Of a DNA stretch of 64,000 nt, positions 1 through 64,000 are shown piece after piece. The position numbers were made by a program, and so were the translations under genes. Source of the DNA: Candidatus Dormiibacterota bacterium (GTDB taxonomy: Bacteria; Chloroflexota; Dormibacteria; Aeolococcales; Bog-877). Where the stretch lies: contig DAHUZL010000135.1 in the NCBI GenBank assembly GCA_027306655.1, positions 6,677 to 70,676 of the forward strand, in the 5' to 3' direction. How positions within the stretch are numbered: the first letter of the stretch is position 1; every line of letters begins with the position of its first letter. The notes below the pieces were generated by a model that saw nothing but the letters and a program-made list of their open reading frames with translations, was not told where the DNA came from and ran no database searches.

Positions 1-4
1 GCTG

Positions 5-1258
5 GTGGCGCCGTTGGTTCACACCGCGACCGGGTGGTGGGAAGCGGCGGCCACGGACTCCCGGTCCGACCGGGCGACGTTTGCCGTCTTCCGGCGAGGG
101 CGGCTCAGTCGCGCGTCCAATGGGCGGCCGTGGTGGGTGACGCCCAATCCCGTCCTTGTCCGCATCCAGCCGCCGCTGGTGGCCCCGAGCATCGGGCTCC
201 GACCCGCCGACCAGCAGGTTCCGGCGGGACACCCGGCGGGAATGACGGTGACGGGAAGCCACTGGCCGGCGGGTGCCTACGCCGAGCTCTGGACCCTCAA
301 TCCCGCCGTCAACCTCACCCCGTCCGCCCGCCTGCAGTGCGACGCCCCCGGCTGCCAGTGGATGGAGCCCGCGCCCGGCCCAGGGACATATGAGTTCTCC
401 GCCTACCTCCACGCCCGCTCCGGTGCCCGGATCGCCAGCCTGGCCCAACCGGTGCGCGTCACCTGGGGGTCACCGGTCCCGACGCCGGGGGCGTCGCCCA
501 GCCCGACGCCTGGGGCCACCCCCACGGCCACCCCCACGCCCACGCCCATGGCCACGCCCACCCCCACGCCCGTGGTGACCCCATCCCCGACGCCTGTGGC
601 CACTGCGCCGCCGCCGCCATCGTCGACGGCTGTCTACTCGAACAACTGGTCCGGCTACATGGTGGGCAGCGGCCCCTACACGGCGGCGACGGGCACGTTC
701 AACGTCCCCAACCTCTACGCCACATCGACCCAGACTCTCGCCGCCGAATGGGTCGGCATCGACGGGTGGCAGTCAGACACGGCTCTGGTCCAGACAGGGG
801 TCACCGAGATCTACGACCCGAGCACGAACCTCGTGAACTTCGAGCCCTGGTGGACCCTCTCCACCTATGGCTATCGAGCTCAGCCGATCAATATGGCTGT
901 TGCTCCCGGGAATGTTCTCACGGCCACCGTGTCCGAGGTGAGCAGCGGCCTCTGGGATCTCACCCTCACCAACGACACGACCGGCGCGACCTTCACAACA
1001 GAGCAGTCGTACAGCGCGCCGCTGGCCTCGGCTGAATGGATCGTCGAGGACCCAGGTGATACGAGCACAGGAGGCCTCTGGCCATTCGGTGACTACACCT
1101 CCAATGTGACGTTCACCAACCTGCGCATGAACGGGGTGGAGACGTCCGTGACCGACATCGTGATGCTCCAGAGCGGCACGCCGGTGTCGACGCCGTCGGC
1201 ACTGACCGCGGCCGGGTTCAGCGTCGCGCATGGGAGCAACCCACCGCCCGCTCCGTAG
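5..1258 (+). CDS. Secreted peptidase G1 (eqolisin/scytalidoglutamic peptidase-like) family protein, 5'-partial, with an internal Pro/Thr-rich linker
   Basis: ORF is open at the window edge. The C-terminal domain carries G1-family hallmarks: 'YSNNWSGY', 'WVGIDG', 'ALVQTG' (candidate catalytic Gln) and 'AEWIVEDP' (candidate catalytic Glu). A PTPTPT-type linker (nt ~481-640) precedes this domain. Confidence 0.6.
   Translation: MAPLVHTATGWWEAAATDSRSDRATFAVFRRGRLSRASNGRPWWVTPNPVLVRIQPPLVAPSIGLRPADQQVPAGHPAGMTVTGSHWPAGAYAELWTLNPAVNLTPSARLQCDAPGCQWMEPAPGPGTYEFSAYLHARSGARIASLAQPVRVTWGSPVPTPGASPSPTPGATPTATPTPTPMATPTPTPVVTPSPTPVATAPPPPSSTAVYSNNWSGYMVGSGPYTAATGTFNVPNLYATSTQTLAAEWVGIDGWQSDTALVQTGVTEIYDPSTNLVNFEPWWTLSTYGYRAQPINMAVAPGNVLTATVSEVSSGLWDLTLTNDTTGATFTTEQSYSAPLASAEWIVEDPGDTSTGGLWPFGDYTSNVTFTNLRMNGVETSVTDIVMLQSGTPVSTPSALTAAGFSVAHGSNPPPAP
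481..640 (+). repeat. In-frame Pro/Thr-rich low-complexity linker (PTPGATPTATPTPTPMATPTPTPVVTPSPTPV) inside the peptidase gene
   Basis: Direct reading of the repeated ccc/acg/ccc codons. This is a coding repeat, not a separate element. Confidence 0.7.
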
Positions 1259-1514
1259 CCGGGGTCGGCCGCCTCCGCTGGCGCGTGGGCCGGTGGATTG
1301 GGCAATGCACCCGGACCCTGCGCCAGGGGCTGGCCGACGCCATGTCGGTCGGCGTTGCGTCGCGCCGAGGGCGGGCCGCTCACCGCCGTCTTGTCGGCCC
1401 CTACGACGCAGAGGGCGCACATCACGCGATGGGAACGGCCTGACCGCCACGACGGTGCGGTCCCGGTCGCGGCGCGAGAGCCCATGGAGAGCCTTCGGGC
1501 GGCCGCAGTCCGCG

Positions 1515-1910
1515 TCACGGGATTCGGGTCATGCCGGGGACCTCGTCGAAGGCTCGGTCGAAGCTCAGGATCGTCGTGATGCCGTGGCGCTGCATGACCG
1601 CGACGTGCAGGGAGTCACGTGCCGAGAGGAATCCATGGGTGGCCAGGATGTCCTTGGCCGACATGACGTCATGCTCGTCGATCGGCAGAACGTCATCGAC
1701 GACTCCGCGGAGCACGTTGAAGGCTGGCTGGATTGCGCTGCGCCGATCGATGGCCACATAGCGATGGAGGATCTCCTGAAATGCTTCGGCGTCGGCCACC
1801 AACCTCCGGCGCTCGGTGATCAACTGCTCGAGGGTGCGTTGGGCATCGATCTTGTGGGGATGGTGGGCACCGACGAGATACATCGGCACATTCGAGTCGA
1901 CCAGGATCAC
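1515..1910 (-). CDS. vapC: Type II toxin VapC (PIN-domain ribonuclease)
   Basis: Protein shows '[19 protein letters not shown]...[30 protein letters not shown]', consistent with PIN acidic residues. A GTG start at 1910 overlaps the vapB stop as GTGA. The longer ORF to 2075 is rejected because it lies in the vapB frame-shadow. Confidence 0.8.
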
Positions 1911-2164
1911 GGGCCCAAGCCGGTTCCGTAGCCGTCCTCGATGTCGGCGAGCATCGTCTCCACCGTGGTGGTCGGGAAATCGTGCCGTGCCGCCCTCCGT
2001 ACCGCGGAGAGCTTGGCATCGATCCGCCCGGTGGCGACCTCCCGGCCGGCGCTGCGGAGGGCCTGACGGACCCACTCCGAGAGGGTGAGCCCCCGGGACT
2101 CCGCGGACCGTATGTACTGGTCGATCTCGGCATCCGGAAGCACAACCTGGAGACGCTTACTCAC
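1907..2164 (-). CDS. vapB: Type II antitoxin VapB (ribbon-helix-helix/CopG-like)
   Basis: 85 aa, '[39 protein letters not shown]' fits an RHH fold. It lies directly upstream of vapC and is translationally coupled to it by a 4-nt overlap. Confidence 0.7.
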
Positions 2165-2529
2165 GGCAGTAGTGTATCATACTCATACTTGGCTGCAAGC
2201 GGGGTCTCTCTCCCGGGAGGATCCCGACGACGCTGCAAGGGCGGCCTGGAGAGGGTCGCCTGCGGTCTCGCCGTGGAGCCTGCACCCGACCGGGCTGGTC
2301 CGTGGGCTCCCCGTGCCATCCTGCCCCGTGTCGCTCGCCCCGGCGCCAGCCGGGACGGGCGGGAGATCCCGGCGCCGGGCTGCTCGGCGACGTGCCGGTC
2401 GGCTCCATCGACCGCTCCGGATGGGACCGGGACCCCCGCGTCGGTGCCGTCGCGGACCATGCCGACATCGGCGGGACGTGTCGGACGCGGCCAGCTTGGT
2501 GTGCCCGGACCGGGTTGCCGGGTGTGTCC

Positions 2530-3759
2530 TCAGCCCCGGTCGGTGATGCGGAGGGGGAGCCTGCGACCCGCCCCGAGCAGCAGGATGGCGCCGACCGCGG
2601 CCACGACCGATGCGTAGAGGTACGCGGGCAACGGTCCTTGGGTGTAGAGGACGCCCATCACCAGGTTGCCCACCAACAGCCCGGCGCTGCGCGCGCCCGT
2701 GAGCATCCCCTGGGTCCGCCCCTGGGCGGAGGACGGGGCCAGGCTGGCCACCATCGTCGGCTCGACTGTCTCGATGACCCCCACCGCCGCGCCCAGCACC
2801 GCGACCGCGGCACCGAGGGAGATGATCGGCCCGCCGGTCGCGCTGAGCACGCCGAGTGCGAGCGTGGCGGCCGCGCTCAAACCGTAGCCGAGCAGCCCCA
2901 GCACCGGCACGGCGCGCCAGCGACTGTGCCCGATCGCGAACCCGACCAGCGCCGCTGCGCCCAGGAAGATGGCGTAGGCGATCACCCCGGCGCGGAGGGC
3001 ATGGGCGCCCTCGGCCACGGTGAGGACCGGGAAGCCGACGTTGTAGAAGCTGAAGCCGAAGAGCCCGGTCGCGATCAGGATGGCTCGCAGGGTGGTGCGC
3101 TCGACCGACCGCGCTGCGGCGGACGGGACCGGGACGACGACCGGCGGCGGGGCCGGCCGGCCGGCTCCGCGCTGCGGTCCCGGTCGGGGGCGCGCCAAAG
3201 ACAGGATGACCGTCGACAGCGCGAGCGGGGCCAGCGCCAGCAGGAAGACCCCGCGCAGGCTCCAGCCGAGGGTGAGGAGCCCGGCCAGGCCGAGCGTGGA
3301 CAGGAGCCCGCCCCCGAGGTCGAGGGCATTGAGGAGCCCGAAAGCGCGGCCGCGGTCCTGGGGCGCGACCGCCTCCGCCAGCATCGCCCGTCGGGACGGG
3401 TTGCGGAAGTTGCGCGCCCACCACCCCACCGCGAACAGGACGACGACCTGCCAGGGCGCGACCGCGAGCCCGATCAGCCCAAGGAGCGGGATCCCCGCAT
3501 TGCCGGCGAGCGCCACCCGGCGGTGCCCGTAGCGGTCACCGAGACGGCCGCCCACCACGGCGAGGAGCGAGCCGCCGCCATATCCGATCGCGGTCGCCAG
3601 CGCGAAGACCGGCGTCCCGGCGTGGAGCTCGACCACGAGGAGGAGCGGGAGGCCGGCGATGATCGACTGGTAGCCGAGGTCGGCCGCGGAGGCGGACAGG
3701 GTGATCGCGAGGACATCCCGGGTCACCCATCCAAAGCCGGGACGAATCCGGGGGTTCAT
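2530..3759 (-). CDS. MFS transporter
   Basis: 409 aa with 12 predicted hydrophobic segments. The Gly/Ala/Leu-rich helices and a 'GRLGDRYGHRRV' loop are typical of MFS. Confidence 0.8.
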   Translation of the reverse strand: MNPRIRPGFGWVTRDVLAITLSASAADLGYQSIIAGLPLLLVVELHAGTPVFALATAIGYGGGSLLAVVGGRLGDRYGHRRVALAGNAGIPLLGLIGLAVAPWQVVVLFAVGWWARNFRNPSRRAMLAEAVAPQDRGRAFGLLNALDLGGGLLSTLGLAGLLTLGWSLRGVFLLALAPLALSTVILSLARPRPGPQRGAGRPAPPPVVVPVPSAAARSVERTTLRAILIATGLFGFSFYNVGFPVLTVAEGAHALRAGVIAYAIFLGAAALVGFAIGHSRWRAVPVLGLLGYGLSAAATLALGVLSATGGPIISLGAAVAVLGAAVGVIETVEPTMVASLAPSSAQGRTQGMLTGARSAGLLVGNLVMGVLYTQGPLPAYLYASVVAAVGAILLLGAGRRLPLRITDRG

Positions 3760-3814
3760 CGGCCCGGGTCGGCGTTGGTCCGCGGTCTCACCCGTCCCGA
3801 GCGTCGTGCGACCA

Positions 3815-5440
3815 TCAGCCTGCTCCGAGCTGGAGGGACACCGCGTCCAGCTCGGCCTCCGCCTCCGCCAGCCGATCCCGGCGGGCGCTCCGGGCCGGGG
3901 AGCCCGCCAGGGCGGACGCCCGTGCCCGCTCGACCGCCTCCGTCAGCGCGGGGACGATGCCAGCAGTGACGTCGTCGGCCTGGCGGCACCAGGTGGTGGC
4001 GGCCTCGTCGAGCGCACCCTGGGCGGCGTGGCGGAGCCGGCCCGCCAGCTGGTCCGCGCTCTCAGCCGCCTCGGCGTGCTGTGCACGGTCGCGCCAGCGC
4101 CGACCGATCGCCCCCGGGGCGCGGGCGCGCATCCCGCGCATCCCCACCGCCAGGGCGCCGGCGACGTCGGTGCGATCGATCGAGGCCCGGGTGACGGTGA
4201 GGACCGCCGGGGGCGCGGGCGGCCAGGCCAGCTCAACCGCCAACAGCTCTGAGGCGTCGGACAGGAAGCGGTCCCGAGCCGACCGAACCTGCTCGGCGAA
4301 TCGCGCCGCCCGGGGCGCCAGGTTGCGCTCCACCTCGCCTCGCACCTGCTCGCACCAGGCATCGGCGGATTCGGTCTGCAGGGCGGGCCAGCGCGACCGG
4401 TCCCTGGTCTCAGACAGCCGGATCGCCAGGGTCGAGCGGAGGCGGTCGGCCGCCGGCTCGACGATCGTCGTCCCGGCGGCCCGACACGCCTGCCGGAAGA
4501 CCGCCTTCGCCTCGTCGCTCGAGGTGCGCAGGACAGCCACAGCCAGGCCCAGCTGCTGACGATTGCTCTCGATCCTTGCATCGGGCAGTGAGAGGGATGC
4601 CTGCTCCAGGCGCAGCACCGAGACTGCCGCCGCGCGCTCCGCCCGACCCGCTGTGACCGCCCGCGTGTCGAGGATCTCGTTCCGGGCGGCGGCGACCTCG
4701 TCGACCAGCCATCGGCGCATCGCGGCGATCCCGTCGTCGCCACCGGGCTCCAGCGCTCTCCGCGCGGACACCGCGAAGAGGGGGACGGCGCCCCCGACGA
4801 CGTCGTCCAGCTGCCGGCGGACGAAGGCGATGGTCTCGCGTACGTCCGGCGGCGAGAGGCGATCCACCTTGTTGAGGCACACCCCGAGGCGGGCGTCCGC
4901 GTCCGAGACCAGGCGCATCTGGACCACCTCCGCGGCCGAGAGGGGCGCATCGGCGCTCAGGACCATGAGGGCGGCGTCGATCCGGGAGACGTACGCCGGC
5001 CATCCGAGCCGAGCCTCGACGATGCCGGCGCCATTGCCAAGGTTGTCCTGCTCGGTCACCGCCGCGCGCAGCCGCTCCAGCGGCCATGGCGCTCCCTCCC
5101 GATCGTCCTGGGTGGCCACCACCAGGCTGGGCCGCTCGGCCCATCGAACCAGGGTGGGGACGCCGGTGACGGGCACCGCCCCGGTGGGCAGGACGGCTTC
5201 GCCCAGGAGGGCGTTCATGATCGAGCTCTTGCCTCGCTTGAAGTCACCGACCACTGCCGCGACCACGGCCAGGTCCGCCAGCCTGTGTCGAGCCTCGCGG
5301 ATCCGCTCTCGCTGAGGCGGAGGGACCAGCGCACAGCGCTCGAGCCGGGCGAGCGCGTCCTCAAGCTTGGAGCGATCCCGATCCGCGCGGGCGGCCGGAC
5401 CGGTGGAGGGTCGCGCGGTCGGGCGGGTCACGGCGCGGAC
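3815..5440 (-). CDS. Dynamin-family (BDLP/IniA-like) GTPase. Start uncertain: the ORF is open to 5905 but overlaps the upstream gene.
   Basis: G1 'VVGDFKRGKSSIMNALLGEAVLPTG' and G4 'CLNKVDRL' are present. The G3 position reads 'IVEARLG' rather than 'VDTPG'. The protein is on the same strand as, and immediately downstream of, the Cys-repeat proteins and the Ehr operon. Confidence 0.5.
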   Translation of the reverse strand, partial: VRAVTRPTARPSTGPAARADRDRSKLEDALARLERCALVPPPQRERIREARHRLADLAVVAAVVGDFKRGKSSIMNALLGEAVLPTGAVPVTGVPTLVRWAERPSLVVATQDDREGAPWPLERLRAAVTEQDNLGNGAGIVEARLGWPAYVSRIDAALMVLSADAPLSAAEVVQMRLVSDADARLGVCLNKVDRLSPPDVRETIAFVRRQLDDVVGGAVPLFAVSARRALEPGGDDGIAAMRRWLVDEVAAARNEILDTRAVTAGRAERAAAVSVLRLEQASLSLPDARIESNRQQLGLAVAVLRTSSDEAKAVFRQACRAAGTTIVEPAADRLRSTLAIRLSETRDRSRWPALQTESADAWCEQVRGEVERNLAPRAARFAEQVRSARDRFLSDASELLAVELAWPPAPPAVLTVTRASIDRTDVAGALAVGMRGMRARAPGAIGRRWRDRAQHAEAAESADQLAGRLRHAAQGALDEAATTWCRQADDVTAGIVPALTEAVERARASALAGSPARSARRDRLAEAEAELDAVSLQLGAG

Positions 5441-6909
5441 GCCGCCGAACCGGGCTGACCGCTGGCCCCGGTGGGCGCCGAACCCGGGGGCCAGCTCCCG
5501 GCGCTGTCGAGCGCGCGCGGGTGCCATGCGCTCGCCTGCGTCTCCAGTCCGGACTCGAACCCCGAGCAGTACGCCGCCGCCCGGGCGGCGGCCCCGCCTT
5601 CGGCGCCCGCCGCCTCGTGCCGCGTGTCCCAGCTCTGCTTGCGGAGGACCTCGTCCAGCTCCCAGGTCAGCATCGCCAGCTGTGCGCGAGCGGCGACGAG
5701 AGCGGTGCGCGCCGCGCTCGTCTCCGAGGCGGCGGCGAGAACGTGGGGGAGGTCCCGCCAGCAGGACCCGGTGCCGGCCTGCTGATCGGCGACGCCGGCG
5801 GGGTCCAGCAGTCGGGCCGCGACCCACGCACTGCGGCGGACGGTTGCCACCTGTCGCTCCCGGCATCCGCGGCAGGGTCCGCGGTTGTCCAGCTGGCGGC
5901 GGCATCGGCTGACGAGCGCGGCGGGAGTCCGCGGTGCCGCTGACGGCCCGTCCTCATCGGCGAGCGCCTGGGCCAAGATCCGGGTGAGCTGTTCCGCCAG
6001 CATCGGAGCGCGGGAGGGGGCGGCGCGGGCGCACGCCCAGAGGTGTCGGCGGCAACCCCAGCGTGCCGCGGGGTCACTGGGGCTGGCCTCGCCGAGCTCG
6101 TCGGCGGCCCACGCGATCCATCGCCCCTCGGCGCGACGTCGATGGGCACAGACCGGACAGCCCTCCGGTCGCGGATCAGAACCGCCGGCGGACAGTCCCG
6201 CCGGGCCCGGCCGCCGTCGCGTTGCGTCGGAATCGCGGCCGGCGAGGACCGCGAGCCGGGCCCAGGTGAACGGCTCAGGCGGGGTGGGGTCAGGCCCGGG
6301 GGCGAGCTGGCGGCGGGCCAGGACGATCGCCGCGAGCGACTCCGCCGGAGAGAGCCGGCCCACCAGGCTCGTCGCGTGGACGACACAGAGCGCCTGGGCG
6401 CCTGCGGCGGCGGCGGCGATCTCGGGGTCGGCCAGGCCGGGACGCAGGAGCTCGATGCGGCGGTCGACCGACTCGGCGATACTGGTGCACGCCGGACAGG
6501 GGCGCTGGGGGCCGACGCGACGGGCGAGGAGCGCCGGCTCGGTGCGATCGAGCACGGTGAGGGCGCCTGCCACCGCCGCCGCCGCTGCCCGCACCACGGC
6601 GCCATGGACGACGGCGGCCATGCCGAGCTCGGCTCGGCCCGCCAGGTCGACCGCGTGCTGGGAGCAGAAGCCGCCGGCGTTGGCGATCTGCGCCAGGACG
6701 TCCGGATCGGAGTAGGACTCGGAGCAGAACCAGAACCAGTACCGCTCGGCGGTCCGTTGCTCCTCCCGGCAGAGCAGGCACCCGGGATCGGCGAGCTCCG
6801 CCGCCCAGGCGGCCCGCAGCTGGGCGCGGGTCGCCGAGGGCCGCCCCCGCCCGCGGAGGAGCCCGATCACCGCAGCAGGTCGACGGCCCCGGCCCATCCC
6901 CCGGTCCAG
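5428..6909 (-). CDS. Cys/Trp-rich repeat protein B. Four copies of a putative metal-binding module (CxxC ... C-x2-H-x-W). Function unknown.
   Basis: Repeats: 'CLLCREEQRTAERYWFWF...GFCSQHAV', 'CPACTS...ALCVVHAT', 'CPVCAHRRRAEGRWIAWA...RWGCRRHLWAC', 'CRGCRERQ...SCWRDLPH'. The opposite-strand ORFs are R/G/D-rich shadow frames. The start is approximate (M at 6909 or an internal GTG). Confidence 0.45.
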   Translation of the reverse strand: MDRGMGRGRRPAAVIGLLRGRGRPSATRAQLRAAWAAELADPGCLLCREEQRTAERYWFWFCSESYSDPDVLAQIANAGGFCSQHAVDLAGRAELGMAAVVHGAVVRAAAAAVAGALTVLDRTEPALLARRVGPQRPCPACTSIAESVDRRIELLRPGLADPEIAAAAAGAQALCVVHATSLVGRLSPAESLAAIVLARRQLAPGPDPTPPEPFTWARLAVLAGRDSDATRRRPGPAGLSAGGSDPRPEGCPVCAHRRRAEGRWIAWAADELGEASPSDPAARWGCRRHLWACARAAPSRAPMLAEQLTRILAQALADEDGPSAAPRTPAALVSRCRRQLDNRGPCRGCRERQVATVRRSAWVAARLLDPAGVADQQAGTGSCWRDLPHVLAAASETSAARTALVAARAQLAMLTWELDEVLRKQSWDTRHEAAGAEGGAAARAAAYCSGFESGLETQASAWHPRALDSAGSWPPGSAPTGASGQPGSAASAP

Positions 6910-7637
6910 GCGAGTCCCTCCACCCAGGCCGCCCGCTCCTCCGGGCCCACCGTCGGCCCCCGCCAGGTCATCGAGCGGCCGAACCGGGCGATCCGGCCGG
7001 CGAGGTCCTCCAGCGCCGACAGGCTGCGGAGGTGGTGGGGGTGGTCGGTGGGGCCGTCCAGCAGGTGGGGTCGGCAGAGCGGTCCGCCGCCGTCGAGGCA
7101 GAGGGGGCAGGCGCGCCGCTGCCACACCGGCTCCGTCGCCGCCACCAGCGCCATCGTGCGCCGGAGCCCCTCCATCGGTCGCATCGCCCGCAGCCAGCCG
7201 GCTCCGGGATGCGCGAGCGGGTTGTCGCCGGCCCGCTGCACCATCTCGATGAAGTCGCAGGTGAGACAGGGCCCGCGCTCCAGGAGCAGCCGGCGTCCGA
7301 CCGGCCAGGGCAGGCGGCAGGCGCGGCGCATCGCCCGGGCGGCCCGTGCGATGAGGTCCTCGTGGAGGACGGTGGTGGCGAAGGGGCGGCCACCCCTGCA
7401 CTCGATCTCCATCGCGGCGAACGCCCACCCGTGACGGCGGCACAACCCCCAGCTCCGCCACAGTTGATGGCGAACGTCGGCCACCATGATCGCGCCCCCG
7501 TCGAGCATCGACCAGACCTGGCGGAGCTCATCCACCTGGAGCGGCCTCTCGCGGAGGAGGGCTCGCGGGACGTGCGGCGCAGCCGCCATCTCGATTGCAT
7601 CCCCGTCCGCGCGGGCGGACCGACTCGGAGCCGGCAT
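6867..7637 (-). CDS. Cys/Trp-rich repeat protein A, a paralog of protein B with 2-3 modules
   Basis: 'WRSWGLCRRHGWAF', 'CLTCDFIEMV', 'CPLCLDGGGPLCRPHLL'. It is collinear with B modules ('WGxCRRHxWA ... RxCR ... GPCxxC'). The start codon is 1 nt past the stop of the NuoL-like gene. Confidence 0.45.
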   Translation of the reverse strand: MPAPSRSARADGDAIEMAAAPHVPRALLRERPLQVDELRQVWSMLDGGAIMVADVRHQLWRSWGLCRRHGWAFAAMEIECRGGRPFATTVLHEDLIARAARAMRRACRLPWPVGRRLLLERGPCLTCDFIEMVQRAGDNPLAHPGAGWLRAMRPMEGLRRTMALVAATEPVWQRRACPLCLDGGGPLCRPHLLDGPTDHPHHLRSLSALEDLAGRIARFGRSMTWRGPTVGPEERAAWVEGLAWTGGWAGAVDLLR

Positions 7638-7638
7638 C

Positions 7639-9732
7639 TCAGCGGATGAACAGGATGATGACGAACACCGCCACCACGTAGAGCAGGTAGAGGCTCACGC
7701 TGCCGGCCTGGAGGCGACCAGCGGCCCGCGACAGGCAGCGCGCGGCGCCGACCGCGGGCCGGTACACGTAGGCGTCGACCGGTTCCACCACCCGCCGGGC
7801 GTAGCGGAGGGAGCGGACGAAGTAGGGCGGCTGGTCGTAGTCGCCCTCGATCGCCCGCTGGGCGCGGAAGATGCCGCCGAAGATCGACCGGAACGGGTTG
7901 GTGAAGGCGGTCGCGGTGTACTGCATGGCGGGGTGCGGCTGAGCAATCGCACCGGCCCAGACCGCGGTCTCGCGGCGCGGCCGGCGACCGAGCAGGCGGA
8001 GCACACCGGCGGTGACGCCGATGACGATCGCGAGGGTGCAGAAGATGTAGGTGGGGGAGATGAAGGCGTCGGTGAAGCTGGTGGGGACGATGACCACCCC
8101 GTTGCCGGGGATCACCTGGTGGAGGAAGGTCGCCCCCAGGCGGACCGGGAGGGGGAACCGGCCGGGGTGGAGGAAGATCGGCGGCAGGACGGCGTCGAGC
8201 AGGCCGCGGACCCGGGTGGCGCTGCCGGCGGCCGCGGCCGCCGCCCCCACCCCCAGGGGCGGCACCAACGCGGTCAGCACCGCCGTGGCGGCGGTGACCA
8301 CCATGCCCAGCCGCATCGCCCAGGGCACCTCGCGGGCGCTCCGGGCGGCCTCGCTGCGGGCGACCCCGAGGAAGGTGCCGCCGACCACCCGCACGTAGGT
8401 GGTGACCGCGAGGGCGAAGGTCAGCGTCAAGAGCATCCCCGCCCCCGCCAGGGCGACCCGGCCCTCGGGGCTGCCGAGGATCCGGGCGCGGATCAGGACC
8501 TGCAGCCCCAGCCACTCGGTCTGGAAACCGTTCAGGGGGGGCACGCCGGCGAGCCCCATCGCCCCCAGGAAGAAGAGGAGGGTGGTCCAGCGCATGCGCC
8601 GGGCGAGCCCGCCGAGGCGGTCCATGTCGAGCTGATGGGTGGCGGTGTCGACACTGCCGGCGCCCATGAAGAGCGTGCTCTTGAGGAGGCCGTGGTAGAG
8701 CGTGTGGAGCAGGACCACGACCACCGCGGTGGCGGCGAGGAGCGGGTGGTGGCTCTGGCGGAAGACCAGCGCCGCGCCCAGCATCGCCACCATGAAGCCG
8801 AGGTTCTCGATCGTGCTGTAGGCGAGCATGCGCTTCAGGTCGGACACCAGCAGCGAGAACAGCACGCCATACAGGGCGGTGAGCACGCCCAGGCCGAGCG
8901 TGAGATAGCCCCACCAGGCTGCCGGCTCGGGCAGCAGCGTGACCAGGGCGAGCACGAGGCCGTAGATGCCCGTCTTCACGACCAGCCCGGAGAGGAGAGC
9001 CGAGACGTGGGCGGGCGCCGCCGGGTGCGCCTCCGGCAACCAGCCCTGGAGCGGCAGCAGGCCGGCCTTGACCCCGAAGCCGACCAGGAAGAGCACGAAG
9101 GCGGCCGAGGCCGCCGCCCCGCTGACCTGGGGGTGCCGGGCCAGCGCCACGAAGCTGACGCCGGGGTGGAGGGCGCCGACCAGCGCGAAGGCGACCACCA
9201 GGGCGAGGAAGCCCACCTTGGCCAGCGCCAGCAGCAGGAATGCCGCCTGGGGCCGGTGGGGTCGGTCGAACTCCACCGTCACCAACACGTAGCTGGCGAT
9301 CACCATGCACTCCCAGGCGACAAGGAACGTCACCGCATCGGCTGCGGCGACCACCACCACGATGGTGGCGAGGACGAGGGCGAGCAGCGCGTGGGCGGTG
9401 GCGCGACGCAGCGGCCCGCCAACATGGGCGGTGTAGGCGGCGGAGTAGAGGCAGACCCCGGTGCCGACGACGCCGGTGAGGAGGAGGAAGAGACCGCCGA
9501 GAGGCGTCGCCCGCACCGCGAACGCGCCGATCGGGGTCGACACCGGCAGGGCGGCATGGCCGTGCGCCCCGCCCAGCCAGAGAACGGCCGCCGCCACCGC
9601 GGCCAGGCTGGCGGCGACCCCCGCCGCCGCGGAGAGGTCACCGGCCGCCGGCCAGCGGGCGACCGAGAGCCCGATCGCCGCGGCGGCGATGTACGCGGCC
9701 AGGGCCGCGCCCAGGAGCTCAAGCGCCATCGC
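7639..9732 (-). CDS. NuoL/HyfB-like proton-pumping antiporter subunit of an Ehr/Hyf-type complex
   Basis: About 697 aa polytopic protein with 'WLPEAHPAAPAHVSALLSGLVVKTGIYG' and 'MLAYSTIENLGFM' (Mrp/NuoL signature). The start was chosen at 'MALELLGAAL' (9732). The ORF extension to 9954 overlaps the upstream gene. Confidence 0.8.
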   Translation of the reverse strand, partial: AMALELLGAALAAYIAAAAIGLSVARWPAAGDLSAAAGVAASLAAVAAAVLWLGGAHGHAALPVSTPIGAFAVRATPLGGLFLLLTGVVGTGVCLYSAAYTAHVGGPLRRATAHALLALVLATIVVVVAAADAVTFLVAWECMVIASYVLVTVEFDRPHRPQAAFLLLALAKVGFLALVVAFALVGALHPGVSFVALARHPQVSGAAASAAFVLFLVGFGVKAGLLPLQGWLPEAHPAAPAHVSALLSGLVVKTGIYGLVLALVTLLPEPAAWWGYLTLGLGVLTALYGVLFSLLVSDLKRMLAYSTIENLGFMVAMLGAALVFRQSHHPLLAATAVVVVLLHTLYHGLLKSTLFMGAGSVDTATHQLDMDRLGGLARRMRWTTLLFFLGAMGLAGVPPLNGFQTEWLGLQVLIRARILGSPEGRVALAGAGMLLTLTFALAVTTYVRVVGGTFLGVARSEAARSAREVPWAMRLGMVVTAATAVLTALVPPLGVGAAAAAAGSATRVRGLLDAVLPPIFLHPGRFPLPVRLGATFLHQVIPGNGVVIVPTSFTDAFISPTYIFCTLAIVIGVTAGVLRLLGRRPRRETAVWAGAIAQPHPAMQYTATAFTNPFRSIFGGIFRAQRAIEGDYDQPPYFVRSLRYARRVVEPVDAYVYRPAVGAARCLSRAAGRLQAGSVSLYLLYVVAVFVIILFIR

Positions 9733-10561
9733 GCGCCTCCCCGGCTCGCGGGGCGCGCTCGGTCGCCCGATCGATGGCCAGCAGCAGCCCGTGCAGGAGC
9801 GCCTGCGGGGTGGGCGGGCAGCCGGGCACGTAGACGTCGACCGGGAGGCAGCGGTCGAGCGGCCCCACCGTCGTCGGCCCGCCCGCGAAGCAGCCGCCGT
9901 GGATCGCACAGACCCCGGCCGCGAGGACCAGCTTGGGCGACGGCATCGCGGCATAGGTGGCCCGCAGCGCCGCCTCCATGTTCTCGGTCACCACCCCCGT
10001 GACCAGCAGGACGTCGGCATGCCGCGGGGTGGGGGTGAAGAAGATCCCGAGCCGGTGCAGGTCGACGTAGGGGGTGCCCAGCATCTGCAGCTCCGCCTCG
10101 CAGCCGTTGCAGGACCCGGCGTCGACGTGACGGATGTGGAGCGAGTGGCGGAACAACCGGTGGCCGTGGCGCCGCACCGCGTCCGCCGCCCGCGTCAGGG
10201 GACGCGGCGCGGGCGGGCGGCCGGGCTCCCAGCCCAGCTCCAGGGTGAGACGGCCGCGGTCACGCACGGCGACGCGCGGGTCGGGGTCGACGGCAAAGGC
10301 CTGCGGGAACGCCCGCACGCATCGCCCGCAGAGGACGCAGGCGCCCTGATCGAATCGGAGCGTTCCGGCGGCCTCGGTCCCGGTCGCGGTGAGCGCCGCC
10401 GTGGGGCAGAGGGCGGCCGCCGCCAGCGCATCGGCGGGTGTGAGCCCAGGCCAGCGGCAGGTGATCGACGACGGTGCCCCGTCGTCGCCCACGCCGGCCG
10501 GACGGGGAAAGCGCGTCGTCCGGGTCCCAGTCCGAAGGCCACAGGCGATCCACCGGCTCAT
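9719..10561 (-). CDS. Fused 4Fe-4S ferredoxin-like segment plus NuoB/HycG-like small subunit
   Basis: N-terminal 'CPTAAL...CVLCGRCVRAFP'. NuoB-like part: 'GSCNGCEAE', 'PRHADVLLVTGVV', 'GVCAIHGGCF', 'VPGCPP', so the four FeS Cys are retained. The ATG at 10561 overlaps the large-subunit stop as ATGA. Confidence 0.8.
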   Translation of the reverse strand: MSRWIACGLRTGTRTTRFPRPAGVGDDGAPSSITCRWPGLTPADALAAAALCPTAALTATGTEAAGTLRFDQGACVLCGRCVRAFPQAFAVDPDPRVAVRDRGRLTLELGWEPGRPPAPRPLTRAADAVRRHGHRLFRHSLHIRHVDAGSCNGCEAELQMLGTPYVDLHRLGIFFTPTPRHADVLLVTGVVTENMEAALRATYAAMPSPKLVLAAGVCAIHGGCFAGGPTTVGPLDRCLPVDVYVPGCPPTPQALLHGLLLAIDRATERAPRAGEARDGA

Positions 10562-12102
10562 CGGTCGAACTCCGCCACCGAGAGGTCGAAGCTGGCCTCG
10601 ATCACCGGGTAGTCGGTGAGGTTGTTGCCGCTGGCGCAGGCGTGGGCGTAGGGATGCCAGTTGACCACCGCCGGCGGTCGCGCGCGCCAGTGCCGCACCC
10701 GCCCGTCGCTGTCGAGCTCCACGAAGGCCAGGGTCTCGCCGCCGGGGGCCTCCGCCCAGCCGAGGGCGGCGCCGGCGCGGAGCTCCGGCGGTCCCATCGG
10801 GCCCGGGGCCTCGATCCAGACATCGAGGAGCCGTCGGAGCAGGCCGAGCGACGCGTCGATCTCGTCGAGGCGCACCTGCAGCCGTGCCGCCGCGTCGCCG
10901 TCGCGTCGCACCGGGACCCGGATCGGGAGCCCGGGGTAGGCGAGGTACGGGTGGTCGCGTCGCGCGTCGCAATCGGCTCCGGACGCCCGGCCGACAGGGC
11001 CGACCAGCTGGTGCCGCTCCGCATACGCGGGCTCCAGCACCGCGGTGGTGTCGAGGCGGTCCAGGAACGTCGAGGTCTCGTCGAGGAGCGCGCGCAGCGC
11101 CGACGCTCGATCGGCCCACCCGTCCACCCGCCGGCGCAGGTGGTGGGGGACGACCGAGGGCTGGATGGCGTCGGCCCCGCCGATGGACAGGCACCCGCGC
11201 AGGTACCGGTGGCCGGTGAGGTCGGCGGCGGTGCGCAGGAGCTCCTCGGTGAGGAGCCCGTACTGGGCGCTCGCCACCAGCAGGCCGGTGGCGTCGGCGA
11301 GGCGCGTGACCGCGGCGCAGTGGCTGCGCACGCGCTCCAGCTCGGCCAGGCAGGTCCGGGTCCACTCCGCGGCGGGGCCGACCGCGATGCCGGCGGCGCG
11401 CTCCACCGCCCGGGCGAAGGCGAGGGCGGTGGCGAAGCTGGAGGTCCCGGCCAGCCGCTCGGCGAAGACGAGGGCCCGGTCCGCCGGCAGTCCCTCGGCC
11501 ATCCGCTCCAGGGCCCGGAACTTGTAGCCAAGGCGCGGGCTGACCTGGACCAGGTCCTCCCCACCGGAGCTGAAGAGGAACGCGGCCGACTCCTGGGGCC
11601 CGCTGCGGACCGGGCCGAGGGGGAGCTGGACGAGACCCTGGCCCTCGACGGCCGGTCCGAAGGCGGGGCGCGGGTCCGCCCCGGCCGGGAACTCGGGCGC
11701 CGATGGCGACCGCAGCGGCGGAGCGCCCGGCGAGAGGTGGCGCCGCAGCGGGGCCGGGCGCGGGTGCCCGATCGGCTCCAGCCCGTGAGCCTCCCAGATC
11801 TCGCGTTCGTACCAGCTCGCCGCATGCACGATCGGGGTGAGCGAGGCGAAGGTCGTCCCCTGCAGCTCCGTCGAGAGGACGAGCCACTGCGGGTCGCCGT
11901 GGAGCTGGAGGACGGCGGTGAGCCGGGGTCGGCGCGCGTCGTCGGCGGTGGCGAAGAGGTCGGCGAGGACCGCCGGTCCGGCGAGCCCGGCGACCAGCTC
12001 GGTGAACACCGCCTCGGGGCAGCTCGCCTGCAGCTCGTCGTCGGCCACCGCCCGCGTCCGCAGGCCGCGGTCCTCCGCCAGCTGGCGAAGGGATCGGGTC
12101 AT
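10558..12102 (-). CDS. NuoC+NuoD fused HycE-like 'large subunit' lacking NiFe-binding cysteines
   Basis: 514 aa. NuoC-like 'ASWYEREIWEAHGLEP'. NuoD-like 'LPLGPVRSGPQESAAFLF...RLGYKFRALE'. C-terminus 'NWHPYAHACASGNNLTDYPVIEASFDLSVAEFDR'. No N-terminal RxCxxC motif and no C-terminal DPCxxC motif is present. Confidence 0.8.
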   Translation of the reverse strand: MTRSLRQLAEDRGLRTRAVADDELQASCPEAVFTELVAGLAGPAVLADLFATADDARRPRLTAVLQLHGDPQWLVLSTELQGTTFASLTPIVHAASWYEREIWEAHGLEPIGHPRPAPLRRHLSPGAPPLRSPSAPEFPAGADPRPAFGPAVEGQGLVQLPLGPVRSGPQESAAFLFSSGGEDLVQVSPRLGYKFRALERMAEGLPADRALVFAERLAGTSSFATALAFARAVERAAGIAVGPAAEWTRTCLAELERVRSHCAAVTRLADATGLLVASAQYGLLTEELLRTAADLTGHRYLRGCLSIGGADAIQPSVVPHHLRRRVDGWADRASALRALLDETSTFLDRLDTTAVLEPAYAERHQLVGPVGRASGADCDARRDHPYLAYPGLPIRVPVRRDGDAAARLQVRLDEIDASLGLLRRLLDVWIEAPGPMGPPELRAGAALGWAEAPGGETLAFVELDSDGRVRHWRARPPAVVNWHPYAHACASGNNLTDYPVIEASFDLSVAEFDR

Positions 12103-13580
12103 CGCCGCACCTCGCGAGCCGCGTCGGCGAGCAGGGTGTGGAGGGGCCCGGGAACGAAGACGCCGAGGACCAGGACCGCCGCCAGGAGGACATAGCCAGG
12201 GAGCAGGACCGCCGCTCCGAGCTCGGCCCGCCGCGGGAGCGGGTCGGCCCGACCCTCGCCGAACACCATCGTGCTGAAGGGGGCGACCAGGGCGAGGAAC
12301 CCCACCAGCAGGAGGAGGGCGATCAGGCCGGCGGCGCCGAAGGCGCGGGCCCCGATCCCGCCCGCGACGATCGACGCCTCCGAGAGGAAGAGCCCGAACG
12401 GAGGCGCTCCCGCGATGGCGAGGGCCCCGGCCAGCACCAGGACGGCGGCCGCCGGGGCGACCCGGATCATGCCTCGGACCTCGCTGATGGTGGTGGTGCG
12501 GAAGCGGAGGAGGAGGTTGCCGGCGTTGAAGAACATGAGGCACTTGGCGAGGCTGTGGGCCAGCATCTGGAGCAGCGCGCCGAACACCGCCAGGGGGGCG
12601 CCCAGCCCGAAGCCGGCGGCGATCAGGCCCATCTGGTCGACCGACGAGTAGGCCAGCAGTCGCTTGTAGTCGCGCTGGGAGACGAGGAAGACGACCCCCA
12701 CGGCCATCGAGAGGAGCCCGAAGGCGAGCAGGGCGGAGTGAAGCTCGCTGCCCCCGTGCTGCGCCGGGGTGGCCAGCGCCAGCACCCGGACGATCGCGAG
12801 CATGGCGCAGTTGAGCTCGGCGCCGGACAGCATCGAGCAGATCGGGGCAGGGGCCTGGCTGTGCGCGTCGGGGAGCCAGGTGTGCATCGGCGCCAGCCCG
12901 GCCTTGGTGCCGAAGCCGACGAGCACCAAGAGGAACCCCAGGGTGGCGAGAGTGGGGGAGAGATGGGGCCCCGCGGCGCGCAGGACGGGGATCGCGAAGT
13001 TGTAGCTGCCGCCGAGCCACCCGACCGCCGACGCGTAGAGGCACAGGAATCCGAACAGGGCGATCAGCTCGCCCGCCACCGCCAGCATGATGAACTTCCA
13101 CGCTGCCTCCAGAGGACCGTGGGACCCGTAAAAGTCGACCAGCGGAGCGGAGGCGAATGTGGTTGCGGTCACCGCGGTCCACAGCAGGCCGAGGTTGCCG
13201 GCCACCGTGGCCGCCACCATGGTGAAGACGAAGAGGTGGAAGAGGGCGAAGTACCGGCGCGTCTCGCCGGCGCGCAGGGTGTGGACGTTCGCGGAGGAGC
13301 GGAAGTAGGCGATCGAGTAGAGGGCGGCCAGCGCGGAGACCAGCGTCACGATCAGGAGCGCGAGCGCACCGAGGTGGTCAAGGTAGAGCCAGTCGCCGAA
13401 CGCCGTGAACCGGCCCCGCTGCACCACCCGGGCGACCAGCGTGAGTCCCAGACCGAGGCCCACGAGTGCGGTCGGGACGACCAGGATCAGGCGCAGGTCA
13501 TCCCCCGGCACCAGCCAGGTCGCGACCGCGGCGGCCAGCGGCACCGCCAGCACGGCGAGCAGGAGCGCGGCGTCGATCAT
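12099..13580 (-). CDS. NuoN/NuoM/HyfF-like antiporter subunit
   Basis: Start at 'MIDAALLLAV'. Motifs 'GFGTKAGLAPMHTWLPDAHSQAPAPICSMLSG' and 'LLAYSSVDQMG'. The upstream R/P-rich ORF extension is rejected. The gene overlaps its neighbour by 4 nt. Confidence 0.75.
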   Translation of the reverse strand: MIDAALLLAVLAVPLAAAVATWLVPGDDLRLILVVPTALVGLGLGLTLVARVVQRGRFTAFGDWLYLDHLGALALLIVTLVSALAALYSIAYFRSSANVHTLRAGETRRYFALFHLFVFTMVAATVAGNLGLLWTAVTATTFASAPLVDFYGSHGPLEAAWKFIMLAVAGELIALFGFLCLYASAVGWLGGSYNFAIPVLRAAGPHLSPTLATLGFLLVLVGFGTKAGLAPMHTWLPDAHSQAPAPICSMLSGAELNCAMLAIVRVLALATPAQHGGSELHSALLAFGLLSMAVGVVFLVSQRDYKRLLAYSSVDQMGLIAAGFGLGAPLAVFGALLQMLAHSLAKCLMFFNAGNLLLRFRTTTISEVRGMIRVAPAAAVLVLAGALAIAGAPPFGLFLSEASIVAGGIGARAFGAAGLIALLLLVGFLALVAPFSTMVFGEGRADPLPRRAELGAAVLLPGYVLLAAVLVLGVFVPGPLHTLLADAAREVRR

Positions 13581-14221
13581 CCGCGCAGCCGGGTGAGCTC
13601 GGAGGTGTCGGTGCTGAAGACCTCCTCGCGCATCCGAGCCAGCAGGAAGGACATCACCACTACCGCGATCAGGACGTCGAGGACCAGGGCGAACTCGATC
13701 AGCAGGCTCAGCCGCGGCGCCAGCACCAGCCCGATCAGGAGGAGCCCGTTCTCGGCCGCCAGCAGGCCCCCCATCTGGAGCACGCCGTCGCGTCGGGCGG
13801 TGGTGGTGAAGAGGCCGAGGAGCAGGACGGCGATGCCGATGCCGAGGTCGGCCCCGGGGAGGAGATGGGACGGCGAGGGGATCCGGCTGGCCGCGATGAA
13901 GCCGGCCAGCGACAGGGCGGCGCCGAGCAGGAGCGCGGTGGGGAACCCCACGTGGTAGGAGCTCTCCCGACCGGCGCTGAGGGCGACCCGCATCCGCCGG
14001 CGCAGAAGGGTGGGGATCGCCACCCCCTTGAGGGACACGATCAGCAGGCCGAAGAGGAGCAGCTCCGTCAGGTGGGTGTGGACGAAGAGAGCGATCGCGA
14101 TGCCGCCGAGCAGCCACGACTGGAGCTGGTAGGCGCCCACCGCCGTGCGCAGGCGACGGGCCACGATCAGCTGGAAGCTGACCAAAAGGAAGAGGGCCGC
14201 GAGGGTGATCTCAGGCAGCAC
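13577..14221 (-). CDS. HyfE/HycP-like small membrane subunit
   Basis: 214 aa with about 7 TM segments, positioned between the NuoH-like and NuoN-like genes as in hyf/hyc operons. Confidence 0.65.
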   Translation of the reverse strand: MLPEITLAALFLLVSFQLIVARRLRTAVGAYQLQSWLLGGIAIALFVHTHLTELLLFGLLIVSLKGVAIPTLLRRRMRVALSAGRESSYHVGFPTALLLGAALSLAGFIAASRIPSPSHLLPGADLGIGIAVLLLGLFTTTARRDGVLQMGGLLAAENGLLLIGLVLAPRLSLLIEFALVLDVLIAVVVMSFLLARMREEVFSTDTSELTRLRG

Positions 14222-14263
14222 GGGACCATCCCCCGGATCGACGCCGGGCGTCGGCCATCGCCG

Positions 14264-15295
14264 TCACCGCCCCAGGGTGGAGAGCACCAGGCCCAGGAAC
14301 GCGAGCACGAAGCTGCCCCCGAGGTACTCGGGCACGCGCATGATCCGGATCTTGGCGAGCGCGGACTCGATCACCACGATCAGGAAGGCGGCGGCCAGCA
14401 TCTTGCCGACGAGCGTGGCGATCGCCACCGCGAAGGCGGGGACGGTCACCGCTCCCGCCAGTCCGGGGGGGAAGACCAGCACGTTGAGCCAGACCACCAG
14501 CACCACGAAGAGCTTCATGGCGCCTCCCCATTCCATCAGCGCCTGGTCAGAACCGGCGTACTCGAACAGGCGGGAGGACTCGATCATGGAGAGCTCCTGG
14601 GCGCTGTTGGGGTTGTCGATCGGGAGCCGTCCGGTCTCGGCCAGGACCACCATCAGGAAGGCGGCCGCGATCAGCGCATGGCTCGGGGTGATCGCGGCGG
14701 AGCTGGTGAAGAGGGTCTGGTTGACCACGAACGGCACCGTCCCGCCGGAGATGAACCCGACCGCGAAGAACACCACGATGAAGGTGGGCTCAGCCAGCGA
14801 GGAGACGAAGCGGGACCGGCTCGCGCCCAGGCCGCCGTAGACGCTGCCGCTGTCCATCGCCGCCAGGTTGGTGAAGAAGCCGCCGATGCCGATGACGAAC
14901 CCGCTCCCCACCATGTCGGCCATGAACGCCCAGCTGAGCGGGGCGGCGGTGAGGACCGGGATGAGGACGGCGAAGGCGATCGGCGTCGCGAAGACCACGT
15001 AGGGGGCGACGCGGAAGATGAACGAGGCGTCAGGGGTGGTGGAGCGGTCCTTGCCGAAGAGCTTGCGGAGGTCGCGGTAGGGCTGCAGCGGTGACGGCCC
15101 CCGCCGCGACTGCAGCCTCGCCTTGCCGGTCTCGATCACCCCCTTCAGCAGGGGCGCGAGCGCGAGCACGACCAGCAGCGCGACTACCTGGCCGACCGCG
15201 TCGGCTAGCACGTGGCACCCCAGGTGGACCCGATCGAGGCTCGCGCCATCCCCCAACTCCCGAAAGGCCTTCCGGTCTTCGTGGTCAGGGGCCAT
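14264..15295 (-). CDS. NuoH/HycD/HyfC-like membrane subunit
   Basis: 'APLLKGVIETGKARLQSRRGPSPLQPYRDLRKLF' is the NuoH/HycD N-terminal signature. It is the first gene of the operon. The true start is probably an internal GTG near 15211. Confidence 0.75.
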   Translation of the reverse strand: MAPDHEDRKAFRELGDGASLDRVHLGCHVLADAVGQVVALLVVLALAPLLKGVIETGKARLQSRRGPSPLQPYRDLRKLFGKDRSTTPDASFIFRVAPYVVFATPIAFAVLIPVLTAAPLSWAFMADMVGSGFVIGIGGFFTNLAAMDSGSVYGGLGASRSRFVSSLAEPTFIVVFFAVGFISGGTVPFVVNQTLFTSSAAITPSHALIAAAFLMVVLAETGRLPIDNPNSAQELSMIESSRLFEYAGSDQALMEWGGAMKLFVVLVVWLNVLVFPPGLAGAVTVPAFAVAIATLVGKMLAAAFLIVVIESALAKIRIMRVPEYLGGSFVLAFLGLVLSTLGR

Positions 15296-15426
15296 CAGCT
15301 CCGCAGGGAAGCCGTTTCGGCGCCGGCGCCGAGGCGAGCCCCATCGCCCGCCCCTACCTTACCGCACCCGGGCCGTCCCGCCGCGGTGCGGGGGCGGGCG
15401 CGGCCGGTGAGCGGGATAATCGGCCC

Positions 15427-15939
15427 ATGGCCGTCGCCGACCCGCTCGTCCACACCGCCCGGTGGCGGGTGCGCCACTACGAGTGCGACCCCAACGGCCA
15501 TGTCAACAACGCCGTCTACCTCAACTGGGCCGAGGAGGTGGCCATCGAGCACGCCGACCTGGCCGGGTTCGGGCCTGCCTGGAGCGCCAGCCGAGGCGGG
15601 GCGTGGGTGATCCACCGCCAGGCGATCACCTACCATCACCCCGCCGTCCACGGCGACGAGGTCGTGCTCACCGTGTGGGTCGAGATGGTGCGGGGCGTGC
15701 GCGGCACCCGCCGCACCGAGGTGCGGCGGGCCGGCGACGACCGCCTCCTGGCCGAGGTCCGGACCGAGTGGGTGTGGGTGCGGCTCGCCGACGGCCGCCC
15801 GTCCGCGGTCCCCGCCGAGGTGGTGGACGCGGCCCGGCCGGCGACGCTGGCGACCCTGGCCCATCGCCGCACCGCCGGCCGGGAGTCCCCCGGCGGGGCC
15901 GGGCCCCGGCCCACCCCGACCGGTCCGCCCGCGCCGTGA
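15427..15939 (+). CDS. Acyl-CoA thioesterase (4HBT/YbgC-like hotdog fold)
   Basis: 'WRVRHYECDPNGHVNNAVYLNWAEE'. It is divergent from the Ehr operon. Confidence 0.75.
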   Translation: MAVADPLVHTARWRVRHYECDPNGHVNNAVYLNWAEEVAIEHADLAGFGPAWSASRGGAWVIHRQAITYHHPAVHGDEVVLTVWVEMVRGVRGTRRTEVRRAGDDRLLAEVRTEWVWVRLADGRPSAVPAEVVDAARPATLATLAHRRTAGRESPGGAGPRPTPTGPPAP

Positions 15940-16547
15940 GCGGGGCCCGGCTGCCCTACCCGGGCCGGCGCGGCGCCGCCTACGACGCCGCCTTCGCCGC
16001 CCGCGCCGCCGCCGGGGCGGACGTGCACGGGGAAGCGAGCCTGGTCGCGGGGCTGGCCCCGGCGACCGTCCTCGACGCCGGCTGCGGCACCGGTCGGGTG
16101 GCGATCGAGCTCGCCCGCCGCGGCGTCGAGGTGGTCGGGGTCGACCGCGACGAGCAGATGCTGGCCGCCGCCCGCGCGAAGGCGCCGGAGCTGGGGTGGA
16201 TCCTCGGCGACCTCGCCACCGTGACGGTGCCGGGCGTCGGTCCCCCCGGGCCCGCGGGGATCGGCCCGCGCGCCTTCGACTGCGTTGTCTGCGCCGGGAA
16301 CGTCCTGATCTTCGTGGACCCGGGCAGCGAGGCGGCGGTGGTGGCGAACCTGTCCCGCCACCTGGCCCCCGGTGGGCGCCTGGTGGCCGGCTTCCAGATC
16401 CTGGAGGGGGGTCTCGACTGTCCCCGCTACGACGCGCTCTGCGCCGCCAGCGGGCTCGAGCGTGAGCACCGCTTCGGCACCTGGGAGCGGGGCCGGTACG
16501 CGGCCGACGGCGGCTACGCCGTCTCGATCCACCGCCGCCCCACCTGA
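15936..16547 (+). CDS. Class I SAM-dependent methyltransferase
   Basis: 'VLDAGCGTGRVAIELARRGVEVVGVDRDEQML'. A GTG start overlaps the thioesterase stop as GTGA. Confidence 0.7.
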   Translation: MSGARLPYPGRRGAAYDAAFAARAAAGADVHGEASLVAGLAPATVLDAGCGTGRVAIELARRGVEVVGVDRDEQMLAAARAKAPELGWILGDLATVTVPGVGPPGPAGIGPRAFDCVVCAGNVLIFVDPGSEAAVVANLSRHLAPGGRLVAGFQILEGGLDCPRYDALCAASGLEREHRFGTWERGRYAADGGYAVSIHRRPT

Positions 16548-16607
16548 CCCGGTCGCGGCTCGGTCAGGACCTCGTCTCGGCGCCGTTCGGGCGTGGGCGC
16601 CCCGGCC

Positions 16608-17315
16608 TCACTCCTCGGTCGGCAGGTGGACGTAGAGGGACTGGATCCCGACCCGGCCCGGCCCCTCGAAGCGGTTGAAGACCAGGCGGCCGACGCCGCC
16701 GAAGATCCCGGTGCGCAGCCCGTACACCTGGGGCCGCATCCGCACGGTCGGGTCCATGTAGACCCAGCCGCCCGGCTCGACGTCGATCGCCTCGCCCTGG
16801 GCCAGCTCCTTCTCGAAGACGTTGCCGTAGCCGTGGAGCCAGACCACCCCGTCGTCGTCGCGGGCCTCGAAGCGGTCGAGCCAGAGGCCGTTGCCGCCGA
16901 ACAGGTTGTTGGTGACACCGCGGATCCGCCTCGGGGTGAAGCGCAGGCTCCCGCTGGCGGCGAGGAACTGGTGCTCGCGCACCAGCACCACCTCGCCCCT
17001 GGCGAGCGGGAGCGGGAAGACGTGACCGGGAGCGTCGCGGGAGAAGGCGATCGAGCCCGCGCCGCGGGCCTGGGTGAGGAACACCGGCATCCCCAGGACC
17101 ATCCGCCGCACCGCCCCCCGCATCGGACGCAGCGTCACCCCCAGCTGCGGATCCTTCCAGAGGACCAGGTGGTGCTCGAAGAAGAGCGGGACCGAGCCGT
17201 CGAGGGTGCAGTGGAGCACCGGCACCAGCTCCCCCGCGATCCGGTACCGGATCCCGGGGGCCCAGCCCTCGCTGATGCGGGTCGGCAGGATGGTGGGCGG
17301 GCTGCTCATGGGCAC
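16608..17315 (-). CDS. AIM24/DUF124 family protein
   Basis: 235 aa, 'ISEGWAPGIRYRIAGELVPVLHCTL...LWLDRFEARDDDGVVWLHGYG'. Confidence 0.7.
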   Translation of the reverse strand: MPMSSPPTILPTRISEGWAPGIRYRIAGELVPVLHCTLDGSVPLFFEHHLVLWKDPQLGVTLRPMRGAVRRMVLGMPVFLTQARGAGSIAFSRDAPGHVFPLPLARGEVVLVREHQFLAASGSLRFTPRRIRGVTNNLFGGNGLWLDRFEARDDDGVVWLHGYGNVFEKELAQGEAIDVEPGGWVYMDPTVRMRPQVYGLRTGIFGGVGRLVFNRFEGPGRVGIQSLYVHLPTEE

Positions 17316-17335
17316 CTGGGATGGTCCGGCCGGTG

Positions 17336-17356
17336 ACGCCGGCCGGGGCGGCGTCC
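17336..17356 (-). terminator. Candidate hairpin downstream of the cupredoxin gene (CCGGCCGG-tgacg-CCGGCCGG)
   Basis: Perfect 8-bp stem with a 5-nt loop in the 76-bp gap. No U-tract, so this is at best a stem-loop attenuator. Confidence 0.25.
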
Positions 17357-17391
17357 CGGGCGGCGGCCCGGTCCCCCGCGGCCGGGCGCGG

Positions 17392-18306
17392 TCAGAGGTG
17401 GATGGTGGGGACCCCGCCGGCGGTCACCTGGAGGGCGGCCCACATCCCGGCCGGCTCGTGGCCGGGCACCAGGCAGGCGATCCGGTAGCTCCCGGCCGCC
17501 CCCGTGACGAAGTGGAAGGTGGCGTGGCCCCCGGGGGCCACCCCCTTGACCGGGTCGGGCAGGGCGGCGCCGGCGAAGACCGGGGTCGTCCCGGTGGCGG
17601 TGACCACCGCTGCCGAGTGGTTGAGGCTGGCGACATTGCTGAAGTCGACCGTCACCGTCCAGCCGGTGGGGATCCCGATTCGCATCCCCCCCGAGGTGGT
17701 GCCGTTGTAGTCGAGGCCGTCGTTCACGTTGCCGTAGCCGGCGACCAGCTGGAGGGTGACGGTCCGGGCGGCGGCGTCGTAGCGAAGCCAGCGATCCAGC
17801 GAGACGGTCGCCGCCGTCGGGGTCGGACGCGGGCGGGGGCTCGGGCGCGCGCTCGGGCTGGGGTGGGGGCTCCGCACCGGGGACGTGCTCTGGGGCAGGA
17901 CGGCGCCGGACGGCGAGGCCGCGGGGAGGTGGACGTCGAGGGTGGCCGTGATCAGGCCGTCGATCAGGACCGCGATCCGGCCGCGGTGCCGGGTCTGCCC
18001 GTCGACCGTCCATCCCGTCAGCGGGGGCGCCCCTGGCAGCCGCGCCGAGGGCCCCAGCCGGGCGGTGAGCCCGCAGGGGATGGAGAGGGTGCTGGTCGGT
18101 TGGTCGAGGAGGGTGGACCGGCCCCCGACGGTGGCCATCGCTCCGGCCACCGGGTGGCCGCCCCGGAGCGGCAGGGAGACGGTGAGCGAGCACCCGGAGC
18201 CCGTGGCCGGGGAGTTGAGCGGGCCCCGGCCGCAGCCGCCCACGGTGAGCGCGGCGGCGACGAGGCAGCCGCCGAGGGCGACCGCCCGGGTCGTGGGCTG
18301 GGCCAT
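17392..18306 (-). CDS. Lipoprotein with a C-terminal type-1 copper (cupredoxin/sulfocyanin-like) domain
   Basis: N-terminal signal with lipobox-like 'LTVGGC'. P/S-rich linker 'SPHPSPSARPSPRPRPTPT'. Copper ligands 'HATFHF ... IACLVPGHEPAGMW' (His...Cys-x4-His-x4-Met). The upstream part of the 655-aa ORF is rejected. Confidence 0.6.
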   Translation of the reverse strand: MAQPTTRAVALGGCLVAAALTVGGCGRGPLNSPATGSGCSLTVSLPLRGGHPVAGAMATVGGRSTLLDQPTSTLSIPCGLTARLGPSARLPGAPPLTGWTVDGQTRHRGRIAVLIDGLITATLDVHLPAASPSGAVLPQSTSPVRSPHPSPSARPSPRPRPTPTAATVSLDRWLRYDAAARTVTLQLVAGYGNVNDGLDYNGTTSGGMRIGIPTGWTVTVDFSNVASLNHSAAVVTATGTTPVFAGAALPDPVKGVAPGGHATFHFVTGAAGSYRIACLVPGHEPAGMWAALQVTAGGVPTIHL

Positions 18307-18399
18307 CTCCTGAAGGGTAGCCGACCCGGCAGGGGGGTGGCCGTGCCGCCGCCGAGATGGCGCCCCCGCGCCGGGGCCGCGCGTCCGTAGACTCCGGGG

Positions 18400-19047
18400 G
18401 TGCTGCCGTCGGACGCCACCCTCTTCCATCTCGTCCACACCTACGGCTACCTGGTGATCTTCCTGGCGGTCACCGCGGAGTGCCTGGGGGTGCCGTTCCC
18501 GGGCGACACCGTGATGATCGCGGGCGCGGTCTGGGCCGGGGCCGGCCACCTCGACATCGGGCTGGTGATCCTGGCCGGGGTCGCCGGCGCCGTCGTCGGC
18601 GACAACTGCGGCTACGCGATCGGCCGGTTCGCCGGCACCTGGGTGGTGGCCCGGCTGCTGCCCCGGCTGCCCTTCCTCAACGGCTGGGTGCTCCTGGCCC
18701 GGCGCTTCTTCGCGCGCCACGGCGGCAAGACGATCGTGATCGCCCGGTTCATCGCGGCGCTCCGGATCACGGTGTCGTTCGTGGCCGGGATCTCCCGCTT
18801 CCGCTGGCCTCGGTTCGTCGCCTTCAACCTCGCCGGCGGGGTCGCCTGGGCGACGTCGTACAGCCTGGTCGCCTTCCTCATCGGGCGCACCTTCGGCCGC
18901 TACACCGACGCCATCAGTGCCGTGGGGCTGCTGATCGCGGTGATCGGCGCGGCCGGGGTGGTCCTCCTCTTCACCCTGGGGCAGCGCTGGGTGGAGCGGT
19001 GGCTGCTCGCCGATGAGCGGCTGGTGCTGGGCGGGGCCGCCGACTGA
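18400..19047 (+). CDS. DedA/SNARE-associated family membrane protein
   Basis: 'YGYLVIFLAVTAECLGVPFPGDTVMIAGAV ... GKTIVIARFIAALRITVSFVAG'. Confidence 0.8.
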   Translation: MLPSDATLFHLVHTYGYLVIFLAVTAECLGVPFPGDTVMIAGAVWAGAGHLDIGLVILAGVAGAVVGDNCGYAIGRFAGTWVVARLLPRLPFLNGWVLLARRFFARHGGKTIVIARFIAALRITVSFVAGISRFRWPRFVAFNLAGGVAWATSYSLVAFLIGRTFGRYTDAISAVGLLIAVIGAAGVVLLFTLGQRWVERWLLADERLVLGGAAD

Positions 19048-19092
19048 CCGGGGGGGGATGCCAGCCGCCGTCCGGCGCGCTACGGTAGCGGC

Positions 19093-19389
19093 ATGGCCGA
19101 CCGGATCAGCGCCCCGGAGCGGACCGAGGCCCCCGCGGGCGGGACGGCGGCCGAGCGCGACCGGCCGTGGGAGGTCGTGGTCTGGAACGACCCGGTCACG
19201 CTCATGTCCTACGTGGTCTTCGTCCTCCGCCGGATCTTCGGCTACGACGAGCCCACCGCCACCCGGCTGATGCTCCAGGTGCACCACCAGGGGCGGGCGG
19301 TGGTGGCCAGCGGGCCCCGCGAGCGGGCCGAGATCGCGGTCGCCCAGCTGCACGCGCACGGGCTCCAGGCAACCGTGGCCCGGCCCTAG
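19093..19389 (+). CDS. clpS: ATP-dependent Clp protease adaptor ClpS
   Basis: 'VVVWNDPVTLMSYVVFVLRRIFGYDEPTATRLMLQVHHQGRAVV'. Confidence 0.85.
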   Translation: MADRISAPERTEAPAGGTAAERDRPWEVVVWNDPVTLMSYVVFVLRRIFGYDEPTATRLMLQVHHQGRAVVASGPRERAEIAVAQLHAHGLQATVARP

Positions 19390-19391
19390 GG

Positions 19392-19874
19392 ATGGCGGCG
19401 ATCCGCGCCCGCACCGATGGCGCCGCCGGCGCCCTGGTCGAGATGGACCGCTCCGAGCGGGACGCTCTCGCGGCGCTGCTCGACCACCTCGAGCCGATGG
19501 CGGCCCGCTCGCCCCGGGTCACCCCCCCCGCCTACCCCGACGAGGAGCAGCTGGAGGCCGAGTATCGGCACCTCACCGGGCCTGACCTCGAGGCCGCCCG
19601 GACGCTGGCGATCGCGACGATGCGGCGCACCATCCAGGAGGATGGCCCGGCGACCGCGCTCGCGCCGGCCGAGGTGGAGGCGTGGCTGCGCGGCCTCAAT
19701 GCCCTTCGGATCGCTCTCGCCGACGAGATCGGGATCGAGTCCGACGGCTGGGAGGAGGCGGTCCCACCCGAGGCGCACGCCCGTCCCCCGTACGCCGCGC
19801 TCCACGCCCTGGGCTGGATCCAGGAGGAGCTCCTGGCCGTCGTCCCCGTCGTCGCCGGCCCGGCGACGGGCTGA
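19392..19874 (+). CDS. DUF2017-like protein. This is the conserved actinobacterial partner found downstream of clpS.
   Basis: 160 aa acidic protein starting 3 nt after the clpS stop. The call rests on synteny, not on a motif. Confidence 0.5.
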   Translation: MAAIRARTDGAAGALVEMDRSERDALAALLDHLEPMAARSPRVTPPAYPDEEQLEAEYRHLTGPDLEAARTLAIATMRRTIQEDGPATALAPAEVEAWLRGLNALRIALADEIGIESDGWEEAVPPEAHARPPYAALHALGWIQEELLAVVPVVAGPATG

Positions 19875-19905
19875 CCCCGGGCTCACCCCGGGCCGACCCG
19901 GGCCC

Positions 19906-20634
19906 TCACCGCGTCCGCCGCCGCCGGCGGGAGCGCGGGGCGGGGCGCAGCGCATACCAGTACCAGTGCAGGTAGCGCCCGAGCCAGGCGCGCACGTGGA
20001 AGTTGGACTGCCCCCCGGCGCGGTCCAGCCAGATGGTGGGGAGCTCCGCCACCGGTCGGCGCAGCCGGCGTGCCTTGGCCACCATCTCGATCCCCAGCTC
20101 GAAGCCGGCGTCCGACTCCATCTGGGCCTCCAGCAGGAAGGCGCGCGAGTAGGCCTTGAAGGAGTTGGTGGCGTCGTGCGTCCCCACCCGGCCGAGAAGG
20201 TGCAGGCTGACCCCGGCCCCCCGCGACATCCAGCCCTTGAGCCGCGGCCCGCCCACCTGCTGGCCGCCCTGCATGTAGCGGGAGGCGGCGGCGATCACCA
20301 CGCCCCGCTCCACCAGCCGGACCAGGGGGTCGATCTGCTGGGGGTCGTCACTGCCGTCCGCCATCGTCACCACCACCACGTCGGCCCTGGCCTCGCGGAT
20401 CCCCCGCCGGATCGCGGCCGCCGGGCCCCGCCCCTCGTCGTTGTGGATCCCGCGCACCCGCGGGTCCCGCTCCGTGTAGCGGCGAACGACCGGCGCGGTC
20501 GTGTCCTGGGGCGTGTCCCAGACCACCAGCACCTCGGCCCCGAGCGTCACCGTCTCCAGGATCCGGTCCAGGCAGGTGGCGATCGCGTCGCCCTCGTTGT
20601 AGGCGGGGATGACCACCGACACCCGGGGGGTCAC
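19906..20634 (-). CDS. GT2 glycosyltransferase (polyprenol-phosphate mannose/glucose synthase-like)
   Basis: 'VSVVIPAYNEGDAI ... VVVTMADGSDDP'. It overlaps the upstream gene by 4 nt. Confidence 0.8.
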   Translation of the reverse strand: MTPRVSVVIPAYNEGDAIATCLDRILETVTLGAEVLVVWDTPQDTTAPVVRRYTERDPRVRGIHNDEGRGPAAAIRRGIREARADVVVVTMADGSDDPQQIDPLVRLVERGVVIAAASRYMQGGQQVGGPRLKGWMSRGAGVSLHLLGRVGTHDATNSFKAYSRAFLLEAQMESDAGFELGIEMVAKARRLRRPVAELPTIWLDRAGGQSNFHVRAWLGRYLHWYWYALRPAPRSRRRRRTR

Positions 20635-21851
20635 ACCCGCACCCCGCGTCCGAGCAGCCCGGTGATGTCCACCACCGGGCGGTCGGTCGCGAGCTCCCGG
20701 TAGGCCTCGTGGGGGGCGCCGATGACGAGCACGTCGGACCGTGCCAGCACCTCCGCCTGGGGCACCAGCGAGGGGTCGCTGCTGACGTACGGGTCGCAGC
20801 AGAGCACCGCCCGGGCCTTGAACTGGAGGATGCGGCGGAGCTTGTAGCTGAGGCTGGAGCGGGTGTCGTCCGACTCCGCCTTGAAGGCCATCCCGAGGAT
20901 GCCGACGGTGGCGAGGGCGAGGTCGAAACGGCGCTCCAGGCGCGCCACGATGTAGAGCGGCAGGCCCTCGTTGACCAGCATGCTGGCGTGGCCGAGGGCG
21001 AACTGGTTGTTGTTGAAGGCGGCCAGCTGCATCGTGTCCTTGAACAGGCAGGGGCCGGCGGTGAGGCCGGCCGAGGGGAGGTCGGCGGCGCGCGGATAGT
21101 CGGCGGCGATGGCGGCGCGGATGCGCTCGTAGTCGAGACCGAAGTCGTTGGCGATCATGTAGAGCTGGTTGGCGGTGGCGAACTTGATGTAGCGCCAGGT
21201 GTTGGTGAACAGCTTGGCGAGCTCGGCCTCCTCCGGCTCCAGCGCGACGATCGAGCCGGTCAGCCGGCGGAACAGGGCCGCCGCCCGCTCCTGGGCCCGA
21301 GGCGTCCGGGCGGCCACGATCTGCGGCAGCGAGCCGAGCTCCTCGATCGCCCGTCCCTCGGCGATGCGCTCGGGACAGAACGCGACGTCCACGCGCAGGC
21401 CGAGCTCGCAGAGCCGGCGCTCCACCAGGGCGGTCACGCCCGGGTACACCGTGCTCCGGAGCACGACCAGCTGGCCGTCCCGGAGGTGGGGGGCGAGCGC
21501 GTCGATCGCCCGCGGCAGCGCCATCGTCTGGGGGTTGAGATGCTCGTCGATGGGGGTGCCCACCACCACCACCACGTGCTCGGCCCCGGACACCGCGGTC
21601 GGGTCGGCGGTGACCGTGAGCCGCCCGGCGGCGAGCACCCGGCCGAGCACGGCCTCCGCGCCCCGTTCCCGGAACGGCATCTGGCCCTCGGCCACGCGCG
21701 CCACCTGGGCCCGGTCGAGGTCGAAGGCGGTGACCCGGACGCCACGGTCGGCGAGGACGAGGGCGAGCGGCAGGCCGACATGCCCGCAGCCGCCCACCAC
21801 CACGACGTCCACCGGACCGCTCACCGCGGGGTCGCGCTCCGGAGCGCTCAC
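20631..21851 (-). CDS. UDP-glucose/GDP-mannose dehydrogenase family protein
   Basis: 'VVVVGGCGHVGLPLALVLA' Rossmann fold, with catalytic region 'AGLTAGPCLFKDT'. Confidence 0.8.
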   Translation of the reverse strand: MSAPERDPAVSGPVDVVVVGGCGHVGLPLALVLADRGVRVTAFDLDRAQVARVAEGQMPFRERGAEAVLGRVLAAGRLTVTADPTAVSGAEHVVVVVGTPIDEHLNPQTMALPRAIDALAPHLRDGQLVVLRSTVYPGVTALVERRLCELGLRVDVAFCPERIAEGRAIEELGSLPQIVAARTPRAQERAAALFRRLTGSIVALEPEEAELAKLFTNTWRYIKFATANQLYMIANDFGLDYERIRAAIAADYPRAADLPSAGLTAGPCLFKDTMQLAAFNNNQFALGHASMLVNEGLPLYIVARLERRFDLALATVGILGMAFKAESDDTRSSLSYKLRRILQFKARAVLCCDPYVSSDPSLVPQAEVLARSDVLVIGAPHEAYRELATDRPVVDITGLLGRGVRV

Positions 21852-21858
21852 GACGGGG

Positions 21859-23304
21859 TCAGCCGTCGGAGCCGGCCCCCAGACCGGCCATCCACGTCTC
21901 CACCACGTCGGGATCGGTGGGCAGCCCGGCCGAAAGGACCGTCGACCCCGACTCGGTCACCACCACGTCGTCCTCGATGCGGACGCCGATGCCGCGATAG
22001 CGCTCGGGGACGGTGAGGTCGTCGGGCTGGAAGTAGAGGCCCGGCTCGACGGTGAGGACCATCCCCGGGGCGAGCGGCTCGGTGGTCCAAACCGTCTCCC
22101 GCGCGCGCGCGCAGTCGTGCACGTCGAGGCCGAGCCAATGGCTCACGCTGTGCAGGGTGTAGCGCCGGTGGAGCTGGCGGTCGTCGCGGAGGGACTGGAC
22201 CGCGGGCTCGGGCAGGATCCCCATCCGCTCCAGCCCGTGGGCGAGCACCTCCATGGCGCGGTGGTGCGGGTCGCGGAAGCCGGCCCCCGGCCGCACCGCA
22301 GCCAGGGCCGCCTGCTGCGCCTCGAAGACCAGCGTGTAGACCTCGCGCTGGGCCGGGGTGAAGCGCCCGCTCACGGGCAGGGTGCGGGTGACGTCGGCGG
22401 TGTAATGGCGGTCGGTCTCCACCCCCGCATCGAGGAGGAGCAGGTCGCCGGGGCGGACCAGACCGTCGTTGCGGCTCCAGTGGAGCACGGTGGCATGGGT
22501 CCCGGCGGCGGCGATCGTCAGATAGCCGGTGTCGTGCCCCTCGCGTCGCGCTCGGGAGAAGAACGTGACCTCGACCTCGCGCTCGGTCCGGGTGGTGGGG
22601 AGGGCCCGGACCACGTCCTCGAAGGCCCGCCGGGTGAGGTCGCAGGCCCGGGCCAGCTCGGCGATCTCGCCCGCGTCCTTGACGACGCGCAGGTCGGAGA
22701 GCGCCTGGGCGAGCTCGTCGCCCGGCCCGGCGAGGTCGGCGCCGAGCGCGTCGACCTCGGGGTCGAGGCCGCGCAGCACCGCGCCGCGGTCGTGTTCGCG
22801 GACCAGCCCGGCGAGCTCGCCGAGCGGTCGTGACTCCAGCCCCAGGCGTGCCCGCGTCGCCCGCAGCCCGCGCGGCGGACCGACCCAGAGCGCGCCGCGG
22901 GCGCGGTCGGTGAAGAACTCCGGCCGCTGGTGGTCGACCTCCGGCTCGGTGTGGAGGACGGCGTCATGGCCGCCGGCGGGGCGCGGGACCAGCACCAGCA
23001 CCTCGCGCGGCTCGCCCTCGCCGACCAGATGGAGGAAGTCGGTGCCCGCTCGGAAGCGGTAGACGGTGTCGTTGGCGCGGACCCGCTCGACGCCGGCCGG
23101 GATCACCAGCAGGAGCCCGGGAAACCGGGCGGAGAGCCGCTCGCGGCGGGCCGCGAGGGCGTCCGCGCTCTCGATCCGCCCGGGAAGCGCCGGCGCCGAC
23201 TCGTCCCAGCCGGTGCGCAGGAAGTCGAGGAGAGCGGCCGGGGGCTGGATGTCGTGGCTCGCCCGTCGCGGGGGCGCGGGCGGCGCCGCCTGGTCCTCGG
23301 TCAC
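21859..23304 (-). CDS. Xaa-Pro aminopeptidase (M24B)
   Basis: 'DAGVETDRHYTADVTRT', 'HSVSHWLGLDVHD' and 'GMVLTVEPGLY' are M24 metal-ligand motifs. Confidence 0.8.
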   Translation of the reverse strand: MTEDQAAPPAPPRRASHDIQPPAALLDFLRTGWDESAPALPGRIESADALAARRERLSARFPGLLLVIPAGVERVRANDTVYRFRAGTDFLHLVGEGEPREVLVLVPRPAGGHDAVLHTEPEVDHQRPEFFTDRARGALWVGPPRGLRATRARLGLESRPLGELAGLVREHDRGAVLRGLDPEVDALGADLAGPGDELAQALSDLRVVKDAGEIAELARACDLTRRAFEDVVRALPTTRTEREVEVTFFSRARREGHDTGYLTIAAAGTHATVLHWSRNDGLVRPGDLLLLDAGVETDRHYTADVTRTLPVSGRFTPAQREVYTLVFEAQQAALAAVRPGAGFRDPHHRAMEVLAHGLERMGILPEPAVQSLRDDRQLHRRYTLHSVSHWLGLDVHDCARARETVWTTEPLAPGMVLTVEPGLYFQPDDLTVPERYRGIGVRIEDDVVVTESGSTVLSAGLPTDPDVVETWMAGLGAGSDG

Positions 23305-23388
23305 CGCCCCATCCTAAGCACGCAGCCGACGCTCCCGTCGGAGGAGGAGCGCACCGGCCCGGGCCGCCGACCCGGTATGGTCCCCGGC

Positions 23389-23931
23389 ATGGCCCTAGCG
23401 GCGCCGAAGGGACCCCCGCCCGCGCTCCCCGCGGAGCTCGCCCCGCTGGCATTCCTTCTCGGCGTCTGGGAGGGGGGCGGCCGGGGGCTGTGGGTGGCGG
23501 AGCCGCCGCTCCGCTACCGGGAGCGGCTCACCGTCGCCTGGGATGGCCGTCCGCTGCTCCGGTACCGGGAGGAGACCTGGTCGGGCGACCCGCTCACGCC
23601 GCTCCACACCGAGGTGGGGTTCCTGCGTCCCCTGGGGACCGGCGAGGCCGAGCTGCTGGTGGTCCAGGCCGCCGGGATCCTGGAGGTCGATCGCGGCCCC
23701 TGCTCAGCCTCGCAGCTGGAGCTGGCCTCCAGCGCGATCGACGCCGGCCCCTGCGGGCTCCTGGTCACTGCGGTGCGCCGCCGCTACCGGCGCGAGGGGA
23801 CGGTCCTCCACGTCCTGGTCCAGATCGCGATGGACGGCGGGGTGCCGCAGGACCATGTCCGGGCCCGGCTGGAGTGGGTGGCGGCGCCCGGCCCGGCGCA
23901 GGCTCCGCCGCTGGAGGCTCCCGGGGCCTGA
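23389..23931 (+). CDS. Nitrobindin/FABP-like beta-barrel protein (UPF0678/DUF1794-like)
   Basis: 'LAPLAFLLGVWEGGGRG' N-terminal signature. About 180 aa. Confidence 0.5.
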   Translation: MALAAPKGPPPALPAELAPLAFLLGVWEGGGRGLWVAEPPLRYRERLTVAWDGRPLLRYREETWSGDPLTPLHTEVGFLRPLGTGEAELLVVQAAGILEVDRGPCSASQLELASSAIDAGPCGLLVTAVRRRYRREGTVLHVLVQIAMDGGVPQDHVRARLEWVAAPGPAQAPPLEAPGA

Positions 23932-23966
23932 CGCCGGCCGGTCGGTACGGCGCCGGCGCTCCCGGA

Positions 23967-24797
23967 TCACCCCCCCGGACCGGGCGCGCTCGCGGACGTG
24001 GGAGCGGGGGTCCGGGCCAGCTCCAGGCGGGTCCCCCCGGCGATCAGGACCGGCGGCCCCGCGGCCGGGCCGTCGAAGTGCACGGCGAGGATGCCCGATC
24101 GCGGGCCGTCGGCCCGGTCGTGCCCGGCGCCCTCGGCCCGGTCCACCAGCCGCACCCGGCCGCCGCCCGCGAAGACGACGTCGGCGAAGCGGCCGCCCGC
24201 GGCCTGGCCGGTGGCCTCCACCTCGCCGAGGAGGAGCTCTCGGTAGAGGCGGAGCCCGTCGTCGATGGTGGGGACCAGGTGGTCGACCCGGGTGAGTCGG
24301 GCGGGCTCGGCCGGGTCGCCGGGTGGGTTGGGGAGGTCGAAGCGCAGGGCCGGTGGCACCGCCGCCGACCACTCCATCCCCGGCCAGCCGGTCTGAGCCA
24401 GCTGGATGGTCGTGCCGAGCGCCTCGCGCGGGTGCAGGAACGCCTCCTGCCAGAGTGGGTGGGAGCGGTCAACCGCGACCGGGTGCCAGCCCAGGGCGCG
24501 GGCGTGGTCGAGGGCGCCGGTCAGGTCGTCGGTGGTGAAGGTGAGGTGATGCGGGCCGGGGCCGCGCCGGTCGAGGAACCGCCGTAGGAAGGGGTGGTCC
24601 GGGTCCAGGACGGGCTCCAGCAGCTCCACCGTCCCGCCCCCCGCGTAGCGAAGGTGGACGCCGCGGAACCCGGCCTCCGTCCCGCCGGCGAGGATGCGGC
24701 CGCCGAGCCGCCCCACGAAGGTGGGGAGCTCGGCCGCGACCGACTCCACCGCCAGCGACACGTGGTCGAAGCGGCAGCGCCCGACCGGGGCCGCGAC
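23967..24797 (-). CDS. Two-domain VOC (glyoxalase/dioxygenase) family protein
   Basis: 'RFDHVSLAVESV...GGTVELLEP' and 'LTRVDHLVPTIDDGLRLYRELLLGEVE'. The start is approximate. The long R/G-rich N-terminal extension of the ORF is rejected. Confidence 0.5.
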   Translation of the reverse strand, partial: VAAPVGRCRFDHVSLAVESVAAELPTFVGRLGGRILAGGTEAGFRGVHLRYAGGGTVELLEPVLDPDHPFLRRFLDRRGPGPHHLTFTTDDLTGALDHARALGWHPVAVDRSHPLWQEAFLHPREALGTTIQLAQTGWPGMEWSAAVPPALRFDLPNPPGDPAEPARLTRVDHLVPTIDDGLRLYRELLLGEVEATGQAAGGRFADVVFAGGGRVRLVDRAEGAGHDRADGPRSGILAVHFDGPAAGPPVLIAGGTRLELARTPAPTSASAPGPGG

Positions 24798-24835
24798 CGG
24801 GTCTCCCCGACCGCGGCCGGCCCGCTCCCGGTTGC

Positions 24836-26347
24836 TCAGCTCTCCGCCAGGTTGACCCAGACGCTCTTCACCTCGGTGTAGAGATGGATCGCCTCGAAGC
24901 CCATCTCGCGGCCGTGTCCGCTCTCCTTGAACCCGCCGAAGGGGAGCGCCGCGTCGGTGGCGCCGTAGGTGTTGACCCAGACCGTGCCCGCTCGCAGGGC
25001 ACTGGCCACCCGGTGGGCCTTGGCGAGGTTCTTGGTCCAGATCCCGGCGCCCAGCCCGTAGGCGATGTCGTTGCCCTGGCGGACCACGTCCTCCACGTCG
25101 CGGAAGGGGATGACGCTGACCACCGGGCCGAAGATCTCCTCCTGGGCCACCCGCATGTCGTTGCGGGCGTTGGCGAGCACGGTGGGCTTGACGAAGAAGC
25201 CCTTCTGGAGCTCCGCCCCCTCGGCCCGGCCGCCGCCGCTCAGGATCCGGGCCCCCTCGCCGGGGCCGAGCTCGATGTACCCCAGCACCCGGTCCAACTG
25301 CTCCTGGCTCACCAGCGGCCCGATCTCGGTCGCCTCGTCGAAGCCGGGCCCGACCCTGAGCTTCGCCGCCTGGTCGGCGATGAACTGGGCGACGTCGTCG
25401 TAGATCCCGTGCTCCACGAACACCCGCGACCCCGCCGTGCAGTCCTGGCCCATGTTGTAGAAGATGCCCGCGGCCGCGCCCTCGCGGGCGGCGTCCATGT
25501 CGGCGTCGGCGAAGACGATGTTGGGGCTCTTGCCGCCCAGCTCCAGGCTCACCTTCTTGAGGTTGCTCTGACTGGCGGCGCGGAGGATCAGCCGTCCCAC
25601 CTCGGAGGAGCCGGTGAAGGCGACCTTGTCGACGTGGGGATGGGCGGCGAGGGCGGCGCCGGCGGTCTCGCCATAGCCGGTCACCACGTTGACCACCCCG
25701 GGGGGGATCCCCGCCTCCAGGCAGAGCTCGCCCAACAGGATGGCGGAGAGCGGCGTCTGCTCCGCCGGCTTCAGCACCACGGTGCAACCGGCGGCCAGCG
25801 CCGGGGCCACCTTCCACGCCGCCATCATCAGCGGGTAGTTCCAGGGCACGATCTGGCCGCAGACGCCGACCGGCTGGCGGAGCGTGTAGGCGAAGGTGTC
25901 GGCGACGCTGACCGGCACCGTCGCGCCCTCGATCTTGGTCGGCCAGCCGGCGTAGTAACGGAAGTACTCGACGGTCCCGCCGACGTCGTCGCGGCGCGCG
26001 ACCGTGAGCGGCTTGCCGTTGTCGAGCGTCTCCAGCTGCGCGAAGACCTCGGAGCGCTCCTCGATCAGGTCGGCCAGCCTCCAGATCAGCCGGGAACGCT
26101 CCGCCGCCGTCATCGCCGGCCAGGGACCGCCGTCGAACGCGCGCCGCGCCGCCTGCACCGCCCGGTCGATGTCGGCCGCATCGCCCTCGGCGACCTCGGC
26201 CAGCCGGTCGCCGGTGGCGGGGTCGTGGGTGGCGAACGTCTTGCCGGAGGCGGCCTCCACGAAGTCACCGCCGATCAGGAGGCGCTTGGGCCCGCCGCCG
26301 AGGAAGGCCTGCACCCGGGGATCCACCTCTCGCGCCGTCATCACCAT
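24836..26347 (-). CDS. NAD(P)-dependent aldehyde dehydrogenase
   Basis: 'VSLELGGKSP', 'FYNMGQDCTAGSRVFV', 'EEIFGPVVSVIPF'. The start was chosen at 'MVMTAREVD'. Confidence 0.85.
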   Translation of the reverse strand: MVMTAREVDPRVQAFLGGGPKRLLIGGDFVEAASGKTFATHDPATGDRLAEVAEGDAADIDRAVQAARRAFDGGPWPAMTAAERSRLIWRLADLIEERSEVFAQLETLDNGKPLTVARRDDVGGTVEYFRYYAGWPTKIEGATVPVSVADTFAYTLRQPVGVCGQIVPWNYPLMMAAWKVAPALAAGCTVVLKPAEQTPLSAILLGELCLEAGIPPGVVNVVTGYGETAGAALAAHPHVDKVAFTGSSEVGRLILRAASQSNLKKVSLELGGKSPNIVFADADMDAAREGAAAGIFYNMGQDCTAGSRVFVEHGIYDDVAQFIADQAAKLRVGPGFDEATEIGPLVSQEQLDRVLGYIELGPGEGARILSGGGRAEGAELQKGFFVKPTVLANARNDMRVAQEEIFGPVVSVIPFRDVEDVVRQGNDIAYGLGAGIWTKNLAKAHRVASALRAGTVWVNTYGATDAALPFGGFKESGHGREMGFEAIHLYTEVKSVWVNLAES

Positions 26348-26387
26348 CACCGTGCCTCCTTGGATTCGATTCGTGTCCCCGCCGCCG

Positions 26388-27758
26388 TCACTCCGCCGTG
26401 CTCCGGGGCGGCAGCCGCCGGGCCACCTCCTGGATCGCCTCCGCCGCCGCGGCCAGGGTCTGGTCGATGTCGGCATCGGTGTGGGCGGTGCTGAGGAACC
26501 AGCGCTCCGACTGACCGGGGTGGAAGTAGATCCCGCGCTGCTGCATCGCCTCGTGGAACGCCGCATAGACGTCGCGGCGGCTGTGCCCCATCGCATCGCG
26601 GTAGTCGATCAGGCGCTCGCGGGGGCGGTCCAGGAAGAAGAGCTGGAAGAACGGGCCTACCCCCTGGACCAGGCTCGGGTAGCCGGCGTCGCGGACCACC
26701 CGGAGCAGGCCGTCCTGCAGCCGCTGCGTCAGCCGGTTGAGCTCGGGGTACATGGTGTCGCGGTCGCGCTCGATCCGGTCCAGCACCGCCCGGGCCGCCG
26801 CCAGCACCAGCGGGCTGGCGGTGTAGGTGCCGCCGTGCATGACCTCGCCGGTGGCCTCCAGCTCCATCACGTCGCCGCGGCCGCCGAAGGCCGCGACCGG
26901 GAACCCTCCCCCCAGCACCTTGGCGAAGGTGCTGAGGTCGGGACGGATCCGGAAGTGCTCCTGGGCCCCGCCCGGGGCGAGCCGGAATCCGGTCATCACC
27001 TCGTCGAAGATGAGCAGCACCCCGTGGGCCTCGGTCAGCCTGCGGACCCCCTCCAGGTACCCGGGCAAGGGCGGGATGATCCCGCAGTTGGCGAGCGCCG
27101 GCTCGATCAGCACGGCGGCGATCTCGAAGCCGCGCCGGTCCAGGGTCTGCTCCAGCACCTCGAGGTCGTTGAAGGGCTGGACGATGACGGTGTCGGCGAT
27201 CGCCCGGGGGATGCCGGCGGTGTCGGGGACCGACCGCGGCGCCCGGTGCAGGCCGGCGGCGGCGGCGCCCACCGGCGGGTGGGCGCTGATGTAGTGGAGG
27301 TCGCTCCAGCCGTGGTAGGCGCCCTCGAACTTGACGATCTTCTCCTTGCCCGTGAAGCCGCGGGCCAGCCGCATCGCCGCCATCGTCGCCTCGGTGCCGG
27401 AGCAGGCGAATCGCAGCAGCTCCATCGACGGCACCATCCGCTGCAGACGCTCGCCCACCTCGTAATCGAGACGGTGCGGGAAGCTGAAGTGATAGCCGCG
27501 GGTGGTGATCTGCTCGACCACCGCGGCGACGATGTCCTCGGGGTGATGGCCGAAGAGGAGGGGTCCGTAGCCGAGGCAGTAGTCGAGGTATTCGTTGCCG
27601 TCGACGTCCCACATGCGGGCCCCGGCGGTGCGCTCGATGCAGAGCTCGATGCCCGACCGCAGCCGCGCATAGGAGCTCTCGCCGCCGGCGATGCTGGTGG
27701 CGATCCGGCGGAACATCTCCTGCGACCGCCGGGTGTCGGTGCGGGCGGCGACGGCCAT
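26388..27758 (-). CDS. Class III aminotransferase (glutamate-1-semialdehyde aminomutase-like)
   Basis: 'ACSGTEATMAAMRLARGFTGKEKIVKFEGAYHGW ... LIFDEVMTGFRL ... STFAKVLGGGFPVAAFGG' (PLP lysine region). Confidence 0.8.
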   Translation of the reverse strand: MAVAARTDTRRSQEMFRRIATSIAGGESSYARLRSGIELCIERTAGARMWDVDGNEYLDYCLGYGPLLFGHHPEDIVAAVVEQITTRGYHFSFPHRLDYEVGERLQRMVPSMELLRFACSGTEATMAAMRLARGFTGKEKIVKFEGAYHGWSDLHYISAHPPVGAAAAGLHRAPRSVPDTAGIPRAIADTVIVQPFNDLEVLEQTLDRRGFEIAAVLIEPALANCGIIPPLPGYLEGVRRLTEAHGVLLIFDEVMTGFRLAPGGAQEHFRIRPDLSTFAKVLGGGFPVAAFGGRGDVMELEATGEVMHGGTYTASPLVLAAARAVLDRIERDRDTMYPELNRLTQRLQDGLLRVVRDAGYPSLVQGVGPFFQLFFLDRPRERLIDYRDAMGHSRRDVYAAFHEAMQQRGIYFHPGQSERWFLSTAHTDADIDQTLAAAAEAIQEVARRLPPRSTAE

Positions 27759-27878
27759 GCGAGACCCCCTGGTGGTGGCGAGTCGGCTCGGCGCGGCTAT
27801 CGGGCGCCGCCCGCCTGGTCACGGCGACGGCGCCCGGTCACTCCGTGCACCGGCACGATCCCCCCCCACGCTAAGCTC

Positions 27879-29486
27879 TGGCCCGTGGTGTGTCAAGTCG
27901 AGGACGGGGTGGGGGATCGGTTCGCCATCGCCACCCCCCACCGGGCCGCCACCGAGGCCGGCCGCGCGGCGTTCCAGGCGGGAGGGAGCGCGGTCGACGC
28001 CGCTCTCACCGCCAGCTGTGTGCTGAGCGTGGCCTACCCGCACATGACCGGGGTGGGCGGTGACCTCTTCGCGCTGGTCGCCCGCCCGTCCGGCGAGGTG
28101 GTGGCGGTGAACGGGAGCGGGGCGGCGGCGGCGGGGGTCGACCCCGCCGAGGTCCGCCGCCGCCACGGGACCATGCCCCACGACGGGCCGCTCGCCATCA
28201 CCGTCCCCGGCGCAGTGGCGGCCTGGGGGGTGCTGGAGGGCCTCGGCGCCCGCCGCGGCCTCGCCGACGCCATCGCGCCTGCCGCCCGCCTGGCCCGCGA
28301 GGGCGTCGCGGTCGCCCCCTCGCTGGCGCGGGCGCTCGCCGAGCCGGGCGCGGCCGTGGCCCGCGATCCCGGGCTCGCCGCGGTGTTCGTCCGCGACGGC
28401 GCGCCGCTCACGGCGGGGGCGACCCTCCGGGACCCGGCGCTGGCGGCCACCCTGGAGACCATCGCCCGGGACGGGCCCCCAGCGTTCTACCAGGGTGCCC
28501 TGGGCGAGCGATGGATCCGGGGGCTGCGAACCCAGGGAGCGCTCCTGGCCGAGGCCGACCTCGCCGCCCACCAGACCAGGTGCTCCGCGCCGCTGGTGGG
28601 TCGGTACGGCGAGACCGAGATCCTCACCGCCCCGCCCAACTCCCAGGGCTGCCTGCTGCTCGCGATCCTGGCCGTGGTCGAGCGCCTGGGGCTGGCCCGC
28701 GACCACCTCGGCTCCGACGCCGGGCGGCTGGCCCGGCTTTTCGCGGCGGTGACCGCCGAGCGCGACCGCGGCCTCTGCGATCCCGCCGGCGGCCCGGACT
28801 TCGCCGAGCGGCTGCTGGCGCCGGCCGGGCTGGACCGTCTGGCCGCCCAGGTGGACGGCTCCGCCCCGCCTCCGCCCGGTCCGCCGCCCGGCCGTCACCG
28901 CGGGGACACGGTGGCGGTGGTCGCCGCCGACGCCGACGGCACCGTCGTCTCCCTGAACCACAGCCTCTACGGTGGGTTCGGGTCCGGGATCCGCGAACCC
29001 CAGACCGGGATCATCGCCCACAACCGGGGGGCGTCCTTCGTGCTCGAACCCGGGCATCCCAACCGGCTGGCGCCGGGCCGGCGCCCGGCCCACACCCTGA
29101 TGCCGGTGCTGGTTCGGCGGGAGGGGCGGATCGCGGTCGCAGCCGGCACGATGGGGGGGAGCGCCCACCCGCAGATCCATGCGAGCCTCCTGCTGGCGTG
29201 CCTCGACCGGGACCTCGGGCCCGGCCCCGCCGTCGCCCTGCCTCGCTGGGTGGTCGGCGGCCTCGGCGGCGAGGCGGCTCCGGATGGGGCGATGCCGGTC
29301 GTGTTCGCCGAGGCCGGTGTCGGCGCACCGGTCGTGGCCTCGATCGAGCGGTCGGGCTTCGCCGTCCAGCTTCTGGGGCCGCTCGATGAGGGGGTGGGCC
29401 ACGCCCAGCTGATCGTGCGAGACGCGGCCGGTCTCCTCCGGGCCGGCAGCGACCCCCGCGCGGACGGCGGCGGGCTGGTGGGGTGA
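27879..29486 (+). CDS. ggt: Gamma-glutamyltransferase family protein
   Basis: 'GGDTVAVVAADADGTVVSLNHSLYGGFGSG' (Thr nucleophile) and 'TMGGSAHPQ'. A GTG start is inferred. The 5' 1.8 kb of the ORF is rejected as antisense shadow of the aminotransferase and aldehyde dehydrogenase genes. Confidence 0.75.
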   Translation, partial: WPVVCQVEDGVGDRFAIATPHRAATEAGRAAFQAGGSAVDAALTASCVLSVAYPHMTGVGGDLFALVARPSGEVVAVNGSGAAAAGVDPAEVRRRHGTMPHDGPLAITVPGAVAAWGVLEGLGARRGLADAIAPAARLAREGVAVAPSLARALAEPGAAVARDPGLAAVFVRDGAPLTAGATLRDPALAATLETIARDGPPAFYQGALGERWIRGLRTQGALLAEADLAAHQTRCSAPLVGRYGETEILTAPPNSQGCLLLAILAVVERLGLARDHLGSDAGRLARLFAAVTAERDRGLCDPAGGPDFAERLLAPAGLDRLAAQVDGSAPPPPGPPPGRHRGDTVAVVAADADGTVVSLNHSLYGGFGSGIREPQTGIIAHNRGASFVLEPGHPNRLAPGRRPAHTLMPVLVRREGRIAVAAGTMGGSAHPQIHASLLLACLDRDLGPGPAVALPRWVVGGLGGEAAPDGAMPVVFAEAGVGAPVVASIERSGFAVQLLGPLDEGVGHAQLIVRDAAGLLRAGSDPRADGGGLVG

Positions 29487-29644
29487 CGGCCATCGATGAG
29501 GCTGAGGCACCATGATAGGTCCTGAGTTTGTCCTCTCAGCCAGTTGACGAGGGCGACTCGCCCACGGCCTTATTGAGATCAGACGGTCGGGGCTAGAGTC
29601 ACCTCGGGCCGCCCTCGTCATCAACGGCACCGGGAGGGAGCACA

Positions 29645-31492
29645 GTGTTGGCGACGGGAGGTCGAAGGCGAGCCGGGCAGTGCCGGTATCCGGGACCGAT
29701 CTTGACGGGCGCCCTTGTGATGGGCCTGGTGGCGGGGTGCGGCCAGGTTGCGAGCCACGAGCCGGCCCGCCCAGCCGTCGCGGGCACCGTGACCTTTGCC
29801 GACGCGCCGGGCAACCCTCCGAACTACGTGTTCCCGCTCTTGTCCCTGGCCAACGACGCACCGGCGAATCCTGACGGATTTGTCAACCTCCTCTACCCGC
29901 CCCTGTATGCATTCGGGGTCGGTGACAAGCCGGTGGTGAACACGCGGCGCAGTCTGGCCGACCTTCCCACATACTCCAACGGCGGCCGGACGGTGACGAT
30001 CGATCTCAAGCCGTTCCGATGGTCCGATGGGTGGCCCGTCACCAGCCGTGACGTCCAATTCTGGCAGGACCTGGTCACAGCCAACAAGGCCAACTGGGTC
30101 GGGTACGTTCCGGGCGGCTACCCCGACAACGTGGTGCGTTTCCGACTTATCGGCCCACGTCGCTTCACCATCACATTCAACCGACCCTATGGCCGGTACT
30201 GGCTGCTCTACAATGAACTGAGTCAGCTATGGGCCATCCCGCAACACGCGTGGGACAGGACCTCTTCGGGGCAGCCGGTCGGCAACGCCGATCGGACTGC
30301 AGCTGGAGCGCGGGCCGTATACCACTTCCTCGATGCTCAGGCTCGTACCCTCACCACATACGCGAGTAACCCACTTTGGCGAGTGGTGGACGGCCCGTGG
30401 CGAATTGCCACCTACGCACCGTCGACAGGCTATCTGGCCCTGGTGCCCAACCGGCACTACGCCGGCCCGGACCGTCCGCACCTTGCCCGGATTGAGGAGA
30501 TTCCCTTTACCTCAGACTCGGCCGAGTTTGATGCCCTCCGCTCGGGCGCGATCGACTATGGGTACCTTCCCACCCAGGACCTTCCTCAGCTCAGCTACCT
30601 CACCCACCACGGCTTTCAGTTCCGACCCTGGATCGGCTGGGAGATCAGTTACATCCTGTTCAATTTTACGAATCCCCGGGAGGCGCCGCTTTTCGGGCAG
30701 CTATACCTGCGCCAAGCAATGCAACGGCTAGTAGATCAGCCAGCCTGGATCCGGGACATTCTCAAGGGTTACGGGTATGCCACGACCGGTCCGGTTCCGA
30801 CCCGGCCGCCGAGCACGTTCATCAGTCCCTTCGAATCCCGCATCCCATACCCATACAACCCGGGCTCCGCCATCCGCCTGCTTCGCGAGCACGGGTGGAG
30901 GGTGCATCCGGATGGAGTCACAATCTGCGCTCGGGGCGGATCGGGTGCGCATTCCTGTGGTCCCGGCGTGGCCCGCGGCGCAGCATTGGACTTCACACTG
31001 CTCCAAGCCAGCGGAAACCTTGCCATTCTGCAGGAGATGGAGGCATTCAAGTCGGAGCTGTCGCGCGTGGGGATCCAGATCTCGATCGCGCAGGCGCCTG
31101 AGGGTACGGTGGTGGCAGATACGGCGCCATGCACTCGAGCCACGGGGGCCGGCTGTAGCTGGGATCTCAGCAATTGGGACATCGGAGCCGACGGAAGCTG
31201 GCTCTATGGCCTCGACCACTATCCGACGGGTGGCGCGATTTTTGCCTCCGGGGCGGGTGCCAACGGTGGTGGCTATAGCGATCCTCACTCAGACGCGCTG
31301 ATCTCTGCCACCCATACGTCGAGCAGCCTCTCGGCCCTCTATCGATACGAGGACTATCTGGCCCGCCAGCTTCCGGTCCTGTGGATCCCGAACCAGGACA
31401 ATTACCTCACCATCATTCGCTCAAGCCTCCGCGGCGCACTCCCCCAGAATCCCTTTGGCACAATCGAGCCGCAGGATTGGCGATTCAACTGA
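29645..31492 (+). CDS. ABC transporter substrate-binding lipoprotein, family 5 (peptide/opine/nickel type)
   Basis: Lipobox 'LVAGCGQ'. 'RWSDGWPVTSRDVQFWQDLVTANKANW' is a family-5 signature. The gene lies inside the lower-GC island. Confidence 0.75.
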   Translation: MLATGGRRRAGQCRYPGPILTGALVMGLVAGCGQVASHEPARPAVAGTVTFADAPGNPPNYVFPLLSLANDAPANPDGFVNLLYPPLYAFGVGDKPVVNTRRSLADLPTYSNGGRTVTIDLKPFRWSDGWPVTSRDVQFWQDLVTANKANWVGYVPGGYPDNVVRFRLIGPRRFTITFNRPYGRYWLLYNELSQLWAIPQHAWDRTSSGQPVGNADRTAAGARAVYHFLDAQARTLTTYASNPLWRVVDGPWRIATYAPSTGYLALVPNRHYAGPDRPHLARIEEIPFTSDSAEFDALRSGAIDYGYLPTQDLPQLSYLTHHGFQFRPWIGWEISYILFNFTNPREAPLFGQLYLRQAMQRLVDQPAWIRDILKGYGYATTGPVPTRPPSTFISPFESRIPYPYNPGSAIRLLREHGWRVHPDGVTICARGGSGAHSCGPGVARGAALDFTLLQASGNLAILQEMEAFKSELSRVGIQISIAQAPEGTVVADTAPCTRATGAGCSWDLSNWDIGADGSWLYGLDHYPTGGAIFASGAGANGGGYSDPHSDALISATHTSSSLSALYRYEDYLARQLPVLWIPNQDNYLTIIRSSLRGALPQNPFGTIEPQDWRFN

Positions 31493-31521
31493 CGGCGGAG
31501 ACGGCGGCTGCCTTCCGCCAT

Positions 31522-32790
31522 TTGGAATTCCTCGCCGGCCAGTGTGGACCACGGCCGGCTGGATCACCGTCGGCGGTCAGGGCACGGGGGTACATTGCTG
31601 ATGCCCTCGAGCGCCTGGGGATGGATGTTGCAATCACGCCGATCTCTGCTCCGCGCTACGCCCTGGTGACGTCACGGCTCCGCGCCGCCAGGTCGGGAGG
31701 TTGGCGGGAAGTCGAGCACAAGCCGGTGTGGTTCGCCGGCGACACGGGATGCGACGCCATTCAGGCCGAGTTGGTCGACGGGGGGGACGGCAGCGAGGCT
31801 TTCCTTGGTGGCGGAGGCGTCGCTGACAAGGTTGTGTTGATCGCGCGCGATGTATACGTCGATTATCCAGACGTCGTCTTGACCGATCGGCTTCTACGGC
31901 ACCGGCCGGCCGCGGTGCTGTACACGACCAGGGCCGGCTACCAAGGCGGTCCCCCCGACGTGTACTACAACTATCGGACCGTGGAGAGTCACCCGCCCCC
32001 GCCTTCGGCGGTGATCGACTACGCGGCGGCACTGGATCTACTTCGGCGACCACCGAGGCTGGTCGAGTACCAGGCGCAGTACCGGGTCGAGGCGGGGACA
32101 TGCGCCCACGTCGTCGCCACCCTAGCGGGTTCCGACCCCCGCGCCGGTCGGGTCGTAGTGTGCGCTCACTACGACAGCGTTCCCGGGAGCCCGGGTGCCG
32201 CTGACGATGCCGGCGGGGTGGCTGTCGTGCTCGCGCTTGCCGAGCGCCTCAGTGCCCAGGCCCGCCGCGGCCAGCCTCCTCGGCAAACCGTGACCTTTGT
32301 GGCGTGGTCCGGACACGAGACGGGGGTTCACGGGAGCAGCCAGTTCCTCGGCCGGCATCCGGAGTTTGTCGCCAGCTGCCGCTTCGCGCTCAATTTTGAC
32401 GGGATTGGGAGCCGTCTCCACCTCAACCAGATGCTAGGCTGCGGCAGCCCGGAGGTGCTAGCGGCAGTCCAGGGGCGGGTCGCCGGGTGTGGGTATGAGT
32501 GGCCGATGTCCATAGGCCCGGGAGGGCTCGACGTGATCAACCTGACGGCCGTCGGCGTGCCTTGGGTCTCCTTGGGCCAGGGGTTGACCGCGTGGGCGCA
32601 CACGCCCCTCGATGACGTCGACAGCTGCAGCCCCGGCGCCCTTGCCGCGCCGCTGGTTGCGGCCTGGGCGATTTTGGAGTGGGCGGTCGAGGCGGCGGAG
32701 ATTCCGCGCGGGTACCCGCCGGCTCTGGCCGCGGACGCTGCCGAGTACTGTGCCCGGTTCGGTTGGGGGCCGATCGTGGACGAGGACTGA
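31522..32790 (+). CDS. M28 family metallopeptidase
   Basis: 'VVCAHYDSVPGSPGAADDAGGVAVVLALAERL ... VAWSGHETGVHGS'. A TTG start just after the SBP stop is inferred. The ORF's 5' portion overlaps the SBP gene. Confidence 0.6.
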   Translation: MEFLAGQCGPRPAGSPSAVRARGYIADALERLGMDVAITPISAPRYALVTSRLRAARSGGWREVEHKPVWFAGDTGCDAIQAELVDGGDGSEAFLGGGGVADKVVLIARDVYVDYPDVVLTDRLLRHRPAAVLYTTRAGYQGGPPDVYYNYRTVESHPPPPSAVIDYAAALDLLRRPPRLVEYQAQYRVEAGTCAHVVATLAGSDPRAGRVVVCAHYDSVPGSPGAADDAGGVAVVLALAERLSAQARRGQPPRQTVTFVAWSGHETGVHGSSQFLGRHPEFVASCRFALNFDGIGSRLHLNQMLGCGSPEVLAAVQGRVAGCGYEWPMSIGPGGLDVINLTAVGVPWVSLGQGLTAWAHTPLDDVDSCSPGALAAPLVAAWAILEWAVEAAEIPRGYPPALAADAAEYCARFGWGPIVDED

Positions 32791-32818
32791 TCTGTCCCAA
32801 CTCTACCGAGTGCGCGCG

Positions 32819-33214
32819 TCAGTCGCTGGAGGCGTCCGCTTGAACCTCGACCAGCCAGGCCGGGTCAACCAGCCGGGAAACCTCAACCAATGTGGATGGA
32901 GGCGGCGTGCTACCGAAGAAACTAGGCGCGATCGCACGCTCAGCGCGGAGGTACTCGTCCATGTCCGTGGTGAAGGTGTTGAGGTGGGTGACCGCTCGCC
33001 AGTCGAGGCCGAGGGCCCTCAGCGCCGTCGTCACCATCTCGTAGCAGCAGCGAATCTGCCCAGCCATGTCAGTCGCCACCAGCCGGCCCTCGGCGTCGAG
33101 CGCCACCTGACCACCGATGCGGTAGCTGTGGCGGCCATCCGCCACCGAGACGTGGCTGTAGAGGTTGTCGGTGGGCGGATGCAGGCCGATCGGGTTGCGA
33201 TACACTACGGTCAT
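32819..33214 (-). CDS. ridA: RidA/YjgF family protein
   Basis: Start at 'MTVVYRNPIGLHPPTDNLYSHVSVADG'. The gene overlaps the upstream DMFase-like gene by 4 nt. Confidence 0.75.
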   Translation of the reverse strand: MTVVYRNPIGLHPPTDNLYSHVSVADGRHSYRIGGQVALDAEGRLVATDMAGQIRCCYEMVTTALRALGLDWRAVTHLNTFTTDMDEYLRAERAIAPSFFGSTPPPSTLVEVSRLVDPAWLVEVQADASSD

Positions 33215-35469
33215 TGCGGCAGCGGTTCCGGGTCGCTGAATCGGCGCAGCACGTTGGCGGTGATGGTCGAGACGTTGTTGCGGTCCCCGTGGTGCGTCAG
33301 ACTGCCGCCCCACGCTATCGAGCCGACCGCGAAGACGCCCCCACCGGTCGCAGTGGCGTAGTAGGTGACGTCGGCACGGATGGCGGGGTTCTCGGCTGCG
33401 CCGGTCCCCGGTGAGGGCAACCCATCACCGCCGACGTAATTGTTGGAATGGCCCTCGGAGGACGCCAGCAACAGGGTGCCGGGTGGCGAGCCTCGGCGGG
33501 AGTCCATGCTGTCGATCTCGAGACCGGCGGCCCCGCCGCCTACCGCACCGAAATCGCCGATCCGTTCGTCGTCGGCCACGCCCTCAAAGATCCAGCTCGC
33601 GCGCGAGTCCTTGCTCCCGGGCTGGCGTCGATAGAAGGAGCAGCTGTCGAACCCTGATGCTATGTAGCCGAGCCCCATCAGCTTGTGGGGATCGCGGCCC
33701 GATAGCCGCCACGAGCCACCCACTTCGCCCGTAAAGGCGTAGTGGAACTCCCCTGGAAGCGCTTCCCAGTCGTTGCCGCCACCCCATCGGCGAATCTCGA
33801 CCAGATCGGGCCGGTGCGGGTGAAAGGCGATGCTGCCGTGGAATCCATTGCCGCCGAGATACACCACCCTCCCACCCTCGCACACGTACTGCTCGACCGC
33901 ATCCAGCATCGCGCCCGAGTAATACTCGGGGTGGCACCCGGTGACCACCGCGCGATAGGGGCGCAGCAGGTCTACGCCTTCGGTGTGGAGATCATCGTCG
34001 GTAATGACGTCATGCTCAAAGCCCTGACGGGTCATCCAAGATGAGATGCGCAGATCACCGATGAAGGTTCCCAGATTGAATCGATCCCAGCTGTCACGAC
34101 GCGGCTGCAGATTGAGGACCGGCCGCCGACGGGAGGCGAAGGCGACGCCGCTGCCGTCGCTGTGCGTGTCATAGGGCGAGAGCCCGAACTCGCGGTGCGC
34201 CGCCAAGAACAGCTCCTGGGTTTCAAAGACCAGGGTGCGGCCGAAATAGAGTTCGGTGAGCGGGACGTCGATGGCTCCGCGCACGTTGGCATAGACCGCA
34301 TAGGTGGCAGTGGGCGCGAGAAACGCGAGCGGCCTCGTCGCTTGGGCCGCTGAGGGCTTGACGAAGAGGGGGACGTAGTGGTCATCGAGTCCTTGCGCCA
34401 GATGGATGGCGTAGATGCCTGAGGTGGCATCCGGCGGCACCGTCATGCTGAAGTCCGGAAGCCATCGGGCATCGTCAAGATCGTCGTCATGGAAGTGGAT
34501 CGCGGCGTACTCGTCGGGGCGGTCGATGAAACGGACAGCCTTGCCTGTCCAGTTGTGGCCAGTGACCGCGCGGGTTGGCTGATTGACGGTCCGCCCATGC
34601 TGGTCTCGGCCGCTACTGTCGACGACGACATCAGTGGCGACGCCGCCGGAGTCGATGTTGGCCGCAAAGTTCCATCGGCCTACGAGTCCGTCGACCCGAT
34701 CGCCCCGAAGTACCCGGTCGATGGCGCGGGCCCCGAGTGCCCGATCCGCCAGCCATGGGCTCTCCAGCTTGCCATTGAAGTGGTGACGAGCCGCGCCGGG
34801 AAGAGCGCCGTCGGCGGTGGGGAGGGCGGCCATCATGAGCGGGATCGAGATCGTCTCCGCCTCCCCGGTGGGCGGGGACAGGGGCCAGCCTTGGCTGCCG
34901 TCCTCGATCGGAGTGACCCGGGCATAGACGTCCACCGGGCGCAGAGGAAGGGCCACCTGGGTGATCTGAACCGTGCCGACGGCAGGATCCACGATGGCTG
35001 CTACCCGATACCAGCAGCGCTCGCGCAGAGGCGCGCCGGCCTGGAAGCGCTGGGTCGCGCCTCCGGGGCCCCGGAGCCACAGTTCAGTCGCGGCGCTCTC
35101 ATTCACGACCAGGGCAAAGCCCGGACCTCCCGCGGGATCCCACCGTCCGAGAATGGCCTGGATACCCTGGCCGGGCTTGGTCGGCCAGATGAGGGCGCCC
35201 AAGGATAGGCCGGTCCCTGGTCCGAGGGCGGGGTGGGCTGGCACTATCACATGCGACCCGGACCATGCCCGCTGATGCCGCCCCGGGTAGTGACCATTGC
35301 CGACCGCGTCGACCCCAATCTCGGGATGGGTCGGTCCGCCCGGATCCTGATCGGAATGCTCCAGGCGGACCAGCCGGGCCGCATAGGTGGATGACGCCTC
35401 CGTTGACACCATGACCTGGACCGTGTCGCCCGGCCGCACGCTCCAGCGATCGGAGTAGCCACAGATCAT
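33211..35469 (-). CDS. N,N-dimethylformamidase large (beta) subunit-like protein
   Basis: 752 aa. The size and the N-terminus 'MICGYSDRWSVRPGDTV' resemble the DmfA2 family. It follows a 128-aa partner gene with a 4-nt overlap. The family assignment is made from memory. Confidence 0.55.
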   Translation of the reverse strand: MICGYSDRWSVRPGDTVQVMVSTEASSTYAARLVRLEHSDQDPGGPTHPEIGVDAVGNGHYPGRHQRAWSGSHVIVPAHPALGPGTGLSLGALIWPTKPGQGIQAILGRWDPAGGPGFALVVNESAATELWLRGPGGATQRFQAGAPLRERCWYRVAAIVDPAVGTVQITQVALPLRPVDVYARVTPIEDGSQGWPLSPPTGEAETISIPLMMAALPTADGALPGAARHHFNGKLESPWLADRALGARAIDRVLRGDRVDGLVGRWNFAANIDSGGVATDVVVDSSGRDQHGRTVNQPTRAVTGHNWTGKAVRFIDRPDEYAAIHFHDDDLDDARWLPDFSMTVPPDATSGIYAIHLAQGLDDHYVPLFVKPSAAQATRPLAFLAPTATYAVYANVRGAIDVPLTELYFGRTLVFETQELFLAAHREFGLSPYDTHSDGSGVAFASRRRPVLNLQPRRDSWDRFNLGTFIGDLRISSWMTRQGFEHDVITDDDLHTEGVDLLRPYRAVVTGCHPEYYSGAMLDAVEQYVCEGGRVVYLGGNGFHGSIAFHPHRPDLVEIRRWGGGNDWEALPGEFHYAFTGEVGGSWRLSGRDPHKLMGLGYIASGFDSCSFYRRQPGSKDSRASWIFEGVADDERIGDFGAVGGGAAGLEIDSMDSRRGSPPGTLLLASSEGHSNNYVGGDGLPSPGTGAAENPAIRADVTYYATATGGGVFAVGSIAWGGSLTHHGDRNNVSTITANVLRRFSDPEPLPQ

Positions 35470-35852
35470 GTGGGGAACACGGGCACACCGAGGTCGCTCA
35501 AGCGGCGGCAGAAGACCATGTGTTCGGCCTCGGCACGGGAGGTTGCGGCCAGGTCGGGAACTCGCTCCGGTGGCGTCTGGCGATCTCCGGAGAGCACGAC
35601 AACACCGAACAGTTGGTCTGGCTCCAAGGCGACGATCCCATACTGCCCCCGCTGCTCCCCGTGATTGCGGCGCAGGTATAGGAGGATGCGTTCCAAGTGA
35701 GGCGAGTGCGGTCCGAAGGGGTTATGGCGGTGCTCGGCGACGAGCTCCGGTGTAACCAGCGGACGGAGATGGTCCTCGAACAGCCGACGATCGGCGGCCC
35801 GGTAGGCAGCGATCTCAGGCGGATCGGGTGACACGCCGCCGACCGTTGCCAC
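35466..35852 (-). CDS. N,N-dimethylformamidase small (alpha) subunit-like protein
   Basis: 128 aa, translationally coupled upstream of the large-subunit-like gene. The small-plus-large arrangement mirrors dmfA1-dmfA2. Confidence 0.45.
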   Translation of the reverse strand: MATVGGVSPDPPEIAAYRAADRRLFEDHLRPLVTPELVAEHRHNPFGPHSPHLERILLYLRRNHGEQRGQYGIVALEPDQLFGVVVLSGDRQTPPERVPDLAATSRAEAEHMVFCRRLSDLGVPVFPT

Positions 35853-35853
35853 C

Positions 35854-36858
35854 TCAGATCCCGACCGTCTGTGGGGTGAGCCGTTCGGGGCTCGCGCCCG
35901 GGCTGGCCGTCACCGCGAGCAGACCGAGCATCTCGTAAACGAGGTGAGCCGCGGTGAGGCTGGTGATCTCTGCGTGATCGTAGGCGGGAGCCACCTCTAC
36001 CACGTCGCCCCCCACGAGTGGAAGGCCGCGAAGCGCCCGGAGGGTGCCGAGTAGCTCCCGGCTACTGAGCCCACCAGCCTCGGGAGTGCCGGTTCCGGGC
36101 GCGTGCGCCGGGTCGAGCACGTCGATATCGACCGACACATAGACCGGGGCCGATCCGACCCGGGAGCGAATGGTCTGAGCGACGGATTGGCATCCCCCGT
36201 CATCATAGGCCGCTGCCGGTATCACATCGAAGCCCAGCCGCGTGTCGTCGGGCAGGTCCCGTTCCGTGTATAGGGGGCCCCTGATTCCGATGTGAACCGA
36301 TCGCCCATCCAACAGCAGTCCCTCCTCCGCCGCCCGACGGAAGGGCGTCCCGTGAGTAAAAGGCGCACCGAAGTAGGTGTCCCACGTGTCGAGGTGGGCA
36401 TCGAAGTGTACCAGGGCCACAGGGCCTGAATGCCGATTCAAAGCGCGGAGGAGAGGAAGTGCGATCGTGTGGTCACCGCCGATGGCAATCAGGCTCCGAG
36501 CCTTGAGCAGGACGGACTTGGCCGCAGCCTCGATCTGCTCGAGGGCAACGGTGATGTCGAAGGGGTTGCAGGTGACGTCGCCGACATCGACGACCTGCTG
36601 GCGGTCAAACGGTGCGACCGCAAGTCCGGGGTGGTAGGGGCGCAGCAGCCGGGACCCCATCCTGACCGCCGCTGGCCCGAATCGGGCCCCGGGCCGATAT
36701 GAGGTGCCGCTGTCAAATGGTACGCCAAGGATCGCCACGTCCCACCGTGACACCTCGTCCCCACGCGGGAGCCTGGCAAAGGTGGTGGGCCCGCCAAAGC
36801 GGGGCACCGTCCGCCCATCCACCTGGCCGACCGGGGGTGGTGGTTCGGAACTAGCCAT
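35854..36858 (-). CDS. Ureohydrolase (agmatinase/arginase/guanidino-acid hydrolase family)
   Basis: 'GGDHTIALP', 'HFDAHLDTW', 'VSVDIDVLDPAHAPGTGTPE', 'GGLSSREL' are the binuclear Mn ligand motifs. The start was chosen at 'MASSEPPPP' (36858). Confidence 0.8.
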   Translation of the reverse strand: MASSEPPPPVGQVDGRTVPRFGGPTTFARLPRGDEVSRWDVAILGVPFDSGTSYRPGARFGPAAVRMGSRLLRPYHPGLAVAPFDRQQVVDVGDVTCNPFDITVALEQIEAAAKSVLLKARSLIAIGGDHTIALPLLRALNRHSGPVALVHFDAHLDTWDTYFGAPFTHGTPFRRAAEEGLLLDGRSVHIGIRGPLYTERDLPDDTRLGFDVIPAAAYDDGGCQSVAQTIRSRVGSAPVYVSVDIDVLDPAHAPGTGTPEAGGLSSRELLGTLRALRGLPLVGGDVVEVAPAYDHAEITSLTAAHLVYEMLGLLAVTASPGASPERLTPQTVGI

Positions 36859-37018
36859 CTCCCTCACGGCCGGAGCTGTTGACCACGGGGGTGGAGCGGA
36901 CGGTTCTGGTGCAGATGCAGGTGCGGGCATGGGGGGTGGGCGAGACTGACCCGTAGAACTGTGGCCGGCCGGCTTCCTTCGGCGCAATTGGCCGACCGAC
37001 CAAGTCAGGATCCCGACC

Positions 37019-38665
37019 TTGGCCACGGCGGTGGCGCCGGAGCCGAAGCCGCCGGCGAGCGTCGACCAGCGGCCTGCTGTAGAGTGCTCCACCTTGACCA
37101 TCACCGTCGCGGACCTGATCACCATGCCCCATCTCGGCATCTCGGTTCGTGCGGGGGCGGGCGGGCTCGCCGCCCGGGTGTCTTGGGCCCATGTGAGTGA
37201 GCTGGAGGACCCGACCCCGTGGCTGGAGGGGGGAGAGCTGATTATGACCGCCGGAATGGCGGTACCTCGGGGCGCGGCCCGCCAGAAGGCCTACGTCGAC
37301 CGACTGGCTGCACGAGGCGTGGCCGCAGTAGCGATCTCCCAGGACCTCTATGCCCCCGCCGATATGACCGCCCTTCTTGCAGAGGCGGACCGGCGCTCAT
37401 TTCCGGTCCTCGACGTGTCGATCGAGGTCCCGTTCCTCGTCATCACCCGGGTGGTGGCTACCGCCAACCAGGCCGAATCCCAGCGTCGTCTCGTTACCCA
37501 CCTGCAGATCTTCGACTCGCTGCGAGCAGCGTCGCGGGAGGGGCTCGAAGCACGGGCTCTGTTCGACCGCCTGGAGCGGCTCTCAGGATATCGCCTCTTC
37601 CTTGGGACCCCATCGGGGAAGGAGCTCCTGCCCGGGGTGAGCGCGCCCCCAGCCTCGTCGGCCTCGCTCCTCCCGCGGCCCACTGGTGCCTCACCGGAGA
37701 TCCCGGGTGGCTACGCAGTCTCGGTCCCCGTGGCTGGCCGCACGGCCGGCTACCTGGTGGCCCTGCAGACAGACGGCGCGCGTGGCGTCGGACTGTCTGG
37801 AGTCCAGCACATCGCCACCATCGCCGCCCTTCAGGTCGCCAATCTTGACCGCGAGCGCGAGAGTCTTCGGCGTGCCGGCGCCGAGACGCTTGCGGAGCTG
37901 CTTGCCGGAGTGTTGGACCCCGGAGTGGCCCAGAAGCGGCTGGACCTCGCCGGTTTCGACGTCAGCAAACCGGCGGTCTTGGCGGTGATCCGGAGCCGTG
38001 GGGCACCGCTCGATGATCAAGGCGTCGCCAGAGCCCTCATCATGAGTTCCCTTACCCACCTGCTCCTGTTTCAGCGTGACCTTTGGCTGCTCACGCCCGC
38101 CGATCCTGGGCCGGCAGCTGCACTGGGCGCCGTGGAAGGCACCGTGGCAGGGGTCAGCGCACCCTTCAATCCGGCAGAATCGCTGGTTCGCCCCCGTCGC
38201 CAGGCGACTTGGGCTCTCCAGCGTGCACTCGACCGCGGGTCAACTCTGGCGCACTTTCACGAGGCAGAGGCGGCGCTTGCGTGGCTTCCACCCGACGCCG
38301 ACTCCCTCAACGGCCTCGTAGACCAAGTGCTCGGTGCCGTCGTGCGCTACGAGCCTCCCCGAGGAGCCGACCTGCTGCGATCCCTGAGTGTCTGGCTCGA
38401 GTCGGAGCGCCGAACCGAAGCTGCCGCACGGATCCTCGGAGTCCACAAGCACACCCTGGCCTACCGGCTCAGCCGGGTCGAGTCCCTCACGGGCCGAGAC
38501 CTCAGTCGAGTGCGAGACCTGGCGGATGTGTGGCTGGCCATGCGCGCGCTCGCCATTGTGGCGCCGAACCTGCTTGAGGGTGAGCGAACGGTTGGACGTC
38601 GCCGCCGGGGAAAGGGACTGACGGGTCACCTGCCCGATCACGATGTTGGTCTGCCAGGCCACTGA
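37019..38665 (+). CDS. PucR-family transcriptional regulator
   Basis: PucR-like N-terminal domain ('LGISVRAGAGGLAARVSWAHVSELEDPTPWLEGGELIMTAG') and C-terminal HTH ('AAARILGVHKHTLAYRLSRVESLTGRDL'). It is divergent from the ureohydrolase operon. Confidence 0.7.
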   Translation: MATAVAPEPKPPASVDQRPAVECSTLTITVADLITMPHLGISVRAGAGGLAARVSWAHVSELEDPTPWLEGGELIMTAGMAVPRGAARQKAYVDRLAARGVAAVAISQDLYAPADMTALLAEADRRSFPVLDVSIEVPFLVITRVVATANQAESQRRLVTHLQIFDSLRAASREGLEARALFDRLERLSGYRLFLGTPSGKELLPGVSAPPASSASLLPRPTGASPEIPGGYAVSVPVAGRTAGYLVALQTDGARGVGLSGVQHIATIAALQVANLDRERESLRRAGAETLAELLAGVLDPGVAQKRLDLAGFDVSKPAVLAVIRSRGAPLDDQGVARALIMSSLTHLLLFQRDLWLLTPADPGPAAALGAVEGTVAGVSAPFNPAESLVRPRRQATWALQRALDRGSTLAHFHEAEAALAWLPPDADSLNGLVDQVLGAVVRYEPPRGADLLRSLSVWLESERRTEAAARILGVHKHTLAYRLSRVESLTGRDLSRVRDLADVWLAMRALAIVAPNLLEGERTVGRRRRGKGLTGHLPDHDVGLPGH

Positions 38666-38767
38666 GTGGAGTTCGCGATTGTGTTATCGGCCAATTGCCA
38701 TGTCCATCGGGGCGGGTCACACTCGGCCCCGTACAGGGGCGTCGACCGACGCGTGGGGGATTTGGGG

Positions 38768-40591
38768 ATGATTACATTGGGTGGCCCGAGCCGACGGATC
38801 GGCCCGATGCTCAGTCTGGTGGGGTTGATGGCCGCGCTGGCGGCCTGCGGCGGCGGGCTGCCGTCCCGCACGGCGGCGGGTCGCACTCAGGGCACGGTCG
38901 TCTTCGCCGAACCGGCCGGATCGCACCCGACCTACATCTTTCCCCTAGACTCGCTAGCCTATTTTTCGACAATCAACCTGAACCAGTTCCAGTACCTCAT
39001 GTGGCGGCCTCTGTACTGGTTTGGCAGTGGCTCAAAGGTCGTGCTGAATCAGCAACTGAGCTTGGCTTACCCGCCGCAGTTCATCGACGGAAACGGGAAG
39101 GTCGTAATACGACTCAAGCCGTACCGCTGGTCCGATGGCCACCCAGTCACGGCCCGTGACGTCCAGTTCTGGATGAACCTGCTCAAGGCCAACAAGGCCA
39201 ATTGGGGAGAGTATGCCGGCCCTGGCACATTCCCGGACAACGTCGCCAAGGTCACCATCGACAACGCGACCGAGCTGACCCTCACGCTCACCCATGCCTT
39301 CTCACCCACTTGGTTCACATTCAATGAGTTGAGCCAGATTACCCCCATTCCACAGCACGCCTGGGATCGCACGAGCTCAGGTGGAAGCGTCGGAAACTTT
39401 GATGACACTCCCAAAGGCGCCGTGGCCGTTTACAACTTCCTCAACCATCAGGCCGAATCGCTCACTACTTACACCACCAACCCACTCTGGCGGGTGGTCG
39501 ATGGCCCATGGGTTCTTCACACCTTCAACACCACAGGGTACGCCGCCTTCCGCCCTAACGTGAACTACTCGGGTTCGGTCAAGCCTCACCTACGCGAATT
39601 CGTCGAGATGCCGTTCACCTCCGAGACGGCAGAGTTTGACGCCCTCCGGGCCGGAACCATAACATACGGCTACGTTCCGCTCCCCGATGTAAGCCAGATT
39701 CACGCGGTCAGGGCAGCGGGATTCACGGTCCATCCGTGGTATCTGTGGTCGATGAACATCATTCCGCTGAATTTCCACAATCCCGTGGCGGGCTCCATTC
39801 TCCGTCAGCTCTACGTGCGTCAGGCGATCCAGTCGCTCATCAATCAGACTCTGTACCTACGCGCGGCGCTGAAGGGCTACGGCGCTCCAGATTACGGTCC
39901 GGTGCCGATCTATCCGCCCAACCCGTATGCAAGCGCCTACGAGCGGGCGAATCCCTATCCATTCAACCCAGGGCACGCGGTGAGCTTGCTTAGGCGGCAT
40001 GGCTGGCGCGTCCGGCCGGGAGGCGCCTCTACGTGTGCCGATCCTGGGCCGCGGCAGAGCCAGTGCGGGGTGGGTGTGGTCCGCGGCGAGCGGCTGGAGC
40101 TCAACATTCTGTACTCGGCCGGGATCGTCTGGATCAGTCAGGAAATGCAGGCTCTCAGGTCTAGCCTGTCGCTCGCGGGGATCCAGCTCAACCTTCGAGA
40201 GGCGCCGTCGAATACAGTCGTATTCACGCCGATTCCGTGCACGGCCAAGCAGCCGGTCTGCAGTTGGCAGTTGGTGTTTTGGGGAAACGGATGGGAGTAT
40301 GCTCCGGATAACTACCCGACCGGAGGTGACGCCTTTCACACCGGCGCGGTCGGCAACTGGGGCAGCTACAGCAATCCTACCGCCGACCGCTTGATTGCGG
40401 CGACGCACTACCAGACTGGTGAGGCGGTGCTGGTTCGGTACCAGAACTTCATCGCCGCGCAGATCCCGATGCTGTGGATGCCGATTGCCCCCTATCAGAT
40501 CTCCGCCATCCGCGACACCCTCCACGGGGCCACGCCGCAGCCCGTTGACGGGGTTTCGCTCACTCCAGAGGCGTGGTCGCTGAGACGCTGA
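38768..40591 (+). CDS. ABC transporter substrate-binding lipoprotein, family 5, a paralog of the 29645 gene
   Basis: Lipobox 'LAACGGG'. 'RWSDGHPVTARDVQFWMNLLKANKANW' and 'TTNPLWRVVDGPW' are shared with the first SBP. A later start (M at ~38807) is possible. Confidence 0.75.
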   Translation: MITLGGPSRRIGPMLSLVGLMAALAACGGGLPSRTAAGRTQGTVVFAEPAGSHPTYIFPLDSLAYFSTINLNQFQYLMWRPLYWFGSGSKVVLNQQLSLAYPPQFIDGNGKVVIRLKPYRWSDGHPVTARDVQFWMNLLKANKANWGEYAGPGTFPDNVAKVTIDNATELTLTLTHAFSPTWFTFNELSQITPIPQHAWDRTSSGGSVGNFDDTPKGAVAVYNFLNHQAESLTTYTTNPLWRVVDGPWVLHTFNTTGYAAFRPNVNYSGSVKPHLREFVEMPFTSETAEFDALRAGTITYGYVPLPDVSQIHAVRAAGFTVHPWYLWSMNIIPLNFHNPVAGSILRQLYVRQAIQSLINQTLYLRAALKGYGAPDYGPVPIYPPNPYASAYERANPYPFNPGHAVSLLRRHGWRVRPGGASTCADPGPRQSQCGVGVVRGERLELNILYSAGIVWISQEMQALRSSLSLAGIQLNLREAPSNTVVFTPIPCTAKQPVCSWQLVFWGNGWEYAPDNYPTGGDAFHTGAVGNWGSYSNPTADRLIAATHYQTGEAVLVRYQNFIAAQIPMLWMPIAPYQISAIRDTLHGATPQPVDGVSLTPEAWSLRR

Positions 40592-40599
40592 GGATCGGG

Positions 40600-40626
40600 C
40601 GGGGAACCGGGACGATCGTTCCCCGA
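40600..40626 (+). terminator. Candidate stem-loop after the SBP paralog (GGGGAAC-N10-GTTCCCC)
   Basis: 7-bp perfect stem beginning 9 nt after the stop codon. No U-tract. Confidence 0.3.
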
Positions 40627-40692
40627 GCGGATGGCGGTCCCGGCGACCGTGAGCCGCCCGGAGTCGTCCAAAGCCGGTAACGTCTCCGGGCG

Positions 40693-43275
40693 ATGCGCCC
40701 GGTCAGCCAGTTCACGGTCCAGCCCCGGCTCCCGGGGCCGCTCGAGCCGCTCCAGGAGCTGGCCGAGAACCTCCGCTGGACCTGGCATCGTCCGGCTCGC
40801 GACCTGTTCCGGCGGCTGGTGGACGAGGGCGGCGAGGTGCACCGCAACGGTGGGGCGGGCCTGGTGGGCGCCGACGGCGCCGTCAACCCGCTGCTGGCCC
40901 TCGCCCGGGCGGGGCGGGAACGTCTGGACGCGCTGGCGGCGGACCCGGGGTACGTGGCCCAGGTGGCGGCCCAGGCCGAGGCGCTCGACGCGTACCAGCA
41001 GCAGCGGCTCTGGTTCCAGACCGATGGGCCGCCCGGGCTCGGCACCGTGGCCTACTTCTCACCGGAGTTCGGGATCAGCGAGGCCATCCCCCAGTACTCG
41101 GGCGGTCTCGGGGTGCTCGCGGGCGACCACCTGAAGGCCGCCAGCGATCTCGGCGTGCCCCTGGTCGGGGTCGGGCTGCTGTACGCGGAGGGCTACTTCC
41201 GGCAGGAGCTCGACGAGTCGGGCTGGCAGCGCGAGCGCTACGTCGCGCTCGATCCCGAGCTCCTGGGGCTGCGGCCGGTCGCCGGGCTCGAGGTGCAGGT
41301 GGAGCTGGCCGGACGACCGCTCGCCGCCCAGGCCTGGCGGGCCTCGATCGGGCGGGTCCGTCTGTACCTGCTCGACACCGACGTGCCCGCGAATCCCCCC
41401 GACCTGCGCCGTCTCACCGACCGTCTCTACGGCGGGGACATGGAGCACCGGCTCTGCCAGGAGATCCTCCTCGGGGTGGGCGGGATCCGCGCGCTGCGCG
41501 GGGCCGGGGAGGCGCCCACCGTCTTCCACACCAACGAGGGGCATGCCGGCTTCCTCGGCCTGGAGCGGATCCAGGAGCTGGTCGTGGGATCGGGGCTCTC
41601 GTTCGACGAGGCGGTGGAGGCGGTGCGGAGCGCCACCGTCTTCACCACCCACACCCCGGTTCCGGCCGGGATCGACCGCTTCCCGGTCGAGCTGATGCGC
41701 CGCTACTTCGCCCCCCTGGCGGAGGCGTGCGGCATCCCCTTCGCGCGCCTGATGGCAATCGGCCACCACCCGGATGAGCCCGAGGAGGCGCCTTTCAACA
41801 TGGCGGTGATGGGCCTGCGCCTGGCCGGCCACGCCAACGCCGTCTCCCGCCTGCACCAGGCGGTGAGCCGCACCCTCTTCGGCGGGCTCTGGCCGGAGGT
41901 GCCGGCGGCGGAGGTCCCCATCGGCGGCATCACCAACGGTGTCCATCCCCGCAGCTGGGTCGCCGAGGACGTGGACCGGCTGCTCACGCAGCACCTGGGC
42001 CCGGATTGGGACCAGGCGACGGCGGAGCGGTGGGCTGGGCTCGCCGCGGTGCCCGACCAGGCCCTCTGGTCGCTCCGGGAGTCGGGTCGCGGCCGATTGG
42101 TCGCCGCCGTCCGGGCGCGGCTGCGGGCGAGCCAGCTCGCCGTCCCCTCGGGAGGGGGCGACCTCGCCTGGTGGGACGAGGTCCTCGACCCCTCCGTGTG
42201 CACGATCGGCTTCGCTCGCCGGGTGGCCGAGTACAAGCGCGCGACCCTCCTGCTGAGCGATCCGGGCCGGCTGACCCGGCTCCTCACCGACCCGACCCGA
42301 CCGGTGCAGCTCGTCTTCGCGGGCAAGGCCCACCCGGCCGACGAGGTCGGCAAGCGCATGATCCAGGAGCTCGTCCGGTTCGCCGCCGATCCCGCCGTGC
42401 GCCACCGGATCGTCTTCCTCGAGGACTACGGCATCGACCTCGCCCGCGCCCTCTACCAGGGGGCCGATGTCTGGCTCAACACGCCGCGGCGCCAGCAGGA
42501 GGCATGCGGCACAAGCGGCGAGAAGGCGGCGCTCGGGGGCGGTCTCAACTGCTCGATCCGGGACGGGTGGTGGGACGAGGGCTTCGACGGGGAGAACGGC
42601 TGGGCGATCCCCTCCGCCGACCCCGCGCTCGACCCGGCCGAGCGCGACCGCCGGGAGGCCGCCGAGCTGTTCTCGGTGCTGGAGGACAGGGTGGTGCCGC
42701 TGTTCTACGCGCGCGACGGCGGCGGGGTGCCGGCCGGGTGGGTGGCCCGCGTCCGTCACGCGCTGATGGTGCTGGGGCCGTTCGTGAACGCCGCCCGGAT
42801 GGTGAGGGAGTACGTGGAGGCCAGCTACGCCCCGGCCGAGCGACGGGGGGCCCGCCTCGCCGCCGACGGGTTCGCCGTCGCCCGCGACCTGGCCGCGTGG
42901 AAGGCGAATGTGCGGGCGTGCTGGCCCCAGCTCCGGATCGAGGGGGTGCGCGGGCCGGGGGCGCCGCCCGCGCTGGGCGCCCGTGCCGAGGTCGAGGCGC
43001 GGGTGGCGCTGGCCGGCCTGCGTCCCTCGGAGCTGCAGGTCGAGCTGGTGCATGGGGCGATCACCGACGGCGGCGAGATCGACAATCCCGGCCGCGCCCC
43101 GATGGCGCTGGTCGACCCGGAGATCTCCGGGGATGGCGCCCGCTACCGGGGACGCTTCGTCTGCGACCGCGCCGGACCCTACGGGTTCACCGTCCGCGCG
43201 ACCCCGGTCCATCCCGAGCTGGCGAGCCCGCTCGAGACCGGGTGCATCGCCTGGGCCCTCCCGGAGGAGCGATGA
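40693..43275 (+). CDS. glgP: Alpha-glucan (glycogen/maltodextrin) phosphorylase, GT35
   Basis: 860 aa. 'AYFSPEFGISEAIPQYSGGLGVLAGDHLKAASDLGVPLVGVGLLY' and 'GEKAALGGG' (PLP-Lys region). Confidence 0.85.
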   Translation: MRPVSQFTVQPRLPGPLEPLQELAENLRWTWHRPARDLFRRLVDEGGEVHRNGGAGLVGADGAVNPLLALARAGRERLDALAADPGYVAQVAAQAEALDAYQQQRLWFQTDGPPGLGTVAYFSPEFGISEAIPQYSGGLGVLAGDHLKAASDLGVPLVGVGLLYAEGYFRQELDESGWQRERYVALDPELLGLRPVAGLEVQVELAGRPLAAQAWRASIGRVRLYLLDTDVPANPPDLRRLTDRLYGGDMEHRLCQEILLGVGGIRALRGAGEAPTVFHTNEGHAGFLGLERIQELVVGSGLSFDEAVEAVRSATVFTTHTPVPAGIDRFPVELMRRYFAPLAEACGIPFARLMAIGHHPDEPEEAPFNMAVMGLRLAGHANAVSRLHQAVSRTLFGGLWPEVPAAEVPIGGITNGVHPRSWVAEDVDRLLTQHLGPDWDQATAERWAGLAAVPDQALWSLRESGRGRLVAAVRARLRASQLAVPSGGGDLAWWDEVLDPSVCTIGFARRVAEYKRATLLLSDPGRLTRLLTDPTRPVQLVFAGKAHPADEVGKRMIQELVRFAADPAVRHRIVFLEDYGIDLARALYQGADVWLNTPRRQQEACGTSGEKAALGGGLNCSIRDGWWDEGFDGENGWAIPSADPALDPAERDRREAAELFSVLEDRVVPLFYARDGGGVPAGWVARVRHALMVLGPFVNAARMVREYVEASYAPAERRGARLAADGFAVARDLAAWKANVRACWPQLRIEGVRGPGAPPALGARAEVEARVALAGLRPSELQVELVHGAITDGGEIDNPGRAPMALVDPEISGDGARYRGRFVCDRAGPYGFTVRATPVHPELASPLETGCIAWALPEER

Positions 43276-44045
43276 CCGCGCCCGCCGCCGGCGGCGCCCT
43301 GGCGGGCCGGGTCGTCCTCATCACCGGCGCGTCCCGCGGCATCGGCCGGGCGGTGGCGGCCGCCGTCCTCGACGCCGGCGGCCGGGTGGTGCTCACCGCC
43401 CGCCACCCCGAGGGGTTGGCGGAGACCGCCGCCATCCTCGGCGACGCCACCGGGGTGCGCACCGTGGCCGGGGCCAGCGAGGACCCGGCCCACCGCGCCG
43501 CCGCCGTCGCCTGCGCCCTGGAGGCGTTCGGGCGCTGTGACGGGCTGGTCCATGGGGCCGCCGTCAGCCCCCTGTACGGGCCCCTGATCGAGGCCGACCT
43601 CGGCGAGGTCGGGCGCACCCTGGAGGTGAACGTCACCGCCGGGCTGGGCTGGGTCCAGCTGGTCTGGCGGGCGTGGATGGCCGATCACGGCGGGGCGATC
43701 GTCACCCTCGCCTCGGTCGGGGGGCTGCGCGCGGCGCCCGCGATCGGCGCCTACAACGTCAGCAAGGCGGCGCTGATCCACCTCACCCGCCAGCTCGCCC
43801 AGGAGCTCAGCCCCGGGGTGCGGGTCAACGCGGTGGCGCCGGCGGTGGTGCGGACCCGGTTCGCCCGGGCGCTGTACGAGGGGCACGAGGCGGAGGTGGC
43901 GGCACGGTACCCGTTGGGGCGGTTGGGCGAGCCCGCGGACGTCGCCCACGCGGTGGTGTTCCTGCTCGGCGATGCCGCCAGCTGGATCACGGGGACGGTC
44001 CTCAGCGTGGACGGCGGCCTGCAGGTGGCGGCCGGGCCGCTCTGA
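43272..44045 (+). CDS. SDR family oxidoreductase
   Basis: 'VLITGASRGIGRA' and 'YNVSKAAL'. The start overlaps the glgP stop as ATGA. Confidence 0.8.
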   Translation: MTAPAAGGALAGRVVLITGASRGIGRAVAAAVLDAGGRVVLTARHPEGLAETAAILGDATGVRTVAGASEDPAHRAAAVACALEAFGRCDGLVHGAAVSPLYGPLIEADLGEVGRTLEVNVTAGLGWVQLVWRAWMADHGGAIVTLASVGGLRAAPAIGAYNVSKAALIHLTRQLAQELSPGVRVNAVAPAVVRTRFARALYEGHEAEVAARYPLGRLGEPADVAHAVVFLLGDAASWITGTVLSVDGGLQVAAGPL

Positions 44046-44099
44046 CGCGGCGACGGACGTCCGGGTGCGGATCCCGCCCGCGTCGTACGATCGGCGTCG

Positions 44100-45827
44100 A
44101 TGACGACGACCCCCACGCGCATGTGGCCGGGAGGCGGCCGCGAGGCGGTCGAGCTCTACACGCGCACCTACCGGACCGTGCTGCGCTCGTCGGGCGAGCT
44201 TCGGCTGCGGGTGCTGGAGTCGGCCCACCGCGGGATGCACTCCTCGCTGCACGCGCTCGCCGACGCCCCGTCGATCGACGCGGGCGCGCTCCTGTATGCG
44301 CTCCGGCGCCTGCCCCCGGTGACGATCGCCCTGCGCCGGGTGATCATGGGCCAGTCCGCCGCGCACATCCAGGCCGCGCTGGGGCGGTCGCTGGAGAACT
44401 GGCCGGTGGTGGCCGCCGCCGGACGGCGGCGGCGCTGGTGGTGGGATGCGGCCACCGGCACCCTCGCCGTGGCGCTGGCCAGCAGCTCCGATGTCGACGA
44501 CCTGGTCCCCACCCTGGTCGCGCTCCAGGTGGAGTGGAACAAGTCCCACCTGGCCCTGGTCGGACTGCGCCCACCCGGGCCCGACCCCGGGGGCGCCTCC
44601 GACATCGTTGCCGCCGCCCGCGCCGCGCTCGACATCGCCGCCGACGACTGGGGCCGGCTGGCGGACTGGTTCGGAGCCGACTTCGCGACCTGGCTGGCGA
44701 CCGTCGCCGCCCGCCCGCTCGACCTCGGGATCCAGCTGCTGGGCGGGACCCAGGTCGGCTACGCGCGGGAGACCCGGGCCTGGTGGGCGCCGATCGGGGC
44801 GACGCTGGCGGCCGAGGGCCTCGACGGCGGGCCCCTCTACTTCGTCAGCAGCAACGCCCACGCGCTGGTCAACCTGCTCTCGGGGGTGGCCCACGACCGG
44901 GCCGACGACATCGACCGCTGGGTGGAGCGATCCGGCGACCCCGAGCTGCATGCGATCCAGGCCGACCTGCGCCGCCCCGAGTCCCGGGGCTCGCGGGAGA
45001 ACTTCCTCTACTACGCGGCCCGGCGCTGGTTCGCCCACGACGCGGCGGCGAAGGCGGATCGCGACCGGACCGAGCGGGCGCGCGGCATCATCCACCTCGA
45101 TCCCCACACCGGCACCAACGTCGCCGCCCAGGTGATCGTGCTCGCCCGCCTGGACGCGGCGCGTCTCGACCCGCGCCTGGGGCTGGGCCCGGAGGAGGCG
45201 GCACGATTGGCCGGCTCCCCGGCGGTGATCGTCAACATCCAGTACCCCCTGGGCCAGGCCGCCTACCACATCCTGCGCCAGGTGCTGGAGGCCAACGAGC
45301 ACGTCGCCGGGGTGTACATCCTGGGCAAGGCGGCGACGCTGAACGCCGACGTCGGCGACGTGATGATCGCGGACGTCGTCCACGACGAGCACAGCGGCAA
45401 CACCTACTGGATCGACAACTGCTTCAGCTTCCAGGAGGTGGCGCCGTTCATGCGGATGGGCTCGGTGCTCGACCGCCAGCGCGCGGTCACGGTGCTGAGC
45501 ACCTTCCTGCAGAATCGGGCCTACCTCGAGTTCTACTACCGCGATGCCTACACGGTGGTGGAGATGGAGGCGGGCCCCTACCTGGGCGCCCTCTACGAGG
45601 CGGGCGAGGCGCAGCGATACCCCACCGGTCAGCAGGTCGACCTGACCCGGCCGTCGATCGACCTGGGGCTGATCCACTACGCGTCCGACACCCCCTACAC
45701 GCAGGCTCGCACGCTCGGCGCGCGCGGCCTCTCGTACCGCGGCATGGACGCGACCTATGCCGGCAGCCTCGCGATCGCGCGGCGGATCCTGGAGCGGTGC
45801 GGGGTGGTCGGGCAGGGCCGGGTGTGA
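44100..45827 (+). CDS. Conserved hypothetical protein. The C-terminal half resembles the nucleoside phosphorylase (PNP/UDP-like) fold.
   Basis: 575 aa, 'VIVNIQYPLGQAAYHILR...GVYILGKAATLNADVGDVMIADVVHDE'. No confident family call. Confidence 0.35.
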   Translation: MTTTPTRMWPGGGREAVELYTRTYRTVLRSSGELRLRVLESAHRGMHSSLHALADAPSIDAGALLYALRRLPPVTIALRRVIMGQSAAHIQAALGRSLENWPVVAAAGRRRRWWWDAATGTLAVALASSSDVDDLVPTLVALQVEWNKSHLALVGLRPPGPDPGGASDIVAAARAALDIAADDWGRLADWFGADFATWLATVAARPLDLGIQLLGGTQVGYARETRAWWAPIGATLAAEGLDGGPLYFVSSNAHALVNLLSGVAHDRADDIDRWVERSGDPELHAIQADLRRPESRGSRENFLYYAARRWFAHDAAAKADRDRTERARGIIHLDPHTGTNVAAQVIVLARLDAARLDPRLGLGPEEAARLAGSPAVIVNIQYPLGQAAYHILRQVLEANEHVAGVYILGKAATLNADVGDVMIADVVHDEHSGNTYWIDNCFSFQEVAPFMRMGSVLDRQRAVTVLSTFLQNRAYLEFYYRDAYTVVEMEAGPYLGALYEAGEAQRYPTGQQVDLTRPSIDLGLIHYASDTPYTQARTLGARGLSYRGMDATYAGSLAIARRILERCGVVGQGRV

Positions 45828-46177
45828 GCGTGCCCCTGGCGAGGGAGCGCTGCGAGGCCTGCAGCGGCCGGACCCCGCCGATCGGGGCCGACGAGCGGTC
45901 GGCCCTGCTCGCGGAGCTCGCTCCCGGGTGGACGGTCGCGGGCGCGCACCTGGGCCGGAGCGTGGCCACCCGGGCCTTCGCGGACGCCTTCGCACTGGCG
46001 ACCCGGATCGCGCTGGTGGCCGAGGCCGCCGGCCACCACCCCACCCTGACCGTGGGCTGGGGCCGGCTGGAGATCGACTGCACCACCCACGCCATCGGGG
46101 CCCTGTCGCGCAACGACTTCCGGCTGGCGGCCCGGATCGACCGCGCCGCCGGCTGGGCGGCCCGCGGGCCGGCCTGA
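45824..46177 (+). CDS. Pterin-4a-carbinolamine dehydratase (PCD/DCoH)
   Basis: 'GHHPTLTVGWGRLEIDCTTHAIGALSRNDFRLAARID'. The GTG start overlaps the upstream stop. The rest of the 834-aa ORF is rejected. Confidence 0.75.
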   Translation: MSVPLARERCEACSGRTPPIGADERSALLAELAPGWTVAGAHLGRSVATRAFADAFALATRIALVAEAAGHHPTLTVGWGRLEIDCTTHAIGALSRNDFRLAARIDRAAGWAARGPA

Positions 46178-46280
46178 CCGCAGCCCCGGGGGGCGGGGCT
46201 CGACCCGACTCGCCCCGGCGGGGGTGGCGGAGGGGGAGGAGGGGGGCACGGGTCCCCGACCGGGGCGCACGGGGAGAGCC

Positions 46281-46317
46281 GTTGGCAAGCTACACTTGCG
46301 TTTGGCAAGCGACACTT
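46281..46317 (+). promoter_or_regulatory. Two 17-bp direct repeats (gTTGGCAAGCtaCACTT / tTTGGCAAGCgaCACTT) spaced 20 bp apart, upstream of the ABC importer
   Basis: Read directly. 15/17 identical. The centre-to-centre spacing is two helical turns, as expected for a dimeric regulator operator. Confidence 0.4.
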
Positions 46318-46356
46318 TCCACTGGCCGACGGCGAAGTGGAGGGAGGGCGAGCGGG

Positions 46357-46413
46357 ATGGAGAGCGACACGTGCCACGGGTGGCGGGCGAAGCCGAGGGA
46401 GGGCGAGCGATGA
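46357..46413 (+). CDS. 18-codon upstream ORF (MESDTCHGWRAKPREGER) translationally coupled (ATGA) to the SBP gene
   Basis: An identical 15-nt purine-rich element, GAGGGAGGGCGAGCG, precedes both the uORF ATG (46340-46354) and the SBP ATG (46395-46409). Confidence 0.3.
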   Translation: MESDTCHGWRAKPREGER

Positions 46414-47408
46414 GGGACGGGTTGAGGCGCGCCGCGATCGCCGCCCTCGGCGGCGTCGCCGTGCTGGGGGCCGTCGCGCTCCCGCTCAGAGGCGCCCGTG
46501 CCAGCACCGTCAGTGCCGCGCACTCCGGCACCGCCGATGTCGCCTACGCCGCCTCCCTGGCCCTGGTCAACGACACCCGGGTCGGGCCGGCCTTCACCCG
46601 CGCCACCGGCTACGCCTACCAGGGCCGGGCGGGCGAGTCGGATGCCCTGGTCCAGGAGATCCGGTCGGGCGAGATCGCTCCCAACGTCCTCATGACGGTC
46701 GGCGGCGGGCCGATCGCCACCGTCGAGCCCCGCTTCACCCGCTGGTATGTGGAGGTGGCGGCCAGCCCGATCGTGGTCGCCTACTCCCCGCACAGCCGGT
46801 ATGCCGCCACCCTGCGGTCGATCGCGCGCGGCGCCACCCCGATCGCCCAGCTCTTCCGGCTCCTGGCCCGTCCCGGATTCCTGCTCGGCCGGACCGACCC
46901 GGCGACCGACCCCCAGGGGCGGGCCTTCGTGCTCATGGTCCGCCTCGCCCAGCGGCAGTTCCACCTTCCCGCCGGGACCGCCGCCGCCGACCTCGGAGGC
47001 CGGAATCCCTCGGCGCAGATCTTCGACGAGGCCTCCCTGGAGGCACGCCTGCAGGCCGGCCAGCTCGACTCCGCCAGCGCCTTCCGGTCGCAGGCGGTCC
47101 AGCTCCATCTCCCCTACATCACCCTTCCGACCGCCATCGACTTCGGCGATCCCGCCGACGCGGCGCTCTACGCCCGCGCGACCCTGCGGGTGGCCGGCAC
47201 GGTGTACCACGGGGAGCCGTTGGTGATCGACATCACCCAGCTGCGGGGGGCGGACCCGGCGGCCGCCATCGCCTTCGTCCGCTTCGTCCTCTCCCCAGCG
47301 GGCCGAGCCCTCTACCGGGGAGCCGGCTACACGCTCCTTCCCGAGCGGATCGTGGGGGATCGGGCCGCGGTCCCGGTGGCGGTCCGGTCGATGGTTGGCG
47401 GCCCGTAG
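46410..47408 (+). CDS. ABC transporter periplasmic substrate-binding protein (molybdate/tungstate/sulfate-type family)
   Basis: Signal peptide 'AALGGVAVLGAVALPL'. It is followed by a CysT/ModB-like permease and a TOBE-domain ATPase. Confidence 0.55.
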   Translation: MRDGLRRAAIAALGGVAVLGAVALPLRGARASTVSAAHSGTADVAYAASLALVNDTRVGPAFTRATGYAYQGRAGESDALVQEIRSGEIAPNVLMTVGGGPIATVEPRFTRWYVEVAASPIVVAYSPHSRYAATLRSIARGATPIAQLFRLLARPGFLLGRTDPATDPQGRAFVLMVRLAQRQFHLPAGTAAADLGGRNPSAQIFDEASLEARLQAGQLDSASAFRSQAVQLHLPYITLPTAIDFGDPADAALYARATLRVAGTVYHGEPLVIDITQLRGADPAAAIAFVRFVLSPAGRALYRGAGYTLLPERIVGDRAAVPVAVRSMVGGP

Positions 47409-48213
47409 CGCGAAGCCGCCGGCGGTGGTGCGCCGGGCCGCGCCCCAGACCGGTCTCGCGGTCGGGTCGGCCCTCCTGGTGTGGGCGGTCCTGCTCGTCC
47501 CGCTGGCGACGCTGGTCGCCCACAGCGCGCCCGGGACCGTGGTTCGGGCGCTGGGCGCTCCGGGCGCCCTGGACCCGCTCTGGGTGTCCTTGGGCGCCAG
47601 CGCGGCCGCGCTGGCCGTCATCGTGGGGGCGGGGACGCCGCTCGGCTGGCTCCTGGCCCGCGACCGGCTGCCGGCCCCCCGGGTGATCGAGGCGGGGCTG
47701 CTGGCCCCCCTCCTGATGCCGCCCTTGGTGATCGGCCTCCTGCTGGTGTTCATGGTGGGCCCCGCCACCCCGGTGGGCGAGCTGCTGCAGCGGGTCGGTC
47801 TCTCCGCCACCAACACCTTCCTGGCCGTCGTGATCGCCGAGATCTACGAGGCTGCGCCGTACTACGTGCTCGGGGTGCAGGCGGCGGTGGCGGGCGTCGA
47901 TCGGGAGCTGGAGGTGGAGGCGGAGCTGCTCGGAGACGGCGCCTGGCGGCGCTGGCGGCGCGTCACCCTGCCCCTGGCCGCCCCCGGGCTCGCCAGCGCG
48001 CTCGCGATCACCTGGGCCCGAGCCATCGGTGCCTTCGGAGCCGTCATCATCGTGGCCTACCATCCTTTCGGGCTCCCCCTCCAGATCTGGACGTCGCTGC
48101 AGGAGACCGGCCTCCCGTCCGCCCTCCCCTTCGCCCTGCTCCTGGTGGTGGTGGCCCTCCCGCTCCCGGTCGCCGCCTATGTCTGGAGCGCCCGTGCTCG
48201 ACGTCGACGTTGA
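47395..48213 (+). CDS. ABC transporter permease (CysTW/ModB family)
   Basis: EAA-like loop 'EAELLGDGAWRRWRRVTLPLAAPGL'. Six TM segments. Confidence 0.7.
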   Translation: MAARSAKPPAVVRRAAPQTGLAVGSALLVWAVLLVPLATLVAHSAPGTVVRALGAPGALDPLWVSLGASAAALAVIVGAGTPLGWLLARDRLPAPRVIEAGLLAPLLMPPLVIGLLLVFMVGPATPVGELLQRVGLSATNTFLAVVIAEIYEAAPYYVLGVQAAVAGVDRELEVEAELLGDGAWRRWRRVTLPLAAPGLASALAITWARAIGAFGAVIIVAYHPFGLPLQIWTSLQETGLPSALPFALLLVVVALPLPVAAYVWSARARRRR

Positions 48214-49240
48214 GGTGCCCCGGCGGCAGTTCCCGGTCGTCGCCGCGCTCACCGTGGGGGCGGGCGAGCGGCTCGCTCTCCACGGCCCCTCGGGGGCGGG
48301 CAAGACGACCGTCCTGGAGGCGATCGCCGGTCTGGCGACGGTGCGGCGGGGCACCATCCGGCTCGGACCCCGGGTGCTCACCCGGACCGATCCGCCGCCG
48401 CTCCAGGTCCCGGTGCGGGAGCGCCGGGTCGGGCTCCTCCGCCAGCGGGCGCTGCTCTTCCCCCACCTCACGGTGGCGCAGAACCTGGGCTATGCCGCGA
48501 CCGGGCCGGACGGCCGCCCCGGAGGGGCGGCGGGGGAGTGGCTCCGCACCCTGGTCGGGGTGCTGCGCCTGGAGGGGCTGCTCGCCGCCCGCCCCGCCGC
48601 CCTCTCGGGCGGCCAGGCGCAGCGGGCGGCGCTGGCCCGGGTGCTGGCCAGCGATCACGAGGTCCTCCTGCTCGACGAACCCCTGACCGGCCAGGACCCC
48701 GGTCTGCGCCACGAGCTCCGGGCCGCGCTCGGCGAGCTCCTCGCCCGACGTCCGATCCCGGCCATCCTCGTCAGCCACGACCTTGACGAGGCCCAGTCGT
48801 TCGGCGATAGGGTGGGCGTCCTCGACCAGGGCCGGCTGCTCCAGGTGGGGCCGCCCGACCATCTGGTTCGGCGGCCGGCGACCCGGCGGGTCGCCGAGCT
48901 GGTCGGGTACTCGGCGGTGGTGCCTGCCGCGCGCTGCGCCCGCGGGGCCGGACTCCCCGGCGGCTCGGTGGCGGTCCATCCCGACCGGGTGGTCCGGGGC
49001 GACCACCCGGACCGCGGGCCGGCGCTGCGCGGCCGCGTCGCCAGCGCGGCTCCGAGCGGGGCCGGGTGGACCATCGGGCTCCAGCTCGACGACGGGGCCC
49101 GGGCCCGGGTCCGGCTCCCGGACCGGGTGGCGCCGGGAGAGCCCCTCACCGTGACCCTGCTCGACCCCCCGTGCTTCGACCCGGACGGCGCCCTCGCCGA
49201 CGACCGGCGCCACCCCGCGGCCGCTGGTGCCGGTGGCTGA
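48179..49240 (+). CDS. ABC transporter ATP-binding protein with a C-terminal TOBE/Mop-like domain
   Basis: Walker A 'GPSGAGKTT', signature 'LSGGQAQRAALAR', Walker B 'LLLDEP'. The start is either the ATG at 48179 or the GTG at 48193. Confidence 0.8.
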   Translation: MSGAPVLDVDVEVPRRQFPVVAALTVGAGERLALHGPSGAGKTTVLEAIAGLATVRRGTIRLGPRVLTRTDPPPLQVPVRERRVGLLRQRALLFPHLTVAQNLGYAATGPDGRPGGAAGEWLRTLVGVLRLEGLLAARPAALSGGQAQRAALARVLASDHEVLLLDEPLTGQDPGLRHELRAALGELLARRPIPAILVSHDLDEAQSFGDRVGVLDQGRLLQVGPPDHLVRRPATRRVAELVGYSAVVPAARCARGAGLPGGSVAVHPDRVVRGDHPDRGPALRGRVASAAPSGAGWTIGLQLDDGARARVRLPDRVAPGEPLTVTLLDPPCFDPDGALADDRRHPAAAGAGG

Positions 49241-50378
49241 GCGCGCCCGGGTCCGGCTGCTCCGGCTGGCCCGGGGGCTCTCCCAGGACCAGCTGGCGCG
49301 GGAGGCGGGCATCTCGCGCCAGGCCGTCACCGGGATCGAGAGCGGACGCTGGGACCCCTCGATCCGGGTGGCCCTCGCGATCGCGCGGGCTCTCCGCGCC
49401 CCGGTGGAGGACCTGTTCGAGGGCCCGCCGCCCCTGTCGCCTGTCGAGGCGCTCCTCCCGCCCGGGACCGAGACGGCGGCCGGGGGTCGGCTGCGCCTCG
49501 CCGAGGTCGGGGGGCGCCTGGTCGCGCTGCCGCTCTCCGGCGCCGGCGCCTCGACGCTCGGCTTCGAGCCGGCCGACGCGCTGCGCGGCCCGGGCGAGCC
49601 GGTCCCCCTGAGGGCCCCGACGGAGTCCGCCGGCCCTCCGCCCCGGCGGGCGATGGTCCAGCCCCTCGGGCTGCGCCGACCCACCCTCCTCGTCGCCGGG
49701 TGCGACCCGGCGCTCGCCCTCCTGGCCGGACCCCTGCGTCAGCTCGACCCGCCGGTGGAGCTGGTGTGGTGGCCCTGCGGGAGCGTCCGGGCCCTGGCGC
49801 TGGCGGAAGCCGGGCTGGTGCACGTTGCGGGCGCCCACCTCCGAGACCGCGCCGGCTCCTACAACCGGGTCGGCCCCGCGACCGTGCTGGCGGCCGTCGG
49901 CGGGGAGATCGTGGGGTTCGCCCGCTGGCGCCAGGGGTGGGCCCTCTCACCCGAGCTGGGGCCGCTCGACGACCCGCTCGCCGCCGCCGCCCAGCGCGGT
50001 CTCCGGCTGGTCAACCGCGAGGCGGGCGCCGAGGCGCGCCGCCTCCTCGACCGCGAGCGCCGCCATCTCGGGATCGACCCCGGCCAGCTCTCCGGCTACC
50101 GCACCGAGCTGCCGGGGCATCTCCCGGTGGCGGCCGCTGTGGCGACCGGGCTGGCCGATCTCGGCATCACCACCGAGCCCGCCGCTCTCAGCCTGGGCCT
50201 CGCCTTCGACCCGCTCACCGCGGAGCGATTCGACCTCGTGCTCCCCCGCACCACCACCGGCTCGGTGGCGGTGCAGGGGCTTCTCCGCGTCCTCGGTGGG
50301 CGGGAGATGCGGGGCCAGCTGGAGGCGCTCCCCGGCTACGACGCCAGCGTCCTTGGGAGCGCGGTCGCCAGCTTCTGA
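49227..50378 (+). CDS. XRE-type HTH regulator fused to a periplasmic-binding-protein-like (substrate-binding) domain
   Basis: 'LRLARGLSQDQLAREAGISRQAVTGIESGRWDPSIRVALAIARAL' HTH, followed by about 290 aa resembling an SBP fold. It overlaps the ATPase end. Confidence 0.5.
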   Translation: MPVAERARVRLLRLARGLSQDQLAREAGISRQAVTGIESGRWDPSIRVALAIARALRAPVEDLFEGPPPLSPVEALLPPGTETAAGGRLRLAEVGGRLVALPLSGAGASTLGFEPADALRGPGEPVPLRAPTESAGPPPRRAMVQPLGLRRPTLLVAGCDPALALLAGPLRQLDPPVELVWWPCGSVRALALAEAGLVHVAGAHLRDRAGSYNRVGPATVLAAVGGEIVGFARWRQGWALSPELGPLDDPLAAAAQRGLRLVNREAGAEARRLLDRERRHLGIDPGQLSGYRTELPGHLPVAAAVATGLADLGITTEPAALSLGLAFDPLTAERFDLVLPRTTTGSVAVQGLLRVLGGREMRGQLEALPGYDASVLGSAVASF

Positions 50379-50421
50379 CCATGGCGCGCGGCCGCGGCGC
50401 GCGGCCGCGGCCGCGGCCTCC

Positions 50422-51711
50422 TCAGGCGACCGGCCCGGTGGCCAGGGTCACCGTCCCGTGGTACCGCGTCGGCCCCGCGAGCCAGTTCAGGGCCAGCCGC
50501 TGGCCGGGCCGCCGGCCGACGATGATCGCCCGCAGGGCGCCCCGGGAGGTGATCGGGTGGCCGGCGGCGGAGGTGATGACGTCGCCCGGCTGCAGCCCGA
50601 GCTGGGCCGCGGGGGTTCCCGGCACCACCGCCAGCACCAGGGCGCCCGGGGTCTGGGGCACGGTCCCCACCCCGCCGTCGCCGCCGAAGCCGGGGATCCC
50701 ACCGTTCAGGCCGGGCCCGCTGGTGCTCACGTCGACGCCGAGGAATGCGGGAGGCGTGCGGAGGATCGCGGCGCTCTGGGTGCCGCGCTGGATCGACCCG
50801 ACCACGCTGGTGACCCGTCCGGACGGGATCGCGAAGGCGATGGTGCTGGTCTGCGCCGAGAAGGGCGTGGTGGCGGCGGCGGTGTCCATCCCCACCACGT
50901 CACCGGAGGCGTCGACCAGCGGGCCGCCGGAGTCGCCCCGGGCCAGGCGGGCGTTGGTCTGCAGCATCCCGGTGAGGTGCTCGGAGGAGCTCTGCCCGTT
51001 GCTGGCGGTGACCGGCCGGTCGAGGGCAACGATGGTCCCGGAGCTCACCGCCGGGGTGCCGCCCAGCCCGTACGCGTTGCCGATGGCCACCACCGGCTCG
51101 CCCACGCGGACATCGACCGGGTTGGCGAAGGTGACGGTCGGCAGGCCGCTGGCCCCCTCCATCTGGAGCAGGGCGATGTCCCGGGAGGGGTCGACGGCGA
51201 TCACCCGGGCGGCGTAGGAGCGGTGCTGCGCGGGGACCTCGACGCTGACCGAGGTCGACCCCTGGACCACGTGGTTGTTGGTGACGACCTCGCCCCTGGA
51301 GGTCACGATCATGCCCGTCCCGGCGGAGGTGCCGGTCCCGCCCAGTTCCAGCACCTGGGCGGTGACGTCGACCACGGCGGGCTCCACCCGGGCGGCGACC
51401 GCGGCGGCGTCGATCCCCCCGGTGGTGACCGCCGGGGTGTGCGACCCGGAGGCGATCGACAGCTGGGGGGACGGGCCGCCCCCGATCCGGGTGACCTGCT
51501 CGCCGGCGACGACCAGGCCGCCCCCGACGATGGCGGCGGCGGCCAGGGCGGCCGGGAGGCGGAGGCGATGACGGCGGCGGCGGGCGGTCTCGTGGTCGCC
51601 GGCCGGGGACCAGGCGTCGGGATCACCGGGCTCGGCCTGCTCGGCCGGGTCGGCCGGCGGAACGCCGCCGGCTGATCCCTCGGGGGCGTAGGGGGTTGGC
51701 TCGTCGGTCAT
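50422..51711 (-). CDS. HtrA/DegP-family trypsin-like serine protease with a PDZ domain
   Basis: 'GTGMIVTSRGEVVTNNHVV' (His), 'DIALLQ' (Asp), 'GDSGGPLVD' (Ser). A C-terminal PDZ-like region is present. The start is at 'MTDEPTPY'. Confidence 0.8.
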   Translation of the reverse strand: MTDEPTPYAPEGSAGGVPPADPAEQAEPGDPDAWSPAGDHETARRRRHRLRLPAALAAAAIVGGGLVVAGEQVTRIGGGPSPQLSIASGSHTPAVTTGGIDAAAVAARVEPAVVDVTAQVLELGGTGTSAGTGMIVTSRGEVVTNNHVVQGSTSVSVEVPAQHRSYAARVIAVDPSRDIALLQMEGASGLPTVTFANPVDVRVGEPVVAIGNAYGLGGTPAVSSGTIVALDRPVTASNGQSSSEHLTGMLQTNARLARGDSGGPLVDASGDVVGMDTAAATTPFSAQTSTIAFAIPSGRVTSVVGSIQRGTQSAAILRTPPAFLGVDVSTSGPGLNGGIPGFGGDGGVGTVPQTPGALVLAVVPGTPAAQLGLQPGDVITSAAGHPITSRGALRAIIVGRRPGQRLALNWLAGPTRYHGTVTLATGPVA

Positions 51712-51792
51712 GGTCGTCCTCCTTGGGGACGGGGTCTGGGTCGGGGGAATCCGGTGATGGGCCCTGTCGTGGAGTCTGACCGCGGATGCTGT

Positions 51793-51890
51793 GAGTCGCA
51801 TGAGGAGCCGGTGAGTCGGTCCTCACGCTGACCGGGCGCCGACCCGCCCTGCCTTGATGAGGCCGATCTCAGCCCGCTCTCATGCGACTC
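51793..51890. promoter_or_regulatory. 12-bp perfect inverted repeat GAGTCGCATGAG ... CTCATGCGACTC (arms 51793-51804 and 51879-51890, 74-nt spacer) in the htrA/apbE divergent region
   Basis: Read directly. Extending the arms gives 15/16 matches. The spacer contains an additional GTGAG/CTCAC mini-hairpin. Confidence 0.4.
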
Positions 51891-51916
51891 CAATCCGGGC
51901 CGCCCAGACTGGGCAC

Positions 51917-52909
51917 ATGGCCGCTCCCCTCACCCGCCACCTCCCCCGCGCCGACCCCGGGCACCGACCCGGGGTCGGCGATCACCTGGCCGCGATCGAA
52001 TGGCCCGCCCTGGGGTCCACCGCGCGCGTCGTCGTGACCGAGCCCGGGGCGCTGGAGCCAGCGCTCCGGCAGGTGGTCGCGACGATGGACCGTGTCGCGG
52101 CCGCCGCCGGCCGGTTCCAGCCGGACAGCGAGCTCCGCCACCTCCAGGAGGCGGACGGGGGCTGGTGTCGGGTGTCCGTGACCCTGCGGGCGCTGCTCGC
52201 GACCGCGCTGGAGGGGGCCCGCCGGACCGGAGGGCTGGTGGACCCCACCGTCGGCCCCACCCTGGTCGCGCTCGGATACGACGAGGACCTGGAGCGCGGC
52301 GGGCGGGCCCCGCGGCGGCGCCCCGCGGAACCGGGTGGCGCCGCGGTCGCGGGATGGCGGTCGGTGGAGATGGTGGGCGACCTCGTGCGGGTGCCGCCCG
52401 GGATGCTCCTCGATCTCGGCGCCACCGCCAAGGCCTGGTGCGCGGACCGGGCCGCGACGATGGCCGCGCGGGTGAGCGGGGCCGGGGTGCTGGTGGGCCT
52501 GGGGGGCGATGTCGCGACGGCCGGCGCGGTCCCGGAGGGCGGGTGGATCGTGCGGGTCGCCGAGGACCATCGGTGGGAGGATCCCTCCGCCCCCACCCTC
52601 GCCGTTCGCTGGGGCGGGGTGGCCACCTCCTCGACCCTGCGCCGCCGCTGGTGGTGCGGCGACCGCGCCGTCCACCACATCGTGGACCCGCGCACCGGCG
52701 ACGCGGCCGCGGGACCCTGGCGCACGGCCACCGTCGCCGCCGGCAGCTGCGCCGTCGCCAGCACCATGGCCGTGGCCGCGATCGTCGCCGGGGCGGGCGC
52801 CCCCGCGCTGCTCGCCGCGGCGCGCCTGCCGGCGCGGCTCATCGCCGGCGACGGCACGGTCCTCCGCTGCGGCGGCTGGCCCGGCCCGCCGACCGGTCCC
52901 CGCGGCTGA
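51917..52909 (+). CDS. apbE: FAD:protein FMN transferase (ApbE family)
   Basis: 'LLDLGATAKAW' and 'VHHIVDPRTG'. Confidence 0.75.
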   Translation: MAAPLTRHLPRADPGHRPGVGDHLAAIEWPALGSTARVVVTEPGALEPALRQVVATMDRVAAAAGRFQPDSELRHLQEADGGWCRVSVTLRALLATALEGARRTGGLVDPTVGPTLVALGYDEDLERGGRAPRRRPAEPGGAAVAGWRSVEMVGDLVRVPPGMLLDLGATAKAWCADRAATMAARVSGAGVLVGLGGDVATAGAVPEGGWIVRVAEDHRWEDPSAPTLAVRWGGVATSSTLRRRWWCGDRAVHHIVDPRTGDAAAGPWRTATVAAGSCAVASTMAVAAIVAGAGAPALLAAARLPARLIAGDGTVLRCGGWPGPPTGPRG

Positions 52910-52940
52910 CCTCGGGCGCCCCCGGAGTCGTCGGAGCCGG

Positions 52941-54344
52941 CTAGACCCCCGGCGTGGGCGGCAGCCAGATCGTCTGGACGTTCATCAGCTCGTGGATCCC
53001 GAACTGGGAGAGCTCCCGGCCGTAGCCGCTCCGCTTCACTCCCCCGAAGGGGATGCGGGGATCGGAGTGGGTCATCCCGTTGACGAAGACGCCGCCGGTC
53101 TCGAGCCGGCGCGCCACCCGCGCCCCCCGCTCCAGGTCCCGGGTCCAGACGTTGCCGCCGAGGCCGTAGGGGGAGGCGTTGGCGAGCCGGATCGCCTCGT
53201 CCTCGTCGCGCACCCGGGTGACCGCCGCGACCGGGCCGAAGGTCTCCTCGCGGAAGACTGCCATCGCCTCGGTGACGTCCCCGAGCACCGTCGGCTGGTA
53301 GAAGAACCCCGCCCCCTCGAGCGGTCCCCCGCCGCAGCGCACGGTCGCGCCCCGGGCCACCGATTCCCGCACCTGGCGGTCGAGCCCGTCGCGCAGGTCG
53401 GAGCGTGCCAGGGGGCCGATCTCGGTCGAGGCCAGGGTGGGATCGCCCACCCGCAGCGCCAGGACCGCGTCGCGGAACCGCGGCTCGAAGCGGTCGGCGA
53501 CCGAGTCGACGACCAGGAAGCGCTTGGCCGCGATGCAGGTCTGGCCGGTGTTCTGGAAGCGCGCCCGCACCCCGGTCGCCACCGCCTGGTCGAGGTCGGC
53601 GTCCTCCAGGACGATGAAGACGTCGGAGCCGCCCAGCTCCAGCACGGTCTTCTTGAGGTGGCGCCCGGCCAGCGCCGCGACCTGGGCCCCAGCCCGGTCG
53701 CTCCCGGTCAGCGTCACCGCGCGGACGCGGGGGTCGGCGATCACCGACTCGGTCTGCGGCTCGGTGATCAGCAGGGTGGTGAAGACCCCCGGGGGTACCC
53801 CCGCCCGCTCCATGACCGCCTCGATCTCCAGGGCGCAGCGGGTGACCGACGGGGCGTGCTTGAGCAGGATCGCATTGCCCCCGAGCAGGGCCGGGCCGGC
53901 CGCGCGCACCACCTGCCAGAAGGGGTAGTTCCAGGGCATGATCGCCAGCACCACCCCGAGCGGGGCGAAGGCGACGAAGCTGCGGTCGGAGTCGCTCGCC
54001 AGGGCGACGTCGGCGAGCCAGCCGGGTCCCTGCTCGGCGAAGGTGACGCAGGCGGCGGCGCACTTCTCGATCTCGGCCCGGGCCTCGGCCAGGGGCTTGC
54101 CCATCTCCCGCGTGATCACCAGGGCGAGCCGCTCCGCCTCCAGCCGGAGCTCGGCGGCGACGCCCCGGAGCCGGTCGGCGCGGGCCGGGAGGGGCTCCCG
54201 CGCCCAGTCGCGCTGGGCACGGTCGGCGGCGGCGATCGCCGCCGCCACCTGCCCCGCGTCCAGCGGCGTGAACGCCTCGAGCGGCTCCCCGGTGGCGGGG
54301 TTGACCGACGCCAGCGGTCGGGCGATGGGAGGGACGCTGATCAT
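52941..54344 (-). CDS. NAD(P)-dependent succinate-semialdehyde dehydrogenase-like aldehyde dehydrogenase
   Basis: 'VLELGGSD', 'FQNTGQTCIAAKRFLV', 'EETFGPVAAV'. The start was chosen at 'MISVPP'. The upstream G/P/R-rich ORF extension is rejected. Confidence 0.85.
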   Translation of the reverse strand: MISVPPIARPLASVNPATGEPLEAFTPLDAGQVAAAIAAADRAQRDWAREPLPARADRLRGVAAELRLEAERLALVITREMGKPLAEARAEIEKCAAACVTFAEQGPGWLADVALASDSDRSFVAFAPLGVVLAIMPWNYPFWQVVRAAGPALLGGNAILLKHAPSVTRCALEIEAVMERAGVPPGVFTTLLITEPQTESVIADPRVRAVTLTGSDRAGAQVAALAGRHLKKTVLELGGSDVFIVLEDADLDQAVATGVRARFQNTGQTCIAAKRFLVVDSVADRFEPRFRDAVLALRVGDPTLASTEIGPLARSDLRDGLDRQVRESVARGATVRCGGGPLEGAGFFYQPTVLGDVTEAMAVFREETFGPVAAVTRVRDEDEAIRLANASPYGLGGNVWTRDLERGARVARRLETGGVFVNGMTHSDPRIPFGGVKRSGYGRELSQFGIHELMNVQTIWLPPTPGV

Positions 54345-55468
54345 GGGAAGGGCTCCGTGGGGGCGGTGGCGGCGGACCGCGGGGCGGTCGCCGCGGCGGG
54401 GGTCCGGTCGGGCGAGGGGGGGATGCCCGGCCGGTAGCGCAGGACCCCGTCCTGCTCGACCTGGACCGCCTCCCCCCGGTCGACCAGGACGTCGAGGTGG
54501 GCCGCCGTCTCGCCGACGGCGAGCATCTGGTTGAACCCGTCGAGGTCCTGGAGCCGGTGCTCGCGCCGGGTCCAGCGCAGCCGGCCCGCCACCAGGGCCG
54601 CGTCCACGGCCGTCCCGGGAGCCGCCGCCGCCTGCTCCAGCGCCGCCCGGCACTGCCGGAGGCGGCGCTCGTGGTGCTCCAGCAGCTCCAGGACCCGTCC
54701 CCGCAGGTCGCCGAAGACCGGCCCGTGGGCCGGCAGGACCGCGGCCGCGGGCAGGTCCTGGACCCGCCCCAGCGAGCGGAGGAAGTCGGCCAGGGGACGG
54801 CGGGCCGGGACGGGCTCCAACCCGATCGACGGGGTGATGTGGGGGAGAACGTGGTCGCCCGCGTACAGCAGCCGGCGGCCCTCGTCCCACAGGCAGACGT
54901 GACCCTGCGTGTGCCCGGGCGTGGGCACCACGGCCAACGGCCGTCCGCCGGCGACCACGGCCGACCCCTCCGCCAGGTAGACGTCGGGCAGCTCGTATCG
55001 GGCGCGGTCGGGCGGCTCGGTCCCACCGGCCAGGCCGGCCTCGAGCCGCGCCGCCAGCTCCGCGGCCCCCAGCCGGCGCAGCCGCCGCGCCACCCGTCCG
55101 CGGCCGTGGTCCTCGTCGCGGCGGATTTGCTCCAGCGAGGGGCGCTCCCCGGCGCCCAGCAGGATCGCCGCGCCGGCGTCGTCGCGCAGGCGGGCGGCCT
55201 GGCCGATGTGGTCGTTGTGGAGGTGGGTCGCGGCCACCACCCGGACCGCGCCGATGCCGGCGCCGAGGCGTCGGAGGCCACAGTCGAGGGCGGCCCAGCT
55301 GGCGGGGGTGTCCCAGCCGGCGTCGACCAGCGCCACCCCCGATCGGTCCCGGATCGCGTAGACGTTGACCGCCCGCAGGGCGTCGCCCGGCAGCGGGAGG
55401 GGAATCCGGAAGACGTCGTCGGCCACCTGCTCGGGGCCGGGCTCGGCCCAGGCGTGGCGGTCGGTCAT
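54341..55468 (-). CDS. MBL-fold metallo-hydrolase
   Basis: 'VAATHLHNDHIG' (HxHxDH) and 'TPGHTQGHV'. It overlaps its neighbour by 4 nt. Confidence 0.7.
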   Translation of the reverse strand: MTDRHAWAEPGPEQVADDVFRIPLPLPGDALRAVNVYAIRDRSGVALVDAGWDTPASWAALDCGLRRLGAGIGAVRVVAATHLHNDHIGQAARLRDDAGAAILLGAGERPSLEQIRRDEDHGRGRVARRLRRLGAAELAARLEAGLAGGTEPPDRARYELPDVYLAEGSAVVAGGRPLAVVPTPGHTQGHVCLWDEGRRLLYAGDHVLPHITPSIGLEPVPARRPLADFLRSLGRVQDLPAAAVLPAHGPVFGDLRGRVLELLEHHERRLRQCRAALEQAAAAPGTAVDAALVAGRLRWTRREHRLQDLDGFNQMLAVGETAAHLDVLVDRGEAVQVEQDGVLRYRPGIPPSPDRTPAAATAPRSAATAPTEPFP

Positions 55469-55481
55469 GGAGGCCACCGCC

Positions 55482-56357
55482 TCATTCTGGGCTCGCCGGG
55501 GGGGCCGCGGCCGCCGCCGCCTCGGCCAATAGCCGCACCACCTGGCGGACGTCCACCGGGCGGAGCGCCGCCACCTGCAGCCGGCAGCTCACCTCGGGGT
55601 CGCCGCTGAGGCTCACCCGCTGCGGTCGGAGCGCGACCGATGCGGGCGGCTGCAGGCCGAGGCCCAGGGCCAGCCGGCTCTCGATGTCGGCGAGCGGAGC
55701 GTCGGCGCGCAGGGCGACGTCGAGGTCGACCTGGACCGGGATCGGACCGGTGGTGAGCGCTGCCATCAGGATCGCGCTGTTGGGGATGTGCACCGCCCGG
55801 CCGCCCACGCTCATCACGGTGTGGAAGCTGCCGATGTGGACGATGGTGCCGCTGAAGTCGGAGCCGCTGAAGCCGCCGAAGAGGTAGGTGCGGAGGTGGA
55901 CCCAGGCCCCGACCGAGAACGGCCGGGCCACCAGGAGCACGGCACCGGCGAAGAGGTTGCCGAGCGAGGTCTGGGCGCCCACGCCCAGCACCACCCCGAT
56001 CACCGCGCTCCCGACCAGGAGGCCGGAGAGGTCGAGGCGGAGCTGGGCCACGATGACGAGCCCGAGCAGGACGTAGGCACACCAGGTCGCGGCGGTGCGC
56101 CAGGTGGCGGCTGGGGTGCCGGCCGTGCGCCCGAACGCGGCCGCCACCAGGGCCCGGGTCGCCAGCACCGCCAGGACCGTCGCCACCACGAGGAAGCCGC
56201 CCGTGACGAGGTCGCGCCCGGCCGGGGAGAGACCGCGGACCGCTCCGCTGGCGAGGAGGTCCCGGCCCGCCACCAGGACCAGCACCAGGACCGCGAGCAG
56301 GCCCAGCCCAGCGGCGAGCAGCCGGCGCGGCGGGCGCCGGCTCGGGTTGAGCGCCAT
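55482..56357 (-). CDS. Mechanosensitive ion channel (MscS family)
   Basis: 'VGAQTSLGNLFAGAVLLVARPFSVGAWV' pore-helix signature. The start is at 'MALNPSRRPP'. Confidence 0.75.
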   Translation of the reverse strand: MALNPSRRPPRRLLAAGLGLLAVLVLVLVAGRDLLASGAVRGLSPAGRDLVTGGFLVVATVLAVLATRALVAAAFGRTAGTPAATWRTAATWCAYVLLGLVIVAQLRLDLSGLLVGSAVIGVVLGVGAQTSLGNLFAGAVLLVARPFSVGAWVHLRTYLFGGFSGSDFSGTIVHIGSFHTVMSVGGRAVHIPNSAILMAALTTGPIPVQVDLDVALRADAPLADIESRLALGLGLQPPASVALRPQRVSLSGDPEVSCRLQVAALRPVDVRQVVRLLAEAAAAAAPPASPE

Positions 56358-56403
56358 CAGAGGGGGACCGTAGCAGCCCGGGCGGGTGGCCGCCGGGGCC
56401 GGG

Positions 56404-57330
56404 TCACCCCACCCGGAGGACGGCCTTGCCCGCCACCCGGCGCTCGCGGAGCGCCCGGAGCGCGCCCTCCGCCTCCCGCCAGTCGAGGACGAGGTCCACC
56501 TGCGGGGCGAGGCGGCCGTCGGCGACCAGCTGGGCGAGGTGGCCGAGGTCGGCGGCGGGGGGCTCGCGCCCCGCGTCCTGGAGCAGGAAGTAGCCGCGCA
56601 GGCTGACCCCCCACCGGGTGTAGAAGTCGTTGACAAGGAAGGTGGTCGGCTCCCGGGACGAGTTGCCATAGGTCACGACCGTGCCGCCCTGCCCGACCAG
56701 GCGGAGGGCGGCGGCCAGGGAGGCGCCGCCGGCTGCCTCCAGGATGAGGTCGAAGGAGCCCGCGGCGGCCTCGATCCCGACCACCACGCGGTCGGCCCCC
56801 AGCTCGGCCAGGCCTGCCCCGCGCTCGGGACCGCCCACGACCGCGGTGACCTCGGCCCCGGCGCGGTGCGCCAGCTGGATCGCGAAGCGGCCCACCCCGC
56901 CGGCGGCGCCGGTGACCAGCACCCGGCGATCGAGGAGGAGCCCGCCCATCCGGAGCGTGCGCAGGGCGGTGAGCCCCGCCACCGGGAGGGCGGCCGCGTC
57001 GGTGGCGGCGACGGCGTCGGGGAGAGGCGCAAGGTTGGCCGCCGGCACCGCGGCGCGCTCCGCCCAGCCGGCGCCGTCGGGCAGGATCCCCACGACCCGG
57101 GTGCCGACCCCGGGCCCGTTCCCGTCGGTGGCCGGGACCAGGACCCGGCCGGCGAGGTCCCAGCCGGGGCGCCACCCGGGCTCGGCGCTCTGGAGCCGGT
57201 TGACCTCGCCGCGGTTGAGCGAGACCGCCTCCACCGCGACCACCGTCAGGGCCGGCCCGGGCGCGGGCTCGGGCCGCTCGCGCAGGGCGATCCGCTCGGG
57301 GGCGGTCGGGTCCGCGACCAGGGCCAGCAT
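56404..57330 (-). CDS. MDR-family zinc-type alcohol dehydrogenase/quinone oxidoreductase
   Basis: 'VLVTGAAGGVGRFAIQLAHRAGAEV' Rossmann fold. Confidence 0.75.
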   Translation of the reverse strand: MLALVADPTAPERIALRERPEPAPGPALTVVAVEAVSLNRGEVNRLQSAEPGWRPGWDLAGRVLVPATDGNGPGVGTRVVGILPDGAGWAERAAVPAANLAPLPDAVAATDAAALPVAGLTALRTLRMGGLLLDRRVLVTGAAGGVGRFAIQLAHRAGAEVTAVVGGPERGAGLAELGADRVVVGIEAAAGSFDLILEAAGGASLAAALRLVGQGGTVVTYGNSSREPTTFLVNDFYTRWGVSLRGYFLLQDAGREPPAADLGHLAQLVADGRLAPQVDLVLDWREAEGALRALRERRVAGKAVLRVG

Positions 57331-57399
57331 CCTGGGCCGCAGTCTAAGGACCCGCCGCGGGGCGGGCGGCCCCGGCCGCGCCCGGGGCCGGGCTCGGTC

Positions 57400-58266
57400 T
57401 CAGCCCGCGTCCCACGCGCGCTTGACCCGGCGCACCCGCTCCAGGTGCTCCTCGGGCGCGCCGACCCCGGCGTCCATCGTGTTGAGGCTGCACTGGGTCG
57501 CCCCCAGCTCCGCCCACGCCCGCAGCTCCCGGAGGGCGGGCGCGGGATCGTCAGGGACCGTGACCCGTCCGGCGATGCCGAAGCCGGCGGGGTCGCGACC
57601 GGCCTGCGCCAGCGCCGCGCGGAGGGTGGCCAGCGCCCCGTCCAGCTCCGGTCCCAGGGGGACGTTCGCGAGCCACCCGTCGGCGAGCTCGGCGGCCCGC
57701 CGCAGGGCCGGGGTCGCCCGTCCTCCGAACCAGATCGGGATCGTCCGCCGCGGCGGGAGCGGGTTGAGGCCCGCCGCCCGGATGTCGTGGGAGCGGCCGG
57801 TCACGGTCACGACCGGGTCCGCCCACAGCCGGCGCAGCACCGTCACCTGCTCCCGGAGCCGCCGGCCCCGGTCCGCGAACTCCATCCCCAGCGCCCGGTA
57901 CTCCACGTCGTTCCAGCCCAGCCCGACCCCGAGGCGGAGGCGCCCCCCCGAGAGGACGTCCACCTCGGCCGCCTGCTTGGCCACCAGCGCGGTCTGGCGC
58001 TGGGGCAGGACCAGGACCTCGGTGCCCAGCTGGATCCGGGTCGTCACCGCGGCGAGGAACCCGAGCAGGACGAACACCTCGTGGAAGGCGTCGCGGTCGG
58101 TGTACCGGCCCGCCCACCCGCCGGGGCGGTCCGCCGACGCGCCCAGGACATGGTCGTAGGCGCCCAGGGTCGCGAACCCGGCCGCCTCCGCGCCCTCGGC
58201 ATAGGCGCGGATGACCGCGGGGTCGTTGCCGATCTCGCGCTGCGGAAAGATCACCCCGAGCTCCAT
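57400..58266 (-). CDS. LLM-class (luciferase-like) F420/flavin-dependent oxidoreductase
   Basis: 'GFATLGAYDHV ... LSGGRLRLGVGLGW'. Confidence 0.7.
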   Translation of the reverse strand: MELGVIFPQREIGNDPAVIRAYAEGAEAAGFATLGAYDHVLGASADRPGGWAGRYTDRDAFHEVFVLLGFLAAVTTRIQLGTEVLVLPQRQTALVAKQAAEVDVLSGGRLRLGVGLGWNDVEYRALGMEFADRGRRLREQVTVLRRLWADPVVTVTGRSHDIRAAGLNPLPPRRTIPIWFGGRATPALRRAAELADGWLANVPLGPELDGALATLRAALAQAGRDPAGFGIAGRVTVPDDPAPALRELRAWAELGATQCSLNTMDAGVGAPEEHLERVRRVKRAWDAG

Positions 58267-58279
58267 CGCATTCCTCCGT

Positions 58280-59773
58280 TCAGCCCTCGACCGCGGCGGT
58301 CGGGTCCCGGCTCAGCGTCGCGCGACCGCGCAGGGCGGCGAGCGCGGCCGCGACCAGCGCGGTCCCGGCCAGGAACAGGGCGGCCGCGACGAACCCGGCG
58401 CGGGCCGGACCGGGATGGTCGGCGTTGGAGGTGCCGGCGCCGGCGGCGAGCCCGAACACCAGGCCGGTCAGGGCCACCCCCATGGTGGTCCCCAGCCCGC
58501 GGGTCATGTTGAGCAGGCCGCTGGCGACGCCCGACTCCGTCTTGGGGGCACAGCCCATGATGGCGGCGTTGTTGGGCGGCGTGAAGGCGCCCAGCCCGAC
58601 GCCGGTCAGGGCCAGCTCCAGGATGAGGCGCAGGCCAGTGCCGGGGGTGATCGCGATCAGGCCCAGGCCGACCGCGGTCAGCACCATCCCGCCCACCGTG
58701 AGCGGACGGGCGCCGACCCGCTCGGCCAGCCGGCCCGCGAACGGGGCCACCACCCCCAGCGCCAGCGGCATCGGGGTGAGCAGGAGCCCGGCCCCGCGCG
58801 AGTCGAGGTGGTGGGCGAACTCGAAGTAGATGGGGGCGACAAAGAGCACCCCGAAGAGGACCAGGTAGGAGAGCAGCCCGCTCGCGATCCCGGCCGTGAA
58901 CTGGGTGCGGGCGAAGAGGGCGAGGTTGACCATGGGGGCGGGGACGCGGCGCTCGCGGACCAGGAACGCGGCCCCCAGCAGGGCGGCCGCGACCAGCGCG
59001 CCCAGGATCCGGAGGTCGGTCCACCCCACCTGGTCCCCGAAGGAGAGCGCGTACATGAGCCCCGCCACCGCCGGGACGAACAGCGCCAGGCCGGCCCAGT
59101 CGAAGCGGACCCGGGCGGCGAGGTGGCGGGAGCGGGGGAGCAGGTACCAGCCGAGGAGGGTGCCGGCGATCCCGGCCGGGACGTTGACGTAGAAGATGAG
59201 CCGCCAGCCCCCGAGCGCGATCAGCGCGCCGCCGACGCTGGGGCCGAGGGCCAGCCCGAGCGCCTGGGCCGCGCCCTGGACGCCGATCCCGCGTCCGAGC
59301 TCGTGGTCGGGCATCGCCTGGACGATCAGGGCGACGCTGTTGGCCTGCAGCATCGCCGCCCCCACCGCCTGGAGCACCCGGAACCCGTCGAGGAGGCCGA
59401 GGGTGGGGGCGAGCCCGCAGAGGGCGGAGCCCGCGATGAAGATCAGGAAGCCGTAGATGTAGAGGAGCTTGCGTCCGACCATGTCGGCGAAGCGCCCGAT
59501 CGCGGTCACCATCGCCACCAGCACCAGCAGGTACGTGATCGACACCCACTCCACCGCCGGCAGGGTGCCGTGGAAGGCGCGCTCCAGGTTGGGCACTGCG
59601 ACCAGGACGATGCTCGCGTCGAGCTGGCCCATGAAGGCGCCGACGCAGACCGTCGCCACCACCAGCCAGTGGGCGTTGGGGCGGGCCGCGATCGAGGCCG
59701 GACGGCGCGGCTCGACCAGGAGACGGCGCCACCCGGTGGCGCTCAGCGGGTGATCCAGAGGCCCCCGACCCAC
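58280..59773 (-). CDS. MFS transporter, DHA2 (EmrB/QacA) type, 14 TM
   Basis: 'GAFMGQLDASIVLVAVP ... ADMVGRKLLYIYGFLIFIAGSALCGLAP'. Confidence 0.8.
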   Translation of the reverse strand: MGRGPLDHPLSATGWRRLLVEPRRPASIAARPNAHWLVVATVCVGAFMGQLDASIVLVAVPNLERAFHGTLPAVEWVSITYLLVLVAMVTAIGRFADMVGRKLLYIYGFLIFIAGSALCGLAPTLGLLDGFRVLQAVGAAMLQANSVALIVQAMPDHELGRGIGVQGAAQALGLALGPSVGGALIALGGWRLIFYVNVPAGIAGTLLGWYLLPRSRHLAARVRFDWAGLALFVPAVAGLMYALSFGDQVGWTDLRILGALVAAALLGAAFLVRERRVPAPMVNLALFARTQFTAGIASGLLSYLVLFGVLFVAPIYFEFAHHLDSRGAGLLLTPMPLALGVVAPFAGRLAERVGARPLTVGGMVLTAVGLGLIAITPGTGLRLILELALTGVGLGAFTPPNNAAIMGCAPKTESGVASGLLNMTRGLGTTMGVALTGLVFGLAAGAGTSNADHPGPARAGFVAAALFLAGTALVAAALAALRGRATLSRDPTAAVEG

Positions 59774-59874
59774 CCCCCGAATATAGGGGGGCGGCGGCCG
59801 GGGCCCCGAGACCGGCGCGGGGGGCCGCGGGCAGCGGGTGGGCCCCGCTGCCCGGGCTCGATCCCGGCGCCGAA

Positions 59875-61803
59875 TCAGCCCGACGGCGAGGGTGCCGGGC
59901 CCAGGGGAGCGGGCGGGCGCTCGCCCGGCCGCTCGACGGCCGCCACCGGCGCGTCCGAGACGACACCCGACCCGGTCGCCACGATGGCCGTGATCTCCTC
60001 GGTCTCGAAGCCACTGTGGACGGCCCAGCCATACACCAGGACCCCCACCAGGATCACCACCAGGAGGTCAGCCGGGAAGGGGATGCCGGCCGCCTTCAGC
60101 GGTCCGAAGGCCCCGTAGTAGGAGATCCCCATGATCGCCAGCAGGAAGATCACCAGCCACCAGGTGCTGCCGACCGCCCGGCGTCCCTGCTCGTTGCAGA
60201 GGAACCAGAGGCTGGCGGTGAAGCCGACCACCTCCAGGATGGTGACGAAGTACAGGATGGGGAAGCTGGGGTGGGCGGCGAGGGGCAGGCCGGTGGTCAG
60301 CACCCACAGCCCCCAGCGCTGGGTGATGATCCAGAGCACCAGGAAGACCAGGCCCAGCACACCTCCGGCGCCGGGATTGATCCAGCCCCGCGTCGGCGCG
60401 TAGAACCAGACGAAGAGCGGCAGGGCGACGAAGACCGCACCCAGCACGGTCATGATGGTGGGGAATCCGGACCAGTAGACGATCAGGATCGCGGCCAGGA
60501 ACCCGACCGGGGAGAGGACCTCCGACCACGGCATCCGGTAGGGACGGTGGAGCGAGCCGGCCGTGCGGCGCAGGACCGGGAGCCCGATCCCGCCCATGAT
60601 GTAGGTGAGGACGGTGGCCGAGGTGATGATCCCCACCAGCGAGTACCAGCTCGGCAGCGGGAGGAAGAAGAGGCAGGCCACCACCGAGGAGGCGATCAGG
60701 GCCAGCCAGGGGATCCGGAACCGCTCGGTGAGGCCCTGGAAGGCCTTCGGCAGGTAGCCCACCACCGAGAGGCCGTAGACCGTCCGGGTCGAGGTGCCGA
60801 GGTAGATGTACCCGGTGCCGGTCGGGGAGATGAAGGCGTCGATGAGGAGGATGGTGGCGAAGGCCCCCAGCAGGCCCACGCCGGCCGACTTCATCGCCAC
60901 GTAGAAGGGCGCGTTGTTGACCGCCCCGGTGGTGGCGAGCGATGACCAGGCCCCGGTGTGGACGTGGAAGCCGGGCCAGACGATGGATCCGGTGAAGGCC
61001 AGCTGGAGCAGGACGTAGAGGACGATCCCGGCCACCACCGAGGCGATGGTGGCGATGGGGATGTCCCGCTGGGGGTTGCGCGCCTCGCCGCCGAAGTCCA
61101 GCGCCTGGCGGAATCCGAGGTAGGAGAAGACGATCCCGCTGGTGGCAACGGCGCTGAGGATCGGGGCCCCCCCATAGGGCGTCCAGCCGCCGCTGAGGCC
61201 GCCGAAGTTCTTGGAGTGAAAGGAGAAGAGGAACAGCAGGATGAAGGTCAGGGTGGGGATGACGAACTTCCAGCCGGTGACGAAGGAGTTGAACTGGCTG
61301 AGGAAGCGGATCCCGACGTAGTTGATGACGAAGAAGAGGATCATCAGCGCGATCCCCAGCAGGATGCCCGAGGGCCAGCTCAGCACCGCCGACGAGTTGA
61401 CGAGGCCGTGGATGTAGGTGTTGGCGTAGGTGACCACCGCCTCGGCCTCGATGGCGGGGACGCTCACCGCCGAGAGCAGGTAGGCCCAGCCCAGGATGAA
61501 TCCGGTGTAGCCGCCGTGGGTGAGGTGCGGATATCGGACGATGGCGCCGCTTCGGGGCATCATCCCCGAGATCTCGGCGTAGTTCAGGGCCACGAAGAGG
61601 ACCAGGATCCCGCCGATGATCCAGGACACGACCGCTGCCGGCCCGGCGGTGGCGTCGGCGGAGAGGACCGCGAACAGCCAGCCGGACCCGATGATGCCGC
61701 CCATCGACAGGAAGAAGAGCTGCCACACCGACATCCGCCGATCGAGCCTGCGGTCGGCGGCGGTCTGTTCCGACGCCGGGCCTGACGCCGTGGTCGCTGC
61801 CAT
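59875..61803 (-). CDS. APC-superfamily amino acid/polyamine permease
   Basis: 642 aa. 'LFFLSMGGIIGSGWLF' N-terminal signature and about 14 TM segments. The alternative-frame ORF 60068..61891 is rejected as a shadow. Confidence 0.8.
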   Translation of the reverse strand: MAATTASGPASEQTAADRRLDRRMSVWQLFFLSMGGIIGSGWLFAVLSADATAGPAAVVSWIIGGILVLFVALNYAEISGMMPRSGAIVRYPHLTHGGYTGFILGWAYLLSAVSVPAIEAEAVVTYANTYIHGLVNSSAVLSWPSGILLGIALMILFFVINYVGIRFLSQFNSFVTGWKFVIPTLTFILLFLFSFHSKNFGGLSGGWTPYGGAPILSAVATSGIVFSYLGFRQALDFGGEARNPQRDIPIATIASVVAGIVLYVLLQLAFTGSIVWPGFHVHTGAWSSLATTGAVNNAPFYVAMKSAGVGLLGAFATILLIDAFISPTGTGYIYLGTSTRTVYGLSVVGYLPKAFQGLTERFRIPWLALIASSVVACLFFLPLPSWYSLVGIITSATVLTYIMGGIGLPVLRRTAGSLHRPYRMPWSEVLSPVGFLAAILIVYWSGFPTIMTVLGAVFVALPLFVWFYAPTRGWINPGAGGVLGLVFLVLWIITQRWGLWVLTTGLPLAAHPSFPILYFVTILEVVGFTASLWFLCNEQGRRAVGSTWWLVIFLLAIMGISYYGAFGPLKAAGIPFPADLLVVILVGVLVYGWAVHSGFETEEITAIVATGSGVVSDAPVAAVERPGERPPAPLGPAPSPSG

Positions 61804-61994
61804 CGTGGTCCTCCCTAGGGGGCCTCGTGCTGCCGGGACCGGCCGCGGTCCCGAGCCACCGGGCGCCAGCACCGCACGCGCTCGGTGACATCCTCCAATT
61901 GGCGGGATATGGTGCGCTCGCGGGAGGGGCACGTCAACCGGGCGGCCGCCGGCCCGGTGGCGGGGAGGCCGCCCGGCTATCATGCCCACGGGTG

Positions 61995-62390
61995 ATGGAC
62001 GTCCTCGACGTGTCGGGCGGGGCTCCGGAGTTCGAGCAGGTGGCGGCCTCGCTCCGGGCGGACGCCCGCGACCTGGCGACCTTCCTGGAGGTGCTGGCGC
62101 AGAAGCTGGAGGGAGCGCTGCCGGGCGGCGTCCAGGTGGACCGGGCCGGCGGGTTCCGCAAGCCCAAGCGGGTCGCCCGGATCCGCTGCGACCTCGGCGA
62201 CGAGCGCTTCCAGCTGGCCCCGGCCGCCGCCGGCCTGGAGGCGGTGCGCACCCGGGTGGTGCGTGGGATCGCTCTCAAGAGCGAGGTGATGCCCCTGGAC
62301 GCCTGGATCGATGCCCTGAGCCAGGCCCTGGCCCAGAGCGCGGCCACCAACGCCGCCGCCAGCACCGCCCTCGGGCGGCTGGTGACCTAG
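61995..62390 (+). CDS. Hypothetical protein (131 aa)
   Basis: The ORF is codirectional with, and 2 nt upstream of, the YbjQ-type gene. It has no recognisable motif. Confidence 0.3.
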   Translation: MDVLDVSGGAPEFEQVAASLRADARDLATFLEVLAQKLEGALPGGVQVDRAGGFRKPKRVARIRCDLGDERFQLAPAAAGLEAVRTRVVRGIALKSEVMPLDAWIDALSQALAQSAATNAAASTALGRLVT

Positions 62391-62392
62391 GC

Positions 62393-63376
62393 ATGCCCTG
62401 GTTCCGCCCCCGCCCCGCGCCGGACCGGGCCGCCCAGGCGGAGGCGGCCGAGCGCGACCAGCGCAGCCAGGCGGAGCTGGCCGCGGGCCGGCTTCCGCTG
62501 CAGGCCCAGGAGCGGCTGCAGCGGCAGGCGCAGGGCGGCGAGGGGTGGACCAGCGACCTCTCCGTCGACGAGCTCGCCGCCCTCCACCAGGTCGGGTTCG
62601 ACCCCGTCGGCCAGGTGATGGGCAGCACGATCTACCGGATCAGCGCGCTCCGGGTCGGCCTCGGCGGGGGCGGGCTGGGCGGGTCGCTCGGCCTCGGCGG
62701 CCTGGCCTACACCACCGGGGCCACCGAGAACCCGGTGCTCTCCCACGCGCTCTACGAGTCGCGCCGGCTGGCGATCGGGCGTCTCCTGCAGGAGGCGGCG
62801 GGCCTCGGCGCGCACGGGGTGGTGGGGGTGCGCCTCACCATCCGCCCCTACGACTGGGGCGCCGGCCTCGCCGAGTTCAGCGCGCTCGGCACCGCGGTCC
62901 GGCGGAGCGGCGCGCCCCCGCTCCCCCAGCCGTTCACGTCCGACCTGTCGGGGCAGGAGTTCAGCAAGCTGGTCCGGGCCGGCTGGATGCCGGCGGGGCT
63001 GGTCCTGGGCGCCTGCGCGATGCAGGCGGTGGTGGTCTTCAACGCCATGGGGATGGGCTGGAGCAGTGTCTCCAGCTGGTGGAACCAGGAGGTCACCCCG
63101 TTCACCGCGGCCCTTCACCAGGCACTCCAGGTCGCCCGCCAGCGGATGCGCGCCGACGGCGCCCAGCTCGGCGCCGAGGGGATCGTCGGGGTCCACCTGC
63201 AGCGCGAGATCCACGAGTTCGCGACCGGCAACGAGAGCGTCCAGGGGCGCCTGGTGGAGTGGGTGGCGGCCGGAACCGCAGTGGTCGCCTACACGCCCGA
63301 GCACCGCGGCCAGTCGCCGCGGCTGGTGGTGCCGCTCCACGACCGAGCCGACCCGGCGGGGGTGCCGGCGCCGTGA
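62393..63376 (+). CDS. YbjQ/UPF0145 (heavy-metal-binding) family protein with two YbjQ-like domains
   Basis: 'TSDLSVDELAALHQVGFDPVGQVMGSTIYRI' and a second 'FTSDLSGQEFSKLVRAGWMPAGLVLGACAM'. Confidence 0.6.
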   Translation: MPWFRPRPAPDRAAQAEAAERDQRSQAELAAGRLPLQAQERLQRQAQGGEGWTSDLSVDELAALHQVGFDPVGQVMGSTIYRISALRVGLGGGGLGGSLGLGGLAYTTGATENPVLSHALYESRRLAIGRLLQEAAGLGAHGVVGVRLTIRPYDWGAGLAEFSALGTAVRRSGAPPLPQPFTSDLSGQEFSKLVRAGWMPAGLVLGACAMQAVVVFNAMGMGWSSVSSWWNQEVTPFTAALHQALQVARQRMRADGAQLGAEGIVGVHLQREIHEFATGNESVQGRLVEWVAAGTAVVAYTPEHRGQSPRLVVPLHDRADPAGVPAP

Positions 63377-63425
63377 CCGCCCGACGTGACCGGCGCGGAC
63401 CGCGCCGAGAGGAGGTAACCCGCGC

Positions 63426-64000
63426 ATGACCGACCAGCCCGCGTCGACCCAGGACCTGCCCGAGGATGCGCTCCGCCGTCTCCGCGAGATGCGGGGAGGC
63501 GACGGTCGGGCGTCGCTGTTCACCAGCGACCTCTCCGTCAACGAGTTCCTGCTCGTCAAGGAGGCGGGCTACGACCCGGTCGGGCTGGTGGTGGGGAGCT
63601 CGATCTACCACATCGGGGTCCAGATCGCCAACTTCAAGCAGAACCAGGAGCTCCAGGTGCTGAGCCAGGCGATGTACCAGGCCCGGGAGCTGGCGATGAC
63701 CCGGATGGAGGAGGAGGCGGGGGCGCTCGGCGCCGACGGGGTGGTGGGGGTGCGCCTGGTGATCAACCGCTACGAGTGGGGCGAGCACCTCGCCGAGTTC
63801 ATGGCCATCGGCACCGCCGTCAAGGGCCGCGGGCAGCCGTTCCGCACCACCCAGGGCAAGCCGTTCACGTCCGACCTCTCCGGCCAGGACTTCTGGACGC
63901 TGCTCCAGGCCGGCTACTTCCCCCTCGGGCTGGTGATGGGGAGCTGCGTCTACCACGTGGCCCACCAGGGCATCGGCCAGTTCCTGCGCCAGGTCGGTCA
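63426..64000 (+). CDS. Second YbjQ/UPF0145-family paralog, 3'-truncated at the window end
   Basis: Own translation: 'MTDQPASTQ...FTSDLSVNEFLLVKEAGYDPVGLVVGSSIYHI...FTSDLSGQDFWTLLQAGYFPLGLVMGSCVYHV'. It is absent from the ORF track because there is no stop within the window. Confidence 0.6.
   Translation, partial: MTDQPASTQDLPEDALRRLREMRGGDGRASLFTSDLSVNEFLLVKEAGYDPVGLVVGSSIYHIGVQIANFKQNQELQVLSQAMYQARELAMTRMEEEAGALGADGVVGVRLVINRYEWGEHLAEFMAIGTAVKGRGQPFRTTQGKPFTSDLSGQDFWTLLQAGYFPLGLVMGSCVYHVAHQGIGQFLRQVG

Follow-up and report, generated by a model that had tools for sequence, protein, structure and literature searches.

The segment from 29,487 to 40,656 of the window, i.e. of the whole stretch of 64,000 nucleotides that was analyzed, is very likely a horizontally acquired gene cluster, free of mobility genes, which lies in the spacer between ggt and glgP and constitutes a PucR-controlled catabolic module, the 14-nt direct repeat (13/14 matches) near its ends being coincidental. 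Two of the properties by which an acquired island is defined in comparative and compositional terms were observed: the block is absent at the collinear locus of related genomes, and its composition is atypical. It is an ordinary genomic island without a visible insertion mechanism. The main value of the analysis lies in a correction. In DNA of about 75% GC, a 13/14 match near compositional edges is no evidence of site-specific insertion, and the insertion question is answered directly by comparison with empty sites. Furthermore, the locus is a clean case of a compositionally foreign catabolic cluster that has reached fixation, with no trace of mobility machinery, in a high-GC lineage that is uncultured and poorly sampled. 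The linkage of an iron amidase of the DMFase family with peptide-type solute-binding proteins (SBPs) and a ureohydrolase is a modest lead on the natural role of this family.

The features of the locus are the following (window coordinates).

27864–29486, plus strand: ggt (gamma-glutamyltranspeptidase), native left flank (Pfam G_glu_transpept, E = 5e-105; start approximate)
29487–40656, no strand: island, delimited by synteny breaks, GC step, GC3 and outlying tetranucleotides; 96.5% coding
29536–29549, plus strand: left copy of the repeat (TCAGCCAGTTGACG), within the non-coding SBP1 leader, about 45 nt from the left edge of the island
29645–31492, plus strand: SBP1, family-5 solute-binding lipoprotein with lipobox LVAGCG (Pfam SBP_bac_5, E = 1e-36)
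31477–32790, plus strand: M28-family metallopeptidase (Pfam Peptidase_M28, E = 5.5e-28)
32819–33214, minus strand: Rid/YjgF-family protein, 131 aa (Pfam Ribonuc_L-PSP, PF01042, E = 4.6e-16)
33211–35469, minus strand: large (beta) subunit of a DMFase-family amidase, DMFbeta, 752 aa (Pfam DMFA2_C, PF20254, E = 7e-84)
35466–35852, minus strand: DMFase-family small (alpha) subunit, DMFalpha, 128 aa (precomputed Pfam PF26354, DMF_alpha, on identical contigs)
35854–36858, minus strand: arginase-family ureohydrolase of the guanidino-acid/agmatinase type (Pfam Arginase, PF00491, E = 1.8e-92)
36859–37018, no strand: gap between the divergent ureohydrolase operon and pucR
37019–38665, plus strand: PucR-family transcriptional regulator, 548 aa (Pfam PucR and HTH_30)
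38807–40591, plus strand: SBP2, family-5 solute-binding lipoprotein with lipobox LAACGG (Pfam SBP_bac_5, E = 6e-33; ORF open from 38666)
40651–40692, plus strand: retained native ggt–glgP spacer and glgP upstream region (…GCCGGTAACGTC…), from alignment to the empty-site spacers of the relatives L001 and L003
40693–43275, plus strand: glgP (alpha-glucan phosphorylase), intact native right flank (Pfam DUF3417 and Phosphorylase)
40703–40716, plus strand: right copy of the repeat (TCAGCCAGTTCACG), native glgP codons 4–8, about 50 nt outside the island

Edges and Junctions of the Island

Synteny places the inserted block between 29,487/29,490 and 40,650/40,656, which corresponds to about 11.17 kb. 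The precision of the edges is about 10 nt (left 29487–29497, right 40650–40656). The alignment to L003 jumps from window position 29489 to 40657 where L003 proceeds from 9942 to 9965, and the alignment to L001 jumps from 29472 to 40675 where L001 proceeds from 9936 to 9982. At 29490 the GC content steps from 0.83 down to 0.55. The ggt gene ends with a TGA stop codon at 29484–29486 and is syntenic with L001 and L003 as far as 29472 and 29489 (tblastn identity 72% and 67%), respectively. On the right side, blastn HSPs extending out of glgP end at 40657 and 40675. The glgP product is 81% identical to its counterpart in L001 and 76% to that in L003 over residues 1–852, and its N-terminus MRPV(S/N)(Q/R)FT is kept in four relatives. 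The insertion left both this gene and its start codon in their native state. The insertion point lies in the ggt–glgP spacer immediately 3' of the ggt stop codon and not within glgP.

The sequence evidently comes from a metagenome assembly, and related contigs from other samples are broken within the island, which could suggest that a lower-GC contig of another organism was wrongly joined between ggt and glgP. We consider such an assembly or binning artefact extremely improbable. The left junction was recovered in an independent Logan assembly of another sample (L081, SRR13766253), which spans 29443–36398 and covers 47 nt of ggt without a mismatch there. The right junction was recovered in another MAG (L171, GCA_027313325.1), which spans 36709–50607 at 99.6% identity and contains PucR, SBP2 and glgP, followed by another 10 kb of host DNA. 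Since both junctions are present in independent assemblies, the island is not a chimera. Strain divergence is also similar for the island (0.20%) and the host part (0.34%).

Base Composition

In 1-kb windows the GC content was 0.59–0.69 between 29.5 and 40.6 kb, compared to 0.72–0.79 in the flanks. The GC dip of the original prediction is thus genuine, but shallower than the 53–63% given there; single 60-nt windows do go down to about 0.55. The six large genes of the island have a uniform GC3 (GC at third codon positions) of 0.74–0.76. Outside the island the mean is 0.906 (sd 0.06) over 31 crude gene calls, and well-framed host genes show values of about 0.93–0.96. The tetranucleotide distance to the host is 0.031–0.036 for island windows and 0.008–0.018 for pure host windows, a two- to threefold excess over every host window. 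The composition is therefore not uniform, and the island deviates in GC, GC3 and tetranucleotides.

The window contains other low-GC patches, in which NADH dehydrogenase subunits and permeases are encoded. Membrane-protein composition explains them, and their well-framed genes retain a GC3 of 0.88–0.93. By the same token, the lower GC of the island might reflect protein type or expression level, with native genes and an indel that is a separate matter. This reading is very improbable, because in the island the drop affects the third codon position and is uniform over soluble enzymes, regulator and lipoproteins, and because the block is missing from both relatives.

Empty Sites and Direction of Change

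In L001 and L003, which are collinear with the window over about 9 kb to the left and about 5 kb to the right of the island, ggt is followed by glgP at a distance of 50–62 nt, without island genes and without a GC dip. With an island-free locus in two related genomes and the deviant composition, the prediction of a lineage-specific, compositionally foreign block between ggt and glgP proved correct.

The window and L001 form the closest pair (1005 shared sites vs 819 and 817 in the left block, 571 vs 398 and 454 in the right block), so that one gain accounts for the presence pattern. This direction is read from two outgroup genomes and a three-taxon tree rooted solely by a molecular-clock assumption; a metagenome scan with glgP gave a best match of 47% and no extra outgroups. 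As the relatives are about 20% diverged in DNA, the insertion is recent only in a relative sense.

With two outgroups and clock-based rooting, the opposite history has to be weighed as well, in which the cluster was ancestral at the locus and was deleted in the L001 and L003 lineage or lineages, conceivably by a single loss in their common ancestor. The window would then represent retention, not gain. Clean deletions of accessory clusters are frequent among bacteria. We nevertheless regard this history as unlikely. With a GC3 of 0.75 vs about 0.93 in the host and with outlying tetranucleotides, the composition of the island is still not host-like, which speaks against long residence. Since the window and L001 are apparent sisters, a history of loss requires two deletions that ended at almost the same points and each left a normal 50–62-nt spacer. 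In addition, the island proteins are without relatives in the host clade.

The 14-nt Repeat

Both copies of the repeat are found exactly at the predicted coordinates, the right one in early glgP codons (VSQFT), and can be combined as TCAGCCAGTT(G/C)ACG. The original prediction took them as the boundaries of the island and as a target duplication. Spelled out, the block would have entered the 5' end of glgP by site-specific integration or by transposition, with the repeat as duplicated target or att core and an integrase that has since been lost. Indeed, the repeat lies roughly near both compositional edges and the block is missing from relatives. However, such a match is frequent in this DNA. 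When 3,000 pairs of windows were drawn at random from the sequence, 3.6% of the 150-nt pairs and 14.7% of the 300-nt pairs had a direct match of at least 13/14, so that the earlier chance estimate of 1 in 300 was wrong. The 64-kb window has 7,954 pairs of direct 14-mers that differ at no more than one position. The repeat pair does not figure among the region's 20 largest repeat families.

The position of the copies also argues against a role in the insertion. With true edges at about 29,487–29,490 and 40,650–40,656, both synteny breaks lie to the left of the nearby repeat copy, by about 45 nt at the left end and by about 50 nt at the right end. Of the two copies, the empty sites have just the one in glgP, where it is plain conserved coding sequence (TCAGCCGGTTCACC in L003 and TGAACCGCTTCACC in L001), and MRPVSQFT is also present in the relative P0249. 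The native ATGCGCCCGG stands directly before the right copy, and the native upstream spacer of glgP is found on this side too. The 49 nt 5' of the left copy are AT-richer than the native spacer (GC 0.57 vs 0.80) and unrelated to it (P = 0.76–0.94). Either insertion model requires the native upstream sequence beside the left copy. Since it sits at the right one, the repeat model is unsupported, and we assign it a negligible probability. In the 13/14 repeat, the SBP1 leader of the island resembles conserved glgP coding sequence by coincidence. TTGACG within the left copy was also considered as −35 box of SBP1 and rejected, as no acceptable −10 box follows at 16–18 nt.

Mobility Signatures and Route of Insertion

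The predicted absence of integrase, transposase and tRNA held for the island genes and the scanned flanking genes, and in the case of tRNA for the whole 64 kb. ARAGORN detected neither tRNA nor tmRNA in the window, and no integrase or transposase domains were found among the eight island genes, all of which have other Pfam assignments, or among the flanking genes scanned. Between the two 81-nt zones at the true edges, direct matches did not exceed 5 nt and inverted matches did not exceed 6 nt, compared to a null mean of about 7 (6.97 for the inverted matches). A target duplication was not found at the true edges. Thus, neither the hallmarks of a site-specific integrative island (abutting attL and attR, an integrase at one end, a tRNA, tmRNA or att target) nor those of a transposon or IS element (terminal inverted repeats, target-site duplication, transposase) were observed. 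The high coding density, with non-coding gaps of at most 160 nt, leaves no space for a decayed integrase, which again speaks against insertion at the repeat. A 4-nt GTGA common to both exact junctions, spotted by eye, was discarded as microhomology because it is too short to carry meaning.

Rfam searches at E ≤ 1 between 28.5 and 41.5 kb yielded no RNA family or riboswitch, guanidine riboswitches included. A scan for promoters and terminators gave counts no higher than chance. A hairpin at 40600–40625, 3' of SBP2, was rejected as terminator, since its folding equals that of shuffled sequence (z = 0.05).

The island resembles genomic (metabolic) islands without mobility genes in being a discrete block of about 11 kb, absent from relatives at the collinear locus, with deviant GC, GC3 and oligonucleotide usage and a coherent catabolic cargo with its own regulator. 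In contrast, the tRNA or att target, the flanking direct repeats and the integrase of classical integrative islands are all missing, and the island is fixed, not variable, within the species sampled so far. We propose that, on the branch to this species, the cluster entered the short ggt–glgP spacer just past the stop codon of ggt, and that it is now a stable part of the chromosome. In view of the missing target duplication, terminal repeats, att site, tRNA, integrase and transposase, the most likely route, by exclusion only, would be recombination of incoming DNA, either illegitimate or via flanking sequence.

Binding Proteins, Peptidase, Rid Protein and Regulator

The identities of the island genes and their operon layout are clear. 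The predicted cargo of two SBPs, an M28 peptidase, a PucR regulator, a ureohydrolase and DMFase-like subunits was found to be a coherent catabolic and uptake set; only the designation RidA has to be given up, as the protein in question is without the catalytic Arg. SBP1 and SBP2 share 47% identity. SBP1 was also called on L081, with the same length of 615 aa, and SBP2 was called as a 594-aa gene (P0121/P0241). Exact-protein look-ups with glgP, two start variants of SBP2, P0121 and P0130 returned no record. The 64-kb window encodes neither a permease nor an ATPase for SBP1 and SBP2, so that they would need an Opp/Dpp-type permease encoded elsewhere. The M28 peptidase, called as a 437-aa gene on L081 and L083, overlaps the 3' end of SBP1 by 16 nt, and the pair is therefore probably co-transcribed.

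The catalytic Arg of canonical RidA, Arg105 in the E. coli protein, belongs to a PARS motif. In two PDB alignments (5YU2 and 2DYY) the island protein has a Ser (PPPST) opposite this Arg. Its score against TIGR00004 was 28.9 bits at a cutoff of 106.25. Judged from these comparisons, it is a member of the Rid superfamily only and not a canonical RidA.

The regulator, which was also called on L171 with the same length of 548 aa, gave a partial match to the PmfR model (160.7 bits), far under the cutoff of 800. The 36859–37018 gap presumably holds the control region, as the gene layout suggests.

Ureohydrolase

Proteins of the arginase fold carry the metal-binding motifs GGDH, DAHxD and SxDxDxxDP. 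In the translation of the island ureohydrolase the sequences IGGDHT, FDAHLDT and SVDIDVLDP were read directly. Its start was set at Met95 of an ORF that is open as far as 37140. The gbu and gpu loci of Pseudomonas contain operon partners other than those in the island. The best PDB matches were the 3-guanidinopropionase 3NIP and the guanidinobutyrase 3NIO (268 and 262 bits), i.e. GpuA and GbuA of Pseudomonas aeruginosa, with which the island enzyme shares the metal motifs of the arginase fold. It differs from them in that its subfamily fit is only marginal and is to the NCBIfam agmatinase subfamily (308.5 bits, cutoff 302).

DMFase-Family Amidase

The DMFalpha gene lies directly upstream of the DMFbeta gene with a 4-nt overlap (35466–35469). 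A separate Pfam search of the island genes gave no match for DMFalpha; the alpha/beta pairing is kept in DMFbeta homologues. DMFbeta aligned with PDB 6LVB over its full length (residues 2–751, E = 1e-161). In this alignment Y393, Y433, H513 and E515 stand opposite Y399, Y440, H519 and E521. The 2-Tyr-1-carboxylate iron site of DMFase consists of Y399, Y440 and E521 with H519 nearby (PMC7686228). Going by the aligned residues, the iron ligands are conserved and the predicted active site is intact. The overlapping alpha/beta gene pair, the full-length alignment of the large subunit, and the iron ligands with the additional His are features shared with DmfA1/DmfA2 of Paracoccus and Methylobacterium (6LVB; PMC7686228).

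In contrast, the island DMFbeta is only about 38–43% identical to characterized and plasmid-borne DMFases, and its gene lies in a context of ureohydrolase, Rid protein, M28 peptidase and peptide-type SBPs. This gene context and the identity of about 40% suggest that the substrate may be a natural amide and not DMF, whose hydrolysis to dimethylamine and formate is the reaction of DMFase. According to a preprint by the DMFase authors, DMF itself has no known natural occurrence. The DMFase family also includes the N-acetyl-beta-phenylalanine acylase 8HUY, and specificity is therefore unreadable from family membership.

Proposed Function of the Module

The module most likely would serve the PucR-controlled uptake and catabolism of a nitrogen-rich, peptide-like amide or guanidino compound. 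We propose the following order of steps. The two lipoprotein SBP5 receptors would capture the substrate, which may then be trimmed by the M28 peptidase. The Fe-dependent alpha/beta amidase of the DMFase family would cut an N-substituted amide bond, the ureohydrolase of the guanidino-acid type would liberate urea, and the Arg-less Rid-family protein might deal with a reactive intermediate. More tentatively, and with a good deal of doubt on our part, the island could represent an uncharacterized, PucR-controlled pathway for a natural substrate that is imported as a peptide-like compound. In this pathway the substrate would be attacked by the iron amidase of the DMFase family, which would work with the guanidino-acid ureohydrolase and the Rid protein that lacks the Arg.

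Origin and Related Clusters

The island proteins are without close relatives beyond copies from the same species. The best identities are 46–48% for DMFbeta, counted for the closest non-self homologue, and 55–57% for SBP2; the host glgP has relatives at 76–81%. In a homology search for the origin, the named matches belonged to Streptosporangiales for SBP2 (54–56%) and to Acidimicrobiia for the host glgP, both Actinomycetota. At only 54–56%, the best named SBP2 matches are too distant to name a donor. The contexts of the three best DMFbeta homologues have the alpha/beta pair alone in common and contain no donor-like cluster. A plasmid search with DMFbeta yielded 79 matches, all below 43% (Rhodococcus, Mycobacterium, Rhizobium/Agrobacterium, Paracoccus and Methylobacterium). 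The DMFase family is often plasmid-borne, and these matches give the island no source.

A related cluster was found on L172 (WNGL01003832, GCA_009772715.1), with PucR and a gene row SBP5-permease-permease-ATPase-SBP5-DMFalpha-DMFbeta. No ureohydrolase, Rid or M28 genes were seen on the readable part of this contig. Its GC3 of 0.85–0.96 indicates that L172 is not the donor. Both clusters have a PucR regulator (46% identity), two paralogous SBP5 (57% and 48%) and a DMFase alpha/beta pair. Unlike the island, L172 encodes two permeases and a fused ATPase, and its DMFbeta is only 31% identical to that of the island, so that it may act on a different compound. If the proposed function is true, the module of PucR, two SBP5 and DMFalpha/beta, present in the island and in the unrelated L172, would make the physiological role of the family testable.

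Gene Content and Composition of the Island

The lower-GC block between ggt and glgP is a catabolic cluster of ordinary type, acquired horizontally and clearly delimited. It carries no mobility genes, and its host lineage is poorly sampled. Eight genes are located between the two flanking genes.

Features of the island and its flanks (window coordinates)
end at 29486, left flank, ggt
29645–31492, plus strand, SBP5 lipoprotein (SBP1)
31477–32790, plus strand, M28 peptidase
32819–33214, minus strand, Rid-family protein
33211–35469, minus strand, DMFase-family beta subunit (large subunit, DMFbeta)
35466–35852, minus strand, DMFase-family alpha subunit (small subunit, DMFalpha)
35854 to about 36858, minus strand, arginase-family ureohydrolase
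37019–38665, plus strand, PucR regulator
38807–40591, plus strand, second SBP5 lipoprotein (SBP2)
40693–43275, right flank, glgP

Since the four genes on the minus strand overlap or directly adjoin each other, they form a single operon divergent from pucR. The island is 96.5% coding, with largest non-coding gaps of about 160 nt. As originally predicted, no tRNA gene was found within the 64-kb window; the same holds for tmRNA. No Rfam family matched over 28.5–41.5 kb, even at E ≤ 1.

Sliding 1-kb windows revealed a GC trough at approximately 29.5–40.6 kb, with values of 0.59–0.69 compared to 0.72–0.79 on both sides. The trough predicted from spot counts thus exists, but it is shallower than the proposed 53–63%; the lowest single 60-nt windows reach a GC content of 0.55. 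The GC content at the third codon position (GC3) of the six large island genes is strikingly uniform (0.74–0.76), while the mean outside the island is 0.906 over crude gene calls and 0.93–0.96 in well-framed host genes. In 5-kb windows the tetranucleotide distance to the host profile amounts to 0.031–0.036 in the island versus 0.008–0.018 in every pure host window. The composition of the island is foreign.

Two other mild GC dips (0.67–0.71, with strong AT skew) were observed at 12–15 kb and 58–62 kb. These patches (12099–15358 and 58280–62274) encode NADH dehydrogenase membrane subunits, an MFS transporter and an amino-acid permease. Because GC3 remains high (0.88–0.93) in the well-framed genes of both patches (the frame call at 12099–14210, with a GC3 of 0.79, is doubtful), the dips reflect the amino-acid composition of membrane proteins and not foreign DNA. 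No gene outside the island has a lower GC3 than a PIN-domain gene (1515–2156, minus strand; 0.70), which lies at the start of the window in a patch of 0.67–0.69 GC. This gene may belong to a short toxin-antitoxin insert of foreign origin; the relatives do not reach this part of the window.

Empty Sites and Island Edges

Only two close relatives were recovered in a comparative search with glgP as query against one genome per species: L001 (DATLUG010000044) and L003 (DAHUZI010000109), whose GlgP proteins are 81% and 76% identical, respectively. In both, the distance from the ggt end to the glgP start codon is 50–62 nt, no island genes are present and the GC content is 0.72–0.79 throughout the junction. 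The genomic island is real, and the empty site between ggt and glgP had been predicted correctly. Positions 1–9942 of L003 correspond to window 19960–29489 and those from 9965 onward to window 40657 onward; DNA homology to L001 ends at window position 29472 and resumes at 40675. These break positions identify approximately 11.17 kb (29,487/29,490 to 40,650/40,656) as an insertion relative to both genomes.

At the left edge, homology to the relatives ends at the ggt stop codon. The 49 nt between this stop codon and the left copy of the proposed boundary repeat have a GC content of 0.57 versus 0.80 in the native spacers, to which they showed no similarity (local alignment versus shuffles, P = 0.94 and 0.76). 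At the right edge the native glgP upstream region is retained. The L001 and L003 spacers can be aligned with the window sequence …GCCGCCCGGAGTCGTCCAAAGCCGGTAACGTCTCCGGGCG-ATG, and the glgP start ATGCGCCCGG agrees with L001 at 9/10 and with L003 at 8/10 positions. No repeats were found at the true edges: direct matches between the two 81-nt edge zones did not exceed 5 nt and inverted ones 6 nt, both below the null mean of about 7.

The Direct Repeat Is a Coincidence

The original prediction regarded a 13/14-nt direct repeat, with one copy inside glgP, as the footprint of integration. Both copies were found where it placed them, TCAGCCAGTTGACG at 29536–29549 and TCAGCCAGTTCACG at 40703–40716. 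The significance assigned to the match could not be upheld. In a null of 3,000 random window pairs taken 8–12 kb apart from the same sequence, a direct match of at least 13/14 occurred in 3.6% of the 150-nt pairs and 14.7% of the 300-nt pairs. Throughout the 64-kb window, 7,954 direct 14-mer pairs differ at no more than one position, and none of the 20 largest repeat families in this region includes the repeat pair.

The right copy represents glgP codons 4–8, for which L003 has the counterpart TCAGCCGGTTCACC. The peptide MRPVSQFT is also found in the GlgP relative P0249; other relatives carry VSRFT or VNRFT. Moreover, both copies are displaced from the true edges, by about 45 nt into the island (left copy) and by about 50 nt away from it (right copy). 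Target duplication and crossover at an att core both predict native upstream sequence beside the left copy. The opposite was observed, with this sequence adjoining the right copy. The repeat is a coincidence. Its position inside glgP was what had made the island notable; the combination of enzymes is mildly interesting and uncharacterised.

Probable Gain of the Island and Verification of the Assembly

In an ungapped flank alignment of 14.2 kb the window and L001 formed the closest pair, with identities of 0.790 and 0.812 versus 0.769–0.789 for the other pairs. They share 1005 and 571 sites, compared to 817–819 and 398–454 for the other pairings. With L003 as outgroup one gain suffices, whereas an ancestral island lost in the relatives would need two near-identical deletions. 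Such a loss is very improbable; in its favour, the three-taxon rooting assumes a molecular clock, and only two outgroup genomes are available. A metagenome scan added no further relatives.

The acquired island is not an assembly artefact, which was ruled out since each junction was recovered independently. The left junction is present in a Logan assembly of another sample (L081, SRR13766253), which matches window 29443–36398 with 3 mismatches and has its last 47 nt in ggt. The right junction was found in another metagenome-assembled genome (L171, GCA_027313325.1), matching window 36709–50607 with 99.58% identity and the gene order PucR-SBP2-glgP-SDR-DUF6909 plus further genes. Compared to L171, the island differs at 8 positions in 3,948 bp and the host part by 34 substitutions in 9,951 bp. 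Consequently, the island was already present before these strains diverged, and within the present sampling it is fixed in the species.

Predicted Function of the Cargo

DMFbeta aligned over its full length with the Paracoccus DMFase 6LVB (E = 1e-161). The Fe(III) ligands Y399, Y440 and E521 of this enzyme and the adjacent H519 (PMC7686228) are all kept as Y393, Y433, E515 and H513. The same family also contains an N-acetyl-(R)-beta-phenylalanine acylase (8HUY), and thus membership does not fix the specificity of the island amidase. The best structural matches of the ureohydrolase were 3-guanidinopropionase and guanidinobutyrase, and its metal motifs GGDH, DAHLD and SVDIDVLDP are present. The protein originally termed RidA belongs to the Rid superfamily only, as it carries Ser in place of the catalytic Arg and scored 28.9 bits versus the RidA cutoff of 106.

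SBP1 and SBP2, both with a lipobox, are old paralogues sharing 47% identity. Nowhere in the 64 kb was an Opp/Dpp-type permease or ATPase for them found. We infer that the cargo would serve the PucR-controlled capture and breakdown of a nitrogen-rich, peptide-like amide or guanidino substrate.

The best relative of SBP2 is encoded in a cluster of the unrelated genome L172 (WNGL01003832, GCA_009772715.1; 4838–12540) with the order PucR / SBP5-permease-permease-ATPase-SBP5-DMFalpha-DMFbeta. The combination of PucR with two SBP5 proteins and a DMFase-family amidase, present in both clusters, is thus a recurring module. The island version is devoid of the transporter core, whereas L172 possesses two permeases and a fused ATPase.

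Origin of the Island and Relatives of the Host

Among 5.8 billion proteins, with identical same-species copies on short contigs set aside, the best DMFbeta homologue was 46–48% identical. Named matches were scattered over Binatia, Dormibacterota, Rhodospirillales, Streptomyces and Rokubacteria. The best SBP2 matches were 55–57% identical, and the named ones came from Planotetraspora/Streptosporangiaceae/Microbispora (54–56%), Acidimicrobiia (47–49%) and Dormibacteria (48%). These low identities indicate an unsampled donor; we lean weakly towards an actinomycete-like source. The DMFbeta family is often plasmid-borne, and all 79 plasmid matches were below 43% identity.

The signals for the phylum of the host conflict. 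Beyond three or four close relatives, the next-best matches of the host GlgP (55–59%) all belong to Acidimicrobiia or other Actinomycetota, and Dormibacterota are absent from the best 120, but the L003 record is labelled Dormiibacterota. The L001 contig (DATLUG010000044.1) is labelled "Candidatus Micrarchaeia archaeon"; over a stretch of >20 kb it is collinear, at approximately 80% DNA identity, with both L003 and the present bacterial locus of 75% GC. It is almost certainly mis-binned or mislabelled.

Variation Downstream of glgP

Directly 3' of glgP, the window has SDR and DUF6909 genes (43272–45827; DUF6909 E = 5e-187). The collinearity of this region with L001 and L003 suggests that glgP-SDR-DUF6909 is a conserved unit of the clade. 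A second indel relative to L001 comprises window 46174–50409 (about 4.2 kb), where L001 has 342 nt (15517–15859). This block encodes a molybdate-type ABC set (SBP_bac_11, permease, ABC_tran+TOBE) and a ModE-like HTH/PBP_like regulator. Its GC3 is host-like (0.89–0.94), and it is also present in the sister strain L171. This indel is an event of another kind than the low-GC island. The window and L171 differ by a 16-nt indel (50391–50406), located at or immediately beyond the 3' end of the gene for the ModE-like regulator; apart from this, they differ by scattered substitutions only.

Follow-up and report, generated by a model that had tools for sequence, protein, structure and literature searches.

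The locus considered here raises the question of which compound might be broken down by an operon that joins an arginase-family ureohydrolase, a two-subunit amidase of the N,N-dimethylformamidase (DMFase) family and a Rid-family protein, set between genes for a peptidase, a regulator and two solute-binding proteins (SBPs). It lies in a stretch of 64,000 nucleotides from a Candidatus Dormiibacterota bacterium, referred to at its full length as the window, and comprises the following features.

29645..31492, plus strand: SBP_L, a family-5 solute-binding lipoprotein (PF00496, E = 1.1e-36; lipobox LVAGC)
31477..32790, plus strand: M28-family metallopeptidase of a rare subfamily, 437-aa call (PF04389, E = 5.5e-28)
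32819..33214, minus strand: Rid-family protein, Ser-type subfamily (PF01042; overlaps the large-subunit gene by 4 nt)
33211..35469, minus strand: large (beta) subunit of the DMFase-family Fe amidase, 752 aa (PF20254, PDB 6LVB_A and PDB 8HUY matches)
35466..35852, minus strand: small (alpha) subunit of the amidase, 128 aa (PDB 6LVB_B; precomputed PF26354 DMF_alpha)
35854..36858, minus strand: arginase-family ureohydrolase of guanidino-acid hydrolase type, 334 aa (PF00491, NF002564 and PDB matches)
36859..37018, no strand: divergent intergenic region of 160 bp that separates the PucR gene from the ureohydrolase operon, presumed regulatory
37019..38665, plus strand: PucR-type transcriptional regulator (PF07905, E = 8.2e-25; PF13556, E = 7.3e-17)
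38666..40591, plus strand: SBP_R, a second family-5 solute-binding lipoprotein (PF00496, E = 6.3e-33; lipobox LAAC)

The tightly packed minus-strand operon of the preliminary description was recovered with its coordinates, in the order ureohydrolase, small subunit, large subunit, Rid; direct reading of the sequence gives a 1-nt gap at the first junction and a 4-nt ATGA overlap at each of the other two. All eight genes between 29.6 and 40.6 kb have GC3 values of 0.74-0.82 (0.74 for SBP_L, 0.77 for SBP_R) versus 0.93-0.96 in the flanks, i.e. they form an ~11-kb block whose common codon usage is foreign to this very GC-rich bacterium. The block, which had not been recognized previously, was probably acquired horizontally, and on balance the four minus-strand genes appear to be the enzymatic core of a catabolic island. 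The divergent, adjacent PucR-type regulator is present as described; the intergenic region, whose regulatory function is presumed, has short palindromes only and no match to the sigma-70 consensus. Directly past the PucR stop codon begins the SBP_R ORF, with a likely start at ~38768, and the SBP_L gene, which probably begins further downstream than 29645, shares 16 nt with the M28 gene. Two SBP_bac_5 genes thus do flank the operon, but the label 'opine-type' once given to them is unsupported; by sequence they are simply very divergent family-5 SBPs, 47% identical to each other.

Assignment of the ureohydrolase to the arginase family has been borne out by HMM comparison (PF00491, E = 8.6e-93), and all six metal ligands are present. 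The top PDB matches are GpuA (5.4e-79), GbuA (3.5e-77), PAH (2.3e-72) and SpeB (2.6e-61). Comparison with subfamily-specific residues also located the equivalent of GbuA R72, an Arg for which a role in binding the carboxylate or sulfonate of the substrate has been proposed (PMC9772407), and because this residue is kept the enzyme, closest to GpuA, GbuA and PAH, looks like a guanidino-acid hydrolase. Of the two products suggested earlier, urea fits this type, but release of a formimino group is unsupported (134 bits against the HutG model, cut-off 229). The score against NF002564 is 309.6 (cut-off 302), and NCBIfam naming would make the protein an 'agmatinase'. The start at 36858 is backed by N-terminal alignment to the homolog in the metagenome locus L094; the NCBI annotation has a shorter call of 268 aa (P0121). 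Close homologs (65-72% identical) are very abundant, mostly in unrelated contexts, and the enzyme may be just a general guanidinobutyrase.

The two-subunit DMFase-type architecture likewise stands. The 752-aa protein is a DMFA2_C member (PF20254, E = 6.9e-84) that matches the large subunit of Paracoccus DMFase (6LVB_A, E = 1e-161) and PDB 8HUY (E = 4.6e-125). The 128-aa ORF has no match in a local Pfam profile search, but matches the DMFase small subunit (6LVB_B, E = 2.2e-4) and, in precomputed annotation, PF26354 DMF_alpha; of 80 loci in other genomes, 52 have a homolog immediately upstream of the large-subunit gene, as had been anticipated, three have one elsewhere nearby and two have it fused. 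By contrast, the claims that this architecture is rare and characterized only for dimethylformamide (DMF) have to be given up. More than 587 such loci are present among species representatives (>1400 DMFase-like protein clusters at E <= 1e-20, among 8000 candidates scored), and the family also includes AceAB (PMC11573777) and an N-acetyl-(R)-beta-phenylalanine acylase (PDB 8HUY). The generic gene pairs mostly stand alone, with ureohydrolase and Rid neighbours at 2/80 loci each.

The roles of the DMFase Fe ligands and of the catalytic His, Asn and Glu residues have been assigned, and the small subunit is required for activity (PMC7686228). All six catalytic residues are kept in the window enzyme (Y393, Y433, H513, E515, N541 and E651, corresponding to Paracoccus Y399, Y440, H519, E521, N547 and E657), which, with its small subunit, is predicted to be catalytically competent. 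The position of the gate residue F693 is, however, occupied by Leu, and those of W473, Y550 and W551 by Gly, His and Gly. These three otherwise conserved aromatics, the common loss of which is a new finding, are missing not only from the window enzyme but also from the main cassette lineage described below. Deviations from family-invariant positions in the window enzyme and in C4 coincide at 8 of 163 columns, where 2.7 are expected (p = 0.001), the three aromatics being among them. This signature suggests a remodelled putative pocket, a location that the published work does not itself assign to W473, Y550 and W551. By sequence the window large subunit and its counterparts in other cassettes are not orthologs (34-35% identity, whereas the window protein is 42-49% identical to generic family members), and its association with the other genes could therefore be more recent or looser.

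The Rid protein belongs to its family (PF01042, E = 2.3e-16), with the conserved Tyr and Glu positions kept, but it is a distinct Ser-type subfamily and not the canonical RidA of the preliminary description. Ser107 occupies the position of RidA Arg105, Ser replaces the Arg in all 41 relatives as well, where the Ser-Thr pair is invariant, and the score against the RidA model TIGR00004 is 28.9 bits (cut-off 106). The Arg is essential for imine hydrolysis, and Rid subfamilies lacking it have no demonstrated activity (PMC4433059). Enamine/imine deaminase activity thus cannot be assumed. The M28 metallopeptidase, which resembles aminopeptidases such as YwaD, has no evident signal peptide; only seven full-length relatives (40-52% identical) were found among 5.8 billion clusters, and in five of the six contexts examined a guanidino-group hydrolase is encoded within about 7 kb.

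No fewer than nine separate metagenome contigs carry the same core of Ser-type Rid, ureohydrolase and DMFA2_C amidase, in some cases accompanied by M28, SBP5 or PucR. This recurrence is new to this analysis, although the count is soft, since many contigs are short and some near-duplicates (L119/L120, L131/L132). The amidase role is filled by three different DMFA2_C lineages, and the Ser-type Rid is nearly always encoded beside an amidase or ureohydrolase. The order in L094 is M28, ureohydrolase, Rid, SBP5, small subunit, large subunit and two permeases, together with two Opp-type ATPases; identities to the window are 64% for Rid and ureohydrolase, 49% for M28 and 43-44% for the SBPs. L106 has SBP5, small subunit, large subunit, Rid, ureohydrolase and a short DMFA2_C gene, and L125 has large subunit, Rid, ureohydrolase and a PucR homolog. 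Large subunit, Rid and ureohydrolase follow one another in L126, L129 and L133, and L136 has large subunit and Rid. A short DMFA2_C form accompanies Rid in L118, L119/L120, L130 and L134, with a ureohydrolase in all except L118. Partners vary, and include other amide hydrolases (M81, amidohydrolase-type dipeptidase-like) and peptide/amino-acid transporters. Several Rid-ureohydrolase loci (L128, L131/L132) have no DMFA2_C gene; these encode NCS1 (allantoin/hydantoin-type) permeases and two amidohydrolase-superfamily enzymes, which in L131 score highest against a dipeptidase model. In the sister locus L093, M28, SBP5 and Rid (61% identical to that of the window) are kept, and a DDAH/ADI-family enzyme together with fragments of an ornithine carbamoyltransferase (OTCase) replaces ureohydrolase and DMFA2_C; its contig is cut off within the OTCase region and therefore shows only part of the gene set. 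The SBP of L093 is 43% identical to SBP_L, as is that of L094, and 49% identical to SBP_R.

Taken together, the block probably encodes a cassette for the catabolism of an imported compound with a guanidino group and an amide linkage. The two SBPs would capture a peptide-like compound carrying a guanidino group, relying on Opp/Dpp-type permeases that are assumed to be encoded elsewhere, because the window has no permease or ATPase genes and the sister cassettes encode their own. In the cytoplasm, the M28 metallopeptidase and the amidase would then cut amide bonds. The characterized DMFase-family members all act on substituted amines bearing a C1-C2 acyl or imidoyl group, which they cleave off, i.e. 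on DMF (PMC7686228), acetamiprid (PMC11573777) and N-acetyl-beta-Phe (PDB 8HUY); by analogy with these three, the window amidase may deacylate a substituted nitrogen that carries a small acyl group, or cut an N-substituted amide resistant to ordinary peptidases. The resulting omega-guanidino acid would be split by the GbuA/GpuA-like binuclear-metal ureohydrolase into urea and an amino acid. The Ser-type Rid is unlikely to be a canonical 2-aminoacrylate deaminase; it probably deals with an unstable nitrogen intermediate or helps in some other way, and the PucR-type regulator may govern expression. The preliminary description is thus partly supported; its general idea, uptake and breakdown of a small nitrogen-rich guanidino/amide compound, has gained much in strength from the recurrence of the gene combination in other genomes, which likewise makes it probable that the cassette represents a hitherto undescribed route for a natural compound of this kind, and not for DMF, a solvent.

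The order of the two hydrolytic steps may be questioned. It is conceivable, though unlikely, that the amidase acts after the ureohydrolase, on urea or an N-alkylurea (R2N-CO-NH2, an analogue of DMF, R2N-CO-H), giving an amine or ammonia and carbamate, so that the guanidino group is fully mineralized and the pair is functionally equivalent to the guanidino-modifying enzyme and OTCase of L093. Packing of the ureohydrolase and amidase subunit genes as for translational coupling would suit this, as would the swap in L093, which resembles alternative two-enzyme routes to one end; the ureohydrolase, being of a common type, could plausibly yield ordinary urea, and DMFase accepts formamide and N-alkylformamides, isosteres of ureas, but is itself inactive on urea (PMC7686228). 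Loss of the three aromatics suggests a substrate larger or more polar than a small urea, and L128 and L131/L132 have Rid and ureohydrolase without a DMFA2_C gene. Nor is a methylated-arginine substrate supported, since the DDAH/ADI-like protein of L093 scores far under every curated cut-off.

It is improbable that the substrate is instead a ureide or oxidized purine, e.g. a guanidino-substituted hydantoin or a ureidoglycine-like compound, with the 'peptidases' acting as carbamoyl/ureido amidohydrolases and Rid hydrolysing a gem-diamine or imine. The PucR-type regulator might be taken to indicate this, but such regulators control many amine and amino-acid pathways. The NCS1 permeases and paired amidohydrolases of L128 and L131/L132 point the same way, although those of L131 match the dipeptidase model best, and family-5 SBPs with Opp/Dpp-type permeases and oligo_HPY ATPases are typical of the window and most cassettes (the permeases and ATPases not being in the window itself). 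Rid chemistry does suit imine-type intermediates (PMC4433059), but the window Rid lacks the catalytic Arg.

Still less probable is a chance linkage, on a mobile block, of a general guanidinobutyrase/agmatinase with a DMFase-like pair serving a separate small-amide substrate. The mostly stand-alone occurrence of both the abundant ureohydrolase orthologous group and the generic pairs would accord with such a linkage, as would the non-orthologous large subunit; against it stand the overlapping or abutting genes, the three DMFA2_C lineages beside the same core, and the convergent substitutions at putative active-site-proximal positions. Finally, an operon truly dedicated to the degradation of DMF or N-methylformamide, for which the conserved catalytic residues and the small subunit might speak, is very unlikely given just 38% identity to DMFase, the altered gate and lost aromatics, the want of DMF activity in AceAB, which is closer to DMFase in similarity (PMC11573777), the lack of dimethylamine or C1-metabolism genes in the annotated parts of the window, where the neighbours encode peptide-type SBPs, peptidase and ureohydrolase, and the nature of DMF, a synthetic solvent for which an ABC importer would not be needed (PMC7686228).

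Comparison with known systems helps to place the proposed cassette. The DMFase of Paracoccus sp. (DmfA1/DmfA2; PDB 6LVB) has the same two subunits, the gene for the small one immediately preceding and overlapping that for the large one, aligns over its full length, and shares the 2-Tyr-1-Glu Fe site and catalytic His/Asn/Glu; it differs at F693, W473, Y550 and W551, and its window counterpart has genes for a ureohydrolase, Rid, a peptidase and SBPs as neighbours instead of C1/methylamine genes. AceAB of Pigmentiphaga sp. D-2, a two-subunit homolog that cleaves acetamiprid, demonstrates that the range of N-substituted C-N bonds cut by the family extends beyond DMF (PMC11573777), although its substrate is a synthetic xenobiotic and it has no reported link to guanidino metabolism. 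The N-acetyl-(R)-beta-phenylalanine acylase (PDB 8HUY/8I59, an entry that lists the large chain only) shares the catalytic residues and, with the window enzyme, the Leu in place of F693; its reaction, deacetylation of an N-acyl amino acid, is the chemistry proposed for the window amidase, but the acylase is 37% identical, on a separate deep branch, and keeps Y550 and W551. P. aeruginosa GbuA/GpuA (PDB 3NIO, 3NIP) and human GDAH/AGMAT have the metal ligands and the R72 Arg in common with the window ureohydrolase, the gene of which is, by contrast, in an operon with amidase and Rid and not with arginine dehydrogenase/transaminase pathway genes. The Ser-type Rid shares the fold family and Tyr and Glu positions of RidA (YjgF/YER057c/UK114), but not its Arg, and the literature searched contains no report of Rid genes clustered with ureohydrolase or peptidase genes. 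The arginine deiminase/dihydrolase-type route of L093 employs another enzyme superfamily and has no DMFA2_C gene on its contig, yet it is set in the same framework of M28, SBP5, Rid and HTH-cupin, and its enzymes also attack the guanidino group.

The four-gene operon, in which a ureohydrolase is combined with a two-subunit DMFase-like amidase and a Rid protein, is the core of a conserved cassette that is apparently undescribed; in the literature searched, neither DMFase-family enzymes nor Rid proteins are linked to ureohydrolases. With the genes on either side it forms a block of eight, in the following order.

29645-31492, plus strand: SBP5-type (SBP_bac_5) substrate-binding protein
31477-32790, plus strand: putative M28 peptidase (PF04389, 98.5 bits versus a cut-off of 21.3)
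32819-33214, minus strand: Rid protein
33211-35469, minus strand: amidase large subunit, 752 aa
35466-35852, minus strand: amidase small subunit, 128 aa
35854-36858, minus strand: ureohydrolase, 334 aa
37019-38665, plus strand: PucR-type regulator
38666-40591, plus strand: second SBP5-type substrate-binding protein

The preliminary description had proposed that the four minus-strand ORFs are an operon, and direct checking of the junctions in the sequence bears this out. A single nucleotide lies between the ureohydrolase stop and the small-subunit start, the small-subunit gene sits immediately upstream of the large-subunit gene with a 4-nt ATGA overlap, and a second ATGA overlap joins the large-subunit and Rid genes. 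Scans for promoter- or terminator-like sites within the four-gene unit, and for palindromes, gave nothing above chance. HMM searches place three of the four genes without ambiguity, i.e. the ureohydrolase (PF00491, E = 8.6e-93), the large subunit (PF20254 DMFA2_C, E = 6.9e-84) and the Rid protein (PF01042, E = 2.3e-16, 60.3 bits versus a cut-off of 27.3). The 128-aa ORF has no match in the local copy of Pfam; it matches the small subunit of the solved DMFase (6LVB_B, E = 2.2e-4) and has a precomputed match to PF26354, DMF_alpha. The start of the 334-aa ureohydrolase at 36858 is backed by homologs, including that of locus L094 from another genome, which has a matching EPPVG N terminus; the public call for this gene (P0121; window 35854-36858, minus strand) is truncated to 268 aa.

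An HMM test aimed at refuting membership of the DMFase family leaves the assignment of the 752-aa protein as a DMFA2_C member standing (282.9 bits against PF20254, cut-off 27), and its alignment with the Paracoccus DMFase (6LVB_A) runs end to end (residues 2-751, 38% identity, E = 1e-161), a similarity high enough to settle its fold. The pairing of the subunits, likewise proposed earlier, recurs: when 80 loci were searched with an iterative small-subunit HMM, built from neighbouring ORFs with large-subunit ORFs excluded, homologs of the 128-aa ORF were found directly upstream of, and co-directional with, the large-subunit gene in 52 of 80 loci of other species, elsewhere nearby in 3 and fused with the large subunit in 2. 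The small subunit is undetectable in about 24 of the 80, and DMF_alpha and DMFA2_C occur as one polypeptide in P0087, P0101 and P0108, and at L048 13192-15765 and L051 7405-9993. In the Paracoccus enzyme a mononuclear Fe is ligated by Y399, Y440 and E521, the catalytic residues are H519, N547 and E657, F693 acts as a gate, and the small subunit is needed for activity (PMC7686228). All six Fe-ligand and catalytic residues are kept in the window large subunit (Y393, Y433 and E515; H513, N541 and E651), and they are invariant in a 30-sequence family alignment; the position of the gate F693 is Leu.

The pair had been thought a rare architecture characterised for DMF alone, and neither part of that view is sustained by the family survey, which gives more than 587 loci among species representatives and 1407 protein clusters at E <= 1e-20 among 8000 candidates scored. 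Family members with known substrates include AceAB of Pigmentiphaga, a two-subunit homolog that cleaves acetamiprid and is without DMF activity (PMC11573777), and the structurally solved N-acetyl-(R)-beta-phenylalanine acylase (8HUY), the catalytic residues of which are identical. The closest non-self homologs of the large subunit are 46-49% identical, and the nearest (P0004, P0006 and P0007) belong to stand-alone small plus large pairs. Among the 80 generic loci (L005-L084) the commonest neighbours are a PotA-type ABC ATPase with PotB/C-like permeases (26/80), a possible sign that the wider family acts on small amines or amides taken up from outside; genes for enoyl-CoA hydratase, CaiB-type CoA-transferase and amidase-signature enzymes turn up less often.

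The large subunit is the wrong anchor for tracing the cassette, since these 80 loci are nearly devoid of window-type neighbours: ureohydrolase genes adjoin in two and Rid genes in two, and tblastn and phmmer searches found no M28, SBP or PucR in them. The M28 and Rid genes, rather, are informative. The M28 subfamily is rare, 5.8 billion clusters containing just seven full-length relatives, and a guanidino-group hydrolase lies within about 7 kb of the M28 relative in four of the five contexts examined, which are as follows.

L093: M28, SBP5, a full ABC importer and Rid, with a DDAH/ADI-superfamily enzyme and OTCase replacing the ureohydrolase and amidase
L094: M28, arginase-family, Rid, SBP5, DMF_alpha, DMFA2_C and two permeases, in that order, with two Opp-type ATPases and an HTH-cupin regulator
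L095 (Lentibacillus sp. N15, 3485-11305): M28 relative within about 7 kb of an arginase-family gene; also an aldehyde dehydrogenase, an MlrC-like M81 peptidase and a PF04199 'cyclase'
L096: M28 relative within about 7 kb of a DDAH/ADI-family gene
L097: M28 relative; guanidino enzyme not seen

The gene set of L094 is that of the window, and the PF04199 protein of L095, a kynurenine-formamidase-type amidohydrolase, is another small-acyl amidase where the window has the DMFase-like enzyme. Identities to the window in loci of this type are 61-64% for Rid, 64% for the ureohydrolase, 49-52% for M28 and 43-49% for the SBPs; the L094 large subunit is just 34% identical. Two substrates suggested by these loci were considered and set aside. 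Methylated arginine (ADMA converted to dimethylurea), prompted by 'DDAH' Pfam matches in L093 and L096, is weakened because the DDAH/ADI-like protein scores far below all dimethylargininase, arginine dihydrolase and ADI cut-offs; microcystin or cyanopeptide degradation, an idea raised by M81 peptidases of MlrC-like type, is opposed by a score of 132 bits where the MlrC cut-off is 999.

A metagenome scan based on the Rid alignment yielded 39 loci (55-69% identity), many on short contigs; a ureohydrolase lies no more than two genes from Rid in 13 of them, and 11 have a DMFA2_C-family gene, in one or both of two forms.

Long DMFA2_C form: L106, L125, L126, L129, L133, L136
Short DMFA2_C form, about 540 aa: L106 (5838-7437), L118, the near-duplicates L119/L120 (8140-9762), L130, L134

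The order in L106 is SBP5, small subunit, large subunit, Rid, ureohydrolase and short DMFA2_C; a PucR homolog stands at the end of L125. The adjacency of large-subunit and Rid genes is kept across loci, the window included. Further partners of this Rid type are amino-acid permeases (8 loci) and SBP5 with an M81 MlrC-like peptidase (6 loci), and NCS1 permeases and amidohydrolase-type dipeptidase-like proteins also occur beside it.

The Rid protein itself is unusual. The catalytic Arg105 of RidA (in PARS) is Ser107 (in PPST) in every alignment of the window protein to archetypal RidA structures, and all 41 Rid sequences aligned have Ser-Thr at this position; Y19 and E123, conserved in the superfamily, are present. 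Arg105 is essential for imine hydrolysis, and Rid subfamilies that lack it are without known activity (Niehaus et al., PMC4433059). Given the absent arginine, and a score of 28.9 bits versus a TIGR00004 cut-off of 106.25, the RidA imine deaminase step of the preliminary description is unsupported as stated.

The ureohydrolase retains all six metal ligands (equivalents of GbuA H129, D152, H154, D156, D243 and D245), as do all cassette ureohydrolases. Among solved structures it is matched best by 3-guanidinopropionase, guanidinobutyrase and proclavaminate amidinohydrolase, with E. coli agmatinase behind all three (GpuA 268.8, GbuA 262.9 and SpeB 210.7 bits). In GbuA, R72 caps the adjacent active site and has been suggested as the residue that holds the acidic group of the substrate (PMC9772407); in E. 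coli SpeB, W68 binds agmatine (PMC8125230). At the R72 position the window has LLRPYH, compared with MIRPYN in GbuA and LAWEH in SpeB, and the equivalent Arg is present in every cassette ureohydrolase covering that position (13 sequences, window included). The window enzyme thus has no Trp68-type cation-pi residue, nor is SpeB its closest match; it nonetheless passes the NCBIfam agmatinase models (309.6 versus 302; 232.6 versus 174.3). Because the guanidino-acid enzymes match better than SpeB and the R72-equivalent Arg is kept, it may be read as a guanidino-acid hydrolase, despite narrowly passing as 'agmatinase'. Its orthologous group is very abundant, with thousands of relatives (the closest 65-72% identical), and the contexts of close homologs vary, including ornithine cyclodeaminase, an amidase-signature enzyme or none. 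These contexts prompted the idea of an arginine-monooxygenase/4-guanidinobutyramide route, which was rejected as a mismatch with the small-acyl chemistry of characterised DMFase-family enzymes.

The amidases joined to this core belong to different lineages. In a distance tree the cassette long form (the C4 cluster: L094, L106 and L133) is a separate deep clade, the window enzyme is a long branch within the generic clade that also holds Paracoccus DMFase, and N-acetyl-(R)-beta-phenylalanine acylase is another deep branch. The short form is without the N-terminal domain or a detected small subunit, and is accompanied by the Ser-type Rid and ureohydrolase; Arg replaces its Fe ligand Y440, which implies that its metal site or mechanism differs. 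In the generic clade 163 alignment columns reach 90% conservation or more; of these, 16 deviate in the window enzyme and 27 in C4, with 8 coinciding versus 2.7 expected (Fisher p = 0.001). Each of the two lineages has lost four of the 29 conserved aromatic columns, three of them in common, so that the window enzyme lacks aromatics of DMFase sensu stricto:

W473 of DMFase: Gly in the window, Glu in C4
Y550 of DMFase: His in the window, His/Ser/Ser in C4
W551 of DMFase: Gly in the window, Thr/Met/Met in C4

Y550 and W551 lie at +3 and +4 from the catalytic N547. The papers on DMFase describe a pocket narrowed by bulky aromatic residues, of which F693 is the single one named; W473, Y550 and W551 may also line the pocket.

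A general scheme that we consider probable, with some reserve, is that the cassette breaks down an imported guanidino-bearing, peptide-like compound. The SBPs would capture the compound, import would follow, and the M28 peptidase and Fe amidase would cut its amide bonds, the amidase taking off a small acyl group or splitting an N-substituted amide, which is the chemistry of the three characterised relatives. The ureohydrolase would then cleave the resulting omega-guanidino acid to urea and an amino acid, and the Ser-type Rid may help at the amidase step or later; we infer the order of the steps, the substrate and the role of Rid alike. The broad idea put forward earlier, i.e. uptake and breakdown of a nitrogen-rich compound, accordingly stands with the recurrence of the operon, while its details of rarity, DMF as sole substrate and a RidA deaminase fall with the family survey and the Arg to Ser change.

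An unlikely alternative has the amidase acting after the ureohydrolase, on urea or an N-alkylurea. This would fit the alternative pair of L093, a guanidino-modifying enzyme with OTCase. Two points speak against it: Paracoccus DMFase does not hydrolyse urea (PMC7686228), and the loss of aromatics points to a bigger pocket. The remaining readings are less likely than either of these. A ureide-type substrate is improbable; the regulator does have PucR-type architecture, as had been noted (PF07905, E = 8.2e-25, N-terminal; PF13556/HTH_30, E = 7.3e-17, C-terminal). Chance juxtaposition of the genes is more improbable still, the joining of separate DMFA2_C lineages to one Rid-ureohydrolase core arguing for functional coupling. 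True DMF degradation, for an enzyme with the DMFase catalytic residues and without three of its conserved aromatics, can hardly be credited.

The eight genes from 29,645 to 40,591 are an island of foreign codon usage. Window GC, about 75%, falls to 63-68% at 30-40 kb; GC3 is 0.74-0.82 in all eight and 0.93-0.96 in the flanking gamma-glutamyltranspeptidase and alpha-glucan phosphorylase genes, with sharp composition shifts at about 29.45 kb and 40.6 kb. The two SBPs are lipoprotein paralogs (47% identical), and no permease, ABC ATPase, tRNA or integrase was found inside the block, nor a tRNA or integrase at its borders; thus the window has two SBP_bac_5 genes rather than an Opp/Dpp-type importer, full systems of which are present in L093, L094 and L119. 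Four short-read contigs from independent assemblies (L001-L004) match window 29443-36742 with 99.8-99.96% identity. Each of them stops either within the island or at its left-hand boundary, and the junctions are weakly corroborated because just one reaches the left border, by about 44 nt; the contig ends could reflect assembly breaks in flanks of about 78% GC, or some strains may carry the island and others not. The two edges (29536-29549 and 40703-40716) share a direct repeat of 14 nt, nearly identical between the copies, TCAGCCAGTT(G/C)ACG, whose right copy falls in the opening codons of the glucan phosphorylase gene; it may be what an insertion left behind or, as the region has many 14-nt matches, a product of chance.

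Directly upstream of the island, the ORF at 26004-29486 (plus strand, 1160 aa), of native composition (GC3 0.93), carries the gamma-glutamyltranspeptidase domain at residues 657-1155 (E = 4.8e-104); its N-terminal 650 aa have no match in a Pfam search, so it is probably an over-extended ORF or includes a separate gene. A full-length DUF6909 protein (44100-45827, plus strand, E = 4.1e-187) is encoded about 0.8 kb downstream of the glucan phosphorylase gene, and 22930-23931 (plus strand) has a C-terminal THAP4-like haem-binding beta-barrel domain (E = 1.3e-27).

The DMFase family has been characterised on xenobiotic or biotechnological substrates only, DMF being a synthetic solvent, yet its homologs span many hundreds of bacterial and archaeal species. 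The cassette places such homologs and arginine-less Rid proteins beside a guanidino-acid ureohydrolase, peptidases and peptide-type importers, and recurs with three independent amidase lineages, two of them with convergent changes at presumed pocket positions; it is thus a handle on the natural function of both families. It is possible, and we put it forward tentatively, that guanidino-compound catabolism is a natural function of the DMFase family: an Fe-dependent alpha/beta amidase, its pocket remodelled and de-aromatised, would act together with a ureohydrolase and a Ser-type Rid enzyme of a new kind, either hydrolysing (N-substituted) urea from the ureohydrolase or unblocking an N-acylated arginine-derived natural product. 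If true, the urea-hydrolysing option would lead from the guanidino group to ammonia without a need for nickel, and either option would provide the first biochemical function for arginine-less Rid proteins. Two annotation problems thereby become tractable, with four small genes and few candidate substrates, and caution is advised with the labels 'dimethylformamidase', 'agmatinase' and 'RidA' for cassette-type genes. In overall type, the cassette is probably a hydrolytic catabolic cluster.

Follow-up and report, generated by a model that had tools for sequence, protein, structure and literature searches.

What controls the genes of an ABC importer when the DNA ahead of them offers several candidates at once? 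The sequence analysed here (the window, 64,000 nucleotides in all) comes from an organism known only from metagenome assemblies. Directly upstream of an importer operon, positions 46281-46413 hold tandem repeats, a purine-rich element that occurs twice and a short upstream open reading frame (uORF) that runs into the first gene, so that an operator, a leader peptide and a riboswitch all come into question. We consider it likely that 46281-46319 is the operator of this wtpABC-like operon and is bound by the operon's own regulator, that the uORF and the purine-rich element are by-products of a duplication, and that there is no riboswitch.

The importer operon and its regulator gene

The first gene (46410-47408, on the forward strand, as are those that follow) encodes a WtpA-like molybdate/tungstate solute-binding protein of 332 aa, with a signal peptide carrying RR and a Pfam SBP_bac_11 match at 2e-21. 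Against the NCBIfam WtpA models it scores 83.3 and 71.2 bits and does not reach their cut-offs (355 and 242.75); judged by its sequence, it is a relative of WtpA and not an equivalog, with a predicted ligand specificity. Its nearest solved structures are archaeal WtpA/ModA proteins (3cg3, 3cg1 and 2onk, 1e-17 to 1e-10), and the JGI name for its homologues is [quoted passage not shown] The ATG at 46410 has GGAGG 7 nt upstream and is followed by the RR signal peptide, and an independent gene call (P0001) returns the same 332 aa. We rejected longer versions with an upstream start (e.g., TTG 46302): the added in-frame sequence has no signal-peptide character.

Next come an ABC permease of ModB/WtpB type (47395-48213, its start uncertain between 47395 and 47428), which matches Mo_ABC_porter at 2e-44 and WtpB at 6e-38, and an ABC ATPase (48194-49240), which matches modC at 8e-47. 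A domain search places TOBE_2 at the C-terminus of the ATPase and on no other product of the operon. The preliminary description of this region had spoken of a molybdate-type transporter, and the WtpA-like binding protein together with the ModB/ModC-like permease and ATPase bears this out: the predicted membership of the operon in the WtpABC/ModABC class of molybdate/tungstate importers is supported.

The last gene (49227-50378) encodes a regulator of 383 aa in which an XRE-type helix-turn-helix (HTH_3) is joined through a beta linker domain to a PBP_like (PF12727) sensor. In Pfam, PBP_like is matched at 9.3e-39 (residues 170-356) and HTH_3 at 1.1e-13, the N-terminal domain being HTH_3/HTH_31; a domain search of the regulator found no TOBE/Mop domain. 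The AF2 model (pLDDT 85.6) gives the C-terminal part a type-2 PBP fold that matches TupA, ModA, PstS and LysR effector domains. Because the LysR effector domains and PstS score level with TupA and ModA, the ligand is something that we only infer, and a sequence search for a solved homologue of the sensor domain found none. The nearest solved relatives of the HTH are CylR2 (4.4e-9), C.AhdI, DdrOC and a 434-derived protein. Across 40 regulators no variation is seen at the HTH residues S19, Q20, R31, Q32, E38 and G40, in keeping with a conserved operator. More than 2000 homologues of the regulator occur in metagenomes.

Palindromic boxes at the probable operon promoter

The two 17-bp repeats noticed earlier, R1 GTTGGCAAGCTACACTT (46281-46297) and R2 TTTGGCAAGCGACACTT (46301-46317), are present and are not random. 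They recur with a period of 20 bp and have 15/17 bases in common (15/16 positions where slippage is weighed, below); the 16-mer TTGGCAAGCNACACTT has exactly two copies in 64 kb, and allowing up to three mismatches adds one match, with 0.41 expected. What had been missed is that a palindrome, GCAAG-N5-CTTGC, lies inside each 17-mer. In box 1 (46285-46299, forward strand, the core of repeat 1) it is perfect, GCAAG-CTACA-CTTGC; box 2 (46305-46319, forward strand, the core of repeat 2) is one mismatch from a palindrome, GCAAG-CGACA-CTTTC. The array is a pair of 15-bp palindromes 20 bp apart, with inverted-repeat half-sites about 10 bp apart, and its four half-sites (GCAAG, CTTGC, GCAAG and CTTTC) are in 10-bp phase; since the half-site starts are spaced 10 bp, all of them face the same side of the helix. 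Such a geometry is what one would expect where an XRE-type helix-turn-helix protein binds as two dimers. The binding unit may be either GCAAG-N5-CTTGC, taken by two dimers, or the better-conserved central CTTGC-N5-GCAAG, taken by one dimer with flanking half-sites.

We compared the window with 13 further independent loci collected from contigs encoding relatives; a pattern scan for the regulator gave six full-length relatives on genome contigs, the others being HTH-only, and three on metagenome contigs. In 12 of the 13 further loci (13/14 with the window) the array precedes the orthologous binding-protein gene. The 12-locus consensus reads GcaAGc...aCTTGCG.c.cGCAAGctAcgCTTGC, and the mean match over these loci is 3.4, 4.3, 4.8 and 4.1 of 5 bases for the successive half-sites, the left arm of box 2 (half-site h3) being the best-conserved element of the array; a fourteenth locus, L100, agrees with the pattern. 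Equivalents of box 1 are seen in L002, L004, L013, L092, L095 and others. Two loci (L006 and L012) have just one good box each, and one (L098, 1/14) has no recognisable motif upstream. The regulator gene adjoins the binding-protein gene region in 14/14 loci, in a sample in which every locus carries the regulator gene; this includes L095, where the regulator and binding-protein genes stand without an adjacent permease or ATPase gene.

The motif is also specific to its place. When all palindromic dyads were enumerated in 13 upstream regions, GCAA-N7-TTGC ranked first (7/13) and CTTGC-N5-GCAAG second (6/13). Each has 0 matches across 133 kb of flanking DNA, exact dyads are absent from the rest of the 64-kb window, and in 737 kb of unrelated loci they number 1 and 3; outside the operon promoter, more than 800 kb of control DNA is practically free of the motif. 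The tandem operator suggested in the preliminary description, which had named conservation in orthologous leaders as a check, can now be drawn more sharply as two palindromic boxes, kept in 12/13 further operons and nearly absent elsewhere. For this operator motif there appears to be no earlier description.

Could the repeats instead have arisen, like the adjoining 55-bp duplication, by local replication slippage and have no function? The likeness of R1 and R2 does extend past the half-sites, to a TTG prefix and a matching C-ACA spacer, and a repeat search puts three copies of the 20-nt unit in one group, so some recent local copying or conversion probably occurred. As an account of the boxes themselves, though, slippage is highly improbable, given that the half-sites and their 10-bp phase are kept among loci with unrelated spacers and flanks and that the motif is statistically promoter-specific.

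The boxes also coincide with the probable promoter. A putative -10 hexamer of the TANNNT type, TACACT (46291-46296, forward strand), lies inside box 1; at this position L002 also has TACACT, and L004 has TAGACT; a TANNNT within a box is found in the window and in L002, L004, L006, L013, L094, L095 and L096. Transcription would then start at about 46303-46305. In four of these relatives (L006, L094, L095 and L096) it is box 2 that carries the TANNNT, with an in-frame ATG 6-7 nt downstream, which implies leaderless mRNAs, and two of the orthologous binding-protein genes appear to be leaderless with mis-called starts. A consensus scan of the leader found no -35 element and no sigma-70 consensus promoter, so it is by the conserved TANNNT only that we place the promoter. 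Two other candidates were rejected. A sigma-70 promoter built on the TTGGCA of the repeats finds no match in the consensus scan; TTGGCA as a -35 has no -10 at 16-18 bp downstream, and it is not kept in L002 or L004. A terminator-like hairpin at 46178-46282 does not exceed shuffled sequence in stability (z = -0.66).

A duplicated leader and its short reading frame

The purine-rich element GAGGGAGGGCGAGCG does occur in two exact copies (46340-46354 and 46395-46409), as had been described. It is the 3' end of something larger that the first reading missed, a 55-bp tandem duplication on the forward strand. Its copies (46303-46354 and 46358-46409), recognised by a repeat search and shuffling, are identical at 41/52 positions (79%); 300 dinucleotide shuffles averaged 29 and peaked at 34, with 0/300 reaching 41/52. 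The first copy contains box 2, a spacer and the first Shine-Dalgarno element (the GAGGGAGGGCGAGCG at 46340-46354), and the second contains a degenerate box 2' and the functional Shine-Dalgarno of the binding-protein gene (46395-46409). Box 2' (GAGAG-CGACA-CGTGC, 46360-46374) has 3/10 half-site bases altered and belongs to a degenerate third repeat copy (46357-46376) that sits within the uORF.

The uORF itself (46357-46413, forward strand) has 18 codons, MESDTCHGWRAKPREGER, from the ATG at 46357 to the TGA at 46411-46413. The start and the overlap of its stop with the binding-protein ATG at 46410 (as ATGA) can be read just as the preliminary description had them; further, GGAGG lies 9 nt upstream as its Shine-Dalgarno, and its ATG is located at the junction of the duplication. 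The uORF is probably translatable, or translated, and termination-reinitiation would couple it to the binding-protein gene. It shares the ATGA stop/start overlap with translationally coupled uORFs and here has a Shine-Dalgarno of its own.

Duplication and uORF were found together in three assemblies only, all at least 99% identical: the window, L091 (a Logan assembly) and L099 (an NCBI MAG contig, 99.3% identical over 8.5 kb). Since L091 and L099 carry the same leader, the duplicated leader is no assembly artefact. The three carriers differ by about 0.45% overall, and the one intergenic base that differs lies outside the uORF. Relatives at about 79% nucleotide identity do not have the duplication.

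These observations suggest how the leader may have come about. The 55-bp segment from box 2 to the ribosome-binding site would have been tandemly duplicated in this species only. The 5' UTR would thereby have grown from about 50 nt to about 105 nt, with a third box, now decayed, and one more Shine-Dalgarno element left behind, while the ATG created at the junction would have opened an 18-codon frame that ends on the start codon of the binding-protein gene. The uORF is best read as evolutionarily young, a tolerated by-product rather than a sensor.

This is not how the frame was first understood. Its Cys-His-Gly-Trp core had suggested a regulatory leader peptide, whose stalling or translation would sense a metal or substrate and control translation of the binding protein. 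The good Shine-Dalgarno and the ATGA overlap would both suit such a peptide, and GC3 is highest in the uORF frame (17/18 against 11/18 and 12/18 in the other two); this excess, however, is not significant over three frames (binomial p ~0.06 at 72% GC, by our own estimate). The peptide is encoded by a copied box 2, spacer and Shine-Dalgarno, with its ATG at the junction. Conservation in orthologous leaders, which had been proposed as a check, ends with the three near-identical assemblies: the nearest relatives (L002 and L004) lack the uORF, it is absent or non-homologous in the wider set of L002, L004, L009, L092 and L012, and the small ORFs of other leaders are unrelated and have no Shine-Dalgarno. 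Among orthologues, known regulatory leader peptides are retained, whereas the peptide here is young and lineage-specific. Several relatives are apparently leaderless, so the family needs no leader peptide. We hold a sensing peptide to be very improbable. It is equally a long shot that the duplication created a new functional layer, in which a translated Cys/His uORF and a weak third operator would provide species-specific translational or roadblock control. What the duplication does offer, on the by-product reading, is a small and clean example of how a tandem copy of an operator and ribosome-binding site can make a coupled uORF de novo.

The leader had also been proposed to fold as a riboswitch, of the Moco/Wco motif or another class, that would sense the cofactor or the oxyanion. 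What speaks for it is context: Moco riboswitches precede molybdate transporters in other bacteria, and the Moco RNA motif (RF01055) stands upstream of Mo/W transport genes in many of them. Beyond this context the leader here shares nothing with that motif. The search with the Rfam Moco_RNA_motif and other models, which had been recommended, was negative: cmscan against Rfam over 45900-46700 with permissive filters (E <= 10) found no riboswitch, RF01055 included, its sole match being a chance miRNA within the upstream gene, on the other strand, and at Rfam gathering thresholds 0 families were found in the whole 64-kb window. The folding energy (MFE) of 46304-46425 is ordinary against shuffles (z = -0.84), and between relatives the leaders are unalignable except at the DNA boxes. 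With several orthologues apparently lacking any 5' UTR, we give a riboswitch practically no credence.

Proposed regulation and its known relatives

Boxes 1 and 2 are most likely bound by the regulator that the last gene of the operon (49227-50378) encodes. As box 1 holds the likely -10 and box 2 spans the likely transcription start, bound regulator would exclude RNA polymerase by promoter occlusion. ModE and other uptake regulators suggest by analogy that, when molybdate or tungstate is plentiful, the regulator in its oxyanion-loaded form would repress the operon, its own gene included. That the regulator here responds to Mo/W is something we infer from operon context only.

In XRE/Cro-cI repressors (CylR2, 434 repressor, C.AhdI and DdrO) the HTH is homologous to the one here and the operators are palindromic and sometimes tandem, made up of 14-16 bp palindromes with half-sites about 10 bp apart, as in our array. 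Adjacent XRE-type operators allow cooperative binding between dimers. These repressors have no PBP sensor, whereas here the PBP_like domain presumably gives oligomerisation and ligand control. TunR (Kazakov 2013) reportedly combines a XerC/D-like DNA-binding domain with a ModE-like sensor; given this architecture, we did not use it as a comparator.

The modABC operon of E. coli resembles the present one in being an oxyanion-uptake ABC operon whose own promoter is under the control of a cytoplasmic oxyanion-binding regulator (predicted here), through a palindromic operator that overlaps the transcription start (putative here). ModE bound to molybdate represses Mo uptake (PMC11672702, PMC11980592). 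The proteins are built differently: in ModE two Mop/TOBE domains accompany an N-terminal domain of winged-helix/LysR-like type, whereas the regulator here has an XRE HTH and a PBP_like domain and no Mop/TOBE. The operator sequences are unrelated, and here the regulator gene closes the transporter operon.

Closer in its sensor is TaoR (= TupR, DVU3193; Rajeev et al. 2019, cited in PMC10102598, PMC11980592 and PMC12327845), which stands for a family of tungstate-responsive regulators and is described as a tungstate-dependent regulator of a tungsten aldehyde oxidoreductase (PMC11980592). TaoR shares with our regulator the fusion of an HTH to a cytoplasmic PBP_like (PF12727-type) sensor, and a link to the regulation of tungstate/molybdate transport; its DNA-binding domain is, by description, HTH_17 (PMC11980592), against HTH_3/XRE with an extra beta domain here, and its transporter is TupABC, against a WtpA-like one here. 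MoeA-PBP fusions likewise tie PBP_like domains to Mo/W (PMC11733289). The DNA binding of TaoR in vitro was unaffected by tungstate (PMC12327845), so co-repressor logic is not guaranteed.

This last point bears on a further alternative, that the boxes are a true operator but that another transcription factor binds them, or that the cis-encoded regulator is an activator or anti-activator. Regulator and operator are linked by co-occurrence only, and TaoR-type PBP_like regulators are reported to act on their target genes in a tungstate-dependent way, with DNA binding that is tungstate-insensitive in vitro. Set against this, motif and regulator gene go together in 13/14 loci whose neighbours otherwise differ, the 10-bp half-site spacing is typical of XRE dimers, the nearest HTHs are those of CylR2 and other XRE repressors, and boxes that overlap the -10 and the transcription or translation start are in the position of a repressor site rather than an activator site. 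We regard this alternative as unlikely, though worth keeping in mind, and prefer repression by the operon's own regulator.

Repression of this sort would be unsurprising in kind, autoregulation of transporter operons by ligand-binding repressors being routine. Our searches of the literature on COG1910, PF12727 and XRE-type Mo regulators yielded no characterisation of the XRE-HTH + PBP_like architecture, and these proteins may be an uncharacterised but widespread family of Mo/W-responsive repressors, with a four-half-site GCAAG/CTTGC operator and often leaderless promoters, mainly in uncultured high-GC Actinomycetota-like lineages. If this is true, a large predicted molybdate/tungstate-sensing family that has so far been annotation only would gain a DNA recognition motif and a promoter architecture, which would aid both regulon prediction and start-codon annotation and would provide a concrete target for studying how Mo is sensed versus W.

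Operon and probable tandem operator

The leader lies between the gene for a 117-aa Pterin_4a protein, which ends at 46177, and a molybdate/tungstate (Mo/W) operon of four tightly overlapping genes. These encode a WtpA-like solute-binding protein (46410-47408; SBP_bac_11), whose nearest solved relatives are archaeal WtpA/ModA structures and whose homologues carry the database name [quoted passage not shown]; a ModB/WtpB-like permease (about 47395-48213, from family matches); an ABC ATPase with a C-terminal TOBE_2 domain (48194-49240); and a 383-aa regulator (49227-50378) with an XRE-type HTH_3 N-terminus and a PBP_like (PF12727) C-terminus. The TOBE_2 match is barely at the Pfam cut-off (21 bits); the domain could add oxyanion-dependent trans-inhibition of transport to transcriptional control. 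The Pterin_4a dehydratase-like gene overlaps a DUF6909 gene (575 aa, 623 bits) by 4 nt (44100-46177), and the same pair directly precedes the operon in the syntenic relative L002 (L002:2790-4861); the proximity of a pterin-related gene to a Mo/W importer may not be fortuitous.

On reading 45900-46700, we found every leader element of the preliminary description in place: two 17-mers, R1 GTTGGCAAGCTACACTT (46281-46297) and R2 TTTGGCAAGCGACACTT (46301-46317); a purine-rich 15-mer, GAGGGAGGGCGAGCG, with exactly two copies by exact-match search (46340-46354 and 46395-46409); and an upstream open reading frame (uORF) running from the ATG at 46357 to the TGA at 46411-46413 (product MESDTCHGWRAKPREGER), whose stop overlaps the binding-protein ATG (46410) as ATGA. 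Across the 64 kb there are two exact copies of the 16-mer TTGGCAAGCNACACTT and, allowing up to 3 mismatches, only one more match (0.41 expected). Each 17-mer harbours the palindrome GCAAG-N5-CTTGC, perfect in box 1 (46285-46299) and with one mismatch in box 2 (46305-46319).

The proposal that these repeats form a tandem operator gains support, as the palindromic boxes are kept in relatives and rare in control DNA. Protein look-ups and pattern scans yielded 13 further independent loci (L002, L004, L006, L009, L012, L013, L092, L094, L095, L096, L097, L098 and L100), and an HTH_3 + PBP_like regulator gene adjoins the binding-protein gene in all 13. The closest relatives, L002 and L004, have two boxes at the same 20-bp spacing as the window; their genes share about 79% nucleotide identity with it, and the intergenic regions are unalignable apart from the boxes. 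When every palindromic dyad of 4- and 5-mers (spacers 0-12) was counted without prior bias in 13 upstream regions, GCAA-N7-TTGC and CTTG-N7-CAAG came highest (7/13 regions each), followed by CTTGC-N5-GCAAG (6/13), against 0-1 matches in 133 kb of background; at most 0.02 regions were expected to carry them. The exact dyads occurred once and three times in 737 kb of unrelated loci and not at all in the rest of the window. Twelve arrays could be aligned (consensus GcaAGc...aCTTGCG.c.cGCAAGctAcgCTTGC), with 3.4, 4.3, 4.8 and 4.1 of 5 positions matching in the half-sites; L100 conforms to the pattern, and L098 is the sole locus with no recognisable motif. Four half-sites in 10-bp phase would suit recognition by a pair of XRE-type HTH dimers. 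R1 and R2 are more alike than the conserved half-sites demand, which suggests an extra local copying event in the window's lineage.

Several observations concern individual loci. In L098 (L098:4281-6461) the permease region is broken into odd gene calls, one of 70 aa in antisense orientation and one a fragment of 92 aa; the operon may be decaying or the assembly at fault. The binding-protein and regulator genes of L095 (L095:4501-6621) lie next to each other, with neither a permease nor an ATPase gene separating or flanking them, and the two-box operator is intact; thus the motif follows the binding-protein/regulator pair. For L002 / L010 (DATKRN010000016.1), the syntenic relative bears the label "Verrucomicrobiia bacterium" and another binding-protein homologue "Candidatus Nitrosotalea sp."; the remaining relatives are assigned to Actinomycetes, Acidimicrobiales or Streptosporangiaceae, and errors of binning or taxonomy would seem to account for the two odd labels. 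In the stretch separating the operator from the Pterin_4a gene lies a G/A-rich tract, GGCGGAGGGGGAGGAGGGGGGCACGGG (46226-46252), with a G-run that differs by assembly, being G5 in the window and G6 in L091; the inverted repeat around it (46211-46224/46254-46267) shows no excess folding stability over shuffled sequence (z = -0.66).

Probable promoter overlap and apparently leaderless relatives

Most loci carry a TANNNT hexamer inside a box: box 1 in the window (TACACT, 46291-46296), L002 (TACACT) and L004 (TAGACT), and box 2 in L006 (TACTCT), L094 (TACCGT), L095 (TACAGT), L096 and L013 (both TATGCT). In four of these (L094:51-71, L095:4371-4392, L006:4982-5003 and L096:4481-4503) an ATG in the binding-protein frame lies 6-7 nt 3' of the box-2 hexamer and yields a sensible signal-peptide N-terminus. 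Leaderless actinobacterial mRNAs characteristically show such a hexamer with an ATG shortly after it, and several orthologues of the binding-protein gene seem to be transcribed without a leader. The called starts of L094 and L095, downstream GTG codons (141 and 4501), are probably mis-called, because they deprive the signal peptide of its charged n-region or RR motif. Since a consensus scan detected no sigma-70 promoter, it is from TANNNT that we infer an overlap of the operator with the -10 element and transcription start; such an overlap would suggest repression by promoter occlusion.

Tandem duplication and the uORF

A repeat search showed that the 15-mer forms the end of a tandem duplication of 55 bp (46303-46354 vs 46358-46409, 41/52 identical), which also carries a third, degraded version of the 20-nt repeat unit (46357-46376). 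When the intergenic region was shuffled 300 times with dinucleotides preserved, the best direct repeat of 52 nt had 29 matches on average and at most 34. The identical leader, bar one G-run indel, is present in L091 (Logan assembly of SRR10333328), and L099 (NCBI MAG GCA_027313325.1), 99.3% identical over 8.5 kb, differs from the window's intergenic region by one substitution. Because the leader recurs in both, the duplication is real and fixed in the window's species-level lineage.

In L002 and L004, boxes 1 and 2 are followed by a short spacer, a single GGAGG-type ribosome-binding site and the ATG. This arrangement is the ancestral one; in the window's lineage the 55-bp segment that spans box 2 and the ribosome-binding site was tandemly duplicated, leaving its first ribosome-binding site 5' of an ATG. 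That ATG lies at the duplication junction (46357, the counterpart of T 46302 in the first copy); the uORF codons are a translated decayed box 2 (GAGAG-CGACA-CGTGC, 46360-46374) plus spacer, the final codons are the second ribosome-binding site, and the frame ends at the first stop met, by chance the TGA of ATGA.

Translation of the uORF, coupled to that of the binding-protein gene, is quite plausible given the GGAGG 9 nt 5' of its ATG. Its suggested role as a sensing leader peptide gains no support: it is missing from relatives, where the small ORFs of orthologous leaders are unrelated and lack a Shine-Dalgarno sequence. Its carriers (window, L091 and L099) are too alike to reveal selection, and its GC3 of 17/18 is a non-significant excess once corrected for frames. 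A leader ORF in L002 (4981-5022; MGEEGGACRVSAG) also ends in a TGA overlapping an in-frame binding-protein ATG as ATGA, with neither a Shine-Dalgarno sequence nor similarity to the window's uORF; GC-rich leaders thus readily give rise to "coupled" ORFs.

A riboswitch had also been proposed, possibly of the Moco type; no Rfam model, the Moco motif included, matched 45900-46700 at E <= 10, no family reached gathering scores anywhere in the window, and the putative 5' UTR folded no better than shuffles (z = -0.84). Judged from sequence, the region is predicted to be the normal promoter-operator of an autoregulated transporter operon, in which a lineage-specific tandem duplication mimics a "coupled uORF"; the features that had seemed unusual are thereby explained.

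The regulator and its ligand

Homologues of the regulator number >2000 in metagenomes, some named by JGI [quoted passage not shown] In its AlphaFold2 model (pLDDT 85.6) a small beta domain links an HTH to a type-2 periplasmic-binding-protein fold. Foldseek matched the C-terminal domain to LysR effector domains, TupA (3lr1, 5my5), ModA (8k8l, 7t4z) and PstS, so that the modelled fold is consistent with an oxyanion sensor, yet not specific for one. Among solved structures the HTH is closest to CylR2, C.AhdI, DdrO and a 434-derived repressor, and HTH residues are invariant among 40 family members, in line with an invariant operator. The all-beta domain (residues about 73-146 of the model, between HTH and PBP_like) is covered by no Pfam family and might serve in dimerisation.

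From the transporter family, from the PBP_like domains that occur in TaoR-type tungstate regulators (PMC11980592; PMC10102598) and in TupA-linked MoeA-PBP fusions (PMC11733289), and from the precedent of ModE for Mo-dependent co-repression (PMC11672702), we infer Mo/W-dependent co-repression by analogy. Tungstate had no effect on TaoR DNA binding in vitro (PMC12327845), so analogy does not fix the sign and mechanism of ligand control. The likeness to ModE/mod and TaoR/tup control of Mo/W uptake is functional, and the regulator belongs to neither family: unlike ModE it lacks a Mop/TOBE domain, and it has an XRE HTH, whereas TaoR is described as having HTH_17. Annotation pipelines recognise the XRE-HTH + PBP_like architecture; the literature searched, with key primary papers outside its reach, held no experimental or comparative account of its operator. 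The operator motif and leaderless promoter architecture are a useful new annotation for this uncharacterised regulator family.
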